Program-made: the position numbers and the translations under genes
Part shown: one piece after another, positions 1 to 64,000 of the stretch
Position numbering within the stretch: position 1 is the first letter of the stretch
Layout of the letters: each line of letters opens with the position of its first letter
DNA from: an uncultured Planctomycetota bacterium
GTDB lineage: Bacteria > Planctomycetota > PLA2 > JAEUHO01
NCBI GenBank assembly: GCA_963752285.1
Contig: CAVVXN010000005.1
Span: 1,376,001-1,440,000, forward strand
Reading direction: 5' to 3'
Length of the DNA: 64,000 bases
The notes under the pieces: model-generated
What the model saw: only the letters and a program-made list of their open reading frames with translations
Database searches by the model: none
Told to the model about the DNA's origin: nothing

Positions 1-1
1 C

Positions 2-367
2 CTCACGGTCGTGACGTGGGGCGCGATGGTGACCGTCACCGAGGAAGCGGCGAAGAAGGCCGCCGAAGAGGGCGTGGACGTCGAGATCGTGGACCTTCGG
101 ACGATCTACCCCTGGGACGTGGACGCCGTGCTCGAGAGCGTCCGGAAGACGGGCCGGCTGCTGACCGTCCAGGAGGCGCCGCGCACCGGCGGCTTCGGCT
201 CCGAGGTCGCCGCGACGGTCGCCGAGAAGGCGATCGAGCACCTCGAGGCGCCGATCGGACGTGTCGCGGGCTTCGACACGCCCTTTCCCTACGCACTCGA
301 GCACGTCTACAAGCCCGATCGCCAGCGCGTGCTCGCGGCCATCCACTACGTCGCGGCGTGGGCCTAG
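2..367 (+). CDS. 2-oxoacid dehydrogenase E1 beta subunit, C-terminal part (5' truncated by window edge)
   Basis: VEIVDLRTIYPWD...SVRKTGRLL.VQEA...GFGSEVAA...LEAPIGRVAGFDTPFP transketolase C-terminal signature. Confidence 0.93.
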   Translation, partial: LTVVTWGAMVTVTEEAAKKAAEEGVDVEIVDLRTIYPWDVDAVLESVRKTGRLLTVQEAPRTGGFGSEVAATVAEKAIEHLEAPIGRVAGFDTPFPYALEHVYKPDRQRVLAAIHYVAAWA

Positions 368-390
368 CCCGGACGCCGAGGAGGCGCACC

Positions 391-1770
391 ATGGCGTTCG
401 AGTTCAAGCTCCCGGACATCGGCGAGGGCCTCACCGAGGGCGAGGTCGTGAAGTGGCTCGTGAAGGAGGGGGACCTGGTCGAGAACGACCAGCCGATGGT
501 CGAGGTCATGACCGACAAGGCGACGGTCGAGATCACCGCGCCGCGCGCGGGCCGCATCCAGAAGATCGTGGCGGCGGAGGGGAAGACGATCCCGGTCGGC
601 TCCGTGATGGTCGTCATCGACGTCGGCGCGGGCGGCGACGAGAAGGCGGGACCGGCTTCGAGCCCGCCCCAGGCGGAGAAGCGCGACGCGGAGGCCGAAG
701 CGCCGTTCGCGGCGGCGGCGGAGCCCGCCGCGGAGCCCAGCCCGGCGCCGGAGCGCGAGGCCGCGTCGCGGGCGAAGGCGCCCCCCCGCGGCGAGGCGGC
801 CGTACGGCGCCCGCCCGCGGCGCGCCGCACGCAGACGCTGGCCGCGCCCGCCACGCGACGGCTTGCGCGCGAGCTCGGCGTGGACCTGGACGAGGTGCCG
901 GCCACGGGACCGAACGGTCGGGTGACGCGCGAGGACGTCGAGCGCTACGCGAAGGAGGGCGCGAGCCCGGAGCCCGCCCCCTCGCGCGCGCCCGCCGCGC
1001 GAGAGGGGGCCGCGCCCGAGGCCGCGGCCCTGCCCCCCCGTCCCCCCGCGCCGACCGTCGGCGCGCCCCGGGAGGACGAGCACGTCCCGCTCCGCGGGCT
1101 CCGCGGCAAGATCGCCGAGCAGATGGTCCGCGCGAAGCAGGCGCCGCACTTCACGTACGTGGACGAGTGCGACATGACGGAGGTCGTCGCCCTCCGCGAG
1201 AAGGCGCGCCCGCTCGCGGAGGCCCGCGGCGTCAAGCTGACCTTCCTGCCGTTCGTGATCAAGGCGCTCGCCGCCGCGATCCGCCGGCACCCCGTCGTGA
1301 ACGCGATCGTGGACGACGAGGCCGGCGGGTACGTGATGAAGCGGGACGTCCACGTGGGTCTCGCGACCGACACGGACGCCGGCCTCATGGTTCCCGTCGT
1401 GAAGCACGCCGACCGCCGCTCGCTCCTCGACCTGGCGGCCGAGATCCAGAACCTGACGACGCTCGCGCGAACTCGCAAGATCGAGCGGGAGGACCTGAAG
1501 GGCAGCACGATCACGATCACGAGCGCGGGGTCGCTCGGCGGCATCCTCGCGACGCCGATCCTCAACTACCCGGAGGTCGCGATCCTCGGCGTATACCGCG
1601 TGAAGGACCGGCCGGTGGTACGCGACGGCCAGATCGTGGTCCGGAAGATGACGAACCTCTCGATCACCCTCGACCACCGGATCGTGGACGGCGCGACCGC
1701 GGCCCGCTTCCTGAACGACCTGATCCGCTTCCTCGAGACGCCGGGCCTGCTCCTCATGGAAGGCGCGTGA
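391..1770 (+). CDS. Dihydrolipoamide acyltransferase (E2), single lipoyl domain
   Basis: FKLPDIGEG...EVMTDKAT lipoyl motif, E3-binding APATRRLARELGVDL..V..TGPNGRV, catalytic LDHRIVDG; RBS GAGGAGG before ATG 391. Confidence 0.95.
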   Translation: MAFEFKLPDIGEGLTEGEVVKWLVKEGDLVENDQPMVEVMTDKATVEITAPRAGRIQKIVAAEGKTIPVGSVMVVIDVGAGGDEKAGPASSPPQAEKRDAEAEAPFAAAAEPAAEPSPAPEREAASRAKAPPRGEAAVRRPPAARRTQTLAAPATRRLARELGVDLDEVPATGPNGRVTREDVERYAKEGASPEPAPSRAPAAREGAAPEAAALPPRPPAPTVGAPREDEHVPLRGLRGKIAEQMVRAKQAPHFTYVDECDMTEVVALREKARPLAEARGVKLTFLPFVIKALAAAIRRHPVVNAIVDDEAGGYVMKRDVHVGLATDTDAGLMVPVVKHADRRSLLDLAAEIQNLTTLARTRKIEREDLKGSTITITSAGSLGGILATPILNYPEVAILGVYRVKDRPVVRDGQIVVRKMTNLSITLDHRIVDGATAARFLNDLIRFLETPGLLLMEGA

Positions 1771-1773
1771 CCC

Positions 1774-2928
1774 TTGGCGAAGGCGCGCCGCCCCGCGAAC
1801 CCCTCCCCCCCGCGAGCATCGGCGGGAGGCGCCGACCCGTTCGCGGTCGGCCCCGAAGGGCTGTACCGGCTCGTCGGGGAGGACGGACGCGAGGTCGCGC
1901 CGGTCCCCGACCTTCCGGAGGGCCTCGCGGCGCGGCTCCTCGAAGCGATGTACGTCCAGCGCGCACTCGACCAGCGGATGCTGAACCTCCAGCGTCAGGG
2001 TCGCATCGGCTTCTACGGCACCGCGCGCGGCCAGGAGGGCTCGACGCTGGGCACCGGCGCGGCGTTCGAGGAACGGGACTGGGTGTTCCCGGCGCTCCGC
2101 GAGGGCGCGATCGCGCTCTGGCGCGGCATGGCGCTGGAGACGTACGTCGGGCAGTGCTTCGGCAACGCGGCCGACCCCTGTTTCGGACGGCAGATGCCCT
2201 GCCACTACTCGGACCGCGCGGCGCACTTCGTGTCTCTCTCCTCCCCCATCGCGACGCAGCTCACGCACGCGACCGGCGCGGCGCGCGCCGCGCAGATCCT
2301 CGGCGACGACATCGTCGTCGCCGCGTACCTCGGCGACGGCGCGACCTCGGAGAACGACTTCCACGCCGGCCTCAACTTCGCCGGCGTGTGGAAGGCGCCC
2401 GTGGTCTTCGTCTGCCAGAACAACCAGTGGGCGATCTCGGTTCCCGCCTCCCGGCAGACCGCGAGCGTGACCTTCGCGGTGAAGGCCGAGGCCTACGGCC
2501 TCCCGGGCGTGCGCGTGGACGGGAACGACGTCCTCGCCTGCTGGGTCGCGACGCGGGCCGCCGTGGACCGCGCGCGGCGAGGCGAGGGCCCGTCGCTCGT
2601 GGAGTGCCTCACGTACCGCATGGGCGGCCACTCCTCGAGCGACGACCCCACGAAGTACCGCGACGAGGCCGAGACCCTCGCGTGGGAGGGACGCGACCCG
2701 CTCTTGCGCCACCGCGCGTGGTGCGTCGGCCGCGGGCTCTGGGACGACGCGAAGGAGGCGGAGGTCCTCGAACGGGCCGGTCGCCGGATCTCGGAGGCGA
2801 TCGAGCGGGTCGAGGCCGCGGGGGCGGTCGGGATCGCGACCCTGTTCGAGGACGTCTACGCGAAGATGCCCCGTACGCTCGAGGAACAGCAAAAGGCCCT
2901 CCTCCCGGACGAGCCCGGACGAGGATGA
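1774..2928 (+). CDS. 2-oxoacid dehydrogenase E1 alpha subunit (PDH or branched-chain type)
   Basis: LQRQGRIGFY, GRQMPCHY, TPP motif GDGATSE...NNQWAIS, YRMGGHSSSDDP; TTG start uncertain. Confidence 0.93.
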   Translation: MAKARRPANPSPPRASAGGADPFAVGPEGLYRLVGEDGREVAPVPDLPEGLAARLLEAMYVQRALDQRMLNLQRQGRIGFYGTARGQEGSTLGTGAAFEERDWVFPALREGAIALWRGMALETYVGQCFGNAADPCFGRQMPCHYSDRAAHFVSLSSPIATQLTHATGAARAAQILGDDIVVAAYLGDGATSENDFHAGLNFAGVWKAPVVFVCQNNQWAISVPASRQTASVTFAVKAEAYGLPGVRVDGNDVLACWVATRAAVDRARRGEGPSLVECLTYRMGGHSSSDDPTKYRDEAETLAWEGRDPLLRHRAWCVGRGLWDDAKEAEVLERAGRRISEAIERVEAAGAVGIATLFEDVYAKMPRTLEEQQKALLPDEPGRG

Positions 2929-2986
2929 CCGCGCCACCCGCGCGCAGACAGACCTGCGAGGCGTCCGCCTCGCGAAGGAGGCCCCG

Positions 2987-4393
2987 ATGGCCGAGGACGC
3001 GTTCGATCTCGTGGTGATCGGCTCGGGCCCGGGCGGCTACGTCGCCGCGATCCGCGCCGCGCAGCTGGGGCTCAAGACGTGCGTGATCGAGGAAGACCGG
3101 ATCGGCGGGGTCTGCCTGAACGTCGGCTGCATCCCCTCGAAGAGCCTCATCTACGCGTCGGGCCTCGCCGAGCGGATCCGTCACGGCGATGTGATGGGCC
3201 TCATGGTGGGCGAGCCGAAGCTCGACGGGAAGAAGCTCCAGGCCTGGAAGTCGGGCATCGTGAAGCGGCTGACGACGGGCGTCGGGTTCCTGCTCGACAA
3301 GAACGGCGCCACCGTGGTGCACGGCCACGCCGATTTCACGTCGCCGCACACGCTCGAGGTCCGGGCGTCGGGAGGCGAGACGCGGGAGATCCGCTTCGAG
3401 AAGGCGATCGTGGCGGTGGGCGCCCGCGCGGCGACGCTGCCCTTCCTGCCCGTCGGCAAGCGCGTCATGACGTACCGGGAGGCGCTCGACATCGACTGGG
3501 TGCCCGAGACCTTCACGGTGGTGGGCGGCGGCGTGATCGGGCTCGAGCTGGGCGGCGTGTTCCAGCGCTTCGGCTCGAAGCTGACGGTCGTCGAGCTCAC
3601 CGACTCGCTGCTCCCCGGCACGGACCCCGACCTGGTGAAGGTGCTCGAGCGGGAGATGAAGAAGGAGAAGGCCACGGTCCACCTCTCGACGTCGGCCACC
3701 GGCGTGATCGAGAAGGACGGCCGCCAGGTGCTGACGGCGAAGACGAAGGACGGCAAGATCCTCGAGATCCCCTCCGAGGTGATCCTCGTGGCGGTGGGGT
3801 TCAAGCCGAACACCGACCGTGTGGCCCTGGAGAAGGCGGGCGTCGAGGTGGACGGCCACGGGCACATCCCCGTGGACGCGCACCGCCGCTCGAACGTGCC
3901 GCACATCTACGCGATCGGCGACGTGACGGGCCTCCCGTGGCTCGCCCACAAGGCGAGCAAGGAGGGACTCGTCGCCGCCGAGCACGCGGCCGGCCGGCCC
4001 ACCGCGTACGACGTCCGGGCCATGCCCGCCGCCGTGTACACCCACCCCGAGATCGCGACGGTCGGCCTCCAGGAGCACGAGGCGCGCGCCCGGGGCCTCG
4101 ACATCCGCGTCGGGAAGTTCCCGATGAGCGCGCTCGGCCGCGCGCTCTCGATCTCGGCGCCCGAGGGCTTCGTGAAGATCGTCGCCGACGCGAAGACGGA
4201 CGTCGTGCTCGGGGTCTCGGCCGTGAGCTACCAGGCGTCGGACCTGATCGCCGAGGCGGCCCTGGCGATCGAGATGGGCGCCACGGCGGAGGACATCGCC
4301 CTGACGGTCCACGCCCACCCCACGTGGCCGGAGTCGATGATGGAGGCGGCGGAGGCCGTCCACAAGCAAGCCATCCACATCCTGAACGGCTGA
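2987..4393 (+). CDS. lpdA: Dihydrolipoyl dehydrogenase (E3)
   Basis: GSGPGGY FAD motif, GGVCLNVGCIPSK redox disulfide, GGGVIGLE, HAHPT..E. Confidence 0.96.
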   Translation: MAEDAFDLVVIGSGPGGYVAAIRAAQLGLKTCVIEEDRIGGVCLNVGCIPSKSLIYASGLAERIRHGDVMGLMVGEPKLDGKKLQAWKSGIVKRLTTGVGFLLDKNGATVVHGHADFTSPHTLEVRASGGETREIRFEKAIVAVGARAATLPFLPVGKRVMTYREALDIDWVPETFTVVGGGVIGLELGGVFQRFGSKLTVVELTDSLLPGTDPDLVKVLEREMKKEKATVHLSTSATGVIEKDGRQVLTAKTKDGKILEIPSEVILVAVGFKPNTDRVALEKAGVEVDGHGHIPVDAHRRSNVPHIYAIGDVTGLPWLAHKASKEGLVAAEHAAGRPTAYDVRAMPAAVYTHPEIATVGLQEHEARARGLDIRVGKFPMSALGRALSISAPEGFVKIVADAKTDVVLGVSAVSYQASDLIAEAALAIEMGATAEDIALTVHAHPTWPESMMEAAEAVHKQAIHILNG

Positions 4394-4483
4394 CCGCCGG
4401 GCGCCGCGCCACCGCGTCGCGCGGCGGCCGCCGGCCTCGACGTCCGGGGCGTTGGCGGTACGCTGGCGGGGCGAGGTCGGCTC

Positions 4484-5110
4484 ATGTCCGTCATCCCCCA
4501 CCCCGATGAGACCGCTTTGCCCCGCGCGCCGCTGGACCAGCTGGCGCTCGACGTGGCCGGCGCGCTCCACGAGGACGCCCTCCTCCGACGGGTCGTCGAG
4601 GGCCTGACCCAGGACTTCGGCGCGGCCCTCGCGCGCGTCTGGGTGGTGCGGCCCGGCGCCGACTGCGCACGGTGCGCGGAGGCGGCCGCGTGCGAGGACC
4701 ACGGGTCGTGCCTCCACCTCGCGGCGAGCGCCGGACTCTCCGAACGCCTCGACGGCGAGTACGGAAGGGTCCCCCTGGGCCAGAAGAAGATCGGCGAGAT
4801 CGCCGCCCGGCGCGAGGCCCACTGGACGAACGCTGTCCTCCAGGACCCGCGGGTCGCGCACAAGGACTGGGCGCGCGACAACGACCTCAAGTGCTTCGCG
4901 GGCCATCCCCTCGTCGTGGACGGCCGCCTCCTCGGCGTGCTCGCCACGTTCGGCCGGCAGCGCCTGCCCGTGGACAACTTCCGCCGCCTCGGGTTCCTCG
5001 CGGACCTCCTCGCGATCGCGCTGAGGAATGCGCGCACGCTCGCCGGGAGCGCCGACGCCCGGGCCTCTGCGGAGGGGCACGGGAGAAGCCGAGACGTCAG
5101 GGAGGCGTGA
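4484..5110 (+). CDS. Stand-alone GAF-domain protein with Cys-rich insert
   Basis: ARVWVV..., CARCAEAAAC...CLHLAASAG, KIGEIA, FAGHPLVVDGRLLGVLATF: GAF of the type usually fused to sigma54 activators. Confidence 0.7.
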   Translation: MSVIPHPDETALPRAPLDQLALDVAGALHEDALLRRVVEGLTQDFGAALARVWVVRPGADCARCAEAAACEDHGSCLHLAASAGLSERLDGEYGRVPLGQKKIGEIAARREAHWTNAVLQDPRVAHKDWARDNDLKCFAGHPLVVDGRLLGVLATFGRQRLPVDNFRRLGFLADLLAIALRNARTLAGSADARASAEGHGRSRDVREA

Positions 5111-6587
5111 AGAGGAACGCCTCGTCGTGCTCGGGGGCGCCGTAAGTCTCGTTCAGGCCCCCGCAGAACAGAACCGCCCCGTCGGGCAGGCGCGTGGCGG
5201 TGTGGAGCGCCATGGGCACGGGGAAGAGCAGTTCCGTCCCGTACGTGCGGCTCCCGGCGATCCCGCCCTCCACGACGAGGTCCGCGGTGTGGAGCGTGAG
5301 GCCCTGCGTGAAGTCCACGCCGCCGACCACGAGGACCTCGCCGCCCCCGATCGCGGTCGCCGTGCCGTACGCGCGCGGGCGGTCGAGCCCGCTCCCCGAG
5401 TTCACGACCACCGCGGACGTGGCATCGACGTGCAGGACCGTCCCGAGGCTGTCGCCGCCCGCGACGCACATCGAGCCGCTCGCGAAGGTCGCCGACATGG
5501 CGCCGAAGCGGGCCTGCGCCGCGGCGGGCGGGGCGAGCGGCCAGAACGTCTCCGTCGTCTGGTCGAACCACTCGGGCCGCTGGTCGAGGTCGCTTCCCCC
5601 GACCAGAACGATCTTCCCGCTCGCGAGACGCTCCATCACGTGCGCGGCGCGCGTGTGCACCATCGGCGCGAGCACCGGCGAGAAGGTCTGGGTCTGGGGA
5701 TCGTAGATCTCGGCGCTGTCGAGGTCGATCACGTGCCCCGCCTCGATCCGGGACCCGCCGGTGATCAGCACGCGGCCGTCGTCGAGCTTGATCGCGGCGT
5801 GGTCTATGCGCTCCGTCCCCATCGGCCCGACCTCCACGAAGGTCGAGGACTGGGGCAGGAAGAGCTCGGCCCGGTCCGTGGTCGCGAGCTGTCCGACGGA
5901 CACCTCGTACTCCCCGCCCGCCAGCAGCACCGTGCCGTCGTCGAGGAGGGTCGCCGTGTGGCCGGCCCGCTCCTGCTTCATGGTGTCGCCGACGAGCGTG
6001 AACGTCTCGGAGAGGTACGTCTCGGCGGTGTCCGTGATCGCGGTCGCCTGCGTGAAGCCGCCGGCGAGCAGGACCCGGCCGTCGAGGAGCAGCGTGGCGG
6101 TGTGCGACCGCCGGCCGACGTTCAAGTGCCCGATCGTGGAGCGGAGCGACGAGGCCGGAGGTAGGTTGACCGGCATGCCGCTGTTGCCGGTCCGGAAGAT
6201 GAAGTCGCGTGTCCCGGAGAGGGCGTGCCCCGCGACCGAGCGGAGCTTCCCCGAGATCTGGCACTGGTGCGACGCGATCGGCGCCATCGTCGCGCCGGGG
6301 GTCCAGAGGAGCGTCGTCCCCACGCCGTCGTCTACGAGGACCGTCGTGCCCGGCACCGCGCCGGCGTCGAGGCTCCCCACCGCGAGCGCGTCCGTCTTGA
6401 CCGTCGCGGGGTCGATCGCCTCGCTCAGGACGACCGAGACGGTGCTGTCCACCGGGACGTTCTGGCTGCCGGCCGCCGGCTGGCTCGAGACCAGGTAAAA
6501 GCTCGTGTCGGTCGAGCCCCCTCCGCCGCCGCCCCCGCCACCGCACCCGAGGAGGAAGAGGAGGAGGGCGGTCGCGGCGGGACGCAT
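5097..6587 (-). CDS. Lipoprotein with Ig-like (Big_5-type) domain and 7 Kelch repeats
   Basis: Lipobox LLG-C followed by poly-Gly; P..G..NVPVDS.V.V.LSE.IDP.TV; repeats such as RxxHTATLLxDGxVLLAGG; alternative start 6596. Confidence 0.82.
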   Translation of the reverse strand: MRPAATALLLFLLGCGGGGGGGGGSTDTSFYLVSSQPAAGSQNVPVDSTVSVVLSEAIDPATVKTDALAVGSLDAGAVPGTTVLVDDGVGTTLLWTPGATMAPIASHQCQISGKLRSVAGHALSGTRDFIFRTGNSGMPVNLPPASSLRSTIGHLNVGRRSHTATLLLDGRVLLAGGFTQATAITDTAETYLSETFTLVGDTMKQERAGHTATLLDDGTVLLAGGEYEVSVGQLATTDRAELFLPQSSTFVEVGPMGTERIDHAAIKLDDGRVLITGGSRIEAGHVIDLDSAEIYDPQTQTFSPVLAPMVHTRAAHVMERLASGKIVLVGGSDLDQRPEWFDQTTETFWPLAPPAAAQARFGAMSATFASGSMCVAGGDSLGTVLHVDATSAVVVNSGSGLDRPRAYGTATAIGGGEVLVVGGVDFTQGLTLHTADLVVEGGIAGSRTYGTELLFPVPMALHTATRLPDGAVLFCGGLNETYGAPEHDEAFLFTPP

Positions 6588-6805
6588 CGCCCTCATGAAG
6601 CCGCAAACGACGGTCCCGTGCGAGGGGGCGTACTTCGGGGTCGGCGGGCCGAAGACGTGCGCGCGCGCACGCGCCCGGGCGGGGACCGTGCGCTTCCCCT
6701 CCCGGGCCCCCGCGCCGGGAGCGGGCCGGGCCTCGGACCTTCGACCCGGGACGGTCCGGGGGCGCGGTCGCCCCGGTCGGGTCCGCGTCGCGCGCACGGC
6801 GCGAT

Positions 6806-7351
6806 TCACGTCGTCTCCAGGTCGCGCGGGCGAACGAGGAGGACGAGACCACCGGCGCCCGGCGCGAGGTCGGGCCACCCGACAGGGACCCGGAGCCGCG
6901 CGAGCGCACAGGTGGTGATGAGCTTCCCGTCGTCCGTCCGGAGCGGGTCGTCCCGGGAGAGCCAGAGGAGCAAGTCGTCGAGCCCCGGGTTGTGGCCCAC
7001 CAACAGCACGCGGTGCGCGGTCCGGGGCTGGTCGCGGAGCACCTCCACGAGATCCGAGAGGGAGGCCTCGTAGACGCGGTCGTCGAGCCGGACCTCCGGG
7101 CCGTCCGGCCCGAGCGCGGCGAGGACGAGGTCGGCGGTCTCCCGGGCCCGTCGGGCCGGCGAGGCGACCACGCGGTCGGGGCGGATCCCCTGGGCCGCCA
7201 TCCAGGCGCCGAGGCGGGGCGCGGCCTCGCGCCCCCGCCGGGCCAGCGGGCGGTCGAAGTCGTCCCCCGCGCCCGCGTGGCTCGACTTCGCGTGCCGCAG
7301 GAGGAGGAGCTCCTGCTCCGTGCCGACCGGCCCTCTGTGCGCGCCGCCCAT
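6806..7351 (-). CDS. SixA-like histidine phosphatase
   Basis: LLRHAKS, DFDRPL, VVASPARRARET, LLVGHNPGL; start uncertain. Confidence 0.88.
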   Translation of the reverse strand: MGGAHRGPVGTEQELLLLRHAKSSHAGAGDDFDRPLARRGREAAPRLGAWMAAQGIRPDRVVASPARRARETADLVLAALGPDGPEVRLDDRVYEASLSDLVEVLRDQPRTAHRVLLVGHNPGLDDLLLWLSRDDPLRTDDGKLITTCALARLRVPVGWPDLAPGAGGLVLLVRPRDLETT

Positions 7352-7436
7352 CGTCGTGACCTCCCGCGGGGAGGAAGGATCGTATCCGGGCGAGCCCGCG
7401 GGCGCGCGGCCGCTCGGCCGCGGCTACCTTTCCCGC

Positions 7437-8369
7437 ATGGTGGAGGACGAGCGCCCCGGTGGCCTCGCGGTCGAGGCGCGGGGCGTGACGAAGCGCTACG
7501 ACGGCGTGGCCGCCGTCCAGGGGATCGACTTCGACGTCGGGCTCGGGGAATGCGTCGGCTTCCTCGGACCGAACGGCGCGGGCAAGACGACGACGGTGCG
7601 CATGGTCTCGTGCTTCACGCCGGTCGGCGAGGGCACGATCCGTGTCTTCGGCCTCGACGTGGCGGAGCACCCCCGCGAGGTGAAGCGCCAGATCGGCGTC
7701 TGCCCGCAGGAGGACAACCTCGACACCGACCTCGGCGTCGAGCGAAACCTGCTCGTGTACGCGCGATACTTCGACATCCCGCCGGCCGAGGCGAAGGCGC
7801 GGACGACGGAGCTGCTCCGCCTGCTCCAGCTCGAAGAGAAGCGGCGCGCGCGCATCATGGAGCTGTCGGGCGGCATGAAGCGGCGGCTGGTCCTGGCCCG
7901 CGCGCTGCTGAACCGTCCGAGGCTCCTCGTGCTCGACGAGCCGACCACCGGGCTCGACCCGCAGGCCCGCCACCTCATCTGGAACCGCGTGGAGGCGCTC
8001 AAGGCGGAGGGCACGGCGATCCTGCTCACCACCCACTACATGGAGGAGGCGGAGAAGCTCTGCGACCGCGTGATCCTCATGGACCGCGGCCGGGTCCTCC
8101 TCGAGGGGGAGCCGCCCCGACTGGTCGAGCGCGAGGTGGGCCGGGAGGTGCTCGAGGTCTGGAACCACGAGGAGGCCCTCGTCCGGTTCGTCGAGGAGCA
8201 GGGCTGGGAGCACGAGTCGTACGACCGGCACCTGTACGTGTACCTCCCGGCGGGAACGGACGCGGTGAAGGCCGTAGACGACCGATTCCCCCACCAGGAA
8301 CACCGGCTCCGCCTCGCCACGCTCGAAGACGTCTTCCTCCGCCGCGCCGGCCGCGCGCTCCAGGACTGA
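7437..8369 (+). CDS. ABC exporter ATP-binding protein (NodI/DrrA-like)
   Basis: Walker A GPNGAGKTT, LSGGMKRR, LDEPTTGLDPQARH, TTHYMEEA. Confidence 0.93.
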   Translation: MVEDERPGGLAVEARGVTKRYDGVAAVQGIDFDVGLGECVGFLGPNGAGKTTTVRMVSCFTPVGEGTIRVFGLDVAEHPREVKRQIGVCPQEDNLDTDLGVERNLLVYARYFDIPPAEAKARTTELLRLLQLEEKRRARIMELSGGMKRRLVLARALLNRPRLLVLDEPTTGLDPQARHLIWNRVEALKAEGTAILLTTHYMEEAEKLCDRVILMDRGRVLLEGEPPRLVEREVGREVLEVWNHEEALVRFVEEQGWEHESYDRHLYVYLPAGTDAVKAVDDRFPHQEHRLRLATLEDVFLRRAGRALQD

Positions 8370-8374
8370 GATTC

Positions 8375-9205
8375 GTGGCCCGGGCGTCCGTCCCCCCCCA
8401 GGAGCCGCCCGCCGCGCGCACGCGGCTCCTCGCGAACGTCTCGCGCCTCGCGTGGAAGGTGTGGCGCCGCGACCTCGACGTGTACCTCGCGACCTGGAAG
8501 ACGAACCTCCTGCCGCCGCTCCTCGAGCCGCTCCTCTACGTGCTCGCGTTCGGCTTTGGGCTCGGCTCGTTGATCGGGAAGCTCCACTACCAGGGCCGCG
8601 AGATCGGGTACCTGCGCTTCATGGCGCCGGGCGTGGTGGCGGTCGCGATCATGTTCTGGGCGTACTTCGAGAACACCTACGCGTCGTTCGTCCGCATGTA
8701 CTACCAGAAGACGTTCGACGCCCTCCTCGCGACCCCGCTCCTCGTCGAGGACGTGATCGTCGGCGAGGCGCTCTGGGGGGCGACGAAGAGCGTGCTCGCC
8801 GCCACGATCATGCTCGGCGTCCTGTCGGCCCTCGGCCTCGCGGCGTCGCCGACCGCGCTGCTGGTGCCGCTCGTCGCGGTCGCGGGCGGCCTGCTGTTCG
8901 CGTCCCTCGGCCTGATCACCACGGCGATCTCGCCGACGATCGACACGTTCAACCTGCCCGTCTTCGTACTGGTCTTCCCGATGTTCATGTTCAGCGGCAC
9001 GTTCTTCCCGCTCGACGTCCTGCCGCCGTGGGCGGCGGGCATCGCGTGGGCGCTGCCCCTGACGCACGTGGCCCTCCTCGTCCGAGGCGCGTTCCTCGGC
9101 TGGTTCCCGTCCTCCTGGCCGTGGAGCGTGCTCTACCTCGCCGTCGTCGTGCCCCTCGTCTTCCGGATCGCGCTCGGCGCGATGAAGCGCCGCCTGGGCG
9201 CGTGA
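8375..9205 (+). CDS. ABC-2 type permease (NodJ-like)
   Basis: LEPLLYVLAFGFGLG, YLRFMAPG, QKTFDALLATP, PMFMFSGTFFP; multiple TM segments; follows the ATPase. Confidence 0.9.
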   Translation: MARASVPPQEPPAARTRLLANVSRLAWKVWRRDLDVYLATWKTNLLPPLLEPLLYVLAFGFGLGSLIGKLHYQGREIGYLRFMAPGVVAVAIMFWAYFENTYASFVRMYYQKTFDALLATPLLVEDVIVGEALWGATKSVLAATIMLGVLSALGLAASPTALLVPLVAVAGGLLFASLGLITTAISPTIDTFNLPVFVLVFPMFMFSGTFFPLDVLPPWAAGIAWALPLTHVALLVRGAFLGWFPSSWPWSVLYLAVVVPLVFRIALGAMKRRLGA

Positions 9206-9253
9206 GAACGCCGTCGCCGCGGCGGCGGTTCGGGCGAGGAGGCGCGCCGGCGG

Positions 9254-10891
9254 TCAGAAGCCGGCGGCCTGCCCGTCGAGACGCGACTCGGAGGCGCCGG
9301 CGAGGACGTCCCGTTCGGGGTCGTACCCGACGGCCTGGTAGCCGCCGAAGCCGCCCCACTGCGTGCTCAGGCGGTGCCCGCGGCTCCGGAGGTCCTCGCG
9401 CGTCCCTGCGGTGAAACCCGACTCGAGCGCGAGCGTCCCGCCGCCCTGCATGCGGGCGCCGGTGGGAGACGACGAGCCCGAGTGGCACGCGCGCGGGGCG
9501 TCGCCCGCCTCCTGGAGGTCCATGCCGTAGACGAGGTGGTTCAGGAGCACCTGCACGAGCCCCTGGGGCTGCATGTCGCCCCCCATCACGCCGAGCGCCG
9601 CGAGGGGACGGCCGTCGCGGGTGAGGAAGGCCGGCACCAGCGTGTGGAAGGGGCGCTTCCCCGGCTCGTACACGTTCGGGTGCCCGTCCTCGAGCGCGAA
9701 CAGACAGCCTCGGTTCTGGAGACCGAACCCCAGCTCGGGGATCGACACCCCGGAGCCGAAGCCCATGTAGTTGCTCTGCATGAGCGAAACGAAGAGACGG
9801 CGCGAGTCCGCGACGGCGAGGCTCACCGTGTCCCCCTGGGCGAGGCGGGGATCGCCCGCCGACACCTCGGTCAGGGCGCGCGCCGCGCCGAGGAGCCCGC
9901 GGCGCTCGTCCGCGTACCTTCGCGAGAGGAGGTGGTCCACCGGCACCTCGACCCGGGCCGGGTCCGCGTAGTGGCGTGCCCGGTCCTCGTAGCTGATCTT
10001 CTTCGCCTCGACGACGTGGTGCAGGTGGTCCCCGGACCCGAAGCCCATCCCCTCGAGGTCGAACGGCTCGAGCAGGTTCAGCATCTGCAGCGCGGCGAGC
10101 CCGGCGCCGTTCGGAGGGGGAACGTGGACCTCGGCGCCGCGGAACCCCACGCGGATCGGCTCCACCCACTCCCCGCGGTGCGACGCGAGGTCCTCGACGT
10201 CGAGCAGCCCGCCCACGCGGCGACACGCGGCCTCGATCGCGGCCGCCGCGGCGCCCGCGTAGAACGCGTCGCGACCCTCGTCGGCCAGGCGCTCGAGCGT
10301 GCGCGCCAACGACTCGTTCCGGAACACGTCGCCCTTCGCGGGCGCGCGCCCGTGCGGAAGGAACGTCGCCCGAAACCCCACGGCGTCGCCGAGGACCCGG
10401 GCGCCGCGCTCCCAGGACGCCGCGATCGTCGCGGAGACCGGGAAGCCCTCGCGCGCGTGCTGGATCGCTGGCGCGAGCACGCGTGACATCGGCAGCCGGC
10501 CGTATCGTTCGTGGAGCAGGAACCAGGCGTCGACGCAGCCGGGCGTCGAGACGGAGAGCGGCCCGCGCTCGGGAATCCGCTCACCGAGGGACCTCAAGTG
10601 CTCGAGGCGGAGGCGCCGCGGCGACCGGCCGGCGCCGTTCAAGGCCACGAGGCGTCCGAGGTCGGGGTCCCACACGAGGGCGAAGAGGTCGCCCCCGAGC
10701 CCGCAACCCGTGGGCTCCACGACGGTCAGCGTGGCGTTGGCGGCGATCGCGGCGTCCACCGCCGACCCGCCCTGCCCGAGGATGCGCAGCGCGGCCTCGG
10801 TGGCGAGCGGCTGGCTCGTGGCGGCCATCGCGTTCTTGGCCCGGACCTCGCTCCGGGACGCGAAGACCCAGCCGACGAGCCGATCCCCCAT
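9254..10891 (-). CDS. ggt: Gamma-glutamyltransferase family protein
   Basis: GGSAVDAAIA, GLGGDLF, catalytic Thr in GDTVSL, GFGSG, KRPFHT, GVMGGDMQPQG. Confidence 0.92.
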   Translation of the reverse strand: MGDRLVGWVFASRSEVRAKNAMAATSQPLATEAALRILGQGGSAVDAAIAANATLTVVEPTGCGLGGDLFALVWDPDLGRLVALNGAGRSPRRLRLEHLRSLGERIPERGPLSVSTPGCVDAWFLLHERYGRLPMSRVLAPAIQHAREGFPVSATIAASWERGARVLGDAVGFRATFLPHGRAPAKGDVFRNESLARTLERLADEGRDAFYAGAAAAAIEAACRRVGGLLDVEDLASHRGEWVEPIRVGFRGAEVHVPPPNGAGLAALQMLNLLEPFDLEGMGFGSGDHLHHVVEAKKISYEDRARHYADPARVEVPVDHLLSRRYADERRGLLGAARALTEVSAGDPRLAQGDTVSLAVADSRRLFVSLMQSNYMGFGSGVSIPELGFGLQNRGCLFALEDGHPNVYEPGKRPFHTLVPAFLTRDGRPLAALGVMGGDMQPQGLVQVLLNHLVYGMDLQEAGDAPRACHSGSSSPTGARMQGGGTLALESGFTAGTREDLRSRGHRLSTQWGGFGGYQAVGYDPERDVLAGASESRLDGQAAGF

Positions 10892-11081
10892 GTCTCGTTC
10901 CCCCGCGGGAGCCGATGGCCCACCTACCCGAGCCGACCGGGGGACGAAGCGAGGGGGCGCTCCGCCCGCCGACGACATGCCGATGCTACCCCCAAGCGAG
11001 AACGGTGCCCCTCGGGGCACGTGGGGCTCGGCGTCGAGAATCGTCGACGCGAACTCGGACCGCGTTCGTCCTCGATCGCGC

Positions 11082-11825
11082 TCAAGCCGGCGTTCGAAAC
11101 ACCCAGATCGCGAAGCCCACGCAGTCCTTCCCCCAGCGGAGATAGGCGTGTCGGCTCGGCTCCGCCCGCCTCCGGACCGCGTCGACATCGGGGTGATCCG
11201 CGTGCTCGCGGAGGAAGTGGTCCATCGACGCCGCCTGCAGCATCTCGTAGCGGTCCCAGTCGGCCGACGTGGAGCGGCGCATCCACACGAGGGTGAGGCC
11301 GCGCGCGCGCGCGCCGTCCGCGTACCCCTCGAAGGACGGGAACTCGTCGCACCGGAGCCGCTCGGAGGCGAGGTACGGGGCCGGTGGCTCCCCGATCCAG
11401 AACGGCTCGCCCGTCACCACGAGCCCTCCGGGTCGCGCGTGCGCGCAAAGCGCGTCGAGCGTGCCCGCCCACCCGTCCCAGATCCACGAGGCGCCGATGC
11501 AGATCGCCACGTCGAAGGGGCGCGGCGCGACGTACGACTCGCCGCGCGCGAGCACGAGCTCGAGGTCGCGGTCGGGACAGCGCGCGTCCCGCGCGGACTC
11601 GGCCCGCCCCAGGGCGTAGGGCGAGACGTCGACGCCCACCCCGGCGACGTCGAAGCGCTCCACGAGGCGGAGGAGGAGCTCCGCGTGGCCGCACGCGATG
11701 TCGAGGACGCGCGCGCCGGCGCGGGGCGCGAGGACCGAGAGGAGCTCCTCGACCGCCTCGTCGGACACCGGGTTGCAGAACGCGTGGAGCCGGTGCACCA
11801 CGTCGTAGTAGAACCAGTCGTCCAT
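11082..11825 (-). CDS. Class I SAM-dependent methyltransferase
   Basis: VLDIACGHAE, GVDVS, FDVAICIGASWIW, PGGLVVTGEPFW. Confidence 0.88.
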   Translation of the reverse strand: MDDWFYYDVVHRLHAFCNPVSDEAVEELLSVLAPRAGARVLDIACGHAELLLRLVERFDVAGVGVDVSPYALGRAESARDARCPDRDLELVLARGESYVAPRPFDVAICIGASWIWDGWAGTLDALCAHARPGGLVVTGEPFWIGEPPAPYLASERLRCDEFPSFEGYADGARARGLTLVWMRRSTSADWDRYEMLQAASMDHFLREHADHPDVDAVRRRAEPSRHAYLRWGKDCVGFAIWVFRTPA

Positions 11826-11913
11826 CGCGCGCTCCTCGCACCGACCCGCGGCACGGATTCTCGCCAGCCCGGGAGGGCCGATTGGCGGCCCGTCGATGGG
11901 AAACGGAGGGTCC

Positions 11914-13056
11914 ATGTCCCGCCTCGCGCGCCGCATCGGCTTCGCCTGCCTCGCCGTCCTGCTCCTCGGCTCGGTCCTCCGCGCGGACGATGAGCCCGCT
12001 CCGACCGCCGCCCGCGCACCGCTCGGTCCCTCGTGGCGCGAGCTCGGCGTGTCCGCGTACGAGCGCGGCGACCACGACGAGGCGGTCTACCAGTGGCGGC
12101 GTTGGCTCGAGGCCGACCCGAGGGACGAGACGACCTGGTACGACCTCGCGTGCTCGTACGCGCTGCTCGGCAGGACGGAGCTCGCGATCGCCGCGTACGA
12201 GCGTGCGGTCGATGCGGGGTGGCACGACGCGGCGCACGCGAAGGAGGACCCGGACCTCGCGTCCCTCCAGTCCGACGCGCGCTTCCAGACGGCGCTCCGG
12301 CGGACGACCGAGTCCGCGGGGGCGGAGGGCCCGAAGGAGGCGGTCCGGCACTGGGTGCGCATCGTCACCTTGGGCACGTACCTCGCGCTGCTCCCTCCCG
12401 ACTACGAGAAGTCGGGTCGCGCGTACCCGCTGGTCGTGATCCTCCACGGCGCCGGCTCCTCGGAGACGGGACACGGCACGCTCGCGGACCGGCTCGGTCG
12501 GGAGGGCGTGATCTGGGTCGTCCCGCGCGCGCCGTACCCGACGTTCCAGACGGCCCGCGCGACGGGCCGGCCCGGCTGGATCTCGCGGCCCGAGGACGCG
12601 GACCCGGACGCGATCCGGCCCTTCGACCCGACCGCCATGTACGTGGACACGATCCTCGCGGCGGTCGCGGACGCCCGGAAACGCTACCGCGTGGAGGGCG
12701 AACGCTTCCACGTGCTCGGGCACAGCATGGGCGCGTACGGCGCGAACATCCTGGCGGCGCTCCACCCCGACCTCGTCGCGACGTACCTCGCGTACGCGGG
12801 GGGCCTGCCCGAGGAGGTCGGGACGAAGGAGCGCCTCCACGCGGAGGCCCAGAACCACGTCCGCGCCTGGCTCGTGCACGGGCGGAGCGACAAGACCGTC
12901 GATCCCGCCGGGTCCGAGGACGCCGCGCGGCGCCTCGAGGCGGCGGGCGTCGAGACGCACCTCACGATGCTCGACGACGTGGACCACCGCGTGCGGCCGC
13001 CCGCGCTGGAGGCGATGCGCCGGTGGCTCGACGAGGCCGTGCGGAATCCGAAGTGA
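11914..13056 (+). CDS. Secreted TPR plus alpha/beta-hydrolase (esterase/phospholipase-like)
   Basis: Signal peptide; TPR WYDLACSYALLG; YPLVVILHG, nucleophile GHSMG, HGRSD..V, C-terminal His. Confidence 0.82.
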   Translation: MSRLARRIGFACLAVLLLGSVLRADDEPAPTAARAPLGPSWRELGVSAYERGDHDEAVYQWRRWLEADPRDETTWYDLACSYALLGRTELAIAAYERAVDAGWHDAAHAKEDPDLASLQSDARFQTALRRTTESAGAEGPKEAVRHWVRIVTLGTYLALLPPDYEKSGRAYPLVVILHGAGSSETGHGTLADRLGREGVIWVVPRAPYPTFQTARATGRPGWISRPEDADPDAIRPFDPTAMYVDTILAAVADARKRYRVEGERFHVLGHSMGAYGANILAALHPDLVATYLAYAGGLPEEVGTKERLHAEAQNHVRAWLVHGRSDKTVDPAGSEDAARRLEAAGVETHLTMLDDVDHRVRPPALEAMRRWLDEAVRNPK

Positions 13057-13067
13057 GCGCGGGAGAC

Positions 13068-13517
13068 TCAGGCGGTCCGCGGACGCGCGCGCACGCGGGC
13101 GAGCCCGCGCCAGAGCGCGCTCGACCCCGCGAGGAGCGCCATCCCGACGGCCGCGTACACGAAACCGACGGTCGGCCGCGGGAGGAGCCCCCCCCGCAGG
13201 AGCCGCCCGGTGACCATCATGACCCCGACCAGCAACCACGACCGCCACGACAGGAACCCGCCGAGACACCGCCCGTCCCCGCGCTCGAGGATGCGCTCGA
13301 GGTTCTTCTGCGCGGTCCGACGGAGCACGAAGAGTCCCTTCGCGAGTCCGACCGCGAGCGCGCCCGCGAGGATCCACGCGGCGCCGGGCGCGGCGGCGCC
13401 GAGCGCCCACGTGACGCCCAGGACGCCGAGGAGCGTCCCCACCGCCGTCCAGAGGGACGCGGCGACGAGGACGTGCACCCAGACGGGCGCCGCGGGCTTC
13501 CATCGCGCGAGCGACAT
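13068..13517 (-). CDS. Hypothetical membrane protein (about 4 TM)
   Basis: Hydrophobic segments, W..VG..L and SW.LV..MM..G..LR pattern; fills a gap on the coding strand. Confidence 0.65.
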   Translation of the reverse strand: MSLARWKPAAPVWVHVLVAASLWTAVGTLLGVLGVTWALGAAAPGAAWILAGALAVGLAKGLFVLRRTAQKNLERILERGDGRCLGGFLSWRSWLLVGVMMVTGRLLRGGLLPRPTVGFVYAAVGMALLAGSSALWRGLARVRARPRTA

Positions 13518-13588
13518 GCCGACACGGTAGCCCGCTCGCCGGCCGGCGCCAGGGACGGGCCGGGCACGTGACGGGTCTCGGAGGATCG

Positions 13589-14266
13589 TCAGGCGGGCGC
13601 CCGCTCGTAGACGTGGACGTGGGCGTCGGCGGCCCCGGCGTGCGCCACGAGGAGCTGGGCGAGCGCCTCGCCGCGACGACGCACGTCCTCGCCGTCCCAC
13701 ACGACGCGCGTCGCGTAGAGGAAGGCCACGACGGCGGTGGTCCGCACGTCCACCTTCGTCTCCATCGCGTCCTTCACCGGGTTCGCGAAGAGCGCGCCGC
13801 CGGGGCGCGCCACGCCGAGGAGTCCCTCGACGTCGATCACGTGTCCCGCGGCGTTGAACACGTACGCCTCGCCCGGATGGCCCTCGCGCACCTCGAGCGC
13901 GTCGCCTCCGCCGAGCGCGCGCTCCCGATCGACGATCGAGACCGGGATCCCCGAGGCGAGCGAGACGAGGTTCGCGGCGTCCACCACGCCGTTCACGCGG
14001 GGGAAGACGTCCCCCATCGCGGCCCCGGCGAGGTACTCGCTCGCGGGCTTGGAGCGGCCGGTGGGCTTGAAGCCCCCGTGGCGGAGGAGGTCGCGGACCG
14101 CGCGTCGCCGACTCTCGCCCGGGGGTTCCTCCTTCGCGGCCCGCGCCGCCTCGAGGACCGCGCGGTCGAGGGCCGCGGGCGCGTCCTCCACGCGGACCCG
14201 GAAGGCCTCGACGAGGCCGAGCCGAAGGTCGGGGTTCGTCGTCAGGAGGCGGACGCCGAGGGACAC
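13589..14266 (-). CDS. Free-standing B3/B4 (PheRS-beta editing-like) domain protein
   Basis: GFKPTGRSKPASEYL, PRVNGVVDAANLVSL.SGIPVS..D. Confidence 0.8.
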   Translation of the reverse strand: MSLGVRLLTTNPDLRLGLVEAFRVRVEDAPAALDRAVLEAARAAKEEPPGESRRRAVRDLLRHGGFKPTGRSKPASEYLAGAAMGDVFPRVNGVVDAANLVSLASGIPVSIVDRERALGGGDALEVREGHPGEAYVFNAAGHVIDVEGLLGVARPGGALFANPVKDAMETKVDVRTTAVVAFLYATRVVWDGEDVRRRGEALAQLLVAHAGAADAHVHVYERAPA

Positions 14267-14303
14267 GGGTGGCCGCCGGGGTCCTCGACGCGCGGCGGCG
14301 GCG

Positions 14304-15563
14304 TCAGCGACCGCCCGCGTTGAGGCCGCCGCCGGCGCGGTTCCGGAGGCGCTCGAGGAGGCGCTTCTCGGCCTCGGTCAGCCGCCGGCCGGAGTCGCCG
14401 CGCCGCTCGAGCTCGTTCAGGCCCTCGCGCTCCGGGTTCGCCGTGATCTCGGTCGGCGGCTCGAGCGCTCGGCTGAAGAGGGCGTCCTCGAACGGGTCGT
14501 GCGGGAACACCACGAGGTGGAGCAGCCGCCCGTCGAGGCCCACCGCGCGGCCGCGCGTCCCGTCGCTCGTCCTGAGCAGCAGGGCCTCCCCGAGCTCGCC
14601 CTCGTCGAGGTCGTCGGACCGGTACCGCGCGAGCATCAGGCGCTCGAGGAGCCGCTGCGCCTGCTCCCCGACCGTCGCGAGCGTGGCGTCGGGGTCGTCC
14701 TGGCCGGGGATGGGGATACCGGCCTTCTTGGCACGCAGCTCGATGGCCGCGGCCGCGAACGCATGCCCCTTGAGCATCGGCTCGAACCAGGCGCGGAGCA
14801 GCGCGTTGTCGCCGAAGATGACGAGCGACTGGACGCGCCCGCGCACCGCGGAAACGCCCCCCACCACCTGCTGCTGGGGCTCCTTCGGCTCGGGGAAGGA
14901 AGCGAGCGTCCGCTGGCAGATCACGCAGTACTGCGCGAGGAGATCGGACTGGTTGATCGACACGAGCGACTTGCGCTCGTCCCCGGTGTTGCGGAACTCC
15001 AGGAAGTGCGTGACGAAGATCGGGACGAGGTTCGACGGCGCGCCGAAGAGCGCGTCCTCCTGGAGGTAGGGCGGCGCGAGGACGTTCGAGACCACGAACG
15101 GGGTGGGGAGCTTGCGGATGTCGTCGGTCGAGGCCGCCGGCAGGGTCCGGACCTCGATGGTCTGTCCGGGGGGGAGCACCACGTCGCGCGGGACGAGACG
15201 GTCGCGCTCGCCGCCCTCGACGACGGTGCCGCCGAGGAGCAGGGTGGGCTCGGCCTCCCCGTTCATCACCTCGAGGTCGTAGCGGTGCCGGGGGAACTCG
15301 GGCTCGCGGAAGGAGAGGTGCTTCGTGCGGGTGTCCGCCTTCACCGCGAGCGGTGCCGGCGCGGCGTTCGACACGAGCGGGAAGATCGTCACCTGGTTCG
15401 CCTGGATGCCGCCGCCGAGGTGGATCGACTGGAGCATGCGCTGGGCGAAGTTGAGCCCGTCGTCGGCCTTCGCGCCCCCGTCGCCCGCCCGCGCGGTCGT
15501 GACGCCCGGGGCGAGGAAGAGCAGAAGGGAGAGCAGGGCGAGGCGGGCCGGCGTGCGCGACAT
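14304..15563 (-). CDS. Secreted protein with a DUF6569/ARPP-1-like domain
   Basis: Signal peptide; NQVTIFPL...L.V.N....TLLLGG.VVEGGERDRLV..DVVLPP; later GGVSAVRGRV..L.IFG..LL. Confidence 0.55.
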   Translation of the reverse strand: MSRTPARLALLSLLLFLAPGVTTARAGDGGAKADDGLNFAQRMLQSIHLGGGIQANQVTIFPLVSNAAPAPLAVKADTRTKHLSFREPEFPRHRYDLEVMNGEAEPTLLLGGTVVEGGERDRLVPRDVVLPPGQTIEVRTLPAASTDDIRKLPTPFVVSNVLAPPYLQEDALFGAPSNLVPIFVTHFLEFRNTGDERKSLVSINQSDLLAQYCVICQRTLASFPEPKEPQQQVVGGVSAVRGRVQSLVIFGDNALLRAWFEPMLKGHAFAAAAIELRAKKAGIPIPGQDDPDATLATVGEQAQRLLERLMLARYRSDDLDEGELGEALLLRTSDGTRGRAVGLDGRLLHLVVFPHDPFEDALFSRALEPPTEITANPEREGLNELERRGDSGRRLTEAEKRLLERLRNRAGGGLNAGGR

Positions 15564-15660
15564 GGGACGTCCTCCGCTCGTCATGGTGGCACGCGGGGGA
15601 GGAGGGAGCAATCGAGCGGACCCCGCGGTCCGCCGCCCGCCGCGCCGTAGACTGAGCCCG

Positions 15661-16404
15661 ATGGCGGGAACGGACCACGTCGAGAGCGAGCCCGTCGGCC
15701 CCGTCGTCGCTCTGCTCTCGGGCGGCATGGATTCCGCGGTCGCCGCGGCCGTGGCCCTCGCCGAGGGCCACGTGCTCCACGCGCTCTCGGTGGACTACGG
15801 GCAACGACACGCGGCGGAGCTCGAAGCCGCGCGTCGCGTGGCCGAGCGTCTCGGAGCCGCGTCGCACCGCGTGGTCCGGGTGGACCTCGGCCGCTTCGGC
15901 GGGAGCGCGCTCACCTCCCCGGTGCCCGTCCCGAAGGACCGCGCCGAGGCCGAGATCGGGAACGGGATCCCGGTCACGTACGTCCCGGCCCGCAACACCG
16001 TCCTCCTCGCGCTCGCGCTCGCGGCCGCCGAGGCGAGCGACGCGACCGCGATCGTCGTGGGCGTGAATGCGGTGGACTACAGCGGCTACCCGGACTGCCG
16101 CCCGGACTACCTCGACGCGTTCCGCGAGGTGGCCCGCCTCGGAACCCGCCGGGGCGTCGAGGGACGCCCCGTCGAGATCCGCGCGCCGCTCCTCTCGTGG
16201 TCGAAGGCCGAGATCGTGCGACACGGCACCGAGCTCGGCGTGCCCTTCGCCGAGACGCTCTCGTGCTACGACCCGGTCGCCGGCGCCGAGGGACAGGAGG
16301 GCTGGCTCCACTGCGGCCGATGCGACGCGTGTCGGCTCCGGGCCCGGGGCTTCGCGGAGGCGGGCGTCCCCGACCCCACGGCGTACCAGGCGAGGCCCGC
16401 CTGA
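15661..16404 (+). CDS. queC: 7-cyano-7-deazaguanine synthase
   Basis: LLSGGMDS, YGQRH, GGSALT, TYVPARN, DYSGYPDCR, Zn motif SCY...HCGRCDAC. Confidence 0.95.
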   Translation: MAGTDHVESEPVGPVVALLSGGMDSAVAAAVALAEGHVLHALSVDYGQRHAAELEAARRVAERLGAASHRVVRVDLGRFGGSALTSPVPVPKDRAEAEIGNGIPVTYVPARNTVLLALALAAAEASDATAIVVGVNAVDYSGYPDCRPDYLDAFREVARLGTRRGVEGRPVEIRAPLLSWSKAEIVRHGTELGVPFAETLSCYDPVAGAEGQEGWLHCGRCDACRLRARGFAEAGVPDPTAYQARPA

Positions 16405-16474
16405 GCGGACGCGCGGCGGGCCGCGTGACCGGACGCCCCGCCGAGACGATGGTGGCGAGGCCGAGCGCGTGGAC

Positions 16475-16503
16475 TTGGCAGAGGTACCCCTCTGCCGTAT
16501 GGA
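16475..16503 (+). promoter_or_regulatory. Possible sigma70-like promoter with an embedded 8-bp inverted repeat
   Basis: TTGGCA-N17-TATGGA; GGCAGAGG-tacc-CCTCTGCC at 16477-16496. Confidence 0.35.
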
Positions 16504-16530
16504 TGCCTTCGGTCGGCGGAGACTTCGAAG

Positions 16531-17673
16531 ATGCGCGTGATCATGACGGGGCAGGTCGGCATCGACAAGAAGACCTACCTCGAGGAGGTGGCGCGCCGCG
16601 GCGCGGCCGCCGGTCGGCCGATCGACCTCTTCCACGTCGGCGACCGCATGTACGCGGAGGCGACCGACTTGAGACCGGGACGCATCCTCGACCTGCCCCT
16701 CAGCCGGCTCCACGCCCTCCGGCGCAGCGTGTTCAAGGACATCATGAGCGAGTCCGCCGGCCGCGAGAACGTGATCGTGAACACGCACGCGACGTTCCGC
16801 TGGCGCCACGGGCTCTTTCGCGCCTTCGACTTCGACCAGATCGAGCAGTTCGAGCCGGACCTCCTCATCTGTCTCGTGGACAACGCCGAGTGCGTGCACC
16901 AGCGCCTCGTGTCGGAGCACGCGCTCGACGCGACGCTCAAGGACACGATGGTCTGGCGCGAGGAGGAGATCATGGCGACCGAGCTCCTGGCCCGGGCCGT
17001 CGGCTGCGACCACGCCTTCTACGTCCTCTCGCGGGGTCGTCACCAGAGCACGTCCGAGACCTGCCTGAAGCTCGTCACGGAGCCGGACACGCCCCGGGTC
17101 TACCCCTCCTTCCCCATGAGCCACGTCGTGGACATGCCCGACGTGCTCGCCGAGATCGACGCGTTTCGCGAGATCCTCGGGCGCCACTTCATCTCCTTCG
17201 ACCCCGGGGACGTGGACGAGAAGCTCCTGCTCGAGCGGGCGCTCGCGGCCATGAAGGAGGGCCACGACTTCATCGAGGGGCGCCTCGTCGGCGAGGACGG
17301 GTCCGTCACGACGTTCCCGGTGTCGGTGAAGCAGACCCTCGACTGCGCGCGCGACATCGACGGGCAGATCTACGCGCGCGACTTCATGCTGATCGACCAG
17401 TCCGACATGATCTGCTCGTACATCCCGGAGCTCGAGGGCGGCATGCCGGGGCTCAGCAGCGGCGTCGAGCGCGAGCTCCACCACGCCTTCGAGCACGGCA
17501 AGGAGGTCTACGTCGTCTGGAAACCGGTGCGCAACCCGAGCCCGTTCGTGACCGAGACCGCGACCCGGGTGTTCCGCTCCGTCGAGGAGGCCCTCGAGGA
17601 GTTCGAGCGGCGGGGCTTCTTGACCCGGTCCCCCCCGGCGTCGCGCGTCGGCGCCGAGGACCGGCCCGCCTGA
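16531..17673 (+). CDS. Fusion of an archaeal-type adenylate-kinase-like P-loop domain and a nucleoside 2-deoxyribosyltransferase/NMP-hydrolase-like domain
   Basis: N-term VIMTGQVGIDKKT, VGDRM, VIVNTHAT, PDLLICL; C-term VYPSFPM, ARDFMLIDQSD, SSGVERELHHA...GKEVYVV. Confidence 0.7.
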   Translation: MRVIMTGQVGIDKKTYLEEVARRGAAAGRPIDLFHVGDRMYAEATDLRPGRILDLPLSRLHALRRSVFKDIMSESAGRENVIVNTHATFRWRHGLFRAFDFDQIEQFEPDLLICLVDNAECVHQRLVSEHALDATLKDTMVWREEEIMATELLARAVGCDHAFYVLSRGRHQSTSETCLKLVTEPDTPRVYPSFPMSHVVDMPDVLAEIDAFREILGRHFISFDPGDVDEKLLLERALAAMKEGHDFIEGRLVGEDGSVTTFPVSVKQTLDCARDIDGQIYARDFMLIDQSDMICSYIPELEGGMPGLSSGVERELHHAFEHGKEVYVVWKPVRNPSPFVTETATRVFRSVEEALEEFERRGFLTRSPPASRVGAEDRPA

Positions 17674-19443
<1,770 letters not shown>

Positions 19444-19458
19444 GGGCGGCCGCGCCTC

Positions 19459-21106
<1,648 letters not shown>

Positions 21107-21117
<11 letters not shown>

Positions 21118-22057
21118 GGCGTACCTCCAGCGCTTCCGCGGCGAGGCCCGCGGCGCCGATCATCCCGGCGAGGTCCTTCGCGGCCGACGGCACCACGCAG
21201 AGTCGTCCGCGCTGGACCGGCAGCACGTCCTCGTCGAGGCGCCGCCGGAGCGCGCCCGCGAACGCGTCGAACGAGAGCGAGAGCCCGCCGCCGACGACGA
21301 CGTCCGCCACGTCGAGGATCTTCGCGACGTGCGCGAGGGCCGTCCCGAGCGCCGTGCCGGCGCGTTCGAACGCGCGGCGCGCCGCCTCGTCGCCGCGCGA
21401 CGCGCGCAGGGACGCCTCCTCGGCGTCCACCTTCTCGCCCGTGTCCACCCGGTACGAGATCGAGACCCCGGTGGCCGACGCGTACTGCTCGAGGCAGCCG
21501 CGGTTGCCGCAGCCGCACGGCCGCCCCCCGCGCTCGACGATCAGGTGACCGACCTCCATCGCGACGCCGTGGGCGCCGCGCCACGGCCGGCGGCGGAGGA
21601 CCGCGCCCCCCCCGACGCCCGTGCCGAGCCCGACGTAGAGCAGGTCGTCGGGACGCTTCGGGTGGAGCTGCCACTCGCCCCAGGCGGCGGCGAGCGCGTC
21701 GTTCTCGACGACCACCGGGAGGCCCACCTCCGCGGCCAGCGGTTTGGCGAGGTCCACGTCCTCGAGCCCGGGCAGGTTGGGCGAGCGCGCGAGCTTGCCC
21801 GTCGCCGGGTCGATGAAGCCGGGCACCGCCACGCCGACCGCCCGTGCGTCGGGCGCGCGGGAGAGCGCCGCGCGGATCGCGGCGGCGAGCACCGACACGA
21901 CCAGGTCGCGCGGTCGCTGCGACGGACCGCCCTCGAGCGTTCCCGAGAGATCCACCTTCTCGCGGTGCTCGAACACGACGCGCGTGCCCGCGACCACGCC
22001 CGCGCGCACGAACGTGCCGCCGACGTCGAGCCCGAGGACCGGCGCGGCGTCGTTCAC
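21107..22057 (-). CDS. ROK family sugar kinase (glucokinase-like)
   Basis: GLDVGGT, ENDA, GLGTGVGG, EVGH...CGCGNRGCLE; overlaps the pgi start. Confidence 0.92.
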
Positions 22058-22491
22058 GAGCTCCTCAGGCGTCGCACAGCCGCGGCGACGGTGCGGCCGT
22101 CCACGGCGGCGCCGACCGACCTCAGGTGCTTCATCGCGACCCCCGTGGCCTGTCCGTCGCTTCCCGCCGCGCGGACCTGCTCCACCACCGGCGCGAGCGC
22201 GTCCGCCGTGGCGTCCTCGTCGAGCGTGGCGGGCAGGAGCGTCGCGAGCGTCTCGTTCTCCCGCGCGAGGACGTCGCGTCGCGCGGCGTCGGTGGTCGCG
22301 GCCCGGGACTCCTCGTTCGACTTCACGAGCTTTCGAACGATCTGCTGGGACTCCTCGTCCGTCAGCTCCCGGCCCTCCCGCACGGCCGTGGCCTGGATTT
22401 CGCCGAGGGCGACCTTCAACACGTTCTTCACGAGCGGCTCGCCCGCCTTCATCGCCTCCAGCATGCGAGCGCGGATCACGTCACGCAGCAC
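22054..22491 (-). CDS. GatB/YqeY domain protein
   Basis: AMKA...LGEIQ...LTDEE...RKLVK...E..L..LLP; GGAGG before GTG 22491. Confidence 0.82.
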   Translation of the reverse strand: MLRDVIRARMLEAMKAGEPLVKNVLKVALGEIQATAVREGRELTDEESQQIVRKLVKSNEESRAATTDAARRDVLARENETLATLLPATLDEDATADALAPVVEQVRAAGSDGQATGVAMKHLRSVGAAVDGRTVAAAVRRLRSS

Positions 22492-22704
22492 GAACCGCCT
22501 CCCGACCCCGCGAATCCCCGAACGGGCGGATCGTCGGGCCCGCACGATGCTATCGCCGCCACGGGCGGACGCCCGCGAGCGCCGTCCGCCGGCGGGGGCG
22601 GGGACCCGGCGACCGGACCTCGGTCTCGGCCGTCCCGGGAGAGCGCCGCGGGCGCGGTTGCGCTATGCTCCTTCCCGGAGGAGCCGGCGCGGGAGGCCGA
22701 TCTC

Positions 22705-23256
22705 TTGGTCAAGAAGGACACGCCGCTGCACCAGGTCCTCTTCCGCCTCGCCGCGCGGGCGCCGGCGCTGGACCGGGCCGCCGTGATGCAGCGTCTGTGC
22801 ACGGCCATCGCGAACAACCTCGGGGCCGTCGCGTGCTCGATCCACGGGGACGTGAGCGGCTGGCCCGTCGTCACGGCCGCTCCCGTGCGCGAGATCGAGC
22901 AGATGGACCCCCTCGACCGCGCCCGGAGGGAGACCATCGAGGCCCGGCTCGTGAAGGAGACCTTCGCGCGGGACGGCATGATCAGCGCGCTCGACCTCGA
23001 GGGCCGCCAGGAGGTCGAGGCCTTCTTCCAGCGCACGCTGGGCATCATCGACATCTTCGCCTTCCCCCTCCGCGAGGGGGGGGAGACCCGGGGCGTCCTC
23101 GTCGTCTACCTCTCGCTCGACTCCGACCCGCTCTCCGACGGCGACGTCCACGGCCTGCTCGCGTGTGGAGAGCTCGTCGGCATGGCGGGCACCGGGTATC
23201 CCGACGACCCCACGCCGGCCTCCGAGCCCGGGGAGGGCGGCGCGAGCCGGCCGTAG
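22705..23256 (+). CDS. Stand-alone GAF-like domain protein
   Basis: LCTAIANNLGAVACSI...IFAFPLREGGETRGVLVVY; GGAGG before TTG. Confidence 0.6.
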   Translation: MVKKDTPLHQVLFRLAARAPALDRAAVMQRLCTAIANNLGAVACSIHGDVSGWPVVTAAPVREIEQMDPLDRARRETIEARLVKETFARDGMISALDLEGRQEVEAFFQRTLGIIDIFAFPLREGGETRGVLVVYLSLDSDPLSDGDVHGLLACGELVGMAGTGYPDDPTPASEPGEGGASRP

Positions 23257-23347
23257 CGCGCACCCGCGCGCCCCGGCGCCCCCCCGGCCCGGAGCCCGGT
23301 CCCGGACGCGCGGCGCCGGACGCGCGCCCGTCCGTCCCGCTCGGCGC

Positions 23348-26300
23348 CTACCGGCCCGCGAAGAGGACGCCGTAGCGACGCTCGGGGAACGCATAGGACG
23401 TGGGCCCCCCCTCGGCGGCGGCGGCGCCGACCCGCACCCGGACGAGCTGCTGCTCGTTCTCGTCCGCGGCGGGCCCGAACGAGAAGTAGAGACGGGCGCC
23501 GGTCGAGTCGAAGCCCATCTCCGGCCCCGCGCGTCCCCGCTCGCCGGTGAGCGCGCGAAACGTCGGCTCGCCCCTAAGCTCGCCGGTCGCGGGGTCGAGG
23601 TCGATCCCCGTGACGATCGCGACCTTCTCGCGGTAGTACGCGACCGTGCCGCCGTCTCCGTAGACGAACGCCACCGCGCCGCCGCCCGGCGCGACCTCGA
23701 CGTAGACGACCGGCCGACTCGCGGCGCTCGACGCCGGGCCCAGGCCCGGGACCGTGAGGAGCGACACCGGTCCGCCGAGGTCGGCGTCGAAGACGGCGAC
23801 GTGTCCGTTCACGTGGCCCGCGTCGCCGTACGCCGTGTCGCGCACGGGACCCCCCGCCTCGTACGGCTCGTCGGCGTCCCCGACGGAGAGCGGCCCCTGT
23901 CGCTGCTCGTGGGTCACGAAGAACACCCGGCCCGTACCGGCGCCGAGCACCTGAAGCCCCGCGCCCGTCGCGCCACCGGGCGCGTGCTGGCCGTAGTACG
24001 CGGGCGAGGTCGCGTCGTACCGCGCGCTCCCGATCCCGACGTACGACCACGGCCCGTCGCCGTACCGTGGCAAGAACCCGCGGCGCCCCGGCATGCCGGC
24101 CACCCGGAACGCCCTTCCGTCCGGGTGCCCGCCGATCGAACGCGAGCCGTCGAGGCTCCGGACGGGGACGCCGAGCAGGGCGTGGTCCGACGGGTCCTCC
24201 TCCGAGAGCGCGCCCGCGTTCACGAGGTAGAGGAAGCAGCCGTTCGGGGAGACGAAGCCCCCGACCGGCTTCACGACGCCGCCCGCGGCGCTCCACGCCG
24301 CGGTCGGGCCGAGGACGGGGTGCGCGGCGTCGTGGACCGCGCCGGCCCCTTCGGACGCGCCGCCGTCCCGTGCGTCGAGGATCGACACGACCTGCCCGCG
24401 CCCCGGGTCGTACGCGTAGAGGGTGCCCACGTAGGACTTCGCGCGGTGACGGCCCGCGATCGCGTCGGGCTCGGTCGCCGCGGGCCCCGCCGCGGAGAAC
24501 CCGCCCCAGAAGAACAGCCCCCCGCCCTCGCGGGCGAACGCGAGCGCCCCGAAGCGCCAGACCGTGGGGCCGGAGAACACCGGCGCCGCGCCCGACTCCG
24601 AGCCGGTGACCTGCGCCTCGACGACACCCGACGACCACGATGCGCCGTCGGCGGCGCGAAGGAGGACCACGTCGTCGCGCGCGAGCGGCCCGGCGTCCGC
24701 CCCGCCGCCGTCGCCATCGAGGCGCGCGGCCCGGCTCACGACGAGCGCGAGGGAGAGCCCGTCGTCCGAGATCTCGAGCGACGGCGTCGGACCGCTCCGG
24801 GATCCCGCGTCGAGCCGGGGGAAGATTTCGGGACCGTCCCGGAGCGCGTACCCGCGCCCGCCCCCGCGCGGCACGCGTCGGGGCGTCCCGCTCGCCGGGT
24901 AGAGCGTGCCGTCCTGATCGACCCACGCGCGGTACCTGCGGACGTCGGGCCCCTCCGTTCCGCTCGGCGCGGGCGCGGCGAGGATCGCGATCGAGCGCCC
25001 GTCGGCGCTCACCCGGAACGGATGCGAGGCGAGCGAGGTCTCCGTCGCGTCGTAGCCGCCGCGGCCGACCATCGAGCGACCGGGGCGGTTCGGACCCTCC
25101 GTGAAGGGCTCGACGTAGCGCTCGAAGGGCGTCTGAAGCGCCCGGCCCGGCGCGTTCGTCCAGCCCTCGTACGCGTCCGGCTCGAGGAGCGCGCCCGCGC
25201 TCCCCGACGAGAGGATCTCGATCCTGTAGACGTGGTGCTCCTTCCACGACCACGAGGCCACGTCGCCGCCCGCCGCGAGGACGTAGGCGAAACGGTCGGT
25301 CAGCGCGAGGCTCGAAGCGAACGCGACGCGTCCCTCCGCGTCGCTCCCGTCGGACCCGACGTCCACGACGTGCCATTCCCGCCCGCCCCACGCGGCGGGC
25401 CGCTCCCCGGTGAGGGTGAAGAGCACGATCGGCGTGGTCTCGACGTTCTCCAGGCGGTCGTACGTCTGCGCGAGCTTCATCGCGGCGAAGCGCCCGTCGG
25501 GGCTCACCGCCATCTCCGGGAGGTTCACGAGGCTGTGCGTGCCCTCGGACGACCAGGGCTGGCTCCAGGAGTCGCCGAAGCGCACCCAGGTCGTCTTCTC
25601 GAACGCGATGGGCACGTCGATCCGCCCGTCCCGTCGGATCACGAACACGCCGAACCGCTCCGCCGCGTCGAACACGAAGAGGCGGCCGCCCGACGCGTAC
25701 GTGCCGGTCGCGGGGTCGTCCACGACGTCCGGGCTCGTGCACGCGGGCAGCTCGACGGCCGTCGCGTCGGGCTGGCACGCGCCGAGGGTGGACGTGGTGA
25801 CGGTCGCCCCGACGTACCCCGTGCCCACGTACGGGACGTACGCGTTCCGGTCGCCGTGCTGGAGCGGGCGCGCCGCGCGCGGGTCGAGGCCGGTGACGTC
25901 GTCCCACCACCCGTTCGGGTTCACGGAGACGCGCAGGCAGTCGATGCCGGAGAGGAGCGTCGCGAGGTCCACGCCCTCGCCCGCGGGGGCCGGCACCTCG
26001 TGGGTCGCGGCGAGGTCCTGCGCGTCCGACGGATCGCGGAGGACCGCGCCGCTCGAGAACGGCTCGAGAACGCGGATCGAGGTGGCGGCGTCGTCGAGCC
26101 CCAGCGTGTCGGCGCCCGTGGCCGAAGACGAGGTCGTGGACTCGGTCACGATCACGACGTCGGGTCCCACCTCGAAGAGGACGGTGGCGCCGGCCACCTG
26201 GCGCGCCGCGAGGGGCAACGCCTCGTCCCGGGCCGTGAAGCGGATCTCCTGCGGCTGCTGCGGCACGAGCGCGTCGGGATCGGTCGCGCGCCACAGCCCG

Positions 26301-27823
26301 CGCTCCGCGTCGAGTTCCATCGCGGGCACGGGGTCGCGCCCGCCGTCGTGGTCGGGATCGAGGTCCACGGACCACGTGTACCCCCCGTCGGTCTCCCCGC
26401 CCTCCCCCCCGCCCGAGAGGCGCAGGGCCTCGGACTCGTGCGGCGCGTCCGTCCAGCCGTCCTTCCCGACGCCTCCCGTCGCGCGAAGCGACAGCCCCGG
26501 CGTCCCGCCGTCGGGGTCGTAGGGCACCGTGCGCTCCGCGGCGGGCAGGTGCGCGTACGGGGGCGCGGAGGAGAGCGTCCCCTCGGTCGTGAGGCCCGGG
26601 TCGAGCGCCAGGAGGGCGGCGGGCGCGAACGACAGGTCGAAGGTGCGCCACGCGTGCTGGCCGTACGCGTCCGGCAGCACGGTGCTCCTCACGTGCGCGT
26701 GCACGCGAAAGGTCCCGCGACGCCGTGGGACGCCGTGCCACCGTCCGGTCGTCTCGACGAGCCGGAGCCCTTCGGGCGGGGCGCCCGGCGCGGCCGTCCG
26801 GTAGTCGGGCCCGGCGAGGTCCTCGGGCGGGTACACGGACGCGTCGATCCGCGTGAGCGCGTCCGGCGGATCGACGAGCGGCGGTCCGCCCGGCTCGTAC
26901 ACGACGTCGGCCGTCATCGGCGCGCGCGCGACCGTGTAGTCGTCCGCGGGCGCCGCGCGAACGAGCTCCCGCCAAAACGGCGGCACGCCGCCCTGCACGA
27001 CGATGTCCGCCTCGTACGGCGCGCCTGCGACGCCGTCCGGCAGCGCGGCCGTCACGAACGAGACGGGCGGCGTGTCCACCGTCCACCGGACGGTGAGCCG
27101 CCCCGACCGTCCGCGGGCGTCGGTCGCCTCCAGCGTGAACGTGAACGCGCCGCCCCCCGGCCCGACCTCGACCGGCGCGCCGACGAGGGCGGTCGAGCCG
27201 GCGGGGATCGCGACGCCCAGCGGCAAGGCACCCCCGTCGCCCGACGCGTCGCCGGAAACGACGGCCAGCCGGTACGGCGGTTCCCCGCCCGCGACCACGA
27301 CGGAGACGACGGTCCACTCGTCGTACACCACGGGATCGAGGACCGGGAGCGCGCCCACGGGCGCGTCGTCGGAGGGCCAGGCGAGGGCGGAGGCGCCGTT
27401 CCTCGTCGCGCCGACGATCGCCACGTCGCCCGGCTCGACGGCGACGCGCCACGTCGCGACGCACGACAGGAACGGGTGGGCGCCCAGGTCGAGCACCTCC
27501 AGCGTGAACTGGTAGAGGCCGTCCAAGAGGAGCGTGCCCTCGATCGCGGGCGGGTCGCGCGCGAGGGAGAGGCCGGGCGGGAGCGCGCCCGCGATCCGCC
27601 GCACGAGGTACGGTCCGCCCGCGCCGCCCGAGATCCGGAGGGGCCAGCGGACCCGCTGGCCCGAACGGCACGGCCCGAGCCCGGTACTCGTGACCTGGAA
27701 CGATCCCGAAGGGACCCCCGTCGCGCCCGGCGGCCCGCACGCGACGAGCGTGGCCAGCGCCAGGAGGGGGATCGGCGCGAGACACCGCGCGAAACACCGC
27801 GCGAGGAGGCGAAGACGGCGCAT
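23348..27823 (-). CDS. Large (1491 aa) surface lipoprotein with He_PIG-like Ig repeats and a beta-propeller-like C-terminus
   Basis: Lipobox LVA-C; LPPGLSL..IEGT, FTFTLEATD, LPDGVAGAPY...GGVPPF; SPDGRF/SADGR propeller motifs. Confidence 0.75.
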   Translation of the reverse strand: MRRLRLLARCFARCLAPIPLLALATLVACGPPGATGVPSGSFQVTSTGLGPCRSGQRVRWPLRISGGAGGPYLVRRIAGALPPGLSLARDPPAIEGTLLLDGLYQFTLEVLDLGAHPFLSCVATWRVAVEPGDVAIVGATRNGASALAWPSDDAPVGALPVLDPVVYDEWTVVSVVVAGGEPPYRLAVVSGDASGDGGALPLGVAIPAGSTALVGAPVEVGPGGGAFTFTLEATDARGRSGRLTVRWTVDTPPVSFVTAALPDGVAGAPYEADIVVQGGVPPFWRELVRAAPADDYTVARAPMTADVVYEPGGPPLVDPPDALTRIDASVYPPEDLAGPDYRTAAPGAPPEGLRLVETTGRWHGVPRRRGTFRVHAHVRSTVLPDAYGQHAWRTFDLSFAPAALLALDPGLTTEGTLSSAPPYAHLPAAERTVPYDPDGGTPGLSLRATGGVGKDGWTDAPHESEALRLSGGGEGGETDGGYTWSVDLDPDHDGGRDPVPAMELDAERGLWRATDPDALVPQQPQEIRFTARDEALPLAARQVAGATVLFEVGPDVVIVTESTTSSSATGADTLGLDDAATSIRVLEPFSSGAVLRDPSDAQDLAATHEVPAPAGEGVDLATLLSGIDCLRVSVNPNGWWDDVTGLDPRAARPLQHGDRNAYVPYVGTGYVGATVTTSTLGACQPDATAVELPACTSPDVVDDPATGTYASGGRLFVFDAAERFGVFVIRRDGRIDVPIAFEKTTWVRFGDSWSQPWSSEGTHSLVNLPEMAVSPDGRFAAMKLAQTYDRLENVETTPIVLFTLTGERPAAWGGREWHVVDVGSDGSDAEGRVAFASSLALTDRFAYVLAAGGDVASWSWKEHHVYRIEILSSGSAGALLEPDAYEGWTNAPGRALQTPFERYVEPFTEGPNRPGRSMVGRGGYDATETSLASHPFRVSADGRSIAILAAPAPSGTEGPDVRRYRAWVDQDGTLYPASGTPRRVPRGGGRGYALRDGPEIFPRLDAGSRSGPTPSLEISDDGLSLALVVSRAARLDGDGGGADAGPLARDDVVLLRAADGASWSSGVVEAQVTGSESGAAPVFSGPTVWRFGALAFAREGGGLFFWGGFSAAGPAATEPDAIAGRHRAKSYVGTLYAYDPGRGQVVSILDARDGGASEGAGAVHDAAHPVLGPTAAWSAAGGVVKPVGGFVSPNGCFLYLVNAGALSEEDPSDHALLGVPVRSLDGSRSIGGHPDGRAFRVAGMPGRRGFLPRYGDGPWSYVGIGSARYDATSPAYYGQHAPGGATGAGLQVLGAGTGRVFFVTHEQRQGPLSVGDADEPYEAGGPVRDTAYGDAGHVNGHVAVFDADLGGPVSLLTVPGLGPASSAASRPVVYVEVAPGGGAVAFVYGDGGTVAYYREKVAIVTGIDLDPATGELRGEPTFRALTGERGRAGPEMGFDSTGARLYFSFGPAADENEQQLVRVRVGAAAAEGGPTSYAFPERRYGVLFAGR

Positions 27824-27877
27824 GGAGGCTCCGGAGAGGCAGGGGCTGCCTCCCCATCGCGCGAGCCCCCCGCCCGG

Positions 27878-29302
27878 TCACGTCGTGCGGTCGTTCCTCC
27901 CCGCCCCGCCGAGGCGCGACCGCCAACGCCGCGTCTCGCGGCGCACGTTCGCCGGCGCCGTGCCCCCGACGGCGCGGCGTGCGGCGACGGCGGCCTCCGG
28001 CGTGAGCGCGCGCCGCACGTCGGGAGAGAGCCTCGGGTGGACCGCGCACAGCACGTCGTCCGGGAGGTCCGCGAGCCCGACCCCGCGGCGTTCCGCCTCC
28101 CCCACGAGACGCGCCACGGCGGCGTGCGCCTCGCGGAACGGGACCCCCTGACGGACCAGCCAGTCCGCCGCCTCCGTCGCGAGGAGGTGCCCCCGCGGGT
28201 CGAGGACCGCGGCCCGCATGCGCCCCACGTCGAACGTCACGTCCTCGGCCATCGCCGACGCCACGTCGAGCATCGCCTCCAGCGCGTCCTCGGCCTGGAA
28301 CAGGTGGACCTTGTCCTCCTGGAGGTCCTTCGCGTAGCCGAGGGGGAGGCCGCGCACGAGCTCGAGGAGCGCCGCCTCCGCCTGCTGCACCCGGATGGCC
28401 TGCGCGCGGAGCAGCTCCGCGCCGTCCGGGTTCCGCTTCTGCGGCATGATGCTCGAGCCGGTCGAGACCGCGTCGCCGAGGCGCGCGAACCCGAACTCCG
28501 CGCTGGTCCACAGCACGAGCTCCGCGCCGAACCGAGAGAGCGTCGTGGCGAGGCGCGCCATCGCCCCGGCGAACGCCGTCGCCTCCTGGCGCCCGGACAC
28601 GGACGCGAGGCTGTTCGGCGACGGCCGCGCGAAGCCCAGCGCACGCGCGGTGTCCTTCCGGTCCACCGGGTACGCGACGCCGGCGCCGGCGCCGCTGCCG
28701 AGCGGGCACTCCAGCAGGGGGACGGCGAGCCCCGCGCGGTCCCTGTCGAGCATCTCGACGTACGCGAGGAGCACGTGTCCGAGCAGCACGGGCTGGGCGC
28801 GTTGCAGGTGCGTGTAGAAGGGGAGGATCGCTGCGCCGTCCCGCTCCGCCAGGGTCACGAGCGCGCGTTCGAGCGCGCGGGTCCGCTCGGCCAGGCGCTC
28901 CGACACGGCGCGGAGGTGGAGCAGGAGGTCGGTGGCCACCTGGTCGTTCCGGCTGCGCGCGGTGTGGAGGCGCTTCCCGTCCTCGCCCACGAGCTCCGTG
29001 AGCCGCCGCTCGACGGCCATGTGGACGTCCTCGTCCTCCGGACGCGCGACGAACCGACCCGACGAGAGCTCCGCCGCGACGGCGTCGAGGCCGTCGAGGA
29101 TCCGGCGGACCGCGCCGGCCTCCAGGATCCCGGCGCGCCCGAGCATCGACACGTGCGCGCGGGAGCCCGCGACGTCCTCGGCCCAGAGCCGACGGTCCAC
29201 GTCGAACGACCGGTTCACCCGGTCGAGCGCGGGATGCACCGACTTCGCGAGCCGTCCGCGGGCGAGGCCGCCGCCGTCCGCCCGCCTCCGCTTCCCGCTC
29301 AT
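27878..29302 (-). CDS. argH: Argininosuccinate lyase
   Basis: EDVHM..E, LHTARSRNDQV, THLQRAQP, GSSIMPQKRNPD, KDLQEDK. Confidence 0.96.
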   Translation of the reverse strand: MSGKRRRADGGGLARGRLAKSVHPALDRVNRSFDVDRRLWAEDVAGSRAHVSMLGRAGILEAGAVRRILDGLDAVAAELSSGRFVARPEDEDVHMAVERRLTELVGEDGKRLHTARSRNDQVATDLLLHLRAVSERLAERTRALERALVTLAERDGAAILPFYTHLQRAQPVLLGHVLLAYVEMLDRDRAGLAVPLLECPLGSGAGAGVAYPVDRKDTARALGFARPSPNSLASVSGRQEATAFAGAMARLATTLSRFGAELVLWTSAEFGFARLGDAVSTGSSIMPQKRNPDGAELLRAQAIRVQQAEAALLELVRGLPLGYAKDLQEDKVHLFQAEDALEAMLDVASAMAEDVTFDVGRMRAAVLDPRGHLLATEAADWLVRQGVPFREAHAAVARLVGEAERRGVGLADLPDDVLCAVHPRLSPDVRRALTPEAAVAARRAVGGTAPANVRRETRRWRSRLGGAGRNDRTT

Positions 29303-30381
29303 CGCGCGTCCTCCCCCGCGCCGCCGGCGCCGAGCCACGCCTCGACGATCTCGCGGTACGCGCGCGCCGCGAGCCGCACCTGCTCCACGGCGACGGACTC
29401 GTCGGGCGCGTGGCTCTGGTCGCTCGTCCCCGGGCCCATCACGACGCCGGGCACGTGACGCACGTGGTAGAGGTCGGAGACCCCGCCGAAGCCGCGGACG
29501 CGCCCGGTGGGGCTCGCCCCCCGGGCCACCTCGAGGATCCGCGCGTCGTCCCGGGTGCGGACGGGCTCGAACCGACGGCTCTTCACCTCCACGTCCGACG
29601 CCGCCACGGAGCGGATGCGCGCGAGCATCTCGTCGTTTCCGCAGCCGGGCGTGGTGCGCCCGTCGAGGTCCACGACGCACTCGCCGGGGACGACGTTCGC
29701 CCGCGTGCCGCCGTGGATCACCGTGGAGACCAGCGTCGCCGGGCCGAGGAGCGGGTCGGCCTCGCCGAGGTCGATCTCGGTGAGGCGGACGACGTCCCGC
29801 GCGGCCTTCTCGATCGCGTTCTCGCCCTCCCACGGCCGCGACGCGTGGCACGCGCGGCCGCGCGCGACGAGCCGCGCGCGGAGCAGCCCGCGCTGACCGG
29901 GGCACACGTCGAGCCCGGTGGGCTCGCCGATCACGGCGGCGGAGAAGGCGGGCAGCGACGGCGCGAGCGCCTCGAGCCCCTCCCCGCCCGTCTCCTCGTC
30001 GCAGACGAGCGCGAGGACCAGCCGCCCCGCGAGCCGCGCCGGGTCCAGCTCCGCCACGGCAAAGGCCATCGCGGCGACGCTCGCCTTCGCGTCGTTCGCG
30101 CCGCGCCCGAAGACGCGTCCGTCCTCGAACGCGCCGTCCCACGGATCGCGCGTCCAGCCGGGCCCGACGGGGACGACGTCCGTGTGCGAGCAGAGGAGGA
30201 GGCCCTCGCCCGGGCCGAGGCCGCCCTCGAGGCGGGCGAGCACGTTCCGGCCGGACGCCTCGGCGGGCACGCCGCGCGCGCGAAGCCACGCGAGGAGGAG
30301 GTCCCGGCACGCGACCTCCTCGCCCGACACCGAGGGGATGCGAACGAGGCTCTGGAGGAGGTCCACGACGCCCTCGCTCAC
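29299..30381 (-). CDS. argE: M20 family deacylase (ArgE-like; acylcitrulline/acylornithine)
   Basis: SHTDVV, GRGANDAK, CDEE, GEPT, SHAPDE; within the arg operon. Confidence 0.82.
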   Translation of the reverse strand: MSEGVVDLLQSLVRIPSVSGEEVACRDLLLAWLRARGVPAEASGRNVLARLEGGLGPGEGLLLCSHTDVVPVGPGWTRDPWDGAFEDGRVFGRGANDAKASVAAMAFAVAELDPARLAGRLVLALVCDEETGGEGLEALAPSLPAFSAAVIGEPTGLDVCPGQRGLLRARLVARGRACHASRPWEGENAIEKAARDVVRLTEIDLGEADPLLGPATLVSTVIHGGTRANVVPGECVVDLDGRTTPGCGNDEMLARIRSVAASDVEVKSRRFEPVRTRDDARILEVARGASPTGRVRGFGGVSDLYHVRHVPGVVMGPGTSDQSHAPDESVAVEQVRLAARAYREIVEAWLGAGGAGEDAR

Positions 30382-31280
30382 ACGATCGTCCCGTCGGGGT
30401 CGGGCTCGATCAGCGTGCCCACGCCGGTCGCGGTGAAGAGCTCGAGGAGGAGCGCGTTCTCGTCGAGGCCCGACAGGATGTGGCCGGCCTCGACGCCGCC
30501 CGCCACGGCGTCCACGATCGTCTCGACCTTCGGGCGCATCCCGCCGACCACGCTGCCCGACGCGAGCGCCCGGCGCGCCTCCGAGACCGTGAGCCTCGAG
30601 ATCACGCTGGACGGGTCGTTCGCGTCCCGGAGCAGGCCGGGGACGCCCGTGAGGCTCAGGAGCTTCGCCGCGCCGAGGTCCTTCGCGATCACGGACGCGA
30701 CCGTGTCGGCGTTCACGTTCAGGACGTTCCCCTCGGCGTCGCCCGCGAGCGAGGAGACGACGGGCACGTAGTCGTGCTCGACGAGGAGCGAGAGGAGCGA
30801 GGTGTCCACGTGGGTCACGTCGCCGACGTGGCCGAAGTCCACCACCTGGCTCTCGCCGGTCTTCGGGTCCCGCACCTCGGTCGGGGGACGGCGCGTCGCA
30901 TGGAGGATGTCGCCGTCCACGCCCGAGAGGCCCACCGCGTGCACGCCCTGCGCGCGCAGCGCCGAGAGCAGGTCGAGGTTGATGCTCCCGGCGAACACCA
31001 TCTTCGCGACGTCCAGCGTGGCCTCGTCCGTGATGCGGCGGCCCTGCACGAGCTTCGGCTCGAGCCCGAGCCGCCGGGACAGCTCCGTCGCCTGCGGGCC
31101 GCCGCCGTGCACGACGACGAGCCGGATGTTCACGTGGGCGAGGAGCGAGACCTCCTGCGCGAACGAGAGGAGCGCGGACGGGTTCGCGGCGATCTCGCCG
31201 CCGAGCTTCACGACCATCTTCCGGCGGCGGTGGCGCCGCAGGAACGGCAGGGCCTCCTTCAGCAGCGAGACGTCCCTCAC
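30378..31280 (-). CDS. argB: Acetyl(acyl)glutamate kinase
   Basis: VVKLGG, VVHGGGPQ, GRRITD, NVNAD, GGMRPK. Confidence 0.94.
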   Translation of the reverse strand: MRDVSLLKEALPFLRRHRRRKMVVKLGGEIAANPSALLSFAQEVSLLAHVNIRLVVVHGGGPQATELSRRLGLEPKLVQGRRITDEATLDVAKMVFAGSINLDLLSALRAQGVHAVGLSGVDGDILHATRRPPTEVRDPKTGESQVVDFGHVGDVTHVDTSLLSLLVEHDYVPVVSSLAGDAEGNVLNVNADTVASVIAKDLGAAKLLSLTGVPGLLRDANDPSSVISRLTVSEARRALASGSVVGGMRPKVETIVDAVAGGVEAGHILSGLDENALLLELFTATGVGTLIEPDPDGTIV

Positions 31281-32311
31281 GAGCCCACCTCCACGCCGAG
31301 CGCGCGGCAGAGCGTGGCCTTCTGCACGTCGAGACGCGCCCCCGCCTCCGCGATCACCAGGCTCGCCTTCGAGTCGAGCACCTCGTCCGTCACGACCACG
31401 CCGCGACGCACGGGGAGGCAGTGGAGGAACACCGCGTCGTCCGTGTCGGCCATGGCCCGCGCGTCCACGATCCAGTCCCGCCGCGCCGCCAGGTCCCGGC
31501 GCGCCGCGTCGAGGTCGCCGTAGCGGCCGCGCGCGCCCCACGACTTCGCGTAGACCACGTGCGCGCCGCGAAGGCCGGCGCCGCGCGTGGTCGTCGTCTC
31601 GACGCGTCCGCCCGCCTCCCGCGCGCGGCGCTCGGCGTCGGCGAGCACCTCCTCGTCGAGCTCGTAGCCCGGCGGGTGCTCGACGACGACCTCGTGGCCG
31701 TCCGTCGCGAAGGCGAGGAGCGCGGCGTGCGGCACCGCGAGGGGCAGCGGGTTCACGTGCGGCGCCCAGCGGATCGCGACCCGGACCTTCCGGCCGCCGA
31801 ACCGGCGTCGGACCGTCAACGCGTCCGCGAGGCCCTGGTGCGGGTGGTCCATCGCCGACTCGAGGCTCAGGACGGGGACGCGCGAGGCCGCGGCCACGCT
31901 CCGGATCACGGGATCGCGCCGGTCCTCCGCGGCGTCCTCGAGCCGCGCGAAGCTCCGGACCCCCAGGAGGTCGAGCATCGTGCCGAGCACGGGGATCCCC
32001 TCCTTCACGTGCTCGGCCGCGTCGCCGTCCATCACCACGCCGTCCCGGTACTCGAGCCGCCAGAGGCCCTGCCCCACCTGGAGGTGCACCGCGTGCGCGC
32101 CGAGGTCCAGGCTCGCGACCTCGAACGCGACGCGCGTGCGGAGCGACGACTGGAAGAACACCATCCCGAGCCGGCGTCCGGACAGGAGCGGCGCGCGACC
32201 GCGCGGTCCCGCGAGGACCTCGGCGTCGGAGAGCAGTCCGCGAAACTCCGCGGCGTCCACGTCGCGGAGCGAGAGGAGATGGCGGAGCGGGAGCGGGGCG
32301 GGGGCGGTCAC
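31277..32311 (-). CDS. argF: N-acylornithine carbamoyltransferase (ArgF' class; SOTCase-like)
   Basis: SLRTR, MDGDAAEH, HPHQ, WAPH..PLP.AV, YAKSWG, HCLPVRR. Confidence 0.9.
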   Translation of the reverse strand: MTAPAPLPLRHLLSLRDVDAAEFRGLLSDAEVLAGPRGRAPLLSGRRLGMVFFQSSLRTRVAFEVASLDLGAHAVHLQVGQGLWRLEYRDGVVMDGDAAEHVKEGIPVLGTMLDLLGVRSFARLEDAAEDRRDPVIRSVAAASRVPVLSLESAMDHPHQGLADALTVRRRFGGRKVRVAIRWAPHVNPLPLAVPHAALLAFATDGHEVVVEHPPGYELDEEVLADAERRAREAGGRVETTTTRGAGLRGAHVVYAKSWGARGRYGDLDAARRDLAARRDWIVDARAMADTDDAVFLHCLPVRRGVVVTDEVLDSKASLVIAEAGARLDVQKATLCRALGVEVGS

Positions 32312-32406
32312 GGTCGCGAAACCTTACCGGCGGGCGGGCGGCGGCGGGAGCCCCGAAGCGATCTCGTCGTCGCGCGCGTCGCGAGGGCGCGCACGGGGGG
32401 CCTCGG

Positions 32407-33618
32407 CTACCCGAGCGCCGCGGCGAGCGCCGGCGGGAACGTCGCCGCCTCCGCCTCCGTCAGCACGAGCGGCGGGAGGAGGCGGATCTGCTCGGGTCGC
32501 CCGGATCCGCCGACGAGGAACCCCGACGCGCGGAGCCGCTCGACGACCGGGCGCGCCGGCCGGTCCAGGTCCACGCCGAGGAGGAGGCCCTTCCCCTGGA
32601 CGGCGACGACGCCGTGGACCTCGCGAAGCCGACCCGCGAGGAGGCCCCCCACGCGGCCCGCGGCCTCCGGGAGGCGGTCCACGACGATCGTCGTGGCCAC
32701 CGCCGCGATCGCGGCCGCGGCGAGCGGACCGCCGCCGAACGTCGTGCCCTGCTCACCGACCCGGATCCTCGCCGCGAGGTCCTCGCGCACGAAGACGACC
32801 CCGGCGGGAAAGCCGCCGGCGACGCCCTTCGCGCCGGTGATGAGGTCGGGCCGGACGCCCACGCCCTCGCCGAAGAACAGGGTGCCCGTGCGCCCGAAGC
32901 CCGTCTGGACCTCGTCGAACACGAGCAGCGCGCCCGTCCGGTCGCACACGCGGCGGAGCGCGGCGAACCACGCGTCGGGCGCTACGCGGACCCCCCCCAT
33001 CGACGGGATCGGCTCGAGCAGCACGGCGGCGACCTCGTCGGTGACCGCGTCCTCGAGCGCGTCCACGTCGCCGTACGGGACGAAGACGTGGCCGGGGGGC
33101 AGGGGGTACGCGGGGTCGCGGTACGACGCGAGCCCCGTGGCGCCGAGCGCGCCGAGCGTTCGACCGTGGAACCCCTCGCGCATCGAGACGACCTTCGGCC
33201 GTCCCGTGTGCTTGCGCGCGATCTTGAGCGCGGTCTCGTTCGCCTCGGCACCGCTGTTGCACAGGAAGACGCGGCGGAGTCCCTCCGGTGCGAGGTTCGC
33301 GAGCAGGTGGACCGCGCGGGCGCGCACGTCCGAGTAGACGAGGTTGCTGTAGAAGACGAGGCGCCGGGCCTGGGCCTCGAGCGCGCCCAGGAGGCGCGGC
33401 GGGCGGTGGCCGACCAGCGCGACCGCGTGGCCGCCGTACAGGTCGAGGTACCGCCGGCCCTCCGCGTCTACGACGGTCGAGCCCTCGCCCTCTACGAGCA
33501 CGACCGGGATCTTCGCGTACGTAGGGACTTGCCAGAGGTCCTCCTCGCGACGCGCCGCGTCGGCGTCGGCCGGCAGCGGACCGACGAACCGCTCGAGGTC
33601 CTCGCGCGCAGAGCTCAC
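32407..33618 (-). CDS. argD: Acylornithine aminotransferase
   Basis: YLDLYGGHAV, NSGAEANE, FHGRT, FDEVQTGFGRTG, GAKG, GTTFGG. Confidence 0.9.
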   Translation of the reverse strand: MSSAREDLERFVGPLPADADAARREEDLWQVPTYAKIPVVLVEGEGSTVVDAEGRRYLDLYGGHAVALVGHRPPRLLGALEAQARRLVFYSNLVYSDVRARAVHLLANLAPEGLRRVFLCNSGAEANETALKIARKHTGRPKVVSMREGFHGRTLGALGATGLASYRDPAYPLPPGHVFVPYGDVDALEDAVTDEVAAVLLEPIPSMGGVRVAPDAWFAALRRVCDRTGALLVFDEVQTGFGRTGTLFFGEGVGVRPDLITGAKGVAGGFPAGVVFVREDLAARIRVGEQGTTFGGGPLAAAAIAAVATTIVVDRLPEAAGRVGGLLAGRLREVHGVVAVQGKGLLLGVDLDRPARPVVERLRASGFLVGGSGRPEQIRLLPPLVLTEAEAATFPPALAAALG

Positions 33619-34637
33619 AGCCCGAGCCCCGGCCGCGACAGGCCCGCGCGCTCCTCGAGGCCGAACACGAGGTTCAGGTTCTGCACGGCCGCGCCCGCCA
33701 TGCCCTTGCCGAGGTTGTCGAGCGCCACGGTTACGCAGGCCATCTCGTCCTCGACGAGGACGCTCACGTCGGCGAGGTTCGTCCCCACGACCGCGCGGAG
33801 TTCGGGAGGCGCATCGAGGAGGCGCACGAACGGCTCCGCGCCGTACGCCTCCTCGAACGCGGCCCGAACCGCCTCGCGCCCCGCCGTGACGGGGACGAGC
33901 GCCGTCACGTAGATGCCGCGCGCGAACGGCGCGGAGCACGGGACGAAGCCGAGTCGCGTGGCGGGCCCGAGCGCCTGGCGGATCTCCGGGAGGTGCTGGT
34001 GCGCGAGCGGACGGTAGGCCTTGAAGTTCGAGAAGCGCTCCGGGTGGTGGGTCCCCGGCTTCGGCTCGGCGCCGGAGCCGGAGGAGCCCGTGACGCTCGT
34101 GACGCCCGCGGGGCCCGCGAGGAGGCCGCGCGCCGCGAGGGGCCAGAGCGCGAGGATCGTCGCCGTCGCGTGGCAGCCCGGGTTCGCCACGAGGCGCGCG
34201 CCCCGGATCGTCGCCCGCCGGCCGATCTCGGGGAGACCGTACGCGGCCTTTGCGAGGCGTTCGGGGTGCGGGTGCTCGAACCCGTACCAGACGGGGTAGA
34301 GCGTCGGGTCCCCGAGGCGGAAGTCGCCGGAGAGGTCGATCACGACCAGGTCCGGCGCCTCGTCGAGCAGGCGCGGCGTCTCCTCCGCCGAGACCCCGTG
34401 CGGACGCGCCTGGAACACGACGTCCACGGAGCGGGCGATCTCGAGGACCCGTCCCGGCTCCTCGCGCGTCAGCTCGAGGTCGGTGAAGCCCCGGAGGTGC
34501 GGGTGCACCGCGGCCACGGGGCCCACGCGACTCCGACTCGTGACGGCCACGACCTCGACCTCGGGGTGGTCGAGGAGGAGACGGACGAGCTCCATCCCCC
34601 CGTAGCCGGTGCCTCCGAAGATCGCGGCCCGGATCAT
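33615..34637 (-). CDS. argC: N-acyl-gamma-glutamyl-phosphate reductase
   Basis: GGTGYGG, IDLSGDFR, YGLPE, ANPGCH, HQHLPEI, DNLGKG.AG.AVQ. Confidence 0.94.
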   Translation of the reverse strand: MIRAAIFGGTGYGGMELVRLLLDHPEVEVVAVTSRSRVGPVAAVHPHLRGFTDLELTREEPGRVLEIARSVDVVFQARPHGVSAEETPRLLDEAPDLVVIDLSGDFRLGDPTLYPVWYGFEHPHPERLAKAAYGLPEIGRRATIRGARLVANPGCHATATILALWPLAARGLLAGPAGVTSVTGSSGSGAEPKPGTHHPERFSNFKAYRPLAHQHLPEIRQALGPATRLGFVPCSAPFARGIYVTALVPVTAGREAVRAAFEEAYGAEPFVRLLDAPPELRAVVGTNLADVSVLVEDEMACVTVALDNLGKGMAGAAVQNLNLVFGLEERAGLSRPGLGL

Positions 34638-35569
34638 CCGACGGCGAGGGCCTTCACTTCCTCGATGCCTTGCGAGACGGACGCGGCCGACTTCTGGAGC
34701 GCGGCCGTCTCCTCGGCGTCGAGCGGCAGCTCGACGATGCGCTTCACGCCGCGCGCGCCGAGGGCCACGGGCAGGCCGCAGTACGTGCCGTGGAGCCCGT
34801 AGACGCCGTCCGCCCACGTGCTGCAGGGCAGGATCCTGCCGCTGTCGTGGAGGATCGCCTCGGCCATCACGACCGCGCTCGAGCCCGGCGCGTAGTACGC
34901 GCTGCCGGTCCCGAGGAGCTTCACGATCTCGCCGCCGCCCTTGCGCGTGCGGTCCACGATCGCCGCGAGGCGGTCCTTCGGGACCAGCTCGGTCACGGTC
35001 ACGCCGTTCACGGTGCTGAAGCGCGGGAGCGGGACCATCGTGTCGCCGTGGCCGCCGAGGACCATCGCCTTGACGTCCTTCGGCGAGCAGCCGACCTCCA
35101 TCGCGATGAAGGCCGCGAAGCGCGCGGAGTCGAGCATGCCGGCCATGCCGACGACGCGGCCCGGCTCGAAGCCGGACTCCTGCTGGACCACCCACGTCAT
35201 CACGTCGAGGGGGTTCGTGACGGTGACCACGACGGCGTCGGGGGCCTGCTCCCGCAGGATGCGGCCGGCCGAGCGTGCGATCTCGACGTTCTTCCGGAGC
35301 AGGTCCATGCGGTCCATGCCGGGCTTGCGGGGGAAGCCGGCCGCGACGATCACGACCTCCGAGCCCTCGAGGACCGCGGGGTCGTGCGACCCGGTGATCC
35401 GCGCGTCGTAGGCGAGCACGGGGCCCGCCTGGGTCATGTCCAGGGCCTTGCCGGCGGGAACGCCCTCGCAGATGTCGTACAGCGCCACGTCGCCGAGGTC
35501 CCGCGTCGCCGCCACGAACGCCGCCGTGGCGCCCACGTTGCCGCCGCCCAGGATGCCGATCTTCCGCAT
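34634..35569 (-). CDS. mdh: Malate dehydrogenase (LDH-like type)
   Basis: GGGNVG, GKALD, PRKPGMDRMDL (Arg specificity loop), TNPLD, LDSARF, GGHGD. Confidence 0.94.
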   Translation of the reverse strand: MRKIGILGGGNVGATAAFVAATRDLGDVALYDICEGVPAGKALDMTQAGPVLAYDARITGSHDPAVLEGSEVVIVAAGFPRKPGMDRMDLLRKNVEIARSAGRILREQAPDAVVVTVTNPLDVMTWVVQQESGFEPGRVVGMAGMLDSARFAAFIAMEVGCSPKDVKAMVLGGHGDTMVPLPRFSTVNGVTVTELVPKDRLAAIVDRTRKGGGEIVKLLGTGSAYYAPGSSAVVMAEAILHDSGRILPCSTWADGVYGLHGTYCGLPVALGARGVKRIVELPLDAEETAALQKSAASVSQGIEEVKALAVG

Positions 35570-35712
35570 CGTCGCTCCTCGTCGGACCCGGGGATGGGCC
35601 CCTCGCGAGGATAGGAGCCTCCCCGCGCACCCCCAAGGCGAGCCGGGGGCGCGAAGGGGACCGGGACCGTAGACCGCGCGGGCCGGCCGCGGTCCCCGGG
35701 GGCGCGAGGGAC

Positions 35713-37149
35713 TCAGAGGAGCGGGGCGAGGAGGCGGGCGCCGCCCGAGAGGAGACGGCGGACTCGGGAGCGGGCGGCGAGGCCGTCCAGGGTGTAGGGG
35801 GTGGACCGCGCGAGGATCCGCCCGAGCGCGTCCTCGAGCTCCGACACCTCGCGCGCGCCGTCCAGGACGGCCATCTGCTCGAAGTTCAGGTGGAGCGAGC
35901 GGTTGTCGAGGTTGGCGGTGCCGATCATCCCCCAGGCGCCGTCTACCGCGACCGCCTTCGCGTGCATCATGCCCGGCCGGTACCCGTGGACCCGGACGCC
36001 GGCCTCGAGGAGCTCGCTCATCATCCACTCGCCGCAGAGCTGCGCGATCCGGATGTCGCCGGGCGGCCACTGGGTCACGATGTCCACCTCGACCCCGGAG
36101 CGGGCCGCCGACGCGAGGGCGTCGCGGAGCGTGGGGTCGGGCACCAGGTACGGCGTCGCGACGAGGATCCGCGTCCTCGCCCGCACGAACGCCCCGAAGA
36201 ACGCCTCGCGGATCGCGTTCACGTCCTGGTGCGGCCCCCCCGGCAGGATCTGGACGGTCGCGTCGCCCGCAGGCTCGAGCCGGGGGTAGTAGGCCGGGGC
36301 GGCGAGCAGCGCGCCCGTGGCGAAGTCCCAGTCGTCCACGAACATCCGCTGGAGGTCCACGACGCTCGGCCCGCGGAGCTCGACGTGGAGGTCGCACCAG
36401 TCCCGGCCCCGCCCGTAGCGGCCGAGGTACTCGGCGCCCACGTTCAGGCCGCCGAAGAACGCGACGCGCCCGTCGCAGACGACCGTCTTCCGGTGGTTTC
36501 TGAGGTTCGGCGTGACGCGCTTCCCGAAGGGCCGCACGGGGAGGAACTCGGCGAGCTCGCCGCCGGCCCGCTCGAGGCGGCGGAACATGCGCCGCGCCCC
36601 CATCGAGCCGATCGCGTCCACGAGCACGCGGACCTCGACGCCCGCCCGCGCCCGCTCGGCCAGGAGCTCGGTCGCGTACCGACCGAGGTCGTCGTCGCGC
36701 ACGATGTAGAACTCGACGTGCACGTGGTGCTCGGCGGCCCGGACCGCGTCCTCCATGGCCTGGAAGGCGGCGATGCCCTCCGTGTAGAGGACGAGCCGGT
36801 TCCCCGTCCGTCGCGGCCCCTCGCCGAGGTCCTCGAGCACACGACCGAGCCGACGCCACGGCGGGTCGGCCCCGTCGCCGCCCTCCGTCTCGCCCGGCGC
36901 GGGGAGCCGGCGCGCGAACGACTCATGGTGGCGGATGCGACGGCGGAGGCGCCGCGGCACGCGGTTCGAGCCGAACACGAGGAACAGCCCGAGCCCGAGT
37001 CCCGGCAGGAACACGATCGCGAGGGACCACCCGAGCGCGGCCGCCGGCTCGCGACGTCGGAGGAGGGCCGCCACCACGCCGGCCACCATGAGGACGAGCC
37101 AGAGCCAGCCGAAGACGCCGAGGAGCCACGATCCGATCGCGGCGACCAC
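35713..37149 (-). CDS. cls: Cardiolipin synthase (PLD family)
   Basis: Two N-terminal TM segments; HKD motifs NHRKTVVCDG and MHAKAVAVDG; ANLDNRS. Confidence 0.9.
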   Translation of the reverse strand: MVAAIGSWLLGVFGWLWLVLMVAGVVAALLRRREPAAALGWSLAIVFLPGLGLGLFLVFGSNRVPRRLRRRIRHHESFARRLPAPGETEGGDGADPPWRRLGRVLEDLGEGPRRTGNRLVLYTEGIAAFQAMEDAVRAAEHHVHVEFYIVRDDDLGRYATELLAERARAGVEVRVLVDAIGSMGARRMFRRLERAGGELAEFLPVRPFGKRVTPNLRNHRKTVVCDGRVAFFGGLNVGAEYLGRYGRGRDWCDLHVELRGPSVVDLQRMFVDDWDFATGALLAAPAYYPRLEPAGDATVQILPGGPHQDVNAIREAFFGAFVRARTRILVATPYLVPDPTLRDALASAARSGVEVDIVTQWPPGDIRIAQLCGEWMMSELLEAGVRVHGYRPGMMHAKAVAVDGAWGMIGTANLDNRSLHLNFEQMAVLDGAREVSELEDALGRILARSTPYTLDGLAARSRVRRLLSGGARLLAPLL

Positions 37150-37158
37150 CGGACCGGC

Positions 37159-38664
37159 TCAACGCACGTTCGGCGAGCGGACGATCGGCGGAGGAGGAGG
37201 CGGCGGCGGCGGCGGGCTCGACGCCCCGGAACCGCCGGAGGGCACGCCGCTGGAGCCGGCGGGCACGGACGCGCCCGGCGGCGACGACGCGCGCGGCGAC
37301 GACGCGCGCGGCGCGTTCTCCTCGAGCAGCCGCGTCAGCCGCTCCTCGAGTGCGTGGTAGTCCTCGACGCTCGACTGGAACGACGCGAGCGCCCGACGGA
37401 GCAACGCCTGGGCCTCGGGGTCCGCGGGCGGCGAGCGGAGGGCGTCGCGGACGGTGGCGGCCGCGCGGTCCATGCGCTCCATCGCACGCACGTAGCTCTG
37501 CATGGTGGCGCGCAGGTTGTCGAACGCGACCTCCTCGCCGGAGGGCTCGTTCAGGAGGACCCACGGCTGCGACCGGATCTTCTCGGTCGCGTCCACGAGG
37601 TTCTGGCCCGCGTCGGTCAAGAGGTTCATGAGGCCGTGCACGTCGGTGCCCACGCCCTCGAGCAGCCGGGAGACGCGCGGGCCGTTGGAGCGGAGGTCGT
37701 CCGAGAGCGCGGCGAGGTTCGTGCCCACCCGCCCCACGTCGTCCAGGAACGCGTCGAGCTTGGGGCCGGCCTTCGCGACGATCGCGTCGAGCCGCCCCGT
37801 CGTGGTCTTCATCCGGCCGAGGATCTCCCCCACGTCCTTGTCGGCGTTCTCGGCGAGGTGCGCGCCGCTCGCCGCCATCCGGCGGAAGTCGGCGAGGGTC
37901 GCCGTGAGGCCGTCGGCGATGCCGCCGATCCGGTCCCCGAGGGTCGTCGCGGTGGCGCGGAGCGACGCGGTCGCCGCCGCGACGTCGTCGAGGGCTTGCT
38001 TGACCTTCTCGCTCTCGATGACGTTCTTGCGCAACGAGGAGATCGTGTCGCGCGCCTCGTCCGCGGCCGCGCCGGCCTTTTGGAAGGTCGTACGCGCCTC
38101 GCCGATGAGCCCCTTCAGGTCCTCCGCCACCTCGTCCGCGCGCTCCGCGATCTCGGTGAGGCCCGGGGACTGGAGCACGCGGATCGGGCTCTTCGCGATC
38201 TCCTCGTCCGAGAGGTTCTGCCGGGACAGCCCGGGGACCAGACGGAGGTTCCGCGAGCCGGTGATCGTCTCGCTGATCTTCCCCGCCGTGCCGACGGGGA
38301 CGACGAGGTCCGCGCGCACCTCGGCGACGGCGAGGACGTACGTCACGCGGGCCGCGGCGTCCGGAGGCAAGGTCTCGAGGCCCGACTCGAGGAGGAGCTG
38401 CTGTCGCTCGGAGCTCGTGAGCTCGTCGCCGCGGTGGACCTCCGTCCGGAACGCGACGTCCTTCACCTTGCCCACCTCGACGCCGCCCACGTTGATCGGG
38501 TCGCCCGCCCGCGGCGCGAGCGCGCCCGGTTCGATCCAGAGCGTGAGGGTGCGCCAGTGGCCGAAGACGCGTCCCCCGGTCGCGAGGAGGAGGAGCGCGA
38601 CCAGCACGCCGCTCGCGACCAGCACGACGAGACCGGCCTTGACCTCGGCGCTCCGAGACTGCAT
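37159..38664 (-). CDS. MlaD/MCE-domain protein with a long helical C-terminal region
   Basis: EVKAGLVVL TM, GDPINVGGVEVGKV, long heptad-rich region, EKIRSQPWVLL. Confidence 0.85.
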   Translation of the reverse strand: MQSRSAEVKAGLVVLVASGVLVALLLLATGGRVFGHWRTLTLWIEPGALAPRAGDPINVGGVEVGKVKDVAFRTEVHRGDELTSSERQQLLLESGLETLPPDAAARVTYVLAVAEVRADLVVPVGTAGKISETITGSRNLRLVPGLSRQNLSDEEIAKSPIRVLQSPGLTEIAERADEVAEDLKGLIGEARTTFQKAGAAADEARDTISSLRKNVIESEKVKQALDDVAAATASLRATATTLGDRIGGIADGLTATLADFRRMAASGAHLAENADKDVGEILGRMKTTTGRLDAIVAKAGPKLDAFLDDVGRVGTNLAALSDDLRSNGPRVSRLLEGVGTDVHGLMNLLTDAGQNLVDATEKIRSQPWVLLNEPSGEEVAFDNLRATMQSYVRAMERMDRAAATVRDALRSPPADPEAQALLRRALASFQSSVEDYHALEERLTRLLEENAPRASSPRASSPPGASVPAGSSGVPSGGSGASSPPPPPPPPPPIVRSPNVR

Positions 38665-38785
38665 CCGTACGTGCCCTCGCCCCGTCCGCCCGCTGCCGAC
38701 CGGACCGTCCTCGACCTCCCAGCGCCACCAATCCTAGCAGGCCGCCCGGTCCCGCCCGGCGTTCCTCGTCTCGGGCCTCGGCGGA

Positions 38786-38810
38786 CCCGGCGGGGACCCG
38801 CGCGGTCCAC
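38786..38810. repeat. 25-bp intergenic element, copy 1 (REP-like)
   Basis: CCCGGCGGGGACCCGCGCGGTCCAC, identical at 58168-58192. Confidence 0.75.
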
Positions 38811-38832
38811 CCGCGACTCGATCCCCGGCTCG

Positions 38833-39648
38833 TCAGAGGCGGAAGAGCAGGAAGTAGTTGAGGATCGCGTCCGTGATGATGATCGCGATGATCGACGTCA
38901 CGACCGCGTTCGTCGTGACGCGCCCGACGCCCTCCGCACCGCCCTTCACCTGGAAGCCCTGGTAGCAGCCGACCGTCCCGATGATCGTCCCGAAGACCGC
39001 GGCCTTGAAGAGGCCGCGCCACACGTCCGACCCGGTGAGCTGCGTCCAGGCCTGTTCGAAGAAGATCTGCGGCGAGAGCCCGAGCACGCCGACGGCGACG
39101 ATCAGGCCCCCGAGGATCCCCAGGACGTCTCCGAGCAGCGTGACGCAGGGGATCATCACCATGGTCGCCAGAACGCGCGGCGCCACGATGTAGCGCACGG
39201 GGTTCAGCGCCATCGTCTGCATGGCGGTCGTCTCCTCCGTGACGACCATCGTCCCGATCTCCGCCGCGAAGGCCGCGCCGATGTAGCCGGTCATGATGAT
39301 GCCGGTCAGGAGCGGCCCCAGCTCGAGCACGACCCCCACGCTCATCAGGTTGCCGACGTAGCGCGTGAACCCGAGCGTCAGGAGGATGTTCCCGCCGATC
39401 AGCGCGAGGATCAGCCCCACGAACAGGTTCACCAGGAACACCACGCCGAGCGACTGCGGCCCCACCCGGAGCGACTGGGCCACGAAGTCGCGCTCGCGAA
39501 CCGGCCGCCCGCGCCAGGGCCCGACCGCCGCGTGGTAGAGGGCGGCCCGGAGCATCAGGAACACCCCGCCCACGAAACGGGCCAGCCCGAGGGACCGCGC
39601 GCCGAGGGCGGCGACCGGACCGGAGGACCTGGAGGCGGGCTCGGCCAC
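38833..39648 (-). CDS. MlaE family ABC permease
   Basis: ELGPLLTGII, AEIGTM.VTEE..AM..M..NP, GGAEGVGRVTTNAVV. Confidence 0.93.
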   Translation of the reverse strand: MAEPASRSSGPVAALGARSLGLARFVGGVFLMLRAALYHAAVGPWRGRPVRERDFVAQSLRVGPQSLGVVFLVNLFVGLILALIGGNILLTLGFTRYVGNLMSVGVVLELGPLLTGIIMTGYIGAAFAAEIGTMVVTEETTAMQTMALNPVRYIVAPRVLATMVMIPCVTLLGDVLGILGGLIVAVGVLGLSPQIFFEQAWTQLTGSDVWRGLFKAAVFGTIIGTVGCYQGFQVKGGAEGVGRVTTNAVVTSIIAIIITDAILNYFLLFRL

Positions 39649-39653
39649 GGCGT

Positions 39654-39983
39654 TCAGACCCGGAGGGCCTCGTCGCGCGTCTCGCGGATGTCGAAGATCG
39701 AGGTCAGGTTCGAGAGGCGGAACAGGTTCTTCACGCCGGGCGCGAGACCGACGAGCCGGAGCTTCCCGCCGTACCGGCCGGCTCCCTGCAGCGCCTCGAT
39801 GAGCGTCGCGAGCCCGCTCGAGTCGATGAAGGAAACCGACGTGAGGTCGGCGACGAGCGGCGTCGCGCGCCGGTCGAGGGCCTGCCTCAGGTGCTGCCGG
39901 AGCTCGGGGCTCGTGTGCATGTCCACCTGACCTTCCACGATCAGGAGGATGGCGGATCCATGGTCTTCACGTTGCACGTTCAT
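39654..39983 (-). CDS. STAS-domain anti-sigma factor antagonist
   Basis: GQVD..TSPELR, DLTSVSFIDSSGLATL with the phospho-acceptor Ser. Confidence 0.92.
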   Translation of the reverse strand: MNVQREDHGSAILLIVEGQVDMHTSPELRQHLRQALDRRATPLVADLTSVSFIDSSGLATLIEALQGAGRYGGKLRLVGLAPGVKNLFRLSNLTSIFDIRETRDEALRV

Positions 39984-40441
39984 CGGGGGTGGTCCTCGGG
40001 GGGGGGCGACGGCTCGGGCTCCGCTCGGCGCCTGAGGAGGGTGAGCGTCGTGCCCCCGTGCTCGTTCTTGCGGTACTCGACGCTGTCCATCGTGGATCGC
40101 ATCAGGTGGACGCCCAGGCCGCCCGGTCTCAGGTCTTCGAGCGCGCGCGACCGGATCTGCGCCGGGTCCACGAACTCGCCGTAGTCCTCGATCTCGAGGC
40201 GGAACGTGCCCGGCGGGGCGTAGAGCCGGAGGTCGATCGCCTGGTCGGTGGCGCCCCGGTACCCGTGACGCATCACGTTCGTCACGCCCTCGGTGACGCC
40301 GAGGACGATGCGCTCGCGGTCCTCGCCCCGGAAGCCGGCGGCCTCGGCGCCCTCGGCGGCGAGCGCCCGGACGAGGGGCAGGAAGCGCGGGTGGCTGGGG
40401 AGCCGGACGAAGACCTCGTCCGGGCGGGCGGAGGTGCTCAC
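39980..40441 (-). CDS. RsbW/SpoIIAB-like anti-sigma Ser kinase (HATPase_c_2)
   Basis: EGVTNVMRHGY, IEDYG, GGLGVHLM..MD.V.Y, GTTLTL; GTGA/ATGA overlaps with both neighbours. Confidence 0.9.
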   Translation of the reverse strand: MSTSARPDEVFVRLPSHPRFLPLVRALAAEGAEAAGFRGEDRERIVLGVTEGVTNVMRHGYRGATDQAIDLRLYAPPGTFRLEIEDYGEFVDPAQIRSRALEDLRPGGLGVHLMRSTMDSVEYRKNEHGGTTLTLLRRRAEPEPSPPPEDHPR

Positions 40442-40812
40442 GGGGTGCCTCCCGGTCGGGTCGCCGACGCGCCGCCGTTCGCGGCCCACCACGCCCGCCA
40501 GTCCCGGATCGCCTCGCGCTGCGACTCCGGCGGCGCCCAGGGGACGTAGGAGGTGTGGTGTCCCGTCAGCTTCTCCAGGCTCCCGCTCGCGGCGAGCCGC
40601 ACGGCCGGGTCCTCGTCGTCGAGGAGACCGATCAGGTCGGGCACGCGCTCGCGGTCGGCGTGCGCCCGCACCAGGAGCACCGCGCGCGTGCGCCGCGCCG
40701 GGTCGGGGTCCGTGAGGCCCTCCTCGACCTGGAGCGGGCGTCGTGCCGTGCCTCCGCATCCGAGGACGAGGAGAAGGGACAGGGCGGCGACCCGTCCACC
40801 CCTGATCGCCAT
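40438..40812 (-). CDS. HEAT-repeat lipoprotein
   Basis: Lipobox VLG-C; VPDLIGLLDDEDPAVRLAA..L..LTG...W..WW. Confidence 0.8.
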   Translation of the reverse strand: MAIRGGRVAALSLLLVLGCGGTARRPLQVEEGLTDPDPARRTRAVLLVRAHADRERVPDLIGLLDDEDPAVRLAASGSLEKLTGHHTSYVPWAPPESQREAIRDWRAWWAANGGASATRPGGTP

Positions 40813-40848
40813 CGAGCGGCCTCCCGCGGCCCACCCGGCCGCGGGCGG

Positions 40849-40877
40849 ATTCTCGGCCTATCCATGGGCATCGTCAA
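40849..40877 (-). promoter_or_regulatory. sigma70-like promoter for the HEAT-RsbW-STAS-MlaE-MlaD-cls operon
   Basis: TTGACG-N17-GAGAAT on the minus strand; the -35 overlaps the SDR stop codon. Confidence 0.5.
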
Positions 40878-41887
40878 CGTGCCGGAACGTTTCCCCGGCG
40901 TCCCGCGGGCGCGAGCCAGCCCGCCTCGCGGTACCAGACCGCGGTCCGCCGGGTGCCCTCGGCGGCGCCGACCTCGGCGTGCCAACCGACGTCCGCACGG
41001 AGCGCGTCCGCGCTGCACACGTACGCCGTGCCTCCGAGCTCGAGGACGCGCTGGCGGTTCAGGAGCGGCGCCCGGCGCTGGAGCTGGCCCACGACCTCCG
41101 AGGCCGAGGCGAGCAGGCGGAGCGTGCTGTCCGGCACGCGGACGAGGCGCGCGGGCCGCCCCACCGCCCGCGCCACGTGGGCCAGGAAGTCCTCGACGGG
41201 GAGGCGCTCCGGGTGCGTGAGGAAGTACGTCCGCCCGACCGAGGTCGGGTGCCGCGCCGCGGCGAGCATGCCCGCCGCGACGTCCTCGGCGTAGACGAAG
41301 TGGTAGGTGCGGCCCCCGTCCCCCAGCCGCGGCAGGATCCCCCGCGCCGCGGCCTTGAACACGGCGAGGAAGTCGCGGTCGTAGGGACCGTACACGGCCG
41401 GGGGACGCAGGATCGTCCACGCGATCCCGTCGGACTCGAGGCGCACCACCTCCTCGGCGACGCGCTTGCTCTCCCCGTACCAGGTGACCGGGCGACAGGG
41501 GTCCCCCTCCCGCAGGTCGTGACCGTCTGGTGACGGCCCCGCCGCGGCGAGGCTCGAGCAGAGGACGAAGCGGCCCGCGAGCCCCGCGCGCCGCGCCGCG
41601 CGGACCAGCGACCGCGTCGCCTCGACGTTCGTCTCGAACATCTCGCGGCGCGTGCGCGAGCGCGTCAGCGCCGCGAGGTGGTAGACCTCGTCCACGCCGC
41701 GAACCGCCCGGGCCACCGCGTCGGGGTCGCGGACGTCGCCGGGCACCATCTCGACCTCGAGGCCCGCGAGCGTCTCGGGACGGGTGCGGCGTCGCGAGAG
41801 GCAGCGGACCGCGTCGCCCTCGGCGAGGAGGTGCCGAACGAGGTGACTCCCCACGAAGCCGTGGCCACCGGTCAACAGGACCCGCAT
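40874..41887 (-). CDS. NAD(P)-dependent epimerase/dehydratase (extended SDR); candidate ceramide/3-ketosphinganine reductase
   Basis: TGGHGFVG, HLAA, SSLAA, YGESK, RPPAVYGP. Confidence 0.85.
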   Translation of the reverse strand: MRVLLTGGHGFVGSHLVRHLLAEGDAVRCLSRRRTRPETLAGLEVEMVPGDVRDPDAVARAVRGVDEVYHLAALTRSRTRREMFETNVEATRSLVRAARRAGLAGRFVLCSSLAAAGPSPDGHDLREGDPCRPVTWYGESKRVAEEVVRLESDGIAWTILRPPAVYGPYDRDFLAVFKAAARGILPRLGDGGRTYHFVYAEDVAAGMLAAARHPTSVGRTYFLTHPERLPVEDFLAHVARAVGRPARLVRVPDSTLRLLASASEVVGQLQRRAPLLNRQRVLELGGTAYVCSADALRADVGWHAEVGAAEGTRRTAVWYREAGWLAPAGRRGNVPAR

Positions 41888-41949
41888 CCGACCGAGCATA
41901 GCGGCGGCGCCGCTCGCGAGGTGCCGCCGCGGGGGCCACCAGGGCCAAG

Positions 41950-41977
41950 TTGACGGGGAGGGGGCGGTCCCTACCAT
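41950..41977 (+). promoter_or_regulatory. sigma70-like promoter for spt-bCerS
   Basis: TTGACG-N16-TACCAT. Confidence 0.45.
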
Positions 41978-42136
41978 GGGGCGGCTCTCGGCCGACCCCT
42001 CCGGCCCCCGACCGGCGCACGGGGCCGGGAGCGACGGTGGGCGAGGGCCGCGGACCCGGTGGTCGGGTATCGTGGCGGCGGGGCGGGAGTCGCACTCGGT
42101 TGGGCCCGGGGCCTCGCCCCGCGAGGACGAGCGGAT

Positions 42137-43330
42137 TTGGACCTGTTCGCGAAGATCGCCCGGTGGCACCGGGCCGACGACTTCATGGAAGCGGGGATCT
42201 ACCCCTACTTCCGCGCCATCGAGGAGACCACCGGGGGAACCCGGGTCGTCCTGGACGGGCGGGACGTCGTCATGGCGGGGTCCAACAACTACCTCGGCCT
42301 GACCCACGACCCGCGGGTCATGGAGGCCTCCCGGCGCGCGGTCTCGCGGTTCGGGACCGGCTGCACGGGCTCGCGGTTCCTGAACGGCACGCTCTGCCTC
42401 CACGAGGAGCTCGAGGAGCGCCTCGCCGACTTCCTGGGGAAGGAAGCCTGCATCACGTCGGGCACGGGCTACCAGACGAACGTCGGGGCGATCGCGGCGC
42501 TGAGCGGGCGCGAGGACCTCATCTTCGGCGACCGCGACAACCACGCCTCCATCATCGACGGCTGTCGCCTCTCGTTCGCCAAGCTCCTGAAGTACCGCCA
42601 CAACGACGTCGAAGACCTGGAGCGTCTCCTCGCGGAGACGAGCGTGACCGGCGAGGGCGCACGCCTCATCGTCACGGACGGCGTGTTCTCGATGCTCGGC
42701 GACCTCGCCCCCCTGCCCGACCTCGCGCGCCTCGCGCGCGAGAACGACGCGCGCCTCCTGGTGGACGACGCCCACGCGATCGGCGTCCTCGGCGCCCACG
42801 GGCGCGGCACGGGAGAGCACTTCGGCGTCGAGAAGGACGTGGACCTGGTCGTCGGCACGTTCTCCAAGTCGTTCGCGTGCCTCGGCGGGTTCGTGGCCGG
42901 GCCGAAGCAGATCGTCCACTACATCAAGCACTGCAGTCGCTCCGTCATCTTCTCCGCGAGCATGACGCCCGCGAGCGTCGCGACGGTCCTGGCGTGCCTC
43001 GACATCATCGAGCGCGAGCCCGAGCGCCGGCAGCGCCTCTGGGACAACGTCCAGTACATGAAGCACGGGTTCGAGGAGCTGGGGCTGGACGTGATCGACG
43101 GCGGGAGCCCCATCCTCTCCGTCGTGATCGGCGAGGAGGTGGCGACGCTCGAGTTCAACCGGCTCCTCTACCAGCACGGGGTGTTCGTGAACCCCGTGCT
43201 CCCGCCGGCCGTGCCCGACGGGATGAGCCTGCTCCGCACCTCCTACATGGCGACGCACACGAGCGAGGACCTCGACCGGATCCTCGAGGCCTTCAAGGCC
43301 GTGGGCGATCAGCTCCGCATCGCTCGGTAG
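42137..43330 (+). CDS. spt: Alpha-oxoamine synthase, serine palmitoyltransferase-like
   Basis: IYPYFR, GSNNYLGL, GTGCTGSRFLNGT, NHASIIDG, DDAH, PLP Lys in GTFSKS; TTG start with GAGGA RBS. Confidence 0.8.
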   Translation: MDLFAKIARWHRADDFMEAGIYPYFRAIEETTGGTRVVLDGRDVVMAGSNNYLGLTHDPRVMEASRRAVSRFGTGCTGSRFLNGTLCLHEELEERLADFLGKEACITSGTGYQTNVGAIAALSGREDLIFGDRDNHASIIDGCRLSFAKLLKYRHNDVEDLERLLAETSVTGEGARLIVTDGVFSMLGDLAPLPDLARLARENDARLLVDDAHAIGVLGAHGRGTGEHFGVEKDVDLVVGTFSKSFACLGGFVAGPKQIVHYIKHCSRSVIFSASMTPASVATVLACLDIIEREPERRQRLWDNVQYMKHGFEELGLDVIDGGSPILSVVIGEEVATLEFNRLLYQHGVFVNPVLPPAVPDGMSLLRTSYMATHTSEDLDRILEAFKAVGDQLRIAR

Positions 43331-43343
43331 GCGGTCGGTCCCC

Positions 43344-44471
43344 GTGCCCGATCCCGTCCGCGTCCTCCCCGAGTCCGGCCCGAAGGACCGCGCGCGGTTC
43401 ATCGACTTCCCGTACCGGCTGTACCGCGGCCACCCCGTCTGGGTCCCGCCGCTCCGCGTCGGGGAGCGAGACCTGATGGACCGGAGGAAGAACCCCTTCT
43501 TCCGGCACGCGACCGTCGAGCACTTCCTGGCCTGGCGCGGCGACCGCGTGGTCGGACGCGTGGCGGCCATCGAGAACCGTCTGCACAACGAGACCCACCA
43601 CGACCGGCTCGGCTTCTTCGGGTTCTTCGACGTCGAGCCCGACGCGGAGGCGGCGCGCGGCCTCCTCGACGCCGCCCGTGCCTGGCTCGCGCCGCGCGGC
43701 CTAGATCGCGTGTGCGGACCCGTCAATTACAGCACGAACGACTCGTGCGGGGTCCTGGTGGACGGCTTCGAGCACCGGCCGGCGATCCTGATGCCGTACA
43801 ACCGCCCGGACTACGACGAGCTGGTCGTCGGCGCCGGATTCGAGGGCGTGAAGGACCTGCTCGCCTTCCTCATCACCCACGAGGGGGAGGTCCCGGAGCG
43901 CTTCCGGAACGTGGTGAACCGTCGGGTCGCGAAGTCGAACCTCACCCTCAGGGACATCGACACGAAGCACCTCGACGACGAGATCGACGGGCTTCTGGAC
44001 GTCTACAACCGGTGCTGGTCGGACAACTGGGGATTCGTGCCCGCGACGGCCGACGAATTCCGTCACGCGGCCAAGCAGATGGTCCCCGTGCTCGAGCAGG
44101 ACATGTCGTGCGTGGCCGAGCTCGACGGCAAGCCGGTCGGCGTGAGCCTGATCCTCCGCGACCTGAACCGCCTCCTCCCCGGCACGAACGGGCGGCTGTG
44201 GCGCGCGCTGCCGCGCCTCCTCTTCGGGCTCTCGAAGCTCAAGCACATGCGGATCATCGCGCTGGGGGTCGTGCCCGAGTGCCGCGGCCGCGGCATCGTC
44301 GAGGCGATGTTCCTCCGCTCCACGGACGTCGGCATCCGGAAGGGGTACCTGACGGGCGAGGCGTCCTGGATCCTCGAGGACAACCGCCTGATGCAGGCCC
44401 CCATCGTGGCCGTGGGCGGACGGGCTTGGAAGCGCTACCGGATGTACGAGGCCCCGACGGCCCCGGCCTGA
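43344..44471 (+). CDS. Double-GNAT protein resembling bacterial ceramide synthase (bCerS/YghO-like)
   Basis: FIDFPYRLY..WVPPL, NPFF.H, VGRVAA, GFFGFF, MPYN, NWGF.P, SWILEDN; 13 bp after spt. Confidence 0.78.
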   Translation: MPDPVRVLPESGPKDRARFIDFPYRLYRGHPVWVPPLRVGERDLMDRRKNPFFRHATVEHFLAWRGDRVVGRVAAIENRLHNETHHDRLGFFGFFDVEPDAEAARGLLDAARAWLAPRGLDRVCGPVNYSTNDSCGVLVDGFEHRPAILMPYNRPDYDELVVGAGFEGVKDLLAFLITHEGEVPERFRNVVNRRVAKSNLTLRDIDTKHLDDEIDGLLDVYNRCWSDNWGFVPATADEFRHAAKQMVPVLEQDMSCVAELDGKPVGVSLILRDLNRLLPGTNGRLWRALPRLLFGLSKLKHMRIIALGVVPECRGRGIVEAMFLRSTDVGIRKGYLTGEASWILEDNRLMQAPIVAVGGRAWKRYRMYEAPTAPA

Positions 44472-44494
44472 GCCCGGGGCGCGGTCCTCGCGGC

Positions 44495-45583
44495 TCAGCC
44501 TCCGGCGGGCGCCGGCTGGCCGAGGCGCGCGCGGAGCGAGCCCTCGTTCTCCTTGAACCAGTCGCGCCAGCGCTTCTGGAGCTTGTGCCGCTCCTGGCGG
44601 CTCATGCCCGCGAGGAACTCGAACTGCTGGCCCGTGATGGCCTGCAGCGCGTCGTTCGCCGCGGTGCGTACCAGTTGGTCGTCGTCGTCGAGCGCATCGA
44701 TCAGCGGTTCCACGGCGTCCACGGCCTTCAGGTCGCCGAGCGCGGTCGCCGCGCCGAGGCGCACGTAGTAGTCCTTGTCGTTCTTGAGCACGTCCACGAG
44801 CGGGGCCACCGCGCGGAGGTCCTTCAGCCGGCCGAGCTCGAGCGTCGCGCTGAATCGGATGTTCTCGTTCGCGTCCTTGAGCCGCTTGATCCACTTCTCC
44901 ACGTCCCCGTCCGTGGCCGCGCCGCCGGGGGGCGGCGTCGGCGTGGCCCTCGGGGGCGTGGGCCCGGGCGTCGGCTCGGGGGTGGGCTCGGGCGTCGGCT
45001 CGGGCGTCGGCGTGGGCGGAGGCGCAGCCGTCTTCTGGTGCTCCAGCCGGTCCGCCTGGTCCTTGATCTCGCGAAGCAGGCGGTTCAGCCCGTTGACCTC
45101 CTTTTCGAGGTCGCCGATCCGGACGCCGTGCTGCGAGAGGTGGTCGGCGGCCAGCCGGTCGCTCTCCTCGAGGCGGGACTGGAGCCCGGCGAGTCGCTGG
45201 TCCACGTCCTTCTTCACGCCGGCCAGCGCCGCGTCCGCCGCCTGGTCGGCGTGGGCCCGAAGCTCGGTCGCGACCGTCGCCGTCCGCGCCGTGGCGCGCG
45301 CCTCGCCCGCCCCGACGGCGGTGTCGATGGCGTCCTTGACGGCGGCCGTCACGGCCGGCGGCTCGGACCGTCCGAGCTCGGTCACGAGGAGCCACGTGGC
45401 GACGCCGGCGGCGTAGAGGGCGAGCACGAAGGCCAGCCAGGTGCGAGGCCCACCGACGGAGAGGCTCCGGGCCAGGGCGCACGACCCGTGATAGTGCCGT
45501 CCGCCGACCGTCACGGCCTTCCCGGCGTCGAAGTCGCCGTCCGGGATGCTCTCCGAGCAGCGGTCACAGAATCGGATCTCCAT
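44495..45583 (-). CDS. Zn-finger, TM, coiled-coil and HEAT-repeat protein
   Basis: CDRC...HGSC; one TM; PT/PE linker; HEAT repeats (VRLGAATALG, LIDALDDDD.LVR.AA). Confidence 0.75.
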   Translation of the reverse strand: MEIRFCDRCSESIPDGDFDAGKAVTVGGRHYHGSCALARSLSVGGPRTWLAFVLALYAAGVATWLLVTELGRSEPPAVTAAVKDAIDTAVGAGEARATARTATVATELRAHADQAADAALAGVKKDVDQRLAGLQSRLEESDRLAADHLSQHGVRIGDLEKEVNGLNRLLREIKDQADRLEHQKTAAPPPTPTPEPTPEPTPEPTPGPTPPRATPTPPPGGAATDGDVEKWIKRLKDANENIRFSATLELGRLKDLRAVAPLVDVLKNDKDYYVRLGAATALGDLKAVDAVEPLIDALDDDDQLVRTAANDALQAITGQQFEFLAGMSRQERHKLQKRWRDWFKENEGSLRARLGQPAPAGG

Positions 45584-45684
45584 GGGCTCCCCGGGGTGTT
45601 CAGGTTTCGTGGCTCTCCCCTATGGGAACGCGCAGGCCCGGGGAAGGGGGAGAACGCCACCTCGTCCCCGGCGCGGGCCCCCCC

Positions 45685-46074
45685 TCAGCTCGGAGGCGGT
45701 CGGCGGTCGTTCGCGGCGTCGAGCTCCTCGGCGAGGCGGGTGACCTGCTCTTTCATGAGCCGGCCGACCTTGAACTTGACCACGTGTCGCGCCGGGACCC
45801 CGACCTTCTCGCGCGTGCGGGGGTTCAGGGCCTTCCGGGCCGCGCGCTCCTGGATCTCGAACACGCCGAACTCCCGGAACTCCAAGCGGTTGCCGCGGCC
45901 GAGCTCGAGGATGATCTCGTCCAGGAACGCCTGGATCACGTCCTTGACGACGACCTTCGTCTGCCCGGTCCGGTCCGCGATCCGCGTCACGAGCTCCTTC
46001 TTCGTGACGGTTCGCTTGGCGAGCGTCCTCACCGAGGACGGGTGCTCGCGTCTGGAGGGCGACGGACCGGGCAT
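45685..46074 (-). CDS. HU/IHF family DNA-binding protein
   Basis: TKKELV, FREFGVFE..ERAARKALNPRT...V.FK.G; GGAGG before ATG 46074 (alternative GTG 46032). Confidence 0.92.
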   Translation of the reverse strand: MPGPSPSRREHPSSVRTLAKRTVTKKELVTRIADRTGQTKVVVKDVIQAFLDEIILELGRGNRLEFREFGVFEIQERAARKALNPRTREKVGVPARHVVKFKVGRLMKEQVTRLAEELDAANDRRPPPS

Positions 46075-46147
46075 TCTCGCGACCTCCCCGGGCCTCCTGA
46101 CGGGGCCACGCCTCCCCGCCGATCCTCGTAGGTCCTTTGCAGCCAGA

Positions 46148-46176
46148 GTTTTAGGGCCGATCCGGCCCGCTGTCAA
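46148..46176 (-). promoter_or_regulatory. Near-consensus sigma70 promoter of the HU gene
   Basis: TTGACA-N17-TAAAAC; spacer holds the inverted repeat GGGCCG..CGGCCC. Confidence 0.7.
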
Positions 46177-46280
46177 AGGGGCGGTCCCCGGCCGGGGCCT
46201 GCCGCGGGGGGGCCAAGGCCACCCCCGCCGGGCGACCCCGGTGTAGGTTCTCGGGGCCCGCGCCCGCCCCCGGAGTCCCG

Positions 46281-46694
46281 ATGGCCCGCCGAGAGATCCC
46301 CCTCGCGCTCGAGATGCGCGACATCAAGTACGTCCGCCGGTCGGACGCCGAGAAGGACCGGGTCGCGGCGCGGCTCCGGGAAGCCGGACGCCGCAGCGAG
46401 GCGATCCTCCTCTTCGAGCACCGCGCGGACCACCCGTTCCTCGCCGAGGAGAAGACCTGGGCCGTCTCGGACGGCCGGACCTTCCACCTCCTCGGTCTGA
46501 GGCGCCTCGGCGTGCCCGTGGCGCCCGAGGAGCTGCGGGCCACCGCCAGAGCCGCCGAGGCCGCGGGCCGCTGGCTCGAGGCGCGCCTCGCCTACGTCCA
46601 GCTCTCGGACGAGGAGGCGGTCCGGCGGATCGCGGAGCACCTCCCCGAGAGCGTGCGCCCGGCGCCCGAGGTCGAGGAGGAGCCGGCCGAGTGA
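46281..46694 (+). CDS. Hypothetical helical protein (137 aa)
   Basis: GGAG RBS, coding-like codon usage, divergent from HU. Confidence 0.6.
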   Translation: MARREIPLALEMRDIKYVRRSDAEKDRVAARLREAGRRSEAILLFEHRADHPFLAEEKTWAVSDGRTFHLLGLRRLGVPVAPEELRATARAAEAAGRWLEARLAYVQLSDEEAVRRIAEHLPESVRPAPEVEEEPAE

Positions 46695-46721
46695 GCGCGG
46701 CCGCGCACGGCGCGGCGGCCC

Positions 46722-48971
46722 CTACCTCGGCGGCTGGGCGTCCTCGCCATTCCCCTCGTTCGGGTCGTCCTGCGCCGCGACCAGCCGCTGGAGCTTCTCC
46801 CGCTCCGCCTCGAAGCGTCTCAGCTCCCCCGCCGCGCGGTCGTCGAGCGGCGCGCCCGTCGGCGTGCGGAGGTGCTTCTCCGCGCGGTCGATGACGTCGA
46901 GGGCGTCGCGGTAGCTTCCGAACCACTCGCCGTAGAGCCACGCCAGGCGGTGGGCGCCCTCGAAGCGGGTCGGGTCCGCGTCGAGCGCCGACTCGTACTC
47001 GTCCCGCGCCTCGCGGTACCCGTCGGCCCCCCTCGACTCGGCGTCGTGCGCCCGCTTCATCGCGGCGTCGGCCACGCCGCGGGCCGCGCGTCGCGCGTCC
47101 TCGTAGACGGTGCGCACGTGGTCGCGTTCCTCGGGCGTCCGTGACGCGGCGAGCGCGCGGAGCAGGGTCGCCCGCGCGTCCGTGAAGCGGTGGGCCTTCA
47201 CGAGGAGCTGGCCCGCGCGCAGGAGCACGTCCGCGTCGTCGGGCGCGAGATCCACAGCCGCGGTGTGCAGCCAGCTCCCCGCCTCGTCCACCCGGCCCTG
47301 CGCCTCCACGGCGCGCGCGAGCCGCAGGTACGACTCCGTGAGGAAACGCCGGCGCGCTTGGGAGAGCGTCGCCAGGGCCTCGCGCGACCGTAGGCCCGGC
47401 TCGAGGGAGAGGCCGCGCTTCAGGCTCTCCTCCGCGTTCTGGAAGTCGGCCCGGAAGAGATCCACGGCACCGAGCCCGAGCCAGCCGTCCGGGAAGTCCG
47501 GTCGGAGCTCGGTGGCGGTCACGAAGTCGGGCCGGGCCGCCGCGCTCCGTCGGTTCGCCGAGGCCACGAGCGCGCGGCAGCGCGGGTCGTCGCTCGGGAG
47601 GCCGGCCGCCGCCTCGCGGTCCGCCTCGGCGTCCCGGATCTCGACCCAGGCGAGGCGCGCGGTGAAGCGGACGTCGTGGGGATATCGGTCCACCAGCGCA
47701 CGGGCGAACGAGAGGTCGTCCTTCCAAACGCGCCCCTCGGCGCGCGCGAGCGAGCCCAGCGCGACGACGAGGCCGCCGGCGCACGCGACGGCCGCCACGC
47801 GGACCGCGCGGCGGCCGAGTCCGACGCGCGCGGCGAGCGCCTCGACGAGGACGCCGCCCACGACGGCGAGCCCGGGCAGGGCCACGTACGCGAACCGCCC
47901 GACCACGACGGAGCCCGCCGGCGCGAGGAGGGACTGCGCGAGGAGCAGGAGCACGAACGCGACCGCGCCCGCCGCCGCCGGCGCCACGCGACGCGACCGC
48001 CACGCCGGGACGAGCCCGGCCAACGCGACGATCGTCACCACGGCCCCCAGCGCGAGGTCCCAGCCCCCGGTGAGCGCGCCGACCTCGGAGACGTCGCGCG
48101 TGACGGAGAGCGGCACGAAGAACGCGAACGCCGTCCGGCCCACGCCGATCACGCCGGCCGTGAGCGAGCCGGGGAACGCGGGCCAGCGCGCCGCGGAGAG
48201 GAGGAGGTAGACCGCGAGGCCGACCGCGAGGGCGGCGCCCCCCAGGAGGCGCCGCCGTCGGTCGGGGCGAAGCCCGCCGCCGGCGTCGAGGACGAGCAGC
48301 GCGAGCGGGAGGCCGACCGCCGACTCCTTCGCGGCGAGCGCCAGGAGGTAGCCGAGGCCCACGAGGGGGAGCAGGGCGGGCGCGTCCCGCGTGGCGCGGC
48401 GCCACACGAGCGCCGTGGCGAGACACAGGACCGAGGCGAGCAGGTCCGCACGCCCCGCGAAGGAGGTCACGGCCCCCGTCGCGAGCGGGTGCACCGCGAA
48501 GAGGAGCGCCGCGGCGCCGGCGAGCCACGACCGGCCCGGAAGCGCCCGCACGAGGACCTGGAAGAGCAGCAGCGCCGCGAGACCATGGAGGAAGAGGTTC
48601 GTCAGGTGGAACCCGAAGGAGCGCGCGAACGCGCCCTCCTTCCCCCAGACCGGCGCCTCGACGGCGAAGGTCGCGACGGCGAGCGGCCGCCACGCGTCCG
48701 GCTCGCTCGGGGTGGACCACGCGTGGGCTCCGAATCCCTGGACCGCGCCGGCGACGCCGCGCCGAACGACCGGGTCGTCCCGCACGAGAGCGCGCCCGTC
48801 CACGGACCACGCGCTCGTGAGCGCCCCGCCCTGCGCGATCCACGCCGCGGCCACGACGAGGAGGGGCAGCCACGGGGGCGCGTTCCGTCTCCCGGCCGCG
48901 AGGTCCGGCGCGCTCCCGCGCCGCGGGGCCGACGCGGCCGTCGCGTTCGTGTCGTGCGATTCCACGGTCAC
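46722..48971 (-). CDS. TMTC-like GT-C membrane protein with C-terminal TPRs
   Basis: WRPL, FHLTNLFLH, FAVHPL, GRADLL, AKES, W.DD.SF; many TM segments then TPRs. Confidence 0.75.
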   Translation of the reverse strand: MTVESHDTNATAASAPRRGSAPDLAAGRRNAPPWLPLLVVAAAWIAQGGALTSAWSVDGRALVRDDPVVRRGVAGAVQGFGAHAWSTPSEPDAWRPLAVATFAVEAPVWGKEGAFARSFGFHLTNLFLHGLAALLLFQVLVRALPGRSWLAGAAALLFAVHPLATGAVTSFAGRADLLASVLCLATALVWRRATRDAPALLPLVGLGYLLALAAKESAVGLPLALLVLDAGGGLRPDRRRRLLGGAALAVGLAVYLLLSAARWPAFPGSLTAGVIGVGRTAFAFFVPLSVTRDVSEVGALTGGWDLALGAVVTIVALAGLVPAWRSRRVAPAAAGAVAFVLLLLAQSLLAPAGSVVVGRFAYVALPGLAVVGGVLVEALAARVGLGRRAVRVAAVACAGGLVVALGSLARAEGRVWKDDLSFARALVDRYPHDVRFTARLAWVEIRDAEADREAAAGLPSDDPRCRALVASANRRSAAARPDFVTATELRPDFPDGWLGLGAVDLFRADFQNAEESLKRGLSLEPGLRSREALATLSQARRRFLTESYLRLARAVEAQGRVDEAGSWLHTAAVDLAPDDADVLLRAGQLLVKAHRFTDARATLLRALAASRTPEERDHVRTVYEDARRAARGVADAAMKRAHDAESRGADGYREARDEYESALDADPTRFEGAHRLAWLYGEWFGSYRDALDVIDRAEKHLRTPTGAPLDDRAAGELRRFEAEREKLQRLVAAQDDPNEGNGEDAQPPR

Positions 48972-49020
48972 GGGGTCGGGGGGGACGCGCCCGTCCTGGC
49001 GACGGGGGCGTCCCGACGTC

Positions 49021-51216
49021 CTACTTGTCCTGGGATTCCGACGAGCCGCTCATCTGCTCGTCGTTGAACGTCATGCCCTCGGGCCAGTCGTCGGGACCCG
49101 GCGGCGTGTACTCCCACTCTTTCGTGTCGTCGGACATCTTGAAGATGACGTCCTTCATGTACTTCGTCCACTCGCTCTCGATCTCGTCCCACTCGTCGTC
49201 GTCGCGGATCCGGAAGCAGCGCATGAAGGTCTGCTTCTTCTGCTCCGCGCTCGCCTGACGCTGGAGGACCGCGCCGAAGAAGTCGAGCCACCGATCCTTG
49301 TACTTGCCGTTCTCGAAGTGGTTCAGGAAGTACGTGAACGCCCAGACCTGCTGGTAGAAGAGGTCCATCGCCTGGCCGTACTCGACGCCCCAGGCCTCGT
49401 TCGCCCACTGCCCCATCTCGGCGTAGGACGAGAACGCCATCATGTGCTGCACGGGGAAGATCGGGTAGTCCTTGTTCTTCTTCGCGAAGGCGGCGCGCTC
49501 GCCCTTGATGCTGTGCAGTCGGGGCACGTTGACCTCGATGAACTTCAGGTGTCGCGCCTTGTCCATCTGCACCGAACCCAGGAACTCCGCGATGCCCTCC
49601 GAGAAGCCGTTCTGCGAGTTCGGCGGGAAGCCCCACTTGCTCTGCTGGCGGGTGAACCAGTACTCGAGCATGTGGGTGCCCTCGTGCACCGTCTTGTTGA
49701 TCTCGAAGCCGCGGTCCTCGGGGTTCGGCTCGTCGAAGAGGAAGATCCAGCCCCCGGTCGGGCCGTTCGAGGGGTCGAAGTAGCCGGCCACGCCGGGCGG
49801 CAGGCGGCCGCCCAGATGCTTCTCGTGGTAGTCCTGGAACGACTTCTCGTCGCTGAAGATCCAGATCGTCATCGGGACGCCGTCGGGGTAGGAGCGCACG
49901 CCGGGCGGGTAGTCCTGGCGGCCGCCGTACTCGTCGGTCAGGGGCTTCAGGCCGAAGCGGTCCGCGTAGCGCCGCATGAACTCCTGGTAGAGCTGCTGGA
50001 AGATCATCGCCTTCTCGTAGGCGACGCGGTCCCACTGGTGCCGCTTCTTGTTGAGCTCCTCCTTCTTCGCCTTCCGCTCGTTCTTGTCCTCGATCTTGCG
50101 AAGGTCCATCTCCGACATGATCTCCTCGGCGCTGGAGTAGCAGACGAGGTACGGGGGCTTCCAGCACGTCGTGTAGTTCAACAGCTTGAGCTGCGGGTTC
50201 TGCGCGATGTTGGAGCGGATCGAGTCGCCGAGGCGGAAGAGGTGGTCGGTCTCGAGGAGGTGGAGGTGCCGCTTCATCCGCGCGACCGCCTTCTTGGCGT
50301 TCGCGATGTCGTCCTCGTCGTCGAGCCAGCGCTTCGAGGCGAAGTCCGTCACGAGGTCGAGGTAGTCGTAGCCGCGCCGGTTCGCGATGTCGGGCGGGAT
50401 GGCGTCTTCGTTCTCCTGGAGCTTTCGGCCGAGGATGTCGGTCTGGAAGTCCGTGTACCCGAGGTACTTCCGCGCCTCCAGGTCGTCCGGGTCCACCTTG
50501 CGGATCAGCTCCTCGTACAGGTGCTTCGCCTCGTTCTTGCCCTCGTCGGTCCCGAGGTCCAGGAAGCGCTTCGCGAAGCCGTGGTAGTCGGAGGCCTTCT
50601 TGAGCTCCGAGCGGCGGAGGTCGTCCTGGACCGTGGCGAGGGTGTCCACGGAGGCCGTCACCGTCGCCCCGGCGTTCGAACCCGCGGCCGGCGCCACGCT
50701 GCCCGAGCCCCCCGCCGTCGCGCCGCCGCCGGACGCGTCGCTCTTGCCGCCGCCGATGACGAGGAAGAGGAGGACGCCGGCGACGAGGAGCCCGCCCGCC
50801 CCGTAGATGAGGGCCGGCGAGGGGCCGCCCTTCCGCTCCGCGCGGGCGGGGCGCTCCATGCGCGCCGCGCGCTGGCCGCGCTGGGGACGGCGTTCCGTCG
50901 CGCGGGCGTCGGCGCGCGGGTCCTGCCGGCGCTCGGGGGGTCGGTACTGGGGGCCCCGCGTCCCGACGGCCGCCCGCTCGGTCCGCGCCGAGGCGGCCGC
51001 CGGCTGGCGCAGGCCGCCCGAGGGGGCCGCCCGGCGGGAGCCCGGAGCCCGACCCGAGACCGCCGGCGCGACGGGCGCGGCCGGCGCGGGCGGCGTCGCC
51101 GCCTGCGCGTGCGCCGTGAGGACCGTTCCACAGGATCCACACGTGAACTTCTGGCCGGGCGCGAAGGTGGACACGTCGAACTGCGCGCCGCAGCTGGTGC
51201 AGGCTTGGAGCTTCAT
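49021..51216 (-). CDS. Zn-ribbon, TM and DUF1570-like gluzincin metallopeptidase
   Basis: CTSC...CGSC; one TM; HEGTH...EGIAEF, Y.Q.WAFTYFL. Confidence 0.75.
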   Translation of the reverse strand: MKLQACTSCGAQFDVSTFAPGQKFTCGSCGTVLTAHAQAATPPAPAAPVAPAVSGRAPGSRRAAPSGGLRQPAAASARTERAAVGTRGPQYRPPERRQDPRADARATERRPQRGQRAARMERPARAERKGGPSPALIYGAGGLLVAGVLLFLVIGGGKSDASGGGATAGGSGSVAPAAGSNAGATVTASVDTLATVQDDLRRSELKKASDYHGFAKRFLDLGTDEGKNEAKHLYEELIRKVDPDDLEARKYLGYTDFQTDILGRKLQENEDAIPPDIANRRGYDYLDLVTDFASKRWLDDEDDIANAKKAVARMKRHLHLLETDHLFRLGDSIRSNIAQNPQLKLLNYTTCWKPPYLVCYSSAEEIMSEMDLRKIEDKNERKAKKEELNKKRHQWDRVAYEKAMIFQQLYQEFMRRYADRFGLKPLTDEYGGRQDYPPGVRSYPDGVPMTIWIFSDEKSFQDYHEKHLGGRLPPGVAGYFDPSNGPTGGWIFLFDEPNPEDRGFEINKTVHEGTHMLEYWFTRQQSKWGFPPNSQNGFSEGIAEFLGSVQMDKARHLKFIEVNVPRLHSIKGERAAFAKKNKDYPIFPVQHMMAFSSYAEMGQWANEAWGVEYGQAMDLFYQQVWAFTYFLNHFENGKYKDRWLDFFGAVLQRQASAEQKKQTFMRCFRIRDDDEWDEIESEWTKYMKDVIFKMSDDTKEWEYTPPGPDDWPEGMTFNDEQMSGSSESQDK

Positions 51217-51442
51217 CTCGGCCCTTTCGGAGTCTTCGGGCGAAGCGCGGGAAGAGCCCGAGTTATAGCACGTTGGATACGCGTTCCGGGCCGGCGAGCG
51301 GGGTCCGAGACGCCCTACCGGGGCGCGCCATTGCGTGGGGAGCCTCGCCCGCGCGCCCCGCGGGCCGGCCGGGGAGGCCGTACGTCGCGGGCGTCGGGGA
51401 AGGGCGCGCGTCGGGCCCACGTCCGCCCCGCCGTCGAGGAGG

Positions 51443-52456
51443 ATGCGGGGCGTGCCGAACGCCGCCGGAACCGTCCGTCCCCTGCTCGGCCCGCTCCTCG
51501 AGGCGGAGGTCCGGCGCTACGACCGGGCGTGGCTCGCGTCCGACCCCCTCTGGTGGCCACGGCGCTTCGAGGATCGCGCCGACCGGGAGGTGGTGGCGAT
51601 CGTGGCCGCGCTCCTCGCGTACGGTCGCGTCGCCACGATCCAGCAGACCCTCGGTCGCGTGGTCTCGTCGCTCGGCCCGGCGCCGAGCCGCACGGTCGAG
51701 GAGGCCGACGAACGAGAGCTCGGTCGGAGGCTCCGTCCTGTGGTCCACCGCTTCACGCGGGGCGAAGACCTCGCGTGGCTCCTCGCGGGCGTCGGGGCGA
51801 TCCGCCGACGGCACGGCAGCGTCGGCCGCCTCGTCGAGGACGCCGCGCGGGAGGGGGCGCCGCTCCGTTCGGCGCTCGTCGCGTTCCGCGCCGCGCTCCA
51901 CGCGCGGCCCGGGCGCGCCGCGCGGGCAGGGGCCCGGGCCTTCCTCGTGCCCGACCCCGCGCTGGGCGGCGCGTGCAAGCGACTGCTCCTCCTCATGCGC
52001 TGGTGCGTGCGGGGCGACGACGGGCTCGACCTCGGCCTCTGGGGCGGCGAACGGCTCACGCCCGCGGACCTCCTCCTGCCGCTCGACGCGCACGCGTTCC
52101 GGTTCGCGCGCCACCTCGGCCTCACGCGGCGCGCCCGCGCGGACTGGCGCACGGCGGAGGAGGTGACCGCGGCGCTTCGCCAGATCGACCCGGACGACCC
52201 CACGCGCTTCGACTTCGCGCTCGTCAGGCCCGGCATCGTGGGGCGCTGCCGGCACCGGCACGTGCCGGCGGTCTGCGGCGCGTGTCCCCTCGCCCCCGCG
52301 TGCGACCACGGCGGACCCGCGCGGCGCGGGTCGTCGGCCGCGGGACCGCCCCGACCCGAACAAGCGCCGGGACCGCGGACCGCGCGCGCTACCAGTGGAA
52401 ACCGAACGTCGCCTCGTTGGCCTCGAACCAGGCCTTCGCGTCGGCCGTCGTCTTGA
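51443..52456 (+). CDS. DUF2400/TIGR02757-like protein with a C-terminal Cys cluster
   Basis: SDPL, DREVVA..AALLAYGRV, ACKR..LLMRW.VR, DLGLW, PLDAH, DP.DP.RFDFAL; start may be 51452. Confidence 0.82.
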   Translation: MRGVPNAAGTVRPLLGPLLEAEVRRYDRAWLASDPLWWPRRFEDRADREVVAIVAALLAYGRVATIQQTLGRVVSSLGPAPSRTVEEADERELGRRLRPVVHRFTRGEDLAWLLAGVGAIRRRHGSVGRLVEDAAREGAPLRSALVAFRAALHARPGRAARAGARAFLVPDPALGGACKRLLLLMRWCVRGDDGLDLGLWGGERLTPADLLLPLDAHAFRFARHLGLTRRARADWRTAEEVTAALRQIDPDDPTRFDFALVRPGIVGRCRHRHVPAVCGACPLAPACDHGGPARRGSSAAGPPRPEQAPGPRTARATSGNRTSPRWPRTRPSRRPSS

Positions 52457-53204
52457 AGTTCTTCCCGGTCAGGTCCTCGAGCGCCTCGAGGGCCGACGCG
52501 TGCTCCTCGTGCCAGAGCTGCCACCGGCGTTCCCACCACTCGGCGGGGGGGTTCGTGGGCGAGTTCACGTCGGTCGCCTCGGGACGGTCGATCTCCTCGG
52601 CGAGGAGCCGGCAGAAGCGCTTGTCCTTCACGTCGCGGACGTAGCGGCAGATGTCCACGATCGCGGGCGCGTAGTCGCGGCGCGGGTCGCCGACGATGGT
52701 GCGCCAGGTGTCCTCCACGACGCGGTAGCGGTCGTCGTCGAGGGGCGACGGCTGGAGCCCGGACACGGCGAGGAGGATGTGCGTGCGAACGAGCAGGCGC
52801 GTCCGGTTCACGCTCTTCGACCAGCCGAGCTTCCAGACCTGGTCCACGAGCTTCTGGCGCTCCTTGTCGTCCTCCACGCGCTGCACGCGGAGGATCTCGG
52901 CGGCCTTCATCGCCACCTCCGGCGCGTCGTGCGTGAGGCACGCGAGCAGGGGCTTTCGGACCTCGGGGTGGCTGCGCAGGCCGATCGCCTCGAGCGCCGG
53001 CAGCACGTCGGCCGCCTTCTTCTTCTTGCGGGCCCGGTCGAGGGCCTTCGCGAGCTCCTTCGCCTCGCCGTCGGGGATCGGCGCGCCCGCGACGTCCGGG
53101 CCCGCCGGCGCCGCCGCGTCGCCGTCGTCGGCGCGCGTCGTCGCGGGGAACGGGAGGAGGAAGAGGAGGACGAGGGCGGGCGCCAGGACGCGACGCGACT
53201 CCAT
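52389..53204 (-). CDS. Secreted hypothetical helical (HEAT-like) protein
   Basis: Signal peptide; C-terminal L..LTG..F...AKAW pattern; GGAGG RBS. Confidence 0.7.
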   Translation of the reverse strand: MESRRVLAPALVLLFLLPFPATTRADDGDAAAPAGPDVAGAPIPDGEAKELAKALDRARKKKKAADVLPALEAIGLRSHPEVRKPLLACLTHDAPEVAMKAAEILRVQRVEDDKERQKLVDQVWKLGWSKSVNRTRLLVRTHILLAVSGLQPSPLDDDRYRVVEDTWRTIVGDPRRDYAPAIVDICRYVRDVKDKRFCRLLAEEIDRPEATDVNSPTNPPAEWWERRWQLWHEEHASALEALEDLTGKNFKTTADAKAWFEANEATFGFHW

Positions 53205-53269
53205 GGTGGGCCTCCGACCGGAGATCCTACTCCCGCGGGCCCGTCGCCCCGGGCGCGGTGAGGGGCGGC

Positions 53270-53337
53270 GCGGCGGACGACGCGACGGACGACGCGACGG
53301 ACGAGGGGGACGAGCGGCGGACGACGCGGCGGACGAC
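53270..53337. repeat. Imperfect 12-bp tandem repeat (GCGRCGGACGAC)
   Basis: About five copies in the intergenic region, interrupted once. Confidence 0.65.
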
Positions 53338-53387
53338 GTGCGGCGCAGGGCGGCCCCCGAAGCGTCCTGGGCGGGACGGCGCGGAGG

Positions 53388-54812
53388 CTACGGCGCGCCG
53401 CGGTTCGCGTACACGTCGCCGGGCCCGTCCCGGTCGTCGCTCCACACCACGAGCGCCTCCGTCCCCCGGGGCGCGAGGTCGGGCTCCAGCGCGTTCGTCG
53501 AGCCGAGCGGCGTCGTGTCGAGCCGCACCTCGGGCGCGCTCCACGTGAGGCCCTGGTCCGCGGAACCGACCAGGAGGAGGTCGAACGCGCCCCGCCGGTC
53601 GTCGGCGAACGCCACGAACGCGCGCGACGCGGAGAGCCCCGCGACCGGCTGGAGCGAGCGCGCGAGCCCGGGGCCGTCCGTGTCGAGGCGGACGTCCTCC
53701 GAGAGCCACGTCCGACCCCCGTCGAGAGAGCGGCTCGCGTGGACGTCCGCGAGGCCCGCGCGGAGGTCCTCCCAGGCGACGAGGGCCAGGGCGCCCCGGA
53801 GCGCGAGGGTCGGGTGGACGGAGTCGGCCGAGCCCGGCGGGTCGGTGTCGAGACGCAGGTCGGCGGGGAGCCACGTGCGCCCCGCGTCGTCCGACGCGTT
53901 CGCGCGCACGTCGAACGCGCCGTCCCGGTCGTCCTGCCACACGACCACCACGCGGTCGCCGTCCATCGCGATCCGAGGACCGCGCGAGTCGCCGACGCCC
54001 GGCGCGTCGGTGTCGAGGCGGAGGTCCGCCGGGAGCCACGTCTGTCCGGCGTCGGACGACACGTTCACGCGCACGTCGAACGCGCCGTCGCGGTCGTCCT
54101 GCCACACGACCACCACGCGGTCGCCCGACGCCGCGACGCGCGGGCCGCGCGAGGCGGCGACGCCCAAGACGTCGGTGTCGAGGCGCCGGTCGGGGCTCCA
54201 GGTGGCGCCGGCGTCCGTGGAGCGCGCGAAGTAGACGTCGTCCGCGCCGTTCCGGTCGTCCTGCCAGGCGGCGTACACGAGGTCGCCCTGCTCGGCCACC
54301 GAGACCTCGAGCGAGGAGCCGTCGGGGCCCGTCCCGTCGTCGAGCCGGACGTCCTCGCCGAGCCAGGTCAGGCCCGCGTCGAGCGACCGGTTCGCGCGGA
54401 CCTGGGAGAGCCCGCCGCGCGTGTCCTCCCACAGGACGACCACGCGGTCGCCGTCGCAGGCGATCACCGGCACGTTCGAGGAGGCCGCCCCGGGGAGGTC
54501 CGTGTCGAGCCGGACGTCGGTGCGGCGCCAGTGGACGCCGCCGTCCAAGGAGCGGTTGAAGTACACGTCGGTGTCGCCCGCGCGCCGGTCGTACCAGGCG
54601 ACGTAGAGATGGTCGCCGGACGCCGCGATCCGCGGGAAGACCGACAGCGCCGCGCCGGGCGCGTCCGTGTCCAGGCGGCTCTCGGCGGCCTGCGGGGGCG
54701 CGTAGGGACCCGTGGGCGTCGGTGCGCCCGCCGGGGCCCGCCCCGACCCGCCGCACGAGACGCCGAGGATCGAGGACGCGAGCGCCAGGGTCCACGCCGA
54801 CACGAGCCGCAC
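53388..54812 (-). CDS. BNR/Asp-box repeat lipoprotein (eight ~55-aa repeats; sialidase-like propeller)
   Basis: Lipobox-like GVS-C; repeated S.D.G.TW...D.RLDTD and W.DDR.G..DV. Confidence 0.85.
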   Translation of the reverse strand: MRLVSAWTLALASSILGVSCGGSGRAPAGAPTPTGPYAPPQAAESRLDTDAPGAALSVFPRIAASGDHLYVAWYDRRAGDTDVYFNRSLDGGVHWRRTDVRLDTDLPGAASSNVPVIACDGDRVVVLWEDTRGGLSQVRANRSLDAGLTWLGEDVRLDDGTGPDGSSLEVSVAEQGDLVYAAWQDDRNGADDVYFARSTDAGATWSPDRRLDTDVLGVAASRGPRVAASGDRVVVVWQDDRDGAFDVRVNVSSDAGQTWLPADLRLDTDAPGVGDSRGPRIAMDGDRVVVVWQDDRDGAFDVRANASDDAGRTWLPADLRLDTDPPGSADSVHPTLALRGALALVAWEDLRAGLADVHASRSLDGGRTWLSEDVRLDTDGPGLARSLQPVAGLSASRAFVAFADDRRGAFDLLLVGSADQGLTWSAPEVRLDTTPLGSTNALEPDLAPRGTEALVVWSDDRDGPGDVYANRGAP

Positions 54813-54885
54813 GCGCGGGAATCTACCCCCGTCGCGCGAGGACCGCTATCCTTCGGCCCTTTCGTGCCCAGAGAGGAGCGCGGCC

Positions 54886-55371
54886 ATGCCCCCGAGAGCC
54901 CTCTTCCCGCTCGAGCGAATCGATCCCGCCCACGTCGTGGCCGACATCGAGGCGATCCGCCGCGCGAACCCCCAGCGCTTCGAGATGGAGCAGCTCTCCC
55001 GCATCTGTTACGCGAACGTGGAGACGGGCGAGGTGGCGGGCGTTCTCGAGGTGGGCGAGGAGCCGTTCTGGGCCCGCGGCCACATCCCCGGCCGCCCGCT
55101 CATGCCCGGCGTGCTGATGCTCGAGGCCGCCGCGCAGCTCTGCTCGTGGTTCGTGCGCCAGGTGTACGACCCCGCGGAGTTCTCCGAGCGGTTCTTCGGC
55201 TTCGGGGGGATCGACGACGTGAAGTTCCGGGGGGTGATCTTCCCGGGGCAGTCGATGCTGCTCCTCGGGAGGAAGACCGAGATCCGCCCGCGTCGCGCCG
55301 TCTTCGCGACGCAGGGCTGGATCGAAGACCGCATGACGTTCGAGGCGCAGATCACCGGGATGTGGGTCTGA
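54886..55371 (+). CDS. 3-hydroxyacyl-ACP dehydratase (FabZ-like)
   Basis: GHIPGRPLMPGVLMLEAAAQ, VKFRG...PG; AGGAG RBS. Confidence 0.88.
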   Translation: MPPRALFPLERIDPAHVVADIEAIRRANPQRFEMEQLSRICYANVETGEVAGVLEVGEEPFWARGHIPGRPLMPGVLMLEAAAQLCSWFVRQVYDPAEFSERFFGFGGIDDVKFRGVIFPGQSMLLLGRKTEIRPRRAVFATQGWIEDRMTFEAQITGMWV

Positions 55372-55404
55372 GCGCGGGCGCCCCGCGTCGCGACCGGGCG
55401 TACG

Positions 55405-55935
55405 TCAGGGGCGCGGCGGGAGCGGCGCGGGCGCCTCGCCGGCCGCCGTGCGGCGCGACTGCTCGACGTAGCCGTTCGCCATCCACGCCGCCTCGGCGCG
55501 CCGCGCGTCCTCGGCGTACGTCTTGACCACGCGGGCGGGCACGCCGACGGCGAGGGAGAACGGGGGGATCTCCATCCCCTCCGAGACGACCGCGCCGGCC
55601 CCCACCACGGCGTGCTCGCCGATCACGCTCCCCGAGAGCAGGATCGCGCCCATCCCGACGAGCGCGCCGTCCTGGACGAGGATCCCGTGGCAGATCGCGC
55701 CGTGGCCGATCGTGACGCCGTTCCCGATCACGTTCGGGCAGTCGGGGTCCACGTGGACGACGGTGCCGTCCTGCACGTTCGTGCGCGCTCCGATCCGGAT
55801 GGGCGCCACGTCGCCCCGGATCGTGACCCCGAACCACACGTTCGCGTCCTCGCCGAGCTCGACGTCGCCGGTGACGACGGCGTTCTCGGCGATCCACGCC
55901 GCGCCCACGCGACGGAGCCGGTACGCGCCGCTCAC
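55405..55935 (-). CDS. Gamma-class carbonic anhydrase family protein
   Basis: IRGD..PI.IG..TNVQDG.VVH, IGHGAICHG hexapeptide repeats. Confidence 0.9.
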   Translation of the reverse strand: MSGAYRLRRVGAAWIAENAVVTGDVELGEDANVWFGVTIRGDVAPIRIGARTNVQDGTVVHVDPDCPNVIGNGVTIGHGAICHGILVQDGALVGMGAILLSGSVIGEHAVVGAGAVVSEGMEIPPFSLAVGVPARVVKTYAEDARRAEAAWMANGYVEQSRRTAAGEAPAPLPPRP

Positions 55936-57038
55936 AGGACGCCCTGCACCCGCGCGATGATCATCGGGACGATGTTCGACGCGTTGAAGAGGGCGTGCGC
56001 GACCATCGTCGTGGCGAGGGAGTCGGTGTGCTCGACCACGGTGGCGAACACCATCGCGAGCCCGAAGAGCGGCAGCAGGGACGGGCCGTGCGCGTGGATG
56101 CCCGCGAAGAGGAGCGAGCTCACGACCGCCCCGATCCAGTAGCCCCGACGGCCGCCCCCGGCGGCGTGACGAAACGCCGGGAAGAGGAGGCCTCGGAACA
56201 CGGCTTCCTCCGTGACGGGCGCCACGAGGACGGCGAACGCGCCGATCCAGTAGAGGTAGCTCGGGTGCTCGGGGGCGAGCGCTTCCTGCACCACCCCGTA
56301 GACCGAGACCTCGCGGCCGAAGAAGACGTAGATCGCCACCGAGATCGCCATCAGTCCGGCCGCGGTCGCGACCCCGACCGCATAGGTGACGAACCCTCGG
56401 CCGGCGACCCGGAGCGGCCGGAGCGCCGGCGCGCCGCGCGCGTGCCGGCGCCAGAGGGTGAACGCGGCCGGCACGCCGAGCGCGACGAGCGTGGTCAGGA
56501 GCCGCGCCGCGAGGGCCCACGAGTCGGGAAGGCCCCGCGCGAGGAGCTCGCCGAGCGTGCCGAGGACCAGGTAGGAGCCGAGCGCGAGGGCGAGCGCGGG
56601 GACGACCTCGAACGCGACCGTCGGGCCCGCGCGAAGCGGCGGCGGCATGCCGAGCCGCCGGCGCTCGTCGTAGCGCCCGTACGCGCGATAGAGGAGGAGC
56701 AGCATCACGAGCACCCCGAGGCCGATGGGCACGATCGTGAGCGCCCACCGCGCCACCCGGAGCTCCGGCGTGCTCATCAGCTTCTCGGCCAGCGCCAGGC
56801 TGTCGGCGAGCGACGGGGGGACGGGCTCCGCCGTGGCGTCGCCCGCCCGACCGTCCGGCGCGCCGCCCGGCGCCGGGGGGAGCCCGGGCGCCGGGACCGG
56901 TCCGGGCCCGGGCGCGGGGGCGGGCGCCGGGGCCGGCGCGACCGGCGCGCCACCCTCGGCCCGAACGACGCCCGCGGTCGCGCCCGCGAGGACGAAGAGG
57001 AGGACCGCCGCGAGGACGGCGCGCCGGCGCCCCGTCAT
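55932..57038 (-). CDS. CPBP (Abi/CAAX) intramembrane metalloprotease
   Basis: [19 protein letters not shown]; multiple TM segments; overlaps thiG and the gamma-CA gene. Confidence 0.87.
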
Positions 57039-58054
57039 GCGCCCCTCGGCGCCGCGGGGAGGACGCCCTCGGTCGGCGAGGAGGCGCGGGGCTTCCCCTT
57101 GGGGATCCGGCCCGCGAGGAAGGCGTTCCGCCCGGCGACGCACGCATCGCGCATGGCCATCGCCATCCGGACGGGGTCCTGGGCCTTCGCGATGCCGGTG
57201 TTGAGGAGCACGCCGTCCACCCCGAGCTCCATCGCGAGCGCGACGTCGGAGGCCGTGCCCACGCCCGCATCGACGATCACGGGCACGCGGGACTGCGCCA
57301 CGATCTGCTCGACGTGGAGGGGGTTCAGGATCCCGAGCCCGGTGCCGATCGCGCTCCCGAGCGGCATCACGGCGGCGGCGCCGGCCTCCTCGAGGCGCCG
57401 CGCGGCGACCGGGTCGTCGTTCGTGTAGACGAGCGCCGTGAACCCCTCGCGGACGAGCGTCTCGAGGGCCACGACGGTCTGGAACACGTCGGGGAGGAGG
57501 CTCTCGGGGTCGGCGAGGACCTCGAGCTTCACGAGGTCGGAGAGGCCGAGCTCCTGCGCGAGGCGGCACGTGCGGACGGCCTCCTCGGCCGAGAAGCAGC
57601 CCGCGGTGTTCGGGAGCAGCGTGTAGCGGTCGCCGAGCGCGTCGAGGAGGTTCGGACCGTCCTTCCGCTGGAGGTCCACGCGGCGGAGCGCCACGGTCAC
57701 GCACTCCGTCCCGCTCGCCTCGAGCGCGCGAAGCGTCTCCTCGTGCGAGCGGTACTTGCCCGTCCCGACGAAGAGGCGGCTTCGGAACGCGTGCGTCCCG
57801 ATGCGGAGCGGCTCGTCCTCGAAGGCCGGGTCGCCGCCGCCGACGAACGCGACGACCTCGAGCACGTCGCCCGCCGCGAGGTGGACCTCACCGAGCCGCG
57901 CGCGAGGCACGACCTCGCCGTTTCGCTCGACGGCGACGCGCCCCGCGCCGAGGCCCAGCGTGCGGAGCAGGTCGAGAACGGTCGGCGGCCCGCCGGCCGC
58001 CGGGACCTCCCGCGGGGTGCCGTTCACCGTGAGCGCGATCGTCTTCGGGTCCAC
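57035..58054 (-). CDS. thiG: ThiS-ThiG fusion (sulfur carrier plus thiazole synthase)
   Basis: [10 protein letters not shown]...[12 protein letters not shown] continues in frame into [34 protein letters not shown]. Confidence 0.92.
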
Positions 58055-58167
58055 GCGCCGAAGGGTACGAGACGGGGCGGCGGGCGGGGCCCTTTCCGGG
58101 ACTGCGCCGGCCCCGCCGGGGACCCGTCCTTCGCCCCCCCACCGCGCCCGGGCACGCCCCGGGACGC

Positions 58168-58192
58168 CCCGGCGGGGACCCGCGCGGTCCAC
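58168..58192. repeat. 25-bp intergenic element, copy 2, overlapping a 10-bp-stem hairpin (58173-58210)
   Basis: Identical to 38786-38810; CGGGGACCCG pairs with CGGGTCCCCG. Confidence 0.75.
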
Positions 58193-58220
58193 GAGCCGGT
58201 CGGGTCCCCGCGCCCGACGT

Positions 58221-59558
58221 TCAGGACCCGCCGCCGACGACCTTCTTCTCCCACTTGTAGAGGTCGGTCACCTGCGCGAGGGTCGAGCCGCCGCCCTCGA
58301 TCTCGGCCCGGATCCGGTTCTCGGCCTCCAGGCAGTACATGGCGCGGTTGGCGATCTCCACGGCGCGCGCGCGCGGCACGATCACGACGCCGTCCGCGTC
58401 GCCCAGCACGAAGTCGCCCGGCCGGCACTCGATCCCCTCGTGGCGGATCACCACACCGATCTCGCCGAACCCCTTCGGCTCGCCGGCGTTCGGGGCGATC
58501 GCCGTCGCGTGGATCGGGAAGCCCATCCGGCGGATGTCCTTCGTGTCGCGGATCGCGCCGAGCACGACGGCACCCGCGAGGCCGCGGTTCAACGCGGAGT
58601 GGGTCGCGAGCTCCCCCCACACGGCGGGGGGACGGCCGCCGGCGTCGATGACGAGCACGTCGCCCGGGCCCGCGCGGTCGATCGCCTCGACGGGCTTCGC
58701 CCAGTCGCCGGGGACCGTCCGGACCGTGACGGCACGGCCCACGACCCGGACGTCGGGCGCGGTCTGGTGAAACCCCGACCAGGCGGGCGCGCGGTGCATG
58801 GCGTCGGTCACGTTGGGCGTCGAGACGAGGCCGAGGAGGCGGAGCACGTCGTCCTCGCCGCTCCCCCGCTCTGCGGTCGCGCCGGCGCCGGCGACGCCCG
58901 AGCGCATGGCCTCGAGGATCTCCCGGGTCGCGGCCTCGGCGTCCTCGGCCTTCGTGATCGCGCCCCCCACGATCACGACGTCGGCGCCGGCGGCGACCGC
59001 GCGGGGCGCGGTCCGCGGGGTGATGCCCCCCGCGACCGTGACGGGGATCCTCACGGCGGCGCGCACGGCCTTGAGGACCTCGAACGGGTCGCCGCCGCGC
59101 ACCTGCTCGTCGATCGGGCAGTGGACGTTCACCGCGTCCGCGCCCATCGCCTCGACCTCGCGGGCCCGCGCGGCCGGGTCGGAGACGCCGAGGAGGTCCA
59201 CCAGCACGCGGATGCCGTAGTTCGCCCCGGCCTCCACGCACTCGCGGATCGTGCTGTCGGACGCGACGCCGAGGACGGTCCCCCACGTGGCGCCGGCCTT
59301 CGCCGCGGCCTCGAGCTCGAGCCGACCCGCGTCCATCGTCTTCCCGTCGCAGACGATGTCGAGCCGCGGGAACTCGGCGCGGAGGGCACGCACCGCGCCG
59401 AGGCCCTCGGCCTTCAAGAGCGGCGTGCCCACCTCGAGGAGGTCCACGCCGCCGCGGACCGCTTCGCGCGCCGCCAGGAGCGCGCGGTGGAGGTCCACGT
59501 GGTCCAAGGCGAGCTGGAGTCGAGGGCGGGGACCGGAAGAAGGCTTCGGATCGGACAT
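58221..59558 (-). CDS. 3-hexulose-6-phosphate synthase / RraA-like aldolase fusion
   Basis: [31 protein letters not shown]; then [25 protein letters not shown]. Confidence 0.88.
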
Positions 59559-59616
59559 GGCGCCCCAGGCTACCGGTCGAGCGCCGCGCCGGCGAGCCGT
59601 TGGGGGGCCGCGTCGC

Positions 59617-59700
59617 TTGACGACGCGCCCGGTCGCCCCGAAGATGCCCGGCCCGACATACCGTGCACCCGAGGGGGCGGGCTTGGGCCCGCCCGCTTTC
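59617..59700 (+). promoter_or_regulatory. Putative nusA promoter and leader hairpin
   Basis: TTGACG-N17-GAAGAT; GGGCGGGC-ttgg-GCCCGCCC followed by GCTTTC. Confidence 0.4.
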
Positions 59701-59733
59701 GTGTATGGGCCCGAACCCCCGAGAAACCGCCCC

Positions 59734-60957
59734 ATGGATCCCGCCGACATCCTTCGGTTCGCCGACGTCGTCCACCGCGATCGCGGGATCGACAAGGAGA
59801 TCGTCTTCAGCGCGATCGAGCAGGGCCTGCTCACCGCGGCGCGCAAGCGCTTCGGCGAGGAAGCCGTGATCGAGGTCCACCTCGACCGCAAGTCCGGCGA
59901 CATCCAGTGCCTGGTCAACGGGTCGCCGAAGCGCATGGACTTCGGCCGGATCGCCGCCCAGACCGCGCGCCAGGTCATGAACCAGAAGATCCGCGAGGCG
60001 GAGCGCGACAAGAACCTCGAGGAGTACAACCGCCGCCTCGGCACGATCGTCACCGGCTCGATCCAGCGGATCGAGGGCGGGAACCTGATCGTCAACATGG
60101 GCCGCGTCGAGGGGATCGTCCCCCGGTCCGAGCAGATCCGGGGCGAGACCTTCAAGGTCGGCGACCGGATCCGCGCGTACCTCTTCGAGGTGCGGCCGCA
60201 GGGCCAGCGCGTCCGCATCGTGCTCTCGCGGAGCCGCCCGGACTTCGTGAAGAAGCTCTTCGAGCTCGAGGTGCCCGAGATCGCCGAGGGTGTGATCGTC
60301 GTCAAGGCGATCGAGCGCGAGGCCGGCTACAAGACGAAGCTCGCCGTGGCCTCGCTCGACCGCAAGGTGGACCCCATCGGCGCGTGCGTGGGCGTCCGCG
60401 GCAGCCGGATCCGCAACATCATCGACGAGCTGAACGGCGAGAAGGTGGACATCCTGAAGTGGGAGGAGCAGCCCGAGGTGATGATCTCGACGGCGCTCAA
60501 GCCCGCGCAGATCAACTCGATCACGCTGAACTGGGACGAGCGCACCGCGGACGTGCTGGTGGACGAGGACCAGCTGTCCCTCGCGATCGGCCGGCGCGGC
60601 GCGAACGTCCGGCTGGCCTCGCGCCTCGCCGGCTGGGAGATCAACATCCGCGGCGAGGCCATGGAGCGGGCCGCGGAGGGCCCGGTGGCGGCCGGGGCCG
60701 AGGCACCCCCCGCGGCCGAGGCCGAGGGCGACGGCGCCCCGACGGGCGAGGCGGCCGACCCCGTGTCCCCGGCCGACGAGCCGGCGCCGGCCGAGGCGGA
60801 CGAGGACGCCGTCCGGGTACCCGAGCCGACCCCCGCGAGGCGCGAGGACCACGACGCCGACGCGGACGCGGACGCCGACCCTGGCGACGCGGCCGCGGGC
60901 GAGACCGGACCGCCCGCCTCCTCCACCGGGGCCGAGCCCGCCTCGCGCGGCTCGTAG
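59734..60957 (+). CDS. nusA: Transcription termination/antitermination factor NusA
   Basis: FGRIAAQTARQV, EVPEI, GACVG.RGSRI, QLSLAIGRRG.NVRLA; acidic tail. Confidence 0.96.
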   Translation: MDPADILRFADVVHRDRGIDKEIVFSAIEQGLLTAARKRFGEEAVIEVHLDRKSGDIQCLVNGSPKRMDFGRIAAQTARQVMNQKIREAERDKNLEEYNRRLGTIVTGSIQRIEGGNLIVNMGRVEGIVPRSEQIRGETFKVGDRIRAYLFEVRPQGQRVRIVLSRSRPDFVKKLFELEVPEIAEGVIVVKAIEREAGYKTKLAVASLDRKVDPIGACVGVRGSRIRNIIDELNGEKVDILKWEEQPEVMISTALKPAQINSITLNWDERTADVLVDEDQLSLAIGRRGANVRLASRLAGWEINIRGEAMERAAEGPVAAGAEAPPAAEAEGDGAPTGEAADPVSPADEPAPAEADEDAVRVPEPTPARREDHDADADADADPGDAAAGETGPPASSTGAEPASRGS

Positions 60958-61074
60958 GGCGGGCCTCCCATGTCCACGTTCCCGGCGGCGATCCGGGACA
61001 CGCCGGCCCCCCTCCGGTACGATCCACGGTTCATGCCCCTCGCCGGGGCTCGACACGAAGGAACCCCATTCCCC

Positions 61075-63624
61075 TTGGCCAAGCGCTTCTACCACATTGC
61101 CTTCGAGCTCGGCGTGCCGCCGCGCACGTTCATCCGAGAGCTCGCGGGCGCAGGCCTCTCGGTCGGGAACCAGATGATCGTGATCCCGGAGGACCTGGAG
61201 TCCCGGATCCGGGAGGTGTGGGCCCAGGTGAACGCCCCGCCCGCGCCCGAGGCGCCGGCGCAGGTCGCCGCCGTCCCCGGCACGGACGGGCAGACGGAAC
61301 CGAGCGTGGGCGCCGAGGGGGTGGGCGAGCCCATGGATGTGGAGGAGGCCGAGCCTGCTTCGGAGCCCGCGACCCCCGTCGAGAGCGAGCCCCAGGAGGA
61401 GCCCGAGCTCGAGCCGGTCACGGCCGAGGCCCCGGCGTCCGAGGAGGCGGTCGAGCCCTCCGCGGAGGTCGAGGCGGAGGACGCGGCCGAGCCCACGCCC
61501 GCACCGCGAAAGCGCCGCGCGCGCACGGTGGACAAGGCGGGCGAGGCGCCGCCGTCCGTGGACCTCGTCCCGACGATCGACCCGCGCGCGGGCCGGCTCG
61601 TCAAGGAAGCGCCGCGTGCCGGCGTGCCCGGCGTGACGGTGCCGACGCGCGGACGTCCGGGCGACGTGCCGGTGCAGGACCTCAACCCGACGATCCCGCA
61701 GTCGGAACGGGCGCCGGGCCAGCGCCGCGACAGTCATCGCCGCAGCACGGTGCCCGACCGCTATCGCGGCAAGCGCGGCACCGAGACCTTCCACATGCGG
61801 CGCCGCTCGCCGACGAAGCGCATCGAGCCCGCCCGGCCGCGGCCCACGGAGCTCGAGGTCGAGCCGCCCATCAGCGTGAAGCGCCTCTCCGAGCTCTCGG
61901 GGCTCAAGGCGGCCGACATCGTCAAGGTGCTCTTCACCAAGCACAAGATGGTCGTGAACGTCAACTCGAACCTCGACAAGGACCAGCTCGAGCTCATGGG
62001 GCTCGAGTTCGACATCGACATCAAGTTCGTCAAGCGCGAGACCGCCGAGGACTCGCTCCTGGCGAAGGCGATGGTCGCGGACTCGGCGGAGGACCTCGCA
62101 CCGCGGCCCCCCGTGGTGACGATCCTCGGACACGTGGACCACGGAAAGACCACCCTCCTCGACTGCATTCGCCGCACGGACGTGGCGGCGCACGAGGCGG
62201 GCGGCATCACGCAGCACATCGGCGCGAGCCAGGTCACCCTCCCCGACGGCCGCAAGGTGACGTTCATCGACACGCCGGGCCACGAGGCGTTCACCGAGAT
62301 GCGCGCCCGCGGCGCCCAGGTCACGGACGTGGTGGTCCTGATCGTGGCGGCCGACGACGGCGTGATGCCCCAGACCATCGAGGCGATCAGCCACGCGAAG
62401 GCGGCCGGCGTGCCGATCATCGTGGCCATCACGAAGGTGGACAAGGCGAACGCCCAGCCGCAGCGCGTTCGCCAGCAGCTCGCCGAGCACGACGTCTACG
62501 TCGAGGGCTACGGCGGCGACGTCTCCGTCTTCGAGGTGTCGGGCATCACCGGCGACGGGGTCCCGCAGCTTTTGGAGCACCTCGCCCTGTTCGCCGAGGT
62601 GGAGGCGGAGCGCTTCCGCGCGAACCCGACGCGGCCTGCGCTGGGCACCGTGATCGAGGCCCAGAACAGCCCGCGCCGCGGCGTGGTGGCGACGGTCCTC
62701 GTCCAGAACGGCACGCTCCACCGCGGCGACGCGGTGCTCGCCGGCGAGTCCTGGGGCACGGTCCGCGCGATGTTCAACTACCTCGCCCAACAGGTGGACG
62801 AGGCGCGGCCCGGCGACCCCGCCGAGATCATCGGCCTCGACGACCCGCCCGAGGCGGGCAGCAAGTTCTACGTCCTCACGGACACGAACCTCGCGCGCCA
62901 GATCTCGGAGAAGCGGCGCCAGGAGAAGCGCGAGCGCGAGCTCGCCTCGCAGAGCAAGCCGACCACGCTCGAGTCCCTCTTCGGCAAGATCGAGGAGGGC
63001 AAGATCCAGGAGCTCAACGTCGTCCTGAAGGTGGACGTGCGGGGCTCGCTCGAGCCGGTCCGCGCGCTGGTGGACCGCCTCGGCACCGAGGAGGTGCGCG
63101 TCAAGGTGATCCACAGCGGGGTCGGCGCGGTGAACGACTCCGACGTCATCCTGGCGAGCGCGTCCACGGCGTGGATCATCGGCTTCAACGTCAACGTCGA
63201 TGAACGTGCGCGCGACCGCGCGAAGATGACGGGCGTGGACATCCGCACGTACCGCGTCATCTACGACATCGAGCAGGACGTGAAGGCCGCCCTCGAGGGC
63301 AAGCTGGCGCCGGAGCAGCGCGAGGTGGTGCTCGGCCACGCCGAGGTCCTCGCGATCTTCGCCTCGAGCCGGCTCGGCAAGATCGCGGGCTGCCGGGTGC
63401 GCGACGGCGTGATCCGCCGTGACGGCACGATCCGCGTCGTGCGGGGCGGGCAGGTCGTCCAGACCGCGCGGATGGCCGGCCTCCGCCGCGAGAAGGACGA
63501 GGCCCGCGAGGTGAAGGAAGGCTTCGAGTGCGGCATGCGCCTCGAAGGCTGGGACGCGTTCGAGGAAGGCGACATCCTCGAGTGCTTCACCGTCGAGGAG
63601 GTCGCCCGGACCCTCGGCGCGTAG
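61075..63624 (+). CDS. infB: Translation initiation factor IF-2
   Basis: [37 protein letters not shown] start inferred. Confidence 0.96.
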
Positions 63625-63653
63625 CCGCACCGTTCGCGGGAGGCCCGACGTCG

Positions 63654-64000
63654 ATGCCGACCGAGCGACGCATCCAGCGCCTCGAGCAGCTGATCCTGGA
63701 GGTCGCGGCCGAGACGATCCAGCGCGAGGTGAGAGATCCGCGCATGGGCATGACGTCCATCACGCGGGTACAGCTCACGCGCGACCTCTCGCACGCGACC
63801 GTCTACTGGTCGAGCCTCGGGACCGAGAAGGCCCGTCGCCGCGTGGCGGACGCGGTGGAGAGCGCGCTGCCGCTCGTCCAGCGGCGGGTCGCCCAGGCGA
63901 TGCACACGCGTGTCACCCCCGCGCTCACGCTGACCTTCGACCCGTCGCTCGAGCGGGCCCAGCGGCTCGACGAGATCTTCCAGCATCTCCGTGAGGAGCG
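63654..64000 (+). CDS. rbfA: Ribosome-binding factor A (3' truncated by window edge)
   Basis: MPTERRIQRLEQLI...RDPR....ITRVQLTRDLSHATVYWS...P.L...FD.S; follows infB; absent from the ORF track. Confidence 0.9.
   Translation, partial: MPTERRIQRLEQLILEVAAETIQREVRDPRMGMTSITRVQLTRDLSHATVYWSSLGTEKARRRVADAVESALPLVQRRVAQAMHTRVTPALTLTFDPSLERAQRLDEIFQHLREE

Follow-up and report, generated by a model that had tools for sequence, protein, structure and literature searches.

A gene for a 380-residue protein, in which an adenylate kinase-like domain is joined to an NDT-like domain, lies directly downstream of queC in a 64,000-nucleotide stretch of DNA from an uncultured Planctomycetota bacterium (hereafter, the window). 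This arrangement raises the question of whether the two genes form a nucleotide-processing system and, if not, what the fusion protein does. A first-pass annotation of the DNA had proposed that the fusion and QueC act together in the synthesis, salvage or removal of 7-deazaguanine (preQ0/preQ1) nucleotides, one protein removing or swapping a base and phosphorylating the product. At the level of the window the outcome is negative, in that the queC neighbourhood has no pathway meaning. For the fusion itself, the reading that we favour, and to which we give about an even chance, is that the C-terminal domain (C-domain) is most likely an N-glycosidase of 2'-deoxynucleoside 5'-monophosphates (dNMPs) giving deoxyribose-5-phosphate, that the N-terminal domain (N-domain) binds nucleotides without phosphotransfer, and that the gene was acquired horizontally and stands next to queC incidentally. 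The folds, residue conservation, distribution, gene tree and deoC adjacency reported below were observed directly; from them we infer what the substrate is, how the reaction proceeds and what the N-domain does. The features referred to are as follows.

15661..16404, + strand: queC, 7-cyano-7-deazaguanine synthase, the upstream neighbour, outside the system; TGA stop at 16402-16404
16405..16530, + strand: intergenic gap of 126 nt between queC and the fusion gene
16531..17673, + strand: two-domain fusion gene, 380 aa, AdkA-like plus DNPH1/NDT-like (ORF, AF2 model, homologue family)
16531..17085, + strand: N-domain, residues 1-185, fold of an archaeal adenylate kinase; the P-loop is degenerate
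16549..16572, + strand: degenerate Walker A, G7-Q-V-G10-I-D12-K13-K14, aligned to GVPGVGKT of 6ln3
16786..16788, + strand: His86, counterpart of the characteristic active-site His in archaeal adenylate kinases, aligned to the AdkA DTH motif
17086..17625, + strand: C-domain, residues 186-365, NDT/DNPH1 fold
17101..17103, + strand: Tyr191, putative equivalent of DNPH1 Tyr24 and NDT Tyr7; Tyr in 64/64
17380..17382, + strand: Asp284, putative equivalent of the general acid NDT Asp72 and DNPH1 Asp80; Asp in 63/64
17455..17475, + strand: S309-S-G311-V-E-R-E315, predicted phosphate-binding Ser and nucleophilic Glu, from conservation and motif alignment
17539..17541, + strand: Ser337 (PSPF motif), candidate second phosphate-binding Ser, from spacing

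The motifs on which the first-pass annotation was built (MTGQVGIDKKT, VNTHAT, YPSFPM, RDFMLIDQSD, SSGVERE and GKEV) were all found in the 380-aa ORF, in place as described. Homologues numbering more than 5285 at E ≤ 0.001 among 7999 candidates scored, and 913 clusters at 50% identity, show the ORF to be a genuine and strongly conserved gene. Among sequencing runs, no RNA run was listed as containing the sequence, and ten DNA runs contained small shares only. Database labels within the family are confined to AAA ATPase or adenylate kinase, and our literature searches found no description of the AdkA-like/DNPH1-like fusion. The family is large, so far unstudied, and matters by its size and its class-wide presence.

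The predicted structure of the full protein (AF2; pLDDT 94.6, pTM 0.91) upheld the earlier view that the C-terminal half is NDT-like. Its best structural match was the Desulfotalea psychrophila NDT (7o62; Z 15.2-16.1, rmsd 2.1 Å over 132 residues), and it also matched human DNPH1 (8rpt; Z 14.8, rmsd 2.3 Å over 131 residues), the L. leichmannii NDT (Z 12.8) and MilB (4ohr; Z 11.7), which like BcmB is a stand-alone enzyme of antibiotic gene clusters. In the structural alignments identity was 19-23% to DNPH1 chains versus 12-17% to NDT chains. With Nuc_deoxyrib_tr of Pfam the score was 11.9 bits (E 0.25), short of the cut-off of 28.8, none of the profile matches to NDT/DNPH1 chains of solved structure reached significance (E 0.06-2; the best, 4jen, at E 0.06), and sequence similarity to DNPH1 lay under every threshold; the C-domain is assigned by its predicted fold, not by sequence. 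An insert of about 47 residues (226-272), seen in the modelled secondary structure as two helices on either side of a beta-hairpin, distinguishes it from DNPH1 and is its least conserved part (mean identity 0.215). A protein-atlas search with the C-domain named NDT-like clusters at scores of 0.85-0.89, which we record as a lead and not as evidence.

Residue conservation was counted in an alignment of 64 sequences (alignment A1) and set against the catalytic set of DNPH1, Tyr/Asp/Glu plus a phosphate-binding Ser, as defined in PMC10603095. The equivalence of the invariant Tyr191 with DNPH1 Tyr24 and NDT Tyr7 was derived from the offsets of three structurally aligned ranges (model 1..179 to DNPH1 18..162; model 2..179 to NDT 2..148; full model 186..363 to MilB 12..161) and not from a residue-level structural alignment. 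The RD motif of the C-domain falls on the NND motif of NDT in the HMM alignment. The S309-E315 stretch aligned to D92-x-G-x-x-x-E98 of the L. leichmannii NDT (1f8x), with Gly311 and Glu315 on G94 and E98, and to S-P-G-T-H-I-E of BcmB. Both Gly311 and Glu315 are present in 64/64, so that the nucleophilic Glu picked out in the first-pass annotation is indeed conserved, and Ser309 is present in 60/64 (Ala in three, His in one). Because NDT holds the 5'-OH of its nucleoside with an Asp (D92, 1f8x) whose place is taken by Ser in 60/64 members of the fusion family, a 5'-phosphorylated substrate is suggested. DNPH1 has the same Ser-Glu spacing (S98 and E104), and its second phosphate-binding Ser (S128') is donated by the partner subunit of the homodimer, as set out in PMC10603095. 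The candidate for this role in the fusion, Ser337, is Ser in 54/64 and Thr in 2/64, lies 22 residues after the Glu (24 in DNPH1) and directly precedes helix 338-343; a dimer with a Ser acting in trans, as in DNPH1, would be expected for the fusion protein by analogy.

The family thus carries both the Tyr/Asp/Glu triad and a Ser six residues ahead of the Glu, as in DNPH1/Rcl, and the archaeal branch retains the same catalytic residues. The C-domain shares with DNPH1/Rcl (2'-deoxynucleoside 5'-phosphate N-hydrolase; 8rpt, 8rps, 4kxm, 8qhr) the fold, the triad and the phosphate-binding Ser, and with the NDTs (7o62; 1f8x; PF05014) the Tyr, Asp and nucleophilic Glu. Unlike DNPH1, the fusion has an additional 185-residue AdkA-like domain, and no position in the C-domain could be mapped to the DNPH1 helical element with His56/Glu55. 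MilB and BcmB (CMP and hydroxymethyl-CMP N-glycosidases; 4ohr, 4jen) are bacterial NMP glycosidases with the same fold and the S-x-G-x-x-x-E motif, but have Phe where the fusion family has an invariant Tyr. This difference is tied to ribose versus deoxyribose preference in PMC10603095: MilB, whose substrates are ribose-based, has Phe17 at the position of DNPH1 Tyr24, and the F17Y change pushes it towards deoxyribose.

On these grounds we propose a cytoplasmic enzyme whose C-domain would split the N-glycosidic bond of dNMPs. Glu315 would attack C1', giving an intermediate in which deoxyribose-5-phosphate is covalently bound to the enzyme, the departing base would take a proton from Asp284, Ser309 and probably Ser337 of the partner subunit would grip the 5'-phosphate, and Tyr191 would select deoxyribose in preference to ribose. 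The reaction would yield the free base and deoxyribose-5-phosphate, which DeoC could convert to glyceraldehyde-3-phosphate and acetaldehyde. The N-domain, by binding a nucleotide or phosphate, would act as a sensor, hold the substrate or mediate assembly, with no transfer of phosphate. It is homology that suggests the substrate, the sugar preference and hydrolysis as against transfer. If the dNMP N-glycosidase reading is correct, the fusion would be the first cellular prokaryotic counterpart of DNPH1 with a built-in nucleotide-binding domain, and would explain the source of deoxyribose-5-phosphate in lineages that have DeoC and no DeoB.

That the N-terminal half resembles AdkA, as the first-pass annotation held, was borne out by comparisons of fold and profile. 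The model of the N-domain superimposed on 6ln3 with Z 21.1 and rmsd 2.1 Å over 183 residues, Foldseek matched the AdkA fold at E 1.1e-09, Pfam AAA_17 matched at E 7.8e-12, and the family profile found PDB 6ln3 at E 5.6e-16. The NCBIfam adenylate kinase model PRK04040 gave 28 bits, far under its cut-off of 155. With the trimeric archaeal AdkA (6ln3, 7owe, 1nks, 1ki9; PRK04040) the N-domain shares the fold, the active-site His and the P-loop Lys; it differs from AdkA in having lost the Walker A Gly/Thr and the lid arginines, and in being always fused to a DNPH1-like domain. The canonical Walker A pattern GxxGxGK[ST] is absent: position 12, the Gly before the Lys, is Gly in 8/64 (D12 in the window protein), and position 14, the Mg-binding Ser/Thr, is Ser or Thr in 10/64 (K14 in the window protein). 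In the profile alignment, the columns opposite ARQARDTTRYR of 6ln3, where the AdkA lid arginines (R-x-x-R-D-x-x-R-x-R) lie, are non-conserved and mostly non-basic. Position 13 is Lys in 51/64 and Arg in 9/64 (together 60/64), and His86, Arg64 and Arg143 are kept in 61/64, 61/64 and 63/64, respectively. An active-site His replaces, in archaeal adenylate kinases, the Arg of the bacterial and eukaryotic enzymes (PMC9635829). With a mean pairwise identity on a par with that of the C-domain (0.334 versus 0.339), the N-domain is degenerate yet under selection. The loss of the canonical Mg-ATP machinery makes a binder the most likely role, and the phosphorylation of the product envisaged in the first-pass annotation is doubtful; because Lys13, His86, Arg64 and Arg143 are kept at 90% or more, the N-domain may nevertheless perform some phosphotransfer chemistry.

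The upstream gene is queC (Pfam QueC E 1.2e-67; TIGR00364 190.3 bits, cut-off 150.3). The case for its partnership with the fusion is that the two genes share a strand and stand 126 nt apart, queC first, in an order kept in two related genera, and that an NDT-family enzyme, DmtZ, transfers deoxyribose-5-phosphate onto an unusual base (PMC12884076). The survey of homologue neighbourhoods proposed in the first-pass annotation spoke against it. Among the 80 closest related loci, 65 of which extended 1 kb or more upstream, queC was found within the fetched flanks of the fusion in two, both from the closest relatives; the remaining 78, mostly labelled Phycisphaerae, had no queC nearby. The fusion itself occurs in 181 of 201 genomes sampled from the Phycisphaerae-like class. 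Own-class relatives without the fusion keep queC in other contexts, and the fusion reached the window's lineage by transfer. The window's genome has one full-length queC, which belongs with tgt, queD and queF dispersed elsewhere; as the first-pass annotation had noted, these three are absent from the window, their single best matches in the genome falling outside it. Together these que genes are an ordinary tRNA-queuosine set.

The gap between the two genes contains a promoter-like TTGGCA (16475-16480) and TATGGA (16498-16503) separated by 17 nt, as read directly from the sequence, and a perfect 8-bp hairpin (16477-16484 pairing with 16489-16496); when sigma-70 consensus sites were scanned for, none passed the rule of the scan. 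An element of similar kind, TTGGCAGG...CCTGCC, occupies the same position in G302. No Rfam element, the preQ1 riboswitch included, was found between 15300 and 18200 at E ≤ 1; neither recurrent que linkage nor a preQ1 riboswitch marks the fusion as a queuosine component. The adjacency to queC is incidental, as the first-pass annotation itself had allowed, and its 7-deazaguanine pathway, already largely refuted by the distribution of the fusion, is one that we regard as very improbable.

The fusion is present in only 4 of 40 genomes of the window's own class, in three genera, and the distant full-length members of the family bear archaeal names. In the gene tree the own-class clade (support 100/99) is sister to family f69 (100/98) and nested inside the Phycisphaerae-like class. 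An AU test rejected monophyly of that other class (p 0.0013, lnL difference 31); the tested group was defined by taxonomy, and was chosen after the first tree had been viewed. The own-class rarity, the nesting and the rejection of vertical descent together point to an old horizontal acquisition by the window's lineage from the Phycisphaerae-like class. The GC content of the fusion gene is 0.689 versus 0.72-0.77 in its neighbours, with a GC3 of 0.976, and its composition gives no sign of recent import. No common synteny surrounds queC in relatives lacking the fusion, and a clean insertion site is not demonstrable. The gene is single-copy in the window's genome and, in general, present once per genome, near-universal within one class and surrounded by housekeeping neighbours. 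It matched 0 PADLOC families at E ≤ 1 (2023 library), and a search of viral contigs with the single window protein found no viral relatives; because of these results and its presence in 181/201 genomes, we describe the pattern of the family as a housekeeping one.

Among the genes around the fusion, deoC (TIGR00126, above cut-off) bears on the proposed product. It lies directly 3' of the fusion on the same strand in 10 of 40 fetched loci, which represent 4 of 18 families (f88, f63, f111 and f114), with gaps of -12 to 240 nt; between f88 and f111 the flanks outside the fusion-deoC pair differ. No such adjacency occurs in the other 30 fetched loci, and the 80 closest loci, 80 archaeal-like loci and the window itself lack it too. 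Within the Phycisphaerae-like class deoC was found in 89 of 101 genomes and is not phyletically coupled to the fusion (78/87 fusion-bearing versus 11/14 fusion-less genomes); nine fusion-bearing genomes that are at least 90% complete showed no deoC. The phosphopentomutase gene deoB was matched in 0/101 of these genomes and likewise not in the window's genome, an absence that by itself does not prove a hole in the pathway, which other pentomutases or a deoxyribokinase might fill. Within the window's class, deoC is present in each of the four genomes that carry the fusion. A joint transfer of deoC and the fusion is not supported, as the deoC genes of these four genomes form a clade of their own (94/98), apart from the f69 deoC.

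Several other functions were weighed against these data. The N-domain might be an active phosphotransferase with a non-canonical P-loop, its target being a compound that the C-domain consumes or releases, such as a dNMP. It is as conserved as the C-domain, it retains the four basic residues listed above, and its fold is very near that of AdkA with ATP and AMP bound (6ln3); against this stand the rarity of the Mg-binding Ser/Thr and of the Gly before the Lys, the unconserved lid arginines, the low PRK04040 score and the canonical (bacterial-type) adk present elsewhere in the genome, so that we rate true bifunctionality as unlikely. A different departure from the favoured reading would keep the N-domain as it is and have the C-domain hand deoxyribose-5-phosphate to another base (dNMP + base' -> dN'MP + base), rebalancing or salvaging dNMPs. 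The retaining mechanism and the residue set are common to hydrolases and transferases, the best structural match (7o62) is a transferase, and a designed phosphodeoxyribosyltransferase (4hx9) is among the matches. A natural example of the reaction is DmtZ, described in PMC12884076 as an NDT-family dNMP enzyme of the prokaryotic world that is encoded by Z-genome phages, is sometimes fused to a dUTPase, is specific for dAMP and also moves deoxyribose-5-phosphate to base Z; the likeness to our fusion is one of description, and the base swap on a nucleotide suggested in the first-pass annotation has a natural precedent in DmtZ. The deoC adjacency in 4/18 families better suits the release of free deoxyribose-5-phosphate, and we consider a phosphodeoxyribosyltransferase distinctly unlikely.

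More improbable still is an NMP nucleosidase under nucleotide control, yielding ribose-5-phosphate, for which Amn (AMP nucleosidase), PpnN and MilB are the points of comparison. Control of an NMP pool would be a fitting task for a regulatory domain that binds nucleotides, and the fold is common to the CMP glycosidases MilB and BcmB; yet Tyr191 is invariant where MilB has Phe (PMC10603095), DNPH1 chains outscore MilB structurally, and the recurrent neighbour is deoC and not a ribose-phosphate enzyme. Much less credible, with very little probability to our minds, is a role outside metabolism, as an anti-phage or NAD-cleaving (TIR-like) effector or a catalytically silent ligand sensor. It is prompted by a bacterial TIR protein (8fz9) among the structural matches, at Z 10.2, and by phage NDT-like families as the nearest protein-atlas clusters (0.85-0.86, a lead only), and is opposed by the housekeeping distribution and neighbours, the single copy per genome, the lack of PADLOC matches and viral relatives in the searches above, and the conservation of the NDT/DNPH1 catalytic residues. 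The dNMP N-glycosidase reading could also be extended to a hexameric pool-balancer of archaeal origin, in which the N-domain would read the adenylate/dNMP pool at its retained NMP site and gate either dNMP hydrolysis, feeding DeoC, or a DmtZ-like transfer. Such a protein would allow cellular deoxynucleotide interconversion without ribonucleotide reductase and would stand in for the nucleoside phosphorylase/DeoB route that the Phycisphaerae-like class and some Thermoproteota lack, a scheme that we offer as speculative, with a small chance of being right.

The remaining neighbours of the fusion were surveyed in the 80 closest loci. Here truA lies at most 300 nt downstream of the fusion in 20 of the 75 loci having at least 1 kb of downstream sequence, and floA, ispF, glycerate kinase and murD occur nearby in fewer loci than truA. 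An apparent cluster of 109-aa partner proteins was discarded as an antisense ORF of truA. We take the recurrence of truA and the other neighbours as lineage synteny and not an operon.

The 380-aa ORF lies 126 nt downstream of queC in a window with a G+C content of ~74%. The genes around it are as follows.

14304-15728, minus strand: ARPP-1-domain protein, 474 aa, divergent from queC (Pfam PF20208, E 2.4e-16)
15661-16404, plus strand: queC (Pfam QueC, E 1.2e-67; TIGR00364, 190 bits, cut-off 150)
16531-17673, plus strand: fusion gene, 380-aa ORF
18148-19440, plus strand: enolase, downstream of the fusion gene, checked by Pfam
19459-21117, minus strand: putative glucose-6-phosphate isomerase, ORF call
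21107-22057, minus strand: putative ROK-type glucokinase-like ORF

The last three form a glycolytic cluster 3' of the fusion gene (18148-22057). As called, the start of the ARPP-1 protein reaches 68 nt into the 5' part of queC, and one of these two starts is probably wrong; the ARPP-1 protein is kept, ~3.5 kb from queC, in two other genomes, G301 and G302. A word-indexed search returned at least 5285 homologues of the 380-aa ORF at E ≤ 0.001 among 7999 candidates scored, the best 120 sharing 66–83% identity with it across 94% or more of its length. The ORF is a real gene. An exhaustive search of 50%-identity representatives yielded 913 clusters at E ≤ 0.001, 136 of them at E ≤ 1e-30, and the gene is present in one copy in the window's genome.

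The first-pass annotation had read queC and the fusion gene as a candidate nucleotide-processing pair. A gene-neighbourhood survey, the check it had suggested, found queC in the fetched flanks of only 2 of the 80 best related loci (species genomes), both belonging to the closest relatives (80% and 77% identity); 65 of the 80 extend 1 kb or more upstream. In three relatives lacking the fusion gene, queC sits in unrelated contexts. The window's queC is the single full-length copy in its genome, tgt, queD and queF are located elsewhere, away from it, and no Rfam family matches 15300-18200. These results argue against a functional link between the two genes. The gap itself holds a promoter-like pair, TTGGCA-17 nt-TATGGA (16475-16503), 28 nt 5' of the fusion ATG, with a perfect hairpin of 8 bp as its spacer (16477-16484 pairing with 16489-16496). 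A promoter scan of the gap under its own consensus rule called no site. At the equivalent position G302 has a similar element, TTGGCAGGC...GCCTGCC, in which the stem letters differ. Given the rarity of queC near the fusion gene, the scattered que genes, the lack of an Rfam match, and the promoter-like pair and hairpin in the gap, the adjacency is incidental, a possibility that the annotation had itself raised as a caveat. The annotation's observation of the gene and its domains stands; its queC interpretation lacks support.

The motifs quoted from the ORF at first pass were all found in the sequence. An AlphaFold2 model built on a 64-sequence alignment of the family (A1) reached a pLDDT of 94.6 and a pTM of 0.91. 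Its N-domain (residues 1-185) matches 6ln3, an archaeal adenylate kinase from Aeropyrum pernix, at Z 21.1 and an rmsd of 2.1 Å over 183 residues; this entry was also retrieved by sequence with the family profile (E 5.6e-16), confirming the proposed AdkA-type domain. The C-domain (residues 186-365) has the NDT fold, with 7o62 (Z 15.2), 7m5h (14.2), MilB (11.7) and Lactobacillus leichmannii NDT (11.6) matching the full model. When modelled separately (pLDDT 93.9), it matched 7o62 with Z 16.1 and human DNPH1 (8rpt) with Z 14.8 and an rmsd of 2.3 Å over 131 residues; ~30 more DNPH1/Rcl entries matched this model at Z 13–14 and 19–23% identity, as against 12–17% identity for the NDT transferases. 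A Foldseek search was consistent with these matches. By sequence alone the C-domain is unassignable (Pfam 11.9 bits, below the 28.8-bit cut-off; PDB-chain profile matches at E 0.06–2), so that the fold was needed to establish the NDT-type half that had been predicted.

The window protein and 24 diverse homologues were aligned over their C-terminal parts (A3), and the resulting profile was searched against the PDB. In the match to L. leichmannii NDT, Asp284 falls on Asp72 and S309-x-G311-x-x-x-E315 on D92-x-G-x-x-x-E98; in that to the CMP glycosidase BcmB, the same motif falls on S-P-G-T-H-I-E. PMC10603095 gives the human DNPH1 triad as Y24/D80/E104 and names two serines that bind the substrate phosphate, S98, which precedes the Glu by six residues, and S128', contributed by the partner subunit. 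MilB, in which F17 replaces Y24, is described there as accepting ribose, and its F17Y variant as reverting towards a preference for deoxyribose. The aligned ranges place C-domain model residue 1 (full-length 185) on DNPH1 18, model residue 2 on NDT 2, and full-length residue 186 on MilB 12. Judged from these range offsets, rather than from a residue-by-residue superposition, Tyr191 would correspond to DNPH1 Y24, NDT Y7 and MilB F17. In A1, Tyr191, Gly311 and Glu315, the nucleophilic Glu noted at first pass, are each present in 64/64 sequences, Asp284 in 63/64 and Ser309 in 60/64, and 56/64 have Ser or Thr at the position of Ser337, a candidate trans Ser. Ser309, where NDT has its 5'-OH-binding Asp, points to a substrate that would be 5'-phosphorylated, and the invariant Tyr191 points to deoxyribose; taken together, these residues match DNPH1 more closely than they match a nucleoside transferase.

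The kinase signature of the N-domain is degenerate. Where 6ln3 reads GVPGVGKTT, the family shows G-x-x-G-x-[D/N/E]-K-x; in A1 the Gly before the Lys is found in 8/64 sequences, the Mg-binding Ser/Thr in 10/64, and Lys or Arg in 60/64. The AdkA lid arginines align to non-conserved columns, and the NCBIfam archaeal adenylate kinase model, with its cut-off at 155 bits, gives the fusion protein 28. A bacterial-type adk was found elsewhere in the window's genome. Kept residues include His86 (61/64), Arg64 (61/64), Arg143 (63/64) and Glu146 (62/64), and PMC9635829 counts a His at the His86 position among the active-site features conserved in archaeal adenylate kinases. Mean pairwise identity is 0.334 for the N-domain versus 0.339 for the C-domain. 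By its sequence, the N-domain falls outside the canonical kinases, but it is not decaying. We infer a role in ligand binding, regulation or assembly; weak or unusual phosphotransfer is possible.

We predict that the fusion protein is most likely a dNMP N-glycosidase with a nucleotide-binding domain of non-canonical type attached, an assignment that we put at about even odds. Full-text literature searches turned up no account of an AdkA-like/NDT-like fusion, and the gene is an uncharacterised variant within a known enzyme kind. The first-pass idea that the protein might swap bases has a natural precedent: phage DmtZ, an enzyme of the NDT family, hydrolyses dAMP and also passes deoxyribose-5-phosphate on to a different base (PMC12884076), and transfer on nucleotides therefore occurs in nature. 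No computed feature separates transfer from hydrolysis by the fusion protein. A role in defence is disfavoured because no PADLOC model matched the protein, no viral relative was found, and the gene occurs as one copy per genome and is near-universal within one class.

The fusion gene was found in 17 of 301 genomes sampled across the phylum. The window's own class has it in 4/40 genomes (the 40 representing two families), the carriers being three genera of one family, and in 0/17 of its high-quality genomes; in another, Phycisphaerae-like class it is present in 181/201 genomes, all at least 90% complete. Where the records holding the closest homologues have titles, these read Phycisphaerae, Phycisphaerales or Phycisphaeraceae. 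In a maximum-likelihood tree of 32 rows the four own-class sequences form one clade (100/99), sister to f69, a genome family of the Phycisphaerae-like class (100/98), and this grouping is nested inside families f3/f42/f113/f115 (96/98) and f102 (98/92) of that class. With five rows of unknown taxonomy dropped, an AU test rejected the 18 rows of the other class as a monophyletic group (p 0.0013, lnL difference 31), the tested group being taxonomic but named after the first tree was seen. These results point to horizontal acquisition of the own-class copy. Its GC3 of 0.976 is similar to that of its neighbours, and the transfer is therefore old. More distant full-length homologues (30–34% identity) carry the NCBI names Nitrososphaeria/Aigarchaeota and Thermoprotei. 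A metagenome scan with seven archaeal-named sequences gave 172 relatives among 411 matched stretches; the 80 loci kept have a median GC of 0.47, with genes for Cdc6/Orc1 and for ribosomal proteins of archaeal type among their neighbours. This branch shares the degenerate P-loop and catalytic residues of the rest of the family. An archaeal origin of the fusion is plausible.

Among the 80 closest loci, truA is found downstream, no more than 300 nt away, in 20 of the 75 that extend 1 kb or more in that direction, with floA, ispF, glycerate kinase and murD rarer; these neighbours are lineage-level synteny only. In the Phycisphaerae-like class, deoC exceeds its curated cut-off in 89/101 genomes. 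The phosphopentomutase DeoB is the classical source of deoxyribose-5-phosphate, the DeoC substrate. A deoB search, whose control matched 6/14 reference genomes, found none in the 101 genomes or in the window's genome, so that by these searches the class has DeoC without its classical supplier. In 10/40 fetched loci the gene directly downstream of the fusion gene is deoC, in the same orientation and at a gap of -12 to 240 nt (family f88 7/11, f63 1/2, f111 1/1, f114 1/1); because four f88 loci were picked for an adjacency already known, the fair count is 4/18 families. The flanks outside the pair differ, being pabB, a class IV aminotransferase and NIF3 in f88, and glycogen phosphorylase and a Kelch-repeat protein in f111. 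No deoC was found near the fusion gene in the window, the 80 closest loci or the 80 archaeal-like loci, and its presence does not track the fusion gene (78/87 fusion-bearing versus 11/14 fusion-less genomes). All four fusion-bearing own-class genomes have deoC, in the window's genome on contig C2.

G000:C2:359375-359998 (window's genome) and loci L243-L245: deoC of the fusion-bearing own-class genomes (n=4)

These four form their own clade (94/98), distinct from the divergent deoC type of fusion-less same-family relatives. Co-transfer of deoC with the fusion gene lacks support, because this clade does not join f69 deoC.

In the archaeal-like loci (L123-L202), an ~86-aa glutaredoxin-fold protein without CxxC is encoded divergently upstream in 28/80 (median distance 134 nt; for example L126:4350-4607, minus strand), and 3/6 members tested pass the Pfam Glutaredoxin cut-off. 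NrdH-like glutaredoxins serve ribonucleotide reductase. A NUDIX-domain gene, another nucleotide-metabolism neighbour, follows the fusion gene in the same orientation after 11–18 nt in 6/80 of these loci, including L154:7090-7518.

Follow-up and report, generated by a model that had tools for sequence, protein, structure and literature searches.

A divergent spt-bcerS-cerR locus with a predicted ceramide pathway in a planctomycete

Three genes with a predicted role in sphingolipid synthesis are clustered in the window, the whole 64,000-nucleotide stretch of DNA that was analysed. The preliminary description of this DNA reported the gene of an Spt-like alpha-oxoamine synthase (AOS), followed 13 bp downstream by that of a double-GNAT protein, with an extended SDR encoded divergently. 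All three open reading frames are indeed intact, with the limits given below. The host, an uncultured bacterium, was taken there to be Planctomycetota-like, and the closest homologues bear planctomycete names.

40874..41887, minus strand: cerR-type extended SDR (predicted ceramide/3-keto-sphingolipid reductase), 337 aa, intact ORF
41898..41903, minus strand: TATGCT, a conserved hexamer resembling a -10 box, a few bases ahead of the cerR start codon
41950..41977, plus strand: candidate promoter of sigma-70-like type for spt-bcerS (TTGACG-16-TACCAT), placed back to back with the element of cerR
42137..43330, plus strand: spt, predicted serine palmitoyltransferase of Bacteroidota/deltaproteobacterial sequence type, 397 aa, TTG start
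43344..44471, plus strand: bcerS, YghO-family tandem GNAT (predicted bacterial ceramide synthase, N-acyltransferase), 375 aa

The divergent intergenic region between cerR and spt is 249 bp long. Most of the aligned family relatives likewise have a TTG at the position of the spt start. The arrangement, with the SDR gene pointing away from spt and the GNAT gene, is present in 18 of the 20 regions fetched from relatives, so that it is more than a chance association. The divergent layout is also common in the phylum, where it occurs at 13 of 40 Planctomycetota bcerS loci.

In 15 of 18 family sequences, which as kin are not independent, TAnnnT occurs between positions -22 and -4 of the cerR start, compared to 0.5 expected from shuffled sequences. 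It was found at none of the 18 spt starts and none of the 18 GNAT starts in the same interval. The conserved hexamer so close to the start codon suggests that the cerR transcript is leaderless. On the opposite strand, the promoter candidate of spt-bcerS was found once, versus 0.0 times in shuffled sequences. Several relatives in the alignment show the reverse complement of its -35 box, as read by eye and uncounted.

Family placement of the AOS and the GNAT protein

In a phylogenetic tree the AOS groups with Spt and is split from BioF, Kbl and HemA at 99/96, in line with its original designation as Spt-like. It lies inside a clade holding proteins that score above the curated alpha-, beta- and CFB-Spt cut-offs (careful tree, 48 rows; 15 of the 62 extracted AOS, mostly close planctomycete relatives, were left out beforehand). 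Its best solved relative is the SPT of Sphingobacterium multivorum (E 1e-121), followed by the weaker matches of a cysteate acyltransferase (3e-78), E. coli Kbl (7e-76) and E. coli BioF (4e-65). The best NCBIfam model is SerpalmtaseCFB, with 514 bits. Nevertheless, the AOS is below every curated Spt cut-off, scoring 514/640, 420/500 and 330/670 for NF047600, NF047599 and NF047603, respectively. Judged by its sequence, it is an Spt-like protein outside the lineage-bound NCBIfam Spt models.

It is hardly credible that the AOS could be BioF or Kbl, with an unrelated acetyltransferase as the GNAT. The bioF and kbl models do score 395 and 383 bits on the AOS, but both values are under the cut-off and under the Spt model, and the tree places the protein with Spt. 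Furthermore, a separate Kbl, above its curated cut-off with 686 bits, is encoded elsewhere in the genome, and the AOS occurs jointly with a YghO-type GNAT. The absence of bio genes nearby, remarked on earlier, extends to the genome as far as BioB and BioC are concerned: queries with the E. coli proteins gave no match at E 1e-8. The lone BioA-like match in the window is a class-III aminotransferase of an arginine operon. The AOS gene has neither a bio nor a tdh context.

The residues H136, D210, H213, K244 (in GTFSKS) and R367 are present. When the serine pocket described in PMC10196870 is mapped by hand from the alignment with S. multivorum SPT, all 12 residues are kept (N52, G80, S81, H138, S185, D210, H213, T241, S243, K244, S273 and A274). 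The pocket also differs from that of S. multivorum at A79 (T), S53 (N), F114 (Y) and M271 (I), as well as at A287 and F338. These substitutions, together with the scores below the curated cut-offs, raise the question of whether the AOS prefers another amino acid. With alanine or glycine it would give 1-deoxy-ceramides and with cysteate a sulfonolipid; the product would then be a ceramide-like amide lipid of another kind. The S. multivorum SPT is reported to take alanine and glycine too, with low efficiency, and Aquimarina carries an AOS with residues of cysteate type at a distance of 4 kb from a YghO-type GNAT. However, the T and the Y at two of the differing positions are shared with the enzyme of the E. 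coli spt cluster, and the Y with that of Sphingomonas. The marks of the cysteate enzymes CapB/SulA (Ala82, Ala249, Lys280 and no equivalent of Asn117; PMC13692747) are absent, the window AOS having S79, S243, A274 and N115. A preference for another amino acid is therefore improbable, and L-serine is the expected substrate.

The GNAT protein had been credited with bCerS-family motifs. E. coli YghO and Sphingomonas Aca, given in PMC9386255 as orthologues of Caulobacter CC_1154, each match just one gene in the genome when used as queries, namely the GNAT gene of the window. The matches score 171 bits for YghO and 203 bits for Aca over ~95% of the length. A search by sequence found no solved relative. 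The AlphaFold model (pLDDT 95) has tandem GNATs as its best Foldseek matches, e.g. 2wpw and 7q3a, which bears out the double-GNAT reading. At least 90% of the 54 family members agree at 31 columns, and 29 of these are shared with both YghO and the Sphingomonas Aca orthologue. No transmembrane helix was found, the highest 19-residue hydropathy being 1.5. These data place the GNAT in the bCerS family, as a predicted N-acyltransferase of long-chain bases.

The divergent SDR

The SDR, earlier named as a possible reductase, is of CerR type by best match, tree and profile. It is the best match in the genome for the E. coli epi/CerR orthologue (4e-32, the next being 6e-11) and for the Sphingomonas CerR orthologue (7e-27, the next being 3e-12). 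In a quick tree with long branches it belongs to a 98% clade with both orthologues and all 26 linked SDRs of the tree; one long-branch paralogue fell inside the same clade, and 14 of 63 SDRs, mostly close planctomycete relatives, had been left out beforehand. A profile built from 15 linked non-planctomycete SDRs scores the window SDR at 334 bits, as against at most 222 bits for 21 of 22 unlinked SDRs, the exception being the best match in Prevotella (325). Against the E. coli orthologue, a single stand-in query, the SDR scores 125 bits, by our own arithmetic about E 1e-27 at a database size of 1e8. Ding et al. 2024 (PMC11334938) give their CerR filter as E ≤1e-30 at that size against their own query set.

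The protein has the Rossmann motif TGxxGxxG, the catalytic residues N87, S111/S112, Y137 and K141, and Arg32 at the end of β-2. T6, G7, G10, G13, N87, S111, S112, Y137 and K141, which cover the NAD(P)H site and the SDR catalytic residues, are invariant in 18 aligned linked SDRs. Neither a Tat/Sec extension nor a signal peptide was found, and there is no conserved upstream frame, N-terminal extension or transmembrane stretch.

The trio is complete in 31 of 41 related genomes and entirely absent in 7. In three of these seven (G026, G033 and G035) it is cleanly lost, the flanking genes having closed over the gap. G029, which is 95% complete, retains spt-bcerS but cleanly lacks cerR, and in G037 no in-clade reductase was found. 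The genes themselves, their family placement and catalytic residues, their linkage and their joint loss are direct observations.

Because synteny extends over the entire neighbourhood throughout the order, linkage of the SDR alone proves little. One could thus imagine that spt and bcerS are genuine and that the SDR is an unrelated neighbour, resembling a sugar epimerase or sterol dehydrogenase, kept by ancestry. Its best NCBIfam models, HpnA and SdmB (both far under the cut-off), and the missing cerR of G029 would fit this. However, the SDR is lost along with spt-bcerS while the flanks stay, and members of the CerR clade adjoin spt or bcerS in five other phyla (Bacteroidota, Acidobacteriota, Actinomycetota, Thermodesulfobacteriota and Proteobacteria), which makes such a neighbour very improbable. 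With a CerR-type SDR the backbone pathway, described at first as near-complete, is complete: all three backbone enzyme families are present, as predicted from homology.

Proposed route to dihydroceramide

The activities, step order, acyl donor and cofactor described here are extrapolated from characterised homologues. A soluble, PLP-dependent Spt would condense L-serine with a long-chain acyl thioester into 3-ketosphinganine. The tandem-GNAT bCerS would N-acylate this base to 3-keto-dihydroceramide, and the CerR-type SDR would reduce the 3-keto group, probably with NADPH, to dihydroceramide. The spt-bcerS pair and cerR would be transcribed from back-to-back promoters and inherited as one cassette. 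The trio probably makes dihydroceramide by this bacterial route, in the order Spt, bCerS, CerR. That it makes a ceramide-type backbone, by either order of the last two steps, is very likely.

The other order, eukaryote-like and leading to the same product, has the SDR first reduce 3-ketosphinganine to sphinganine, which bCerS then acylates. Olea-Ozuna and Padilla-Gomez have proposed it for the same gene family, the main intermediate in B. thetaiotaomicron is sphinganine, and an SDR free of a signal peptide or upstream extension may be cytoplasmic, a location allowing either order. The 3-KDS reductase of B. thetaiotaomicron is a different protein, however (BT_0972), and deletion of cerR in Caulobacter and B. 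fragilis leads to accumulation of oxidised ceramide, the doubly acylated keto form. Reduction before acylation is therefore unlikely, and the order ending with CerR is preferred.

The acyl donor is most likely acyl-CoA, or possibly acyl-AcpP, because no AcpR or AasR is linked to the locus. None of the six PP-binding matches in the genome is inside the window, which agrees with the initial remark that it holds no dedicated ACP gene. The sole match to AcpR queries is the ACP of the plsX-fabD-fabG-acpP-fabF operon; AasR queries gave weak matches, none of them at the locus. No AcpR/AasR pair was found; NRPS-like frames and transposase genes surround the ACP and adenylation matches on C2. That an ACP is missing comes as no surprise, since the specialised AcpR is described in PMC9386255 as occurring together with spt in proteobacteria of the alpha, beta and gamma groups. 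The Rhodobacterial system has five genes (spt, acpR, aasR, epi and aca), whereas the window locus has no linked AcpR and AasR.

The locus has the three enzyme families together in a cluster, as in the pathway of Caulobacter crescentus and the orthologous clusters of E. coli and Sphingomonas. The Caulobacter proteins are Spt (CC_1162), bCerS/Aca (CCNA_01212 = CC_1154) and CerR/Epi (CCNA_01222 = CC_1164), the CC and CCNA tags being paired by the roles given in PMC9386255 and PMC10865984. Compared with the orthologues from E. coli and Sphingomonas, Spt is 37-41% identical, bCerS 31-33% and CerR 29-33%. Identity is just 26-33% to the bCerS and CerR stand-ins, orthologues named in papers and used in place of the tested proteins of Caulobacter and B. 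fragilis. Unlike in Caulobacter, the window locus is devoid of AcpR, AasR and lptF2/lptG2, its Spt is not of proteobacterial type and its cerR is divergent. Caulobacter CerR is reported to be periplasmic; no signal peptide was seen in the window SDR.

The Bacteroidota references are S. multivorum SPT (PDB 3A2B, 8GUH) and the B. fragilis proteins CerS (BF9343_4218) and CerR (BF9343_4240). The resemblance to this phylum lies in the closest solved structure, the closest curated model (CFB) and the lack of a linked specialised ACP, although the window Spt does not fall within the clade scoring above the CFB cut-off. Chitinophaga has an spt-GNAT-SDR operon and Aureispira the same divergent layout as the window, whereas in Bacteroides and Parabacteroides the genes are not adjacent in the stretches fetched. 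The 'Clade B' Spt-like proteins of Black Sea MAGs (PMC11334938) likewise have bCerS and CerR homologues close by; the available text of that paper describes neither a gene layout of the window type nor a planctomycete lipid.

Neighbouring genes and significance for Planctomycetota

Of the 20 relative regions, 16 have mlaE and mlaD after cerR on the strand of that gene; two more have undergone an inversion and carry them directly behind bcerS. If the cassette handed its product to this MlaE/MlaD (MCE) transporter in this planctomycete order, sphingolipids would travel by an MCE route. This would explain the movement of such lipids in producers that have no LptF2G2, and in a phylum with possible ceramide synthesis in roughly four of every ten genomes sampled. 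Such a handover is improbable. MlaE is encoded in 40 of the 41 genomes, including all seven without the trio, and the transporter block is intact in G026, G033 and G035 (region L098 ends just after mlaE). Elsewhere in the phylum the transporter is near none of 40 bcerS loci. MlaE/MlaD is thus probably not dedicated to the trio and would be at most a shared housekeeping route.

Candidate head-group enzymes were rejected as well. The cardiolipin-synthase-like gene at 35713-37149 was found in none of the 20 relative regions; the four PAP2_3 and two weak GT21-like matches in the genome are all unlinked to the trio. Since lpxC, the sole marker used, is kept in all 41 genomes, nothing suggests a replacement of LPS as in Sphingomonas.

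A bCerS-type gene is present in 91 of 201 sampled Planctomycetota genomes. The preliminary description overrated the novelty of the pathway in this phylum, because PMC11334938 already lists Spt-like proteins in 138 MAGs of Planctomycetota, out of 1271 spanning 38 phyla. The trio adds one more ordinary case of a pathway whose presence in Planctomycetota had been predicted before. Proof by lipid chemistry of a ceramide pathway in the phylum was not found in the literature, and 'sphingo' and 'ceramide' occur nowhere in the text of a 2025 review of Planctomycetota.

The findings leave the known mechanism unchanged. The cassette is a clean and complete spt-bcerS-cerR addition to the known pathway and backs the treatment of the divergent SDR as CerR. 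The natural variants, in which the trio or cerR alone has been lost, could be used to study whether acylation or reduction comes first, which is disputed. Planctomycetes may be a source of ceramides in the environment that has been overlooked.

The cassette and its genome

Three intact genes, arranged as in the preliminary description with a double GNAT behind the synthase and a divergent SDR, occupy window positions 40874-44471:

40874-41887, minus strand: extended SDR (CerR-type), 337 aa, intact
42137-43330, plus strand: alpha-oxoamine synthase (Spt-like), 397 aa, TTG start, intact
43344-44471, plus strand: GNAT (bCerS-type), 375 aa, intact

The gap between spt and the GNAT gene is 13 bp, and the divergent SDR and spt starts are 249 bp apart. 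The host genome (4.6 Mb, 73% G+C, 89% complete) carries the window on a 2.3 Mb contig, and the GNAT's nearest named homologues come from Planctomycetota MAGs. In line with the earlier remark that no bio genes are nearby, E. coli BioB and BioC queries found no match in the whole genome at E 1e-8. Equally, none of the six ACP-domain matches in the genome falls inside the window, which had been described as lacking a dedicated ACP gene.

In 15 of 18 family sequences, compared to 0.5 expected, a TAnnnT element lies shortly before the cerR start, and this closeness suggests a leaderless cerR transcript. A sigma-70-like candidate promoter is directed at spt.

Elsewhere in the window (27878-35569) there is an arginine biosynthesis operon headed by malate dehydrogenase. 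Its argC, argD, transcarbamylase, argB, argE and argH-like genes were read from translations, and argC, argD and mdh were identified by Pfam. Another contig of the genome (C2, 49200-61000) contains NRPS-like adenylation, condensation and carrier frames, apparently fragmented, beside transposase-like genes.

Probable identity of the three enzymes

The sequence of the synthase is Spt-like. Its closest solved relative is the Sphingobacterium multivorum SPT (E 1e-121), followed by Sphingomonas SPT (~1e-85), cysteate acyltransferase (3e-78), E. coli Kbl (7e-76) and BioF (4e-65). Among NCBIfam models the one for Bacteroidota Spt scores highest, but its 514 bits fall short of the cut-off (640), and the bioF and kbl models (395 and 383 bits) likewise miss theirs; the window Spt falls outside the curated lineage models. 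The phylogeny proposed earlier as a check was calculated from 47 of the 62 extracted proteins plus that of the window, 48 in all; proteins of E. coli, Sphingomonas and Bacteroidota above curated Spt cut-offs and annotated BioF, Kbl and HemA served as references. The window synthase falls among the Spt proteins, which are split from BioF, Kbl and HemA at 99/96; the deeper branching order among them is not firm. The genome has just one further synthase of this type, a Kbl that scores 686 bits against a cut-off of 493. The serine-pocket residues named in PMC10196870, mapped by hand on an alignment to the solved SPT, are kept (N52, G80, S81, H138, S185, D210, H213, T241, S243, K244, S273 and A274), and none of the cysteate-enzyme marker residues given in PMC13692747 is present.

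Related synthases occur in other settings. In Aquimarina sediminis (L066, 5950-11390) a synthase carries residues of the cysteate type (Ala for Ser81, Lys for Ala274), and ~4 kb away lies a YghO-type GNAT, possibly the N-acyltransferase of the sulfonolipid pathway. A Priestia megaterium plasmid (Bacillota; L127, 4001-5215) encodes an Spt-clade synthase scoring 525 bits with the CFB model, and no bCerS-type gene is among its annotated neighbours. The spt of a contig titled Rhodothermaceae (L054) is nested within the window's planctomycete family, likely by binning error or transfer.

The GNAT is, by sequence, a bCerS-type protein of the YghO family. According to PMC9386255, E. coli yghO and sphingomonad genes are orthologous to CC_1154 of Caulobacter, which encodes the acyltransferase required for dihydroceramide; PMC10865984 was a further source of locus tags. 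An E. coli and a Sphingomonas cluster of this kind served as stand-ins. The GNATs of these two clusters align with the window GNAT over nearly all of its length (171 and 203 bits), and neither has a second match in the genome. The bCerS-family motifs seen earlier are borne out by 29 of the 31 columns near-invariant in 54 family members, which are common to both stand-ins. The AlphaFold model predicts a tandem GNAT (pLDDT 95); a sequence search for a solved relative found none.

The SDR, previously put forward as a possible reductase, is assigned to the CerR type. Of the genome's many SDRs it is the best match of both the E. coli and the Sphingomonas epi/cerR, with E-values 21 and 15 orders of magnitude ahead of the next, and its own best Chitinophaga match is the SDR of an spt-GNAT-SDR operon. 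In a quick tree of 49 rows (14 close planctomycete rows of 63 being left out), a 98% clade of 28 rows unites every spt- or bcerS-linked SDR (26 rows), a Prevotella best match and one long-branch paralogue; all 21 rows outside it are unlinked. A profile made solely from linked SDRs of other phyla (15 sequences) gives the window SDR 334 bits and other linked planctomycete SDRs 307-354, compared to at most 222 for unlinked ones, the Prevotella protein excepted. The Rossmann motif, N87, S111/S112, Y137, K141 and Arg32 are invariant across 18 linked SDRs. The window SDR has no N-terminal extension. In SDRs a basic residue at the position of Arg32 is a mark of NADPH preference, so NADPH is the probable cofactor.

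Predicted pathway and neighbouring genes

Spt would condense serine with an acyl thioester to 3-ketosphinganine, bCerS would N-acylate this, and CerR would reduce the keto group, giving dihydroceramide. This order is most likely by analogy, because cerR mutants of Caulobacter (PMC11087976) and B. fragilis (bioRxiv 10.1101/2023.05.23.541633) support acylation before reduction; the reverse order, reduction before acylation, has a rather low probability. The acyl donor is probably acyl-CoA, since no AcpR or AasR is linked to the trio and AcpR queries matched only the housekeeping ACP. AMP-binding matches in the genome number eight, all types together. Nothing points to LPS replacement, lpxC being present in 41/41 genomes.

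Two features follow cerR:

37159-40812, minus strand: conserved block of HEAT lipoprotein-like, anti-sigma-type HATPase, STAS protein, mlaE and long mlaD-like genes
35713-37149: cardiolipin-synthase-like PLD gene, directly behind mlaD

The PLD gene was seen in none of 20 relative regions. In 16 of these 20, mlaE and mlaD lie downstream of cerR on the same strand, and in two more, L039 (G016) and L043 (G021), the block from STAS to bcerS is inverted internally, so that mlaE-mlaD come immediately after bcerS. Four sister-family regions have an mlaF-type ATPase gene between mlaE and mlaD, which the window's family lacks at that place; the best such match in the genome is on contig C1 (45% identity). 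A link is tempting because bioRxiv 10.64898/2026.04.12.717747, as far as available, leaves open the export route of sphingolipid producers without LptF2G2. The block persists where the trio is lost, however, and is near none of 40 other bcerS loci, so that handover of the product to MlaE/MlaD is very improbable.

Distribution and loss of the trio

In a sample of 201 Planctomycetota genomes, the window's own and 13 of its order included, the GNAT profile matches 91 at E 1e-30, 84 of them <1e-100. Forty bcerS loci from 39 genomes, picked for spread and contig size, have within ~6 kb a clear Spt (23), a synthase of uncertain type (6 more) or a CerR-type SDR (17); 13 show the exact divergent layout. 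In L164, L171, L172, L178, L184 and L187, Planctomycetota bcerS is near a synthase scoring about equally with Spt and BioF/Kbl/HemA profiles (352-407 bits), possibly a different amino-lipid pathway; L184 has two tandem bcerS copies. On a plasmid of the actinobacterium Rubrobacter radiotolerans (L117, 5908-11500), an LTA-synthase-family gene that may encode a head-group enzyme comes after an spt-bcerS-cerR operon.

The 41 genomes compared (own, 24 of the same family, 11 more of the order, 5 others) gave orthologue-level matches to Spt in 34 (E <1e-130), GNAT in 33 and SDR in 32 (E <1e-59). The trio is complete in 31 and entirely absent in seven; in G026, G033 and G035 (93, 78 and 82% complete) it is gone and the flanking genes are contiguous. 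G018 is missing the GNAT alone, its spt match being <300 bases from a contig end. The three genes move together, which is a pattern and not a statistical test because the genomes are kin.

The spt-bcerS-cerR cassette is well supported as real; homology places it in the bacterial ceramide pathway, in whose manner it would work. The pathway type is already known: Ding et al. 2024 (PMC11334938) count 1271 MAGs with Spt-like proteins, from 38 phyla and including 138 Planctomycetota, with bCerS and CerR often nearby, and the cassette is a further example. A literature search, mostly of papers outside subscription, found no report of a sphingolipid in a planctomycete, nor did the available part of PMC12619533; 'sphingo' and 'ceramide' are absent from the text of the review PMC12673574. 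Two genomes, G029 and G037, have spt-bcerS, and an in-clade reductase was not found in them. In G029 (95% complete; L050, 6258-9201) cerR is cleanly absent, and the CerR profile finds no CerR-level match elsewhere (best 134 bits). G029 may thus be a natural producer of oxidised ceramides or rely on a different reductase.
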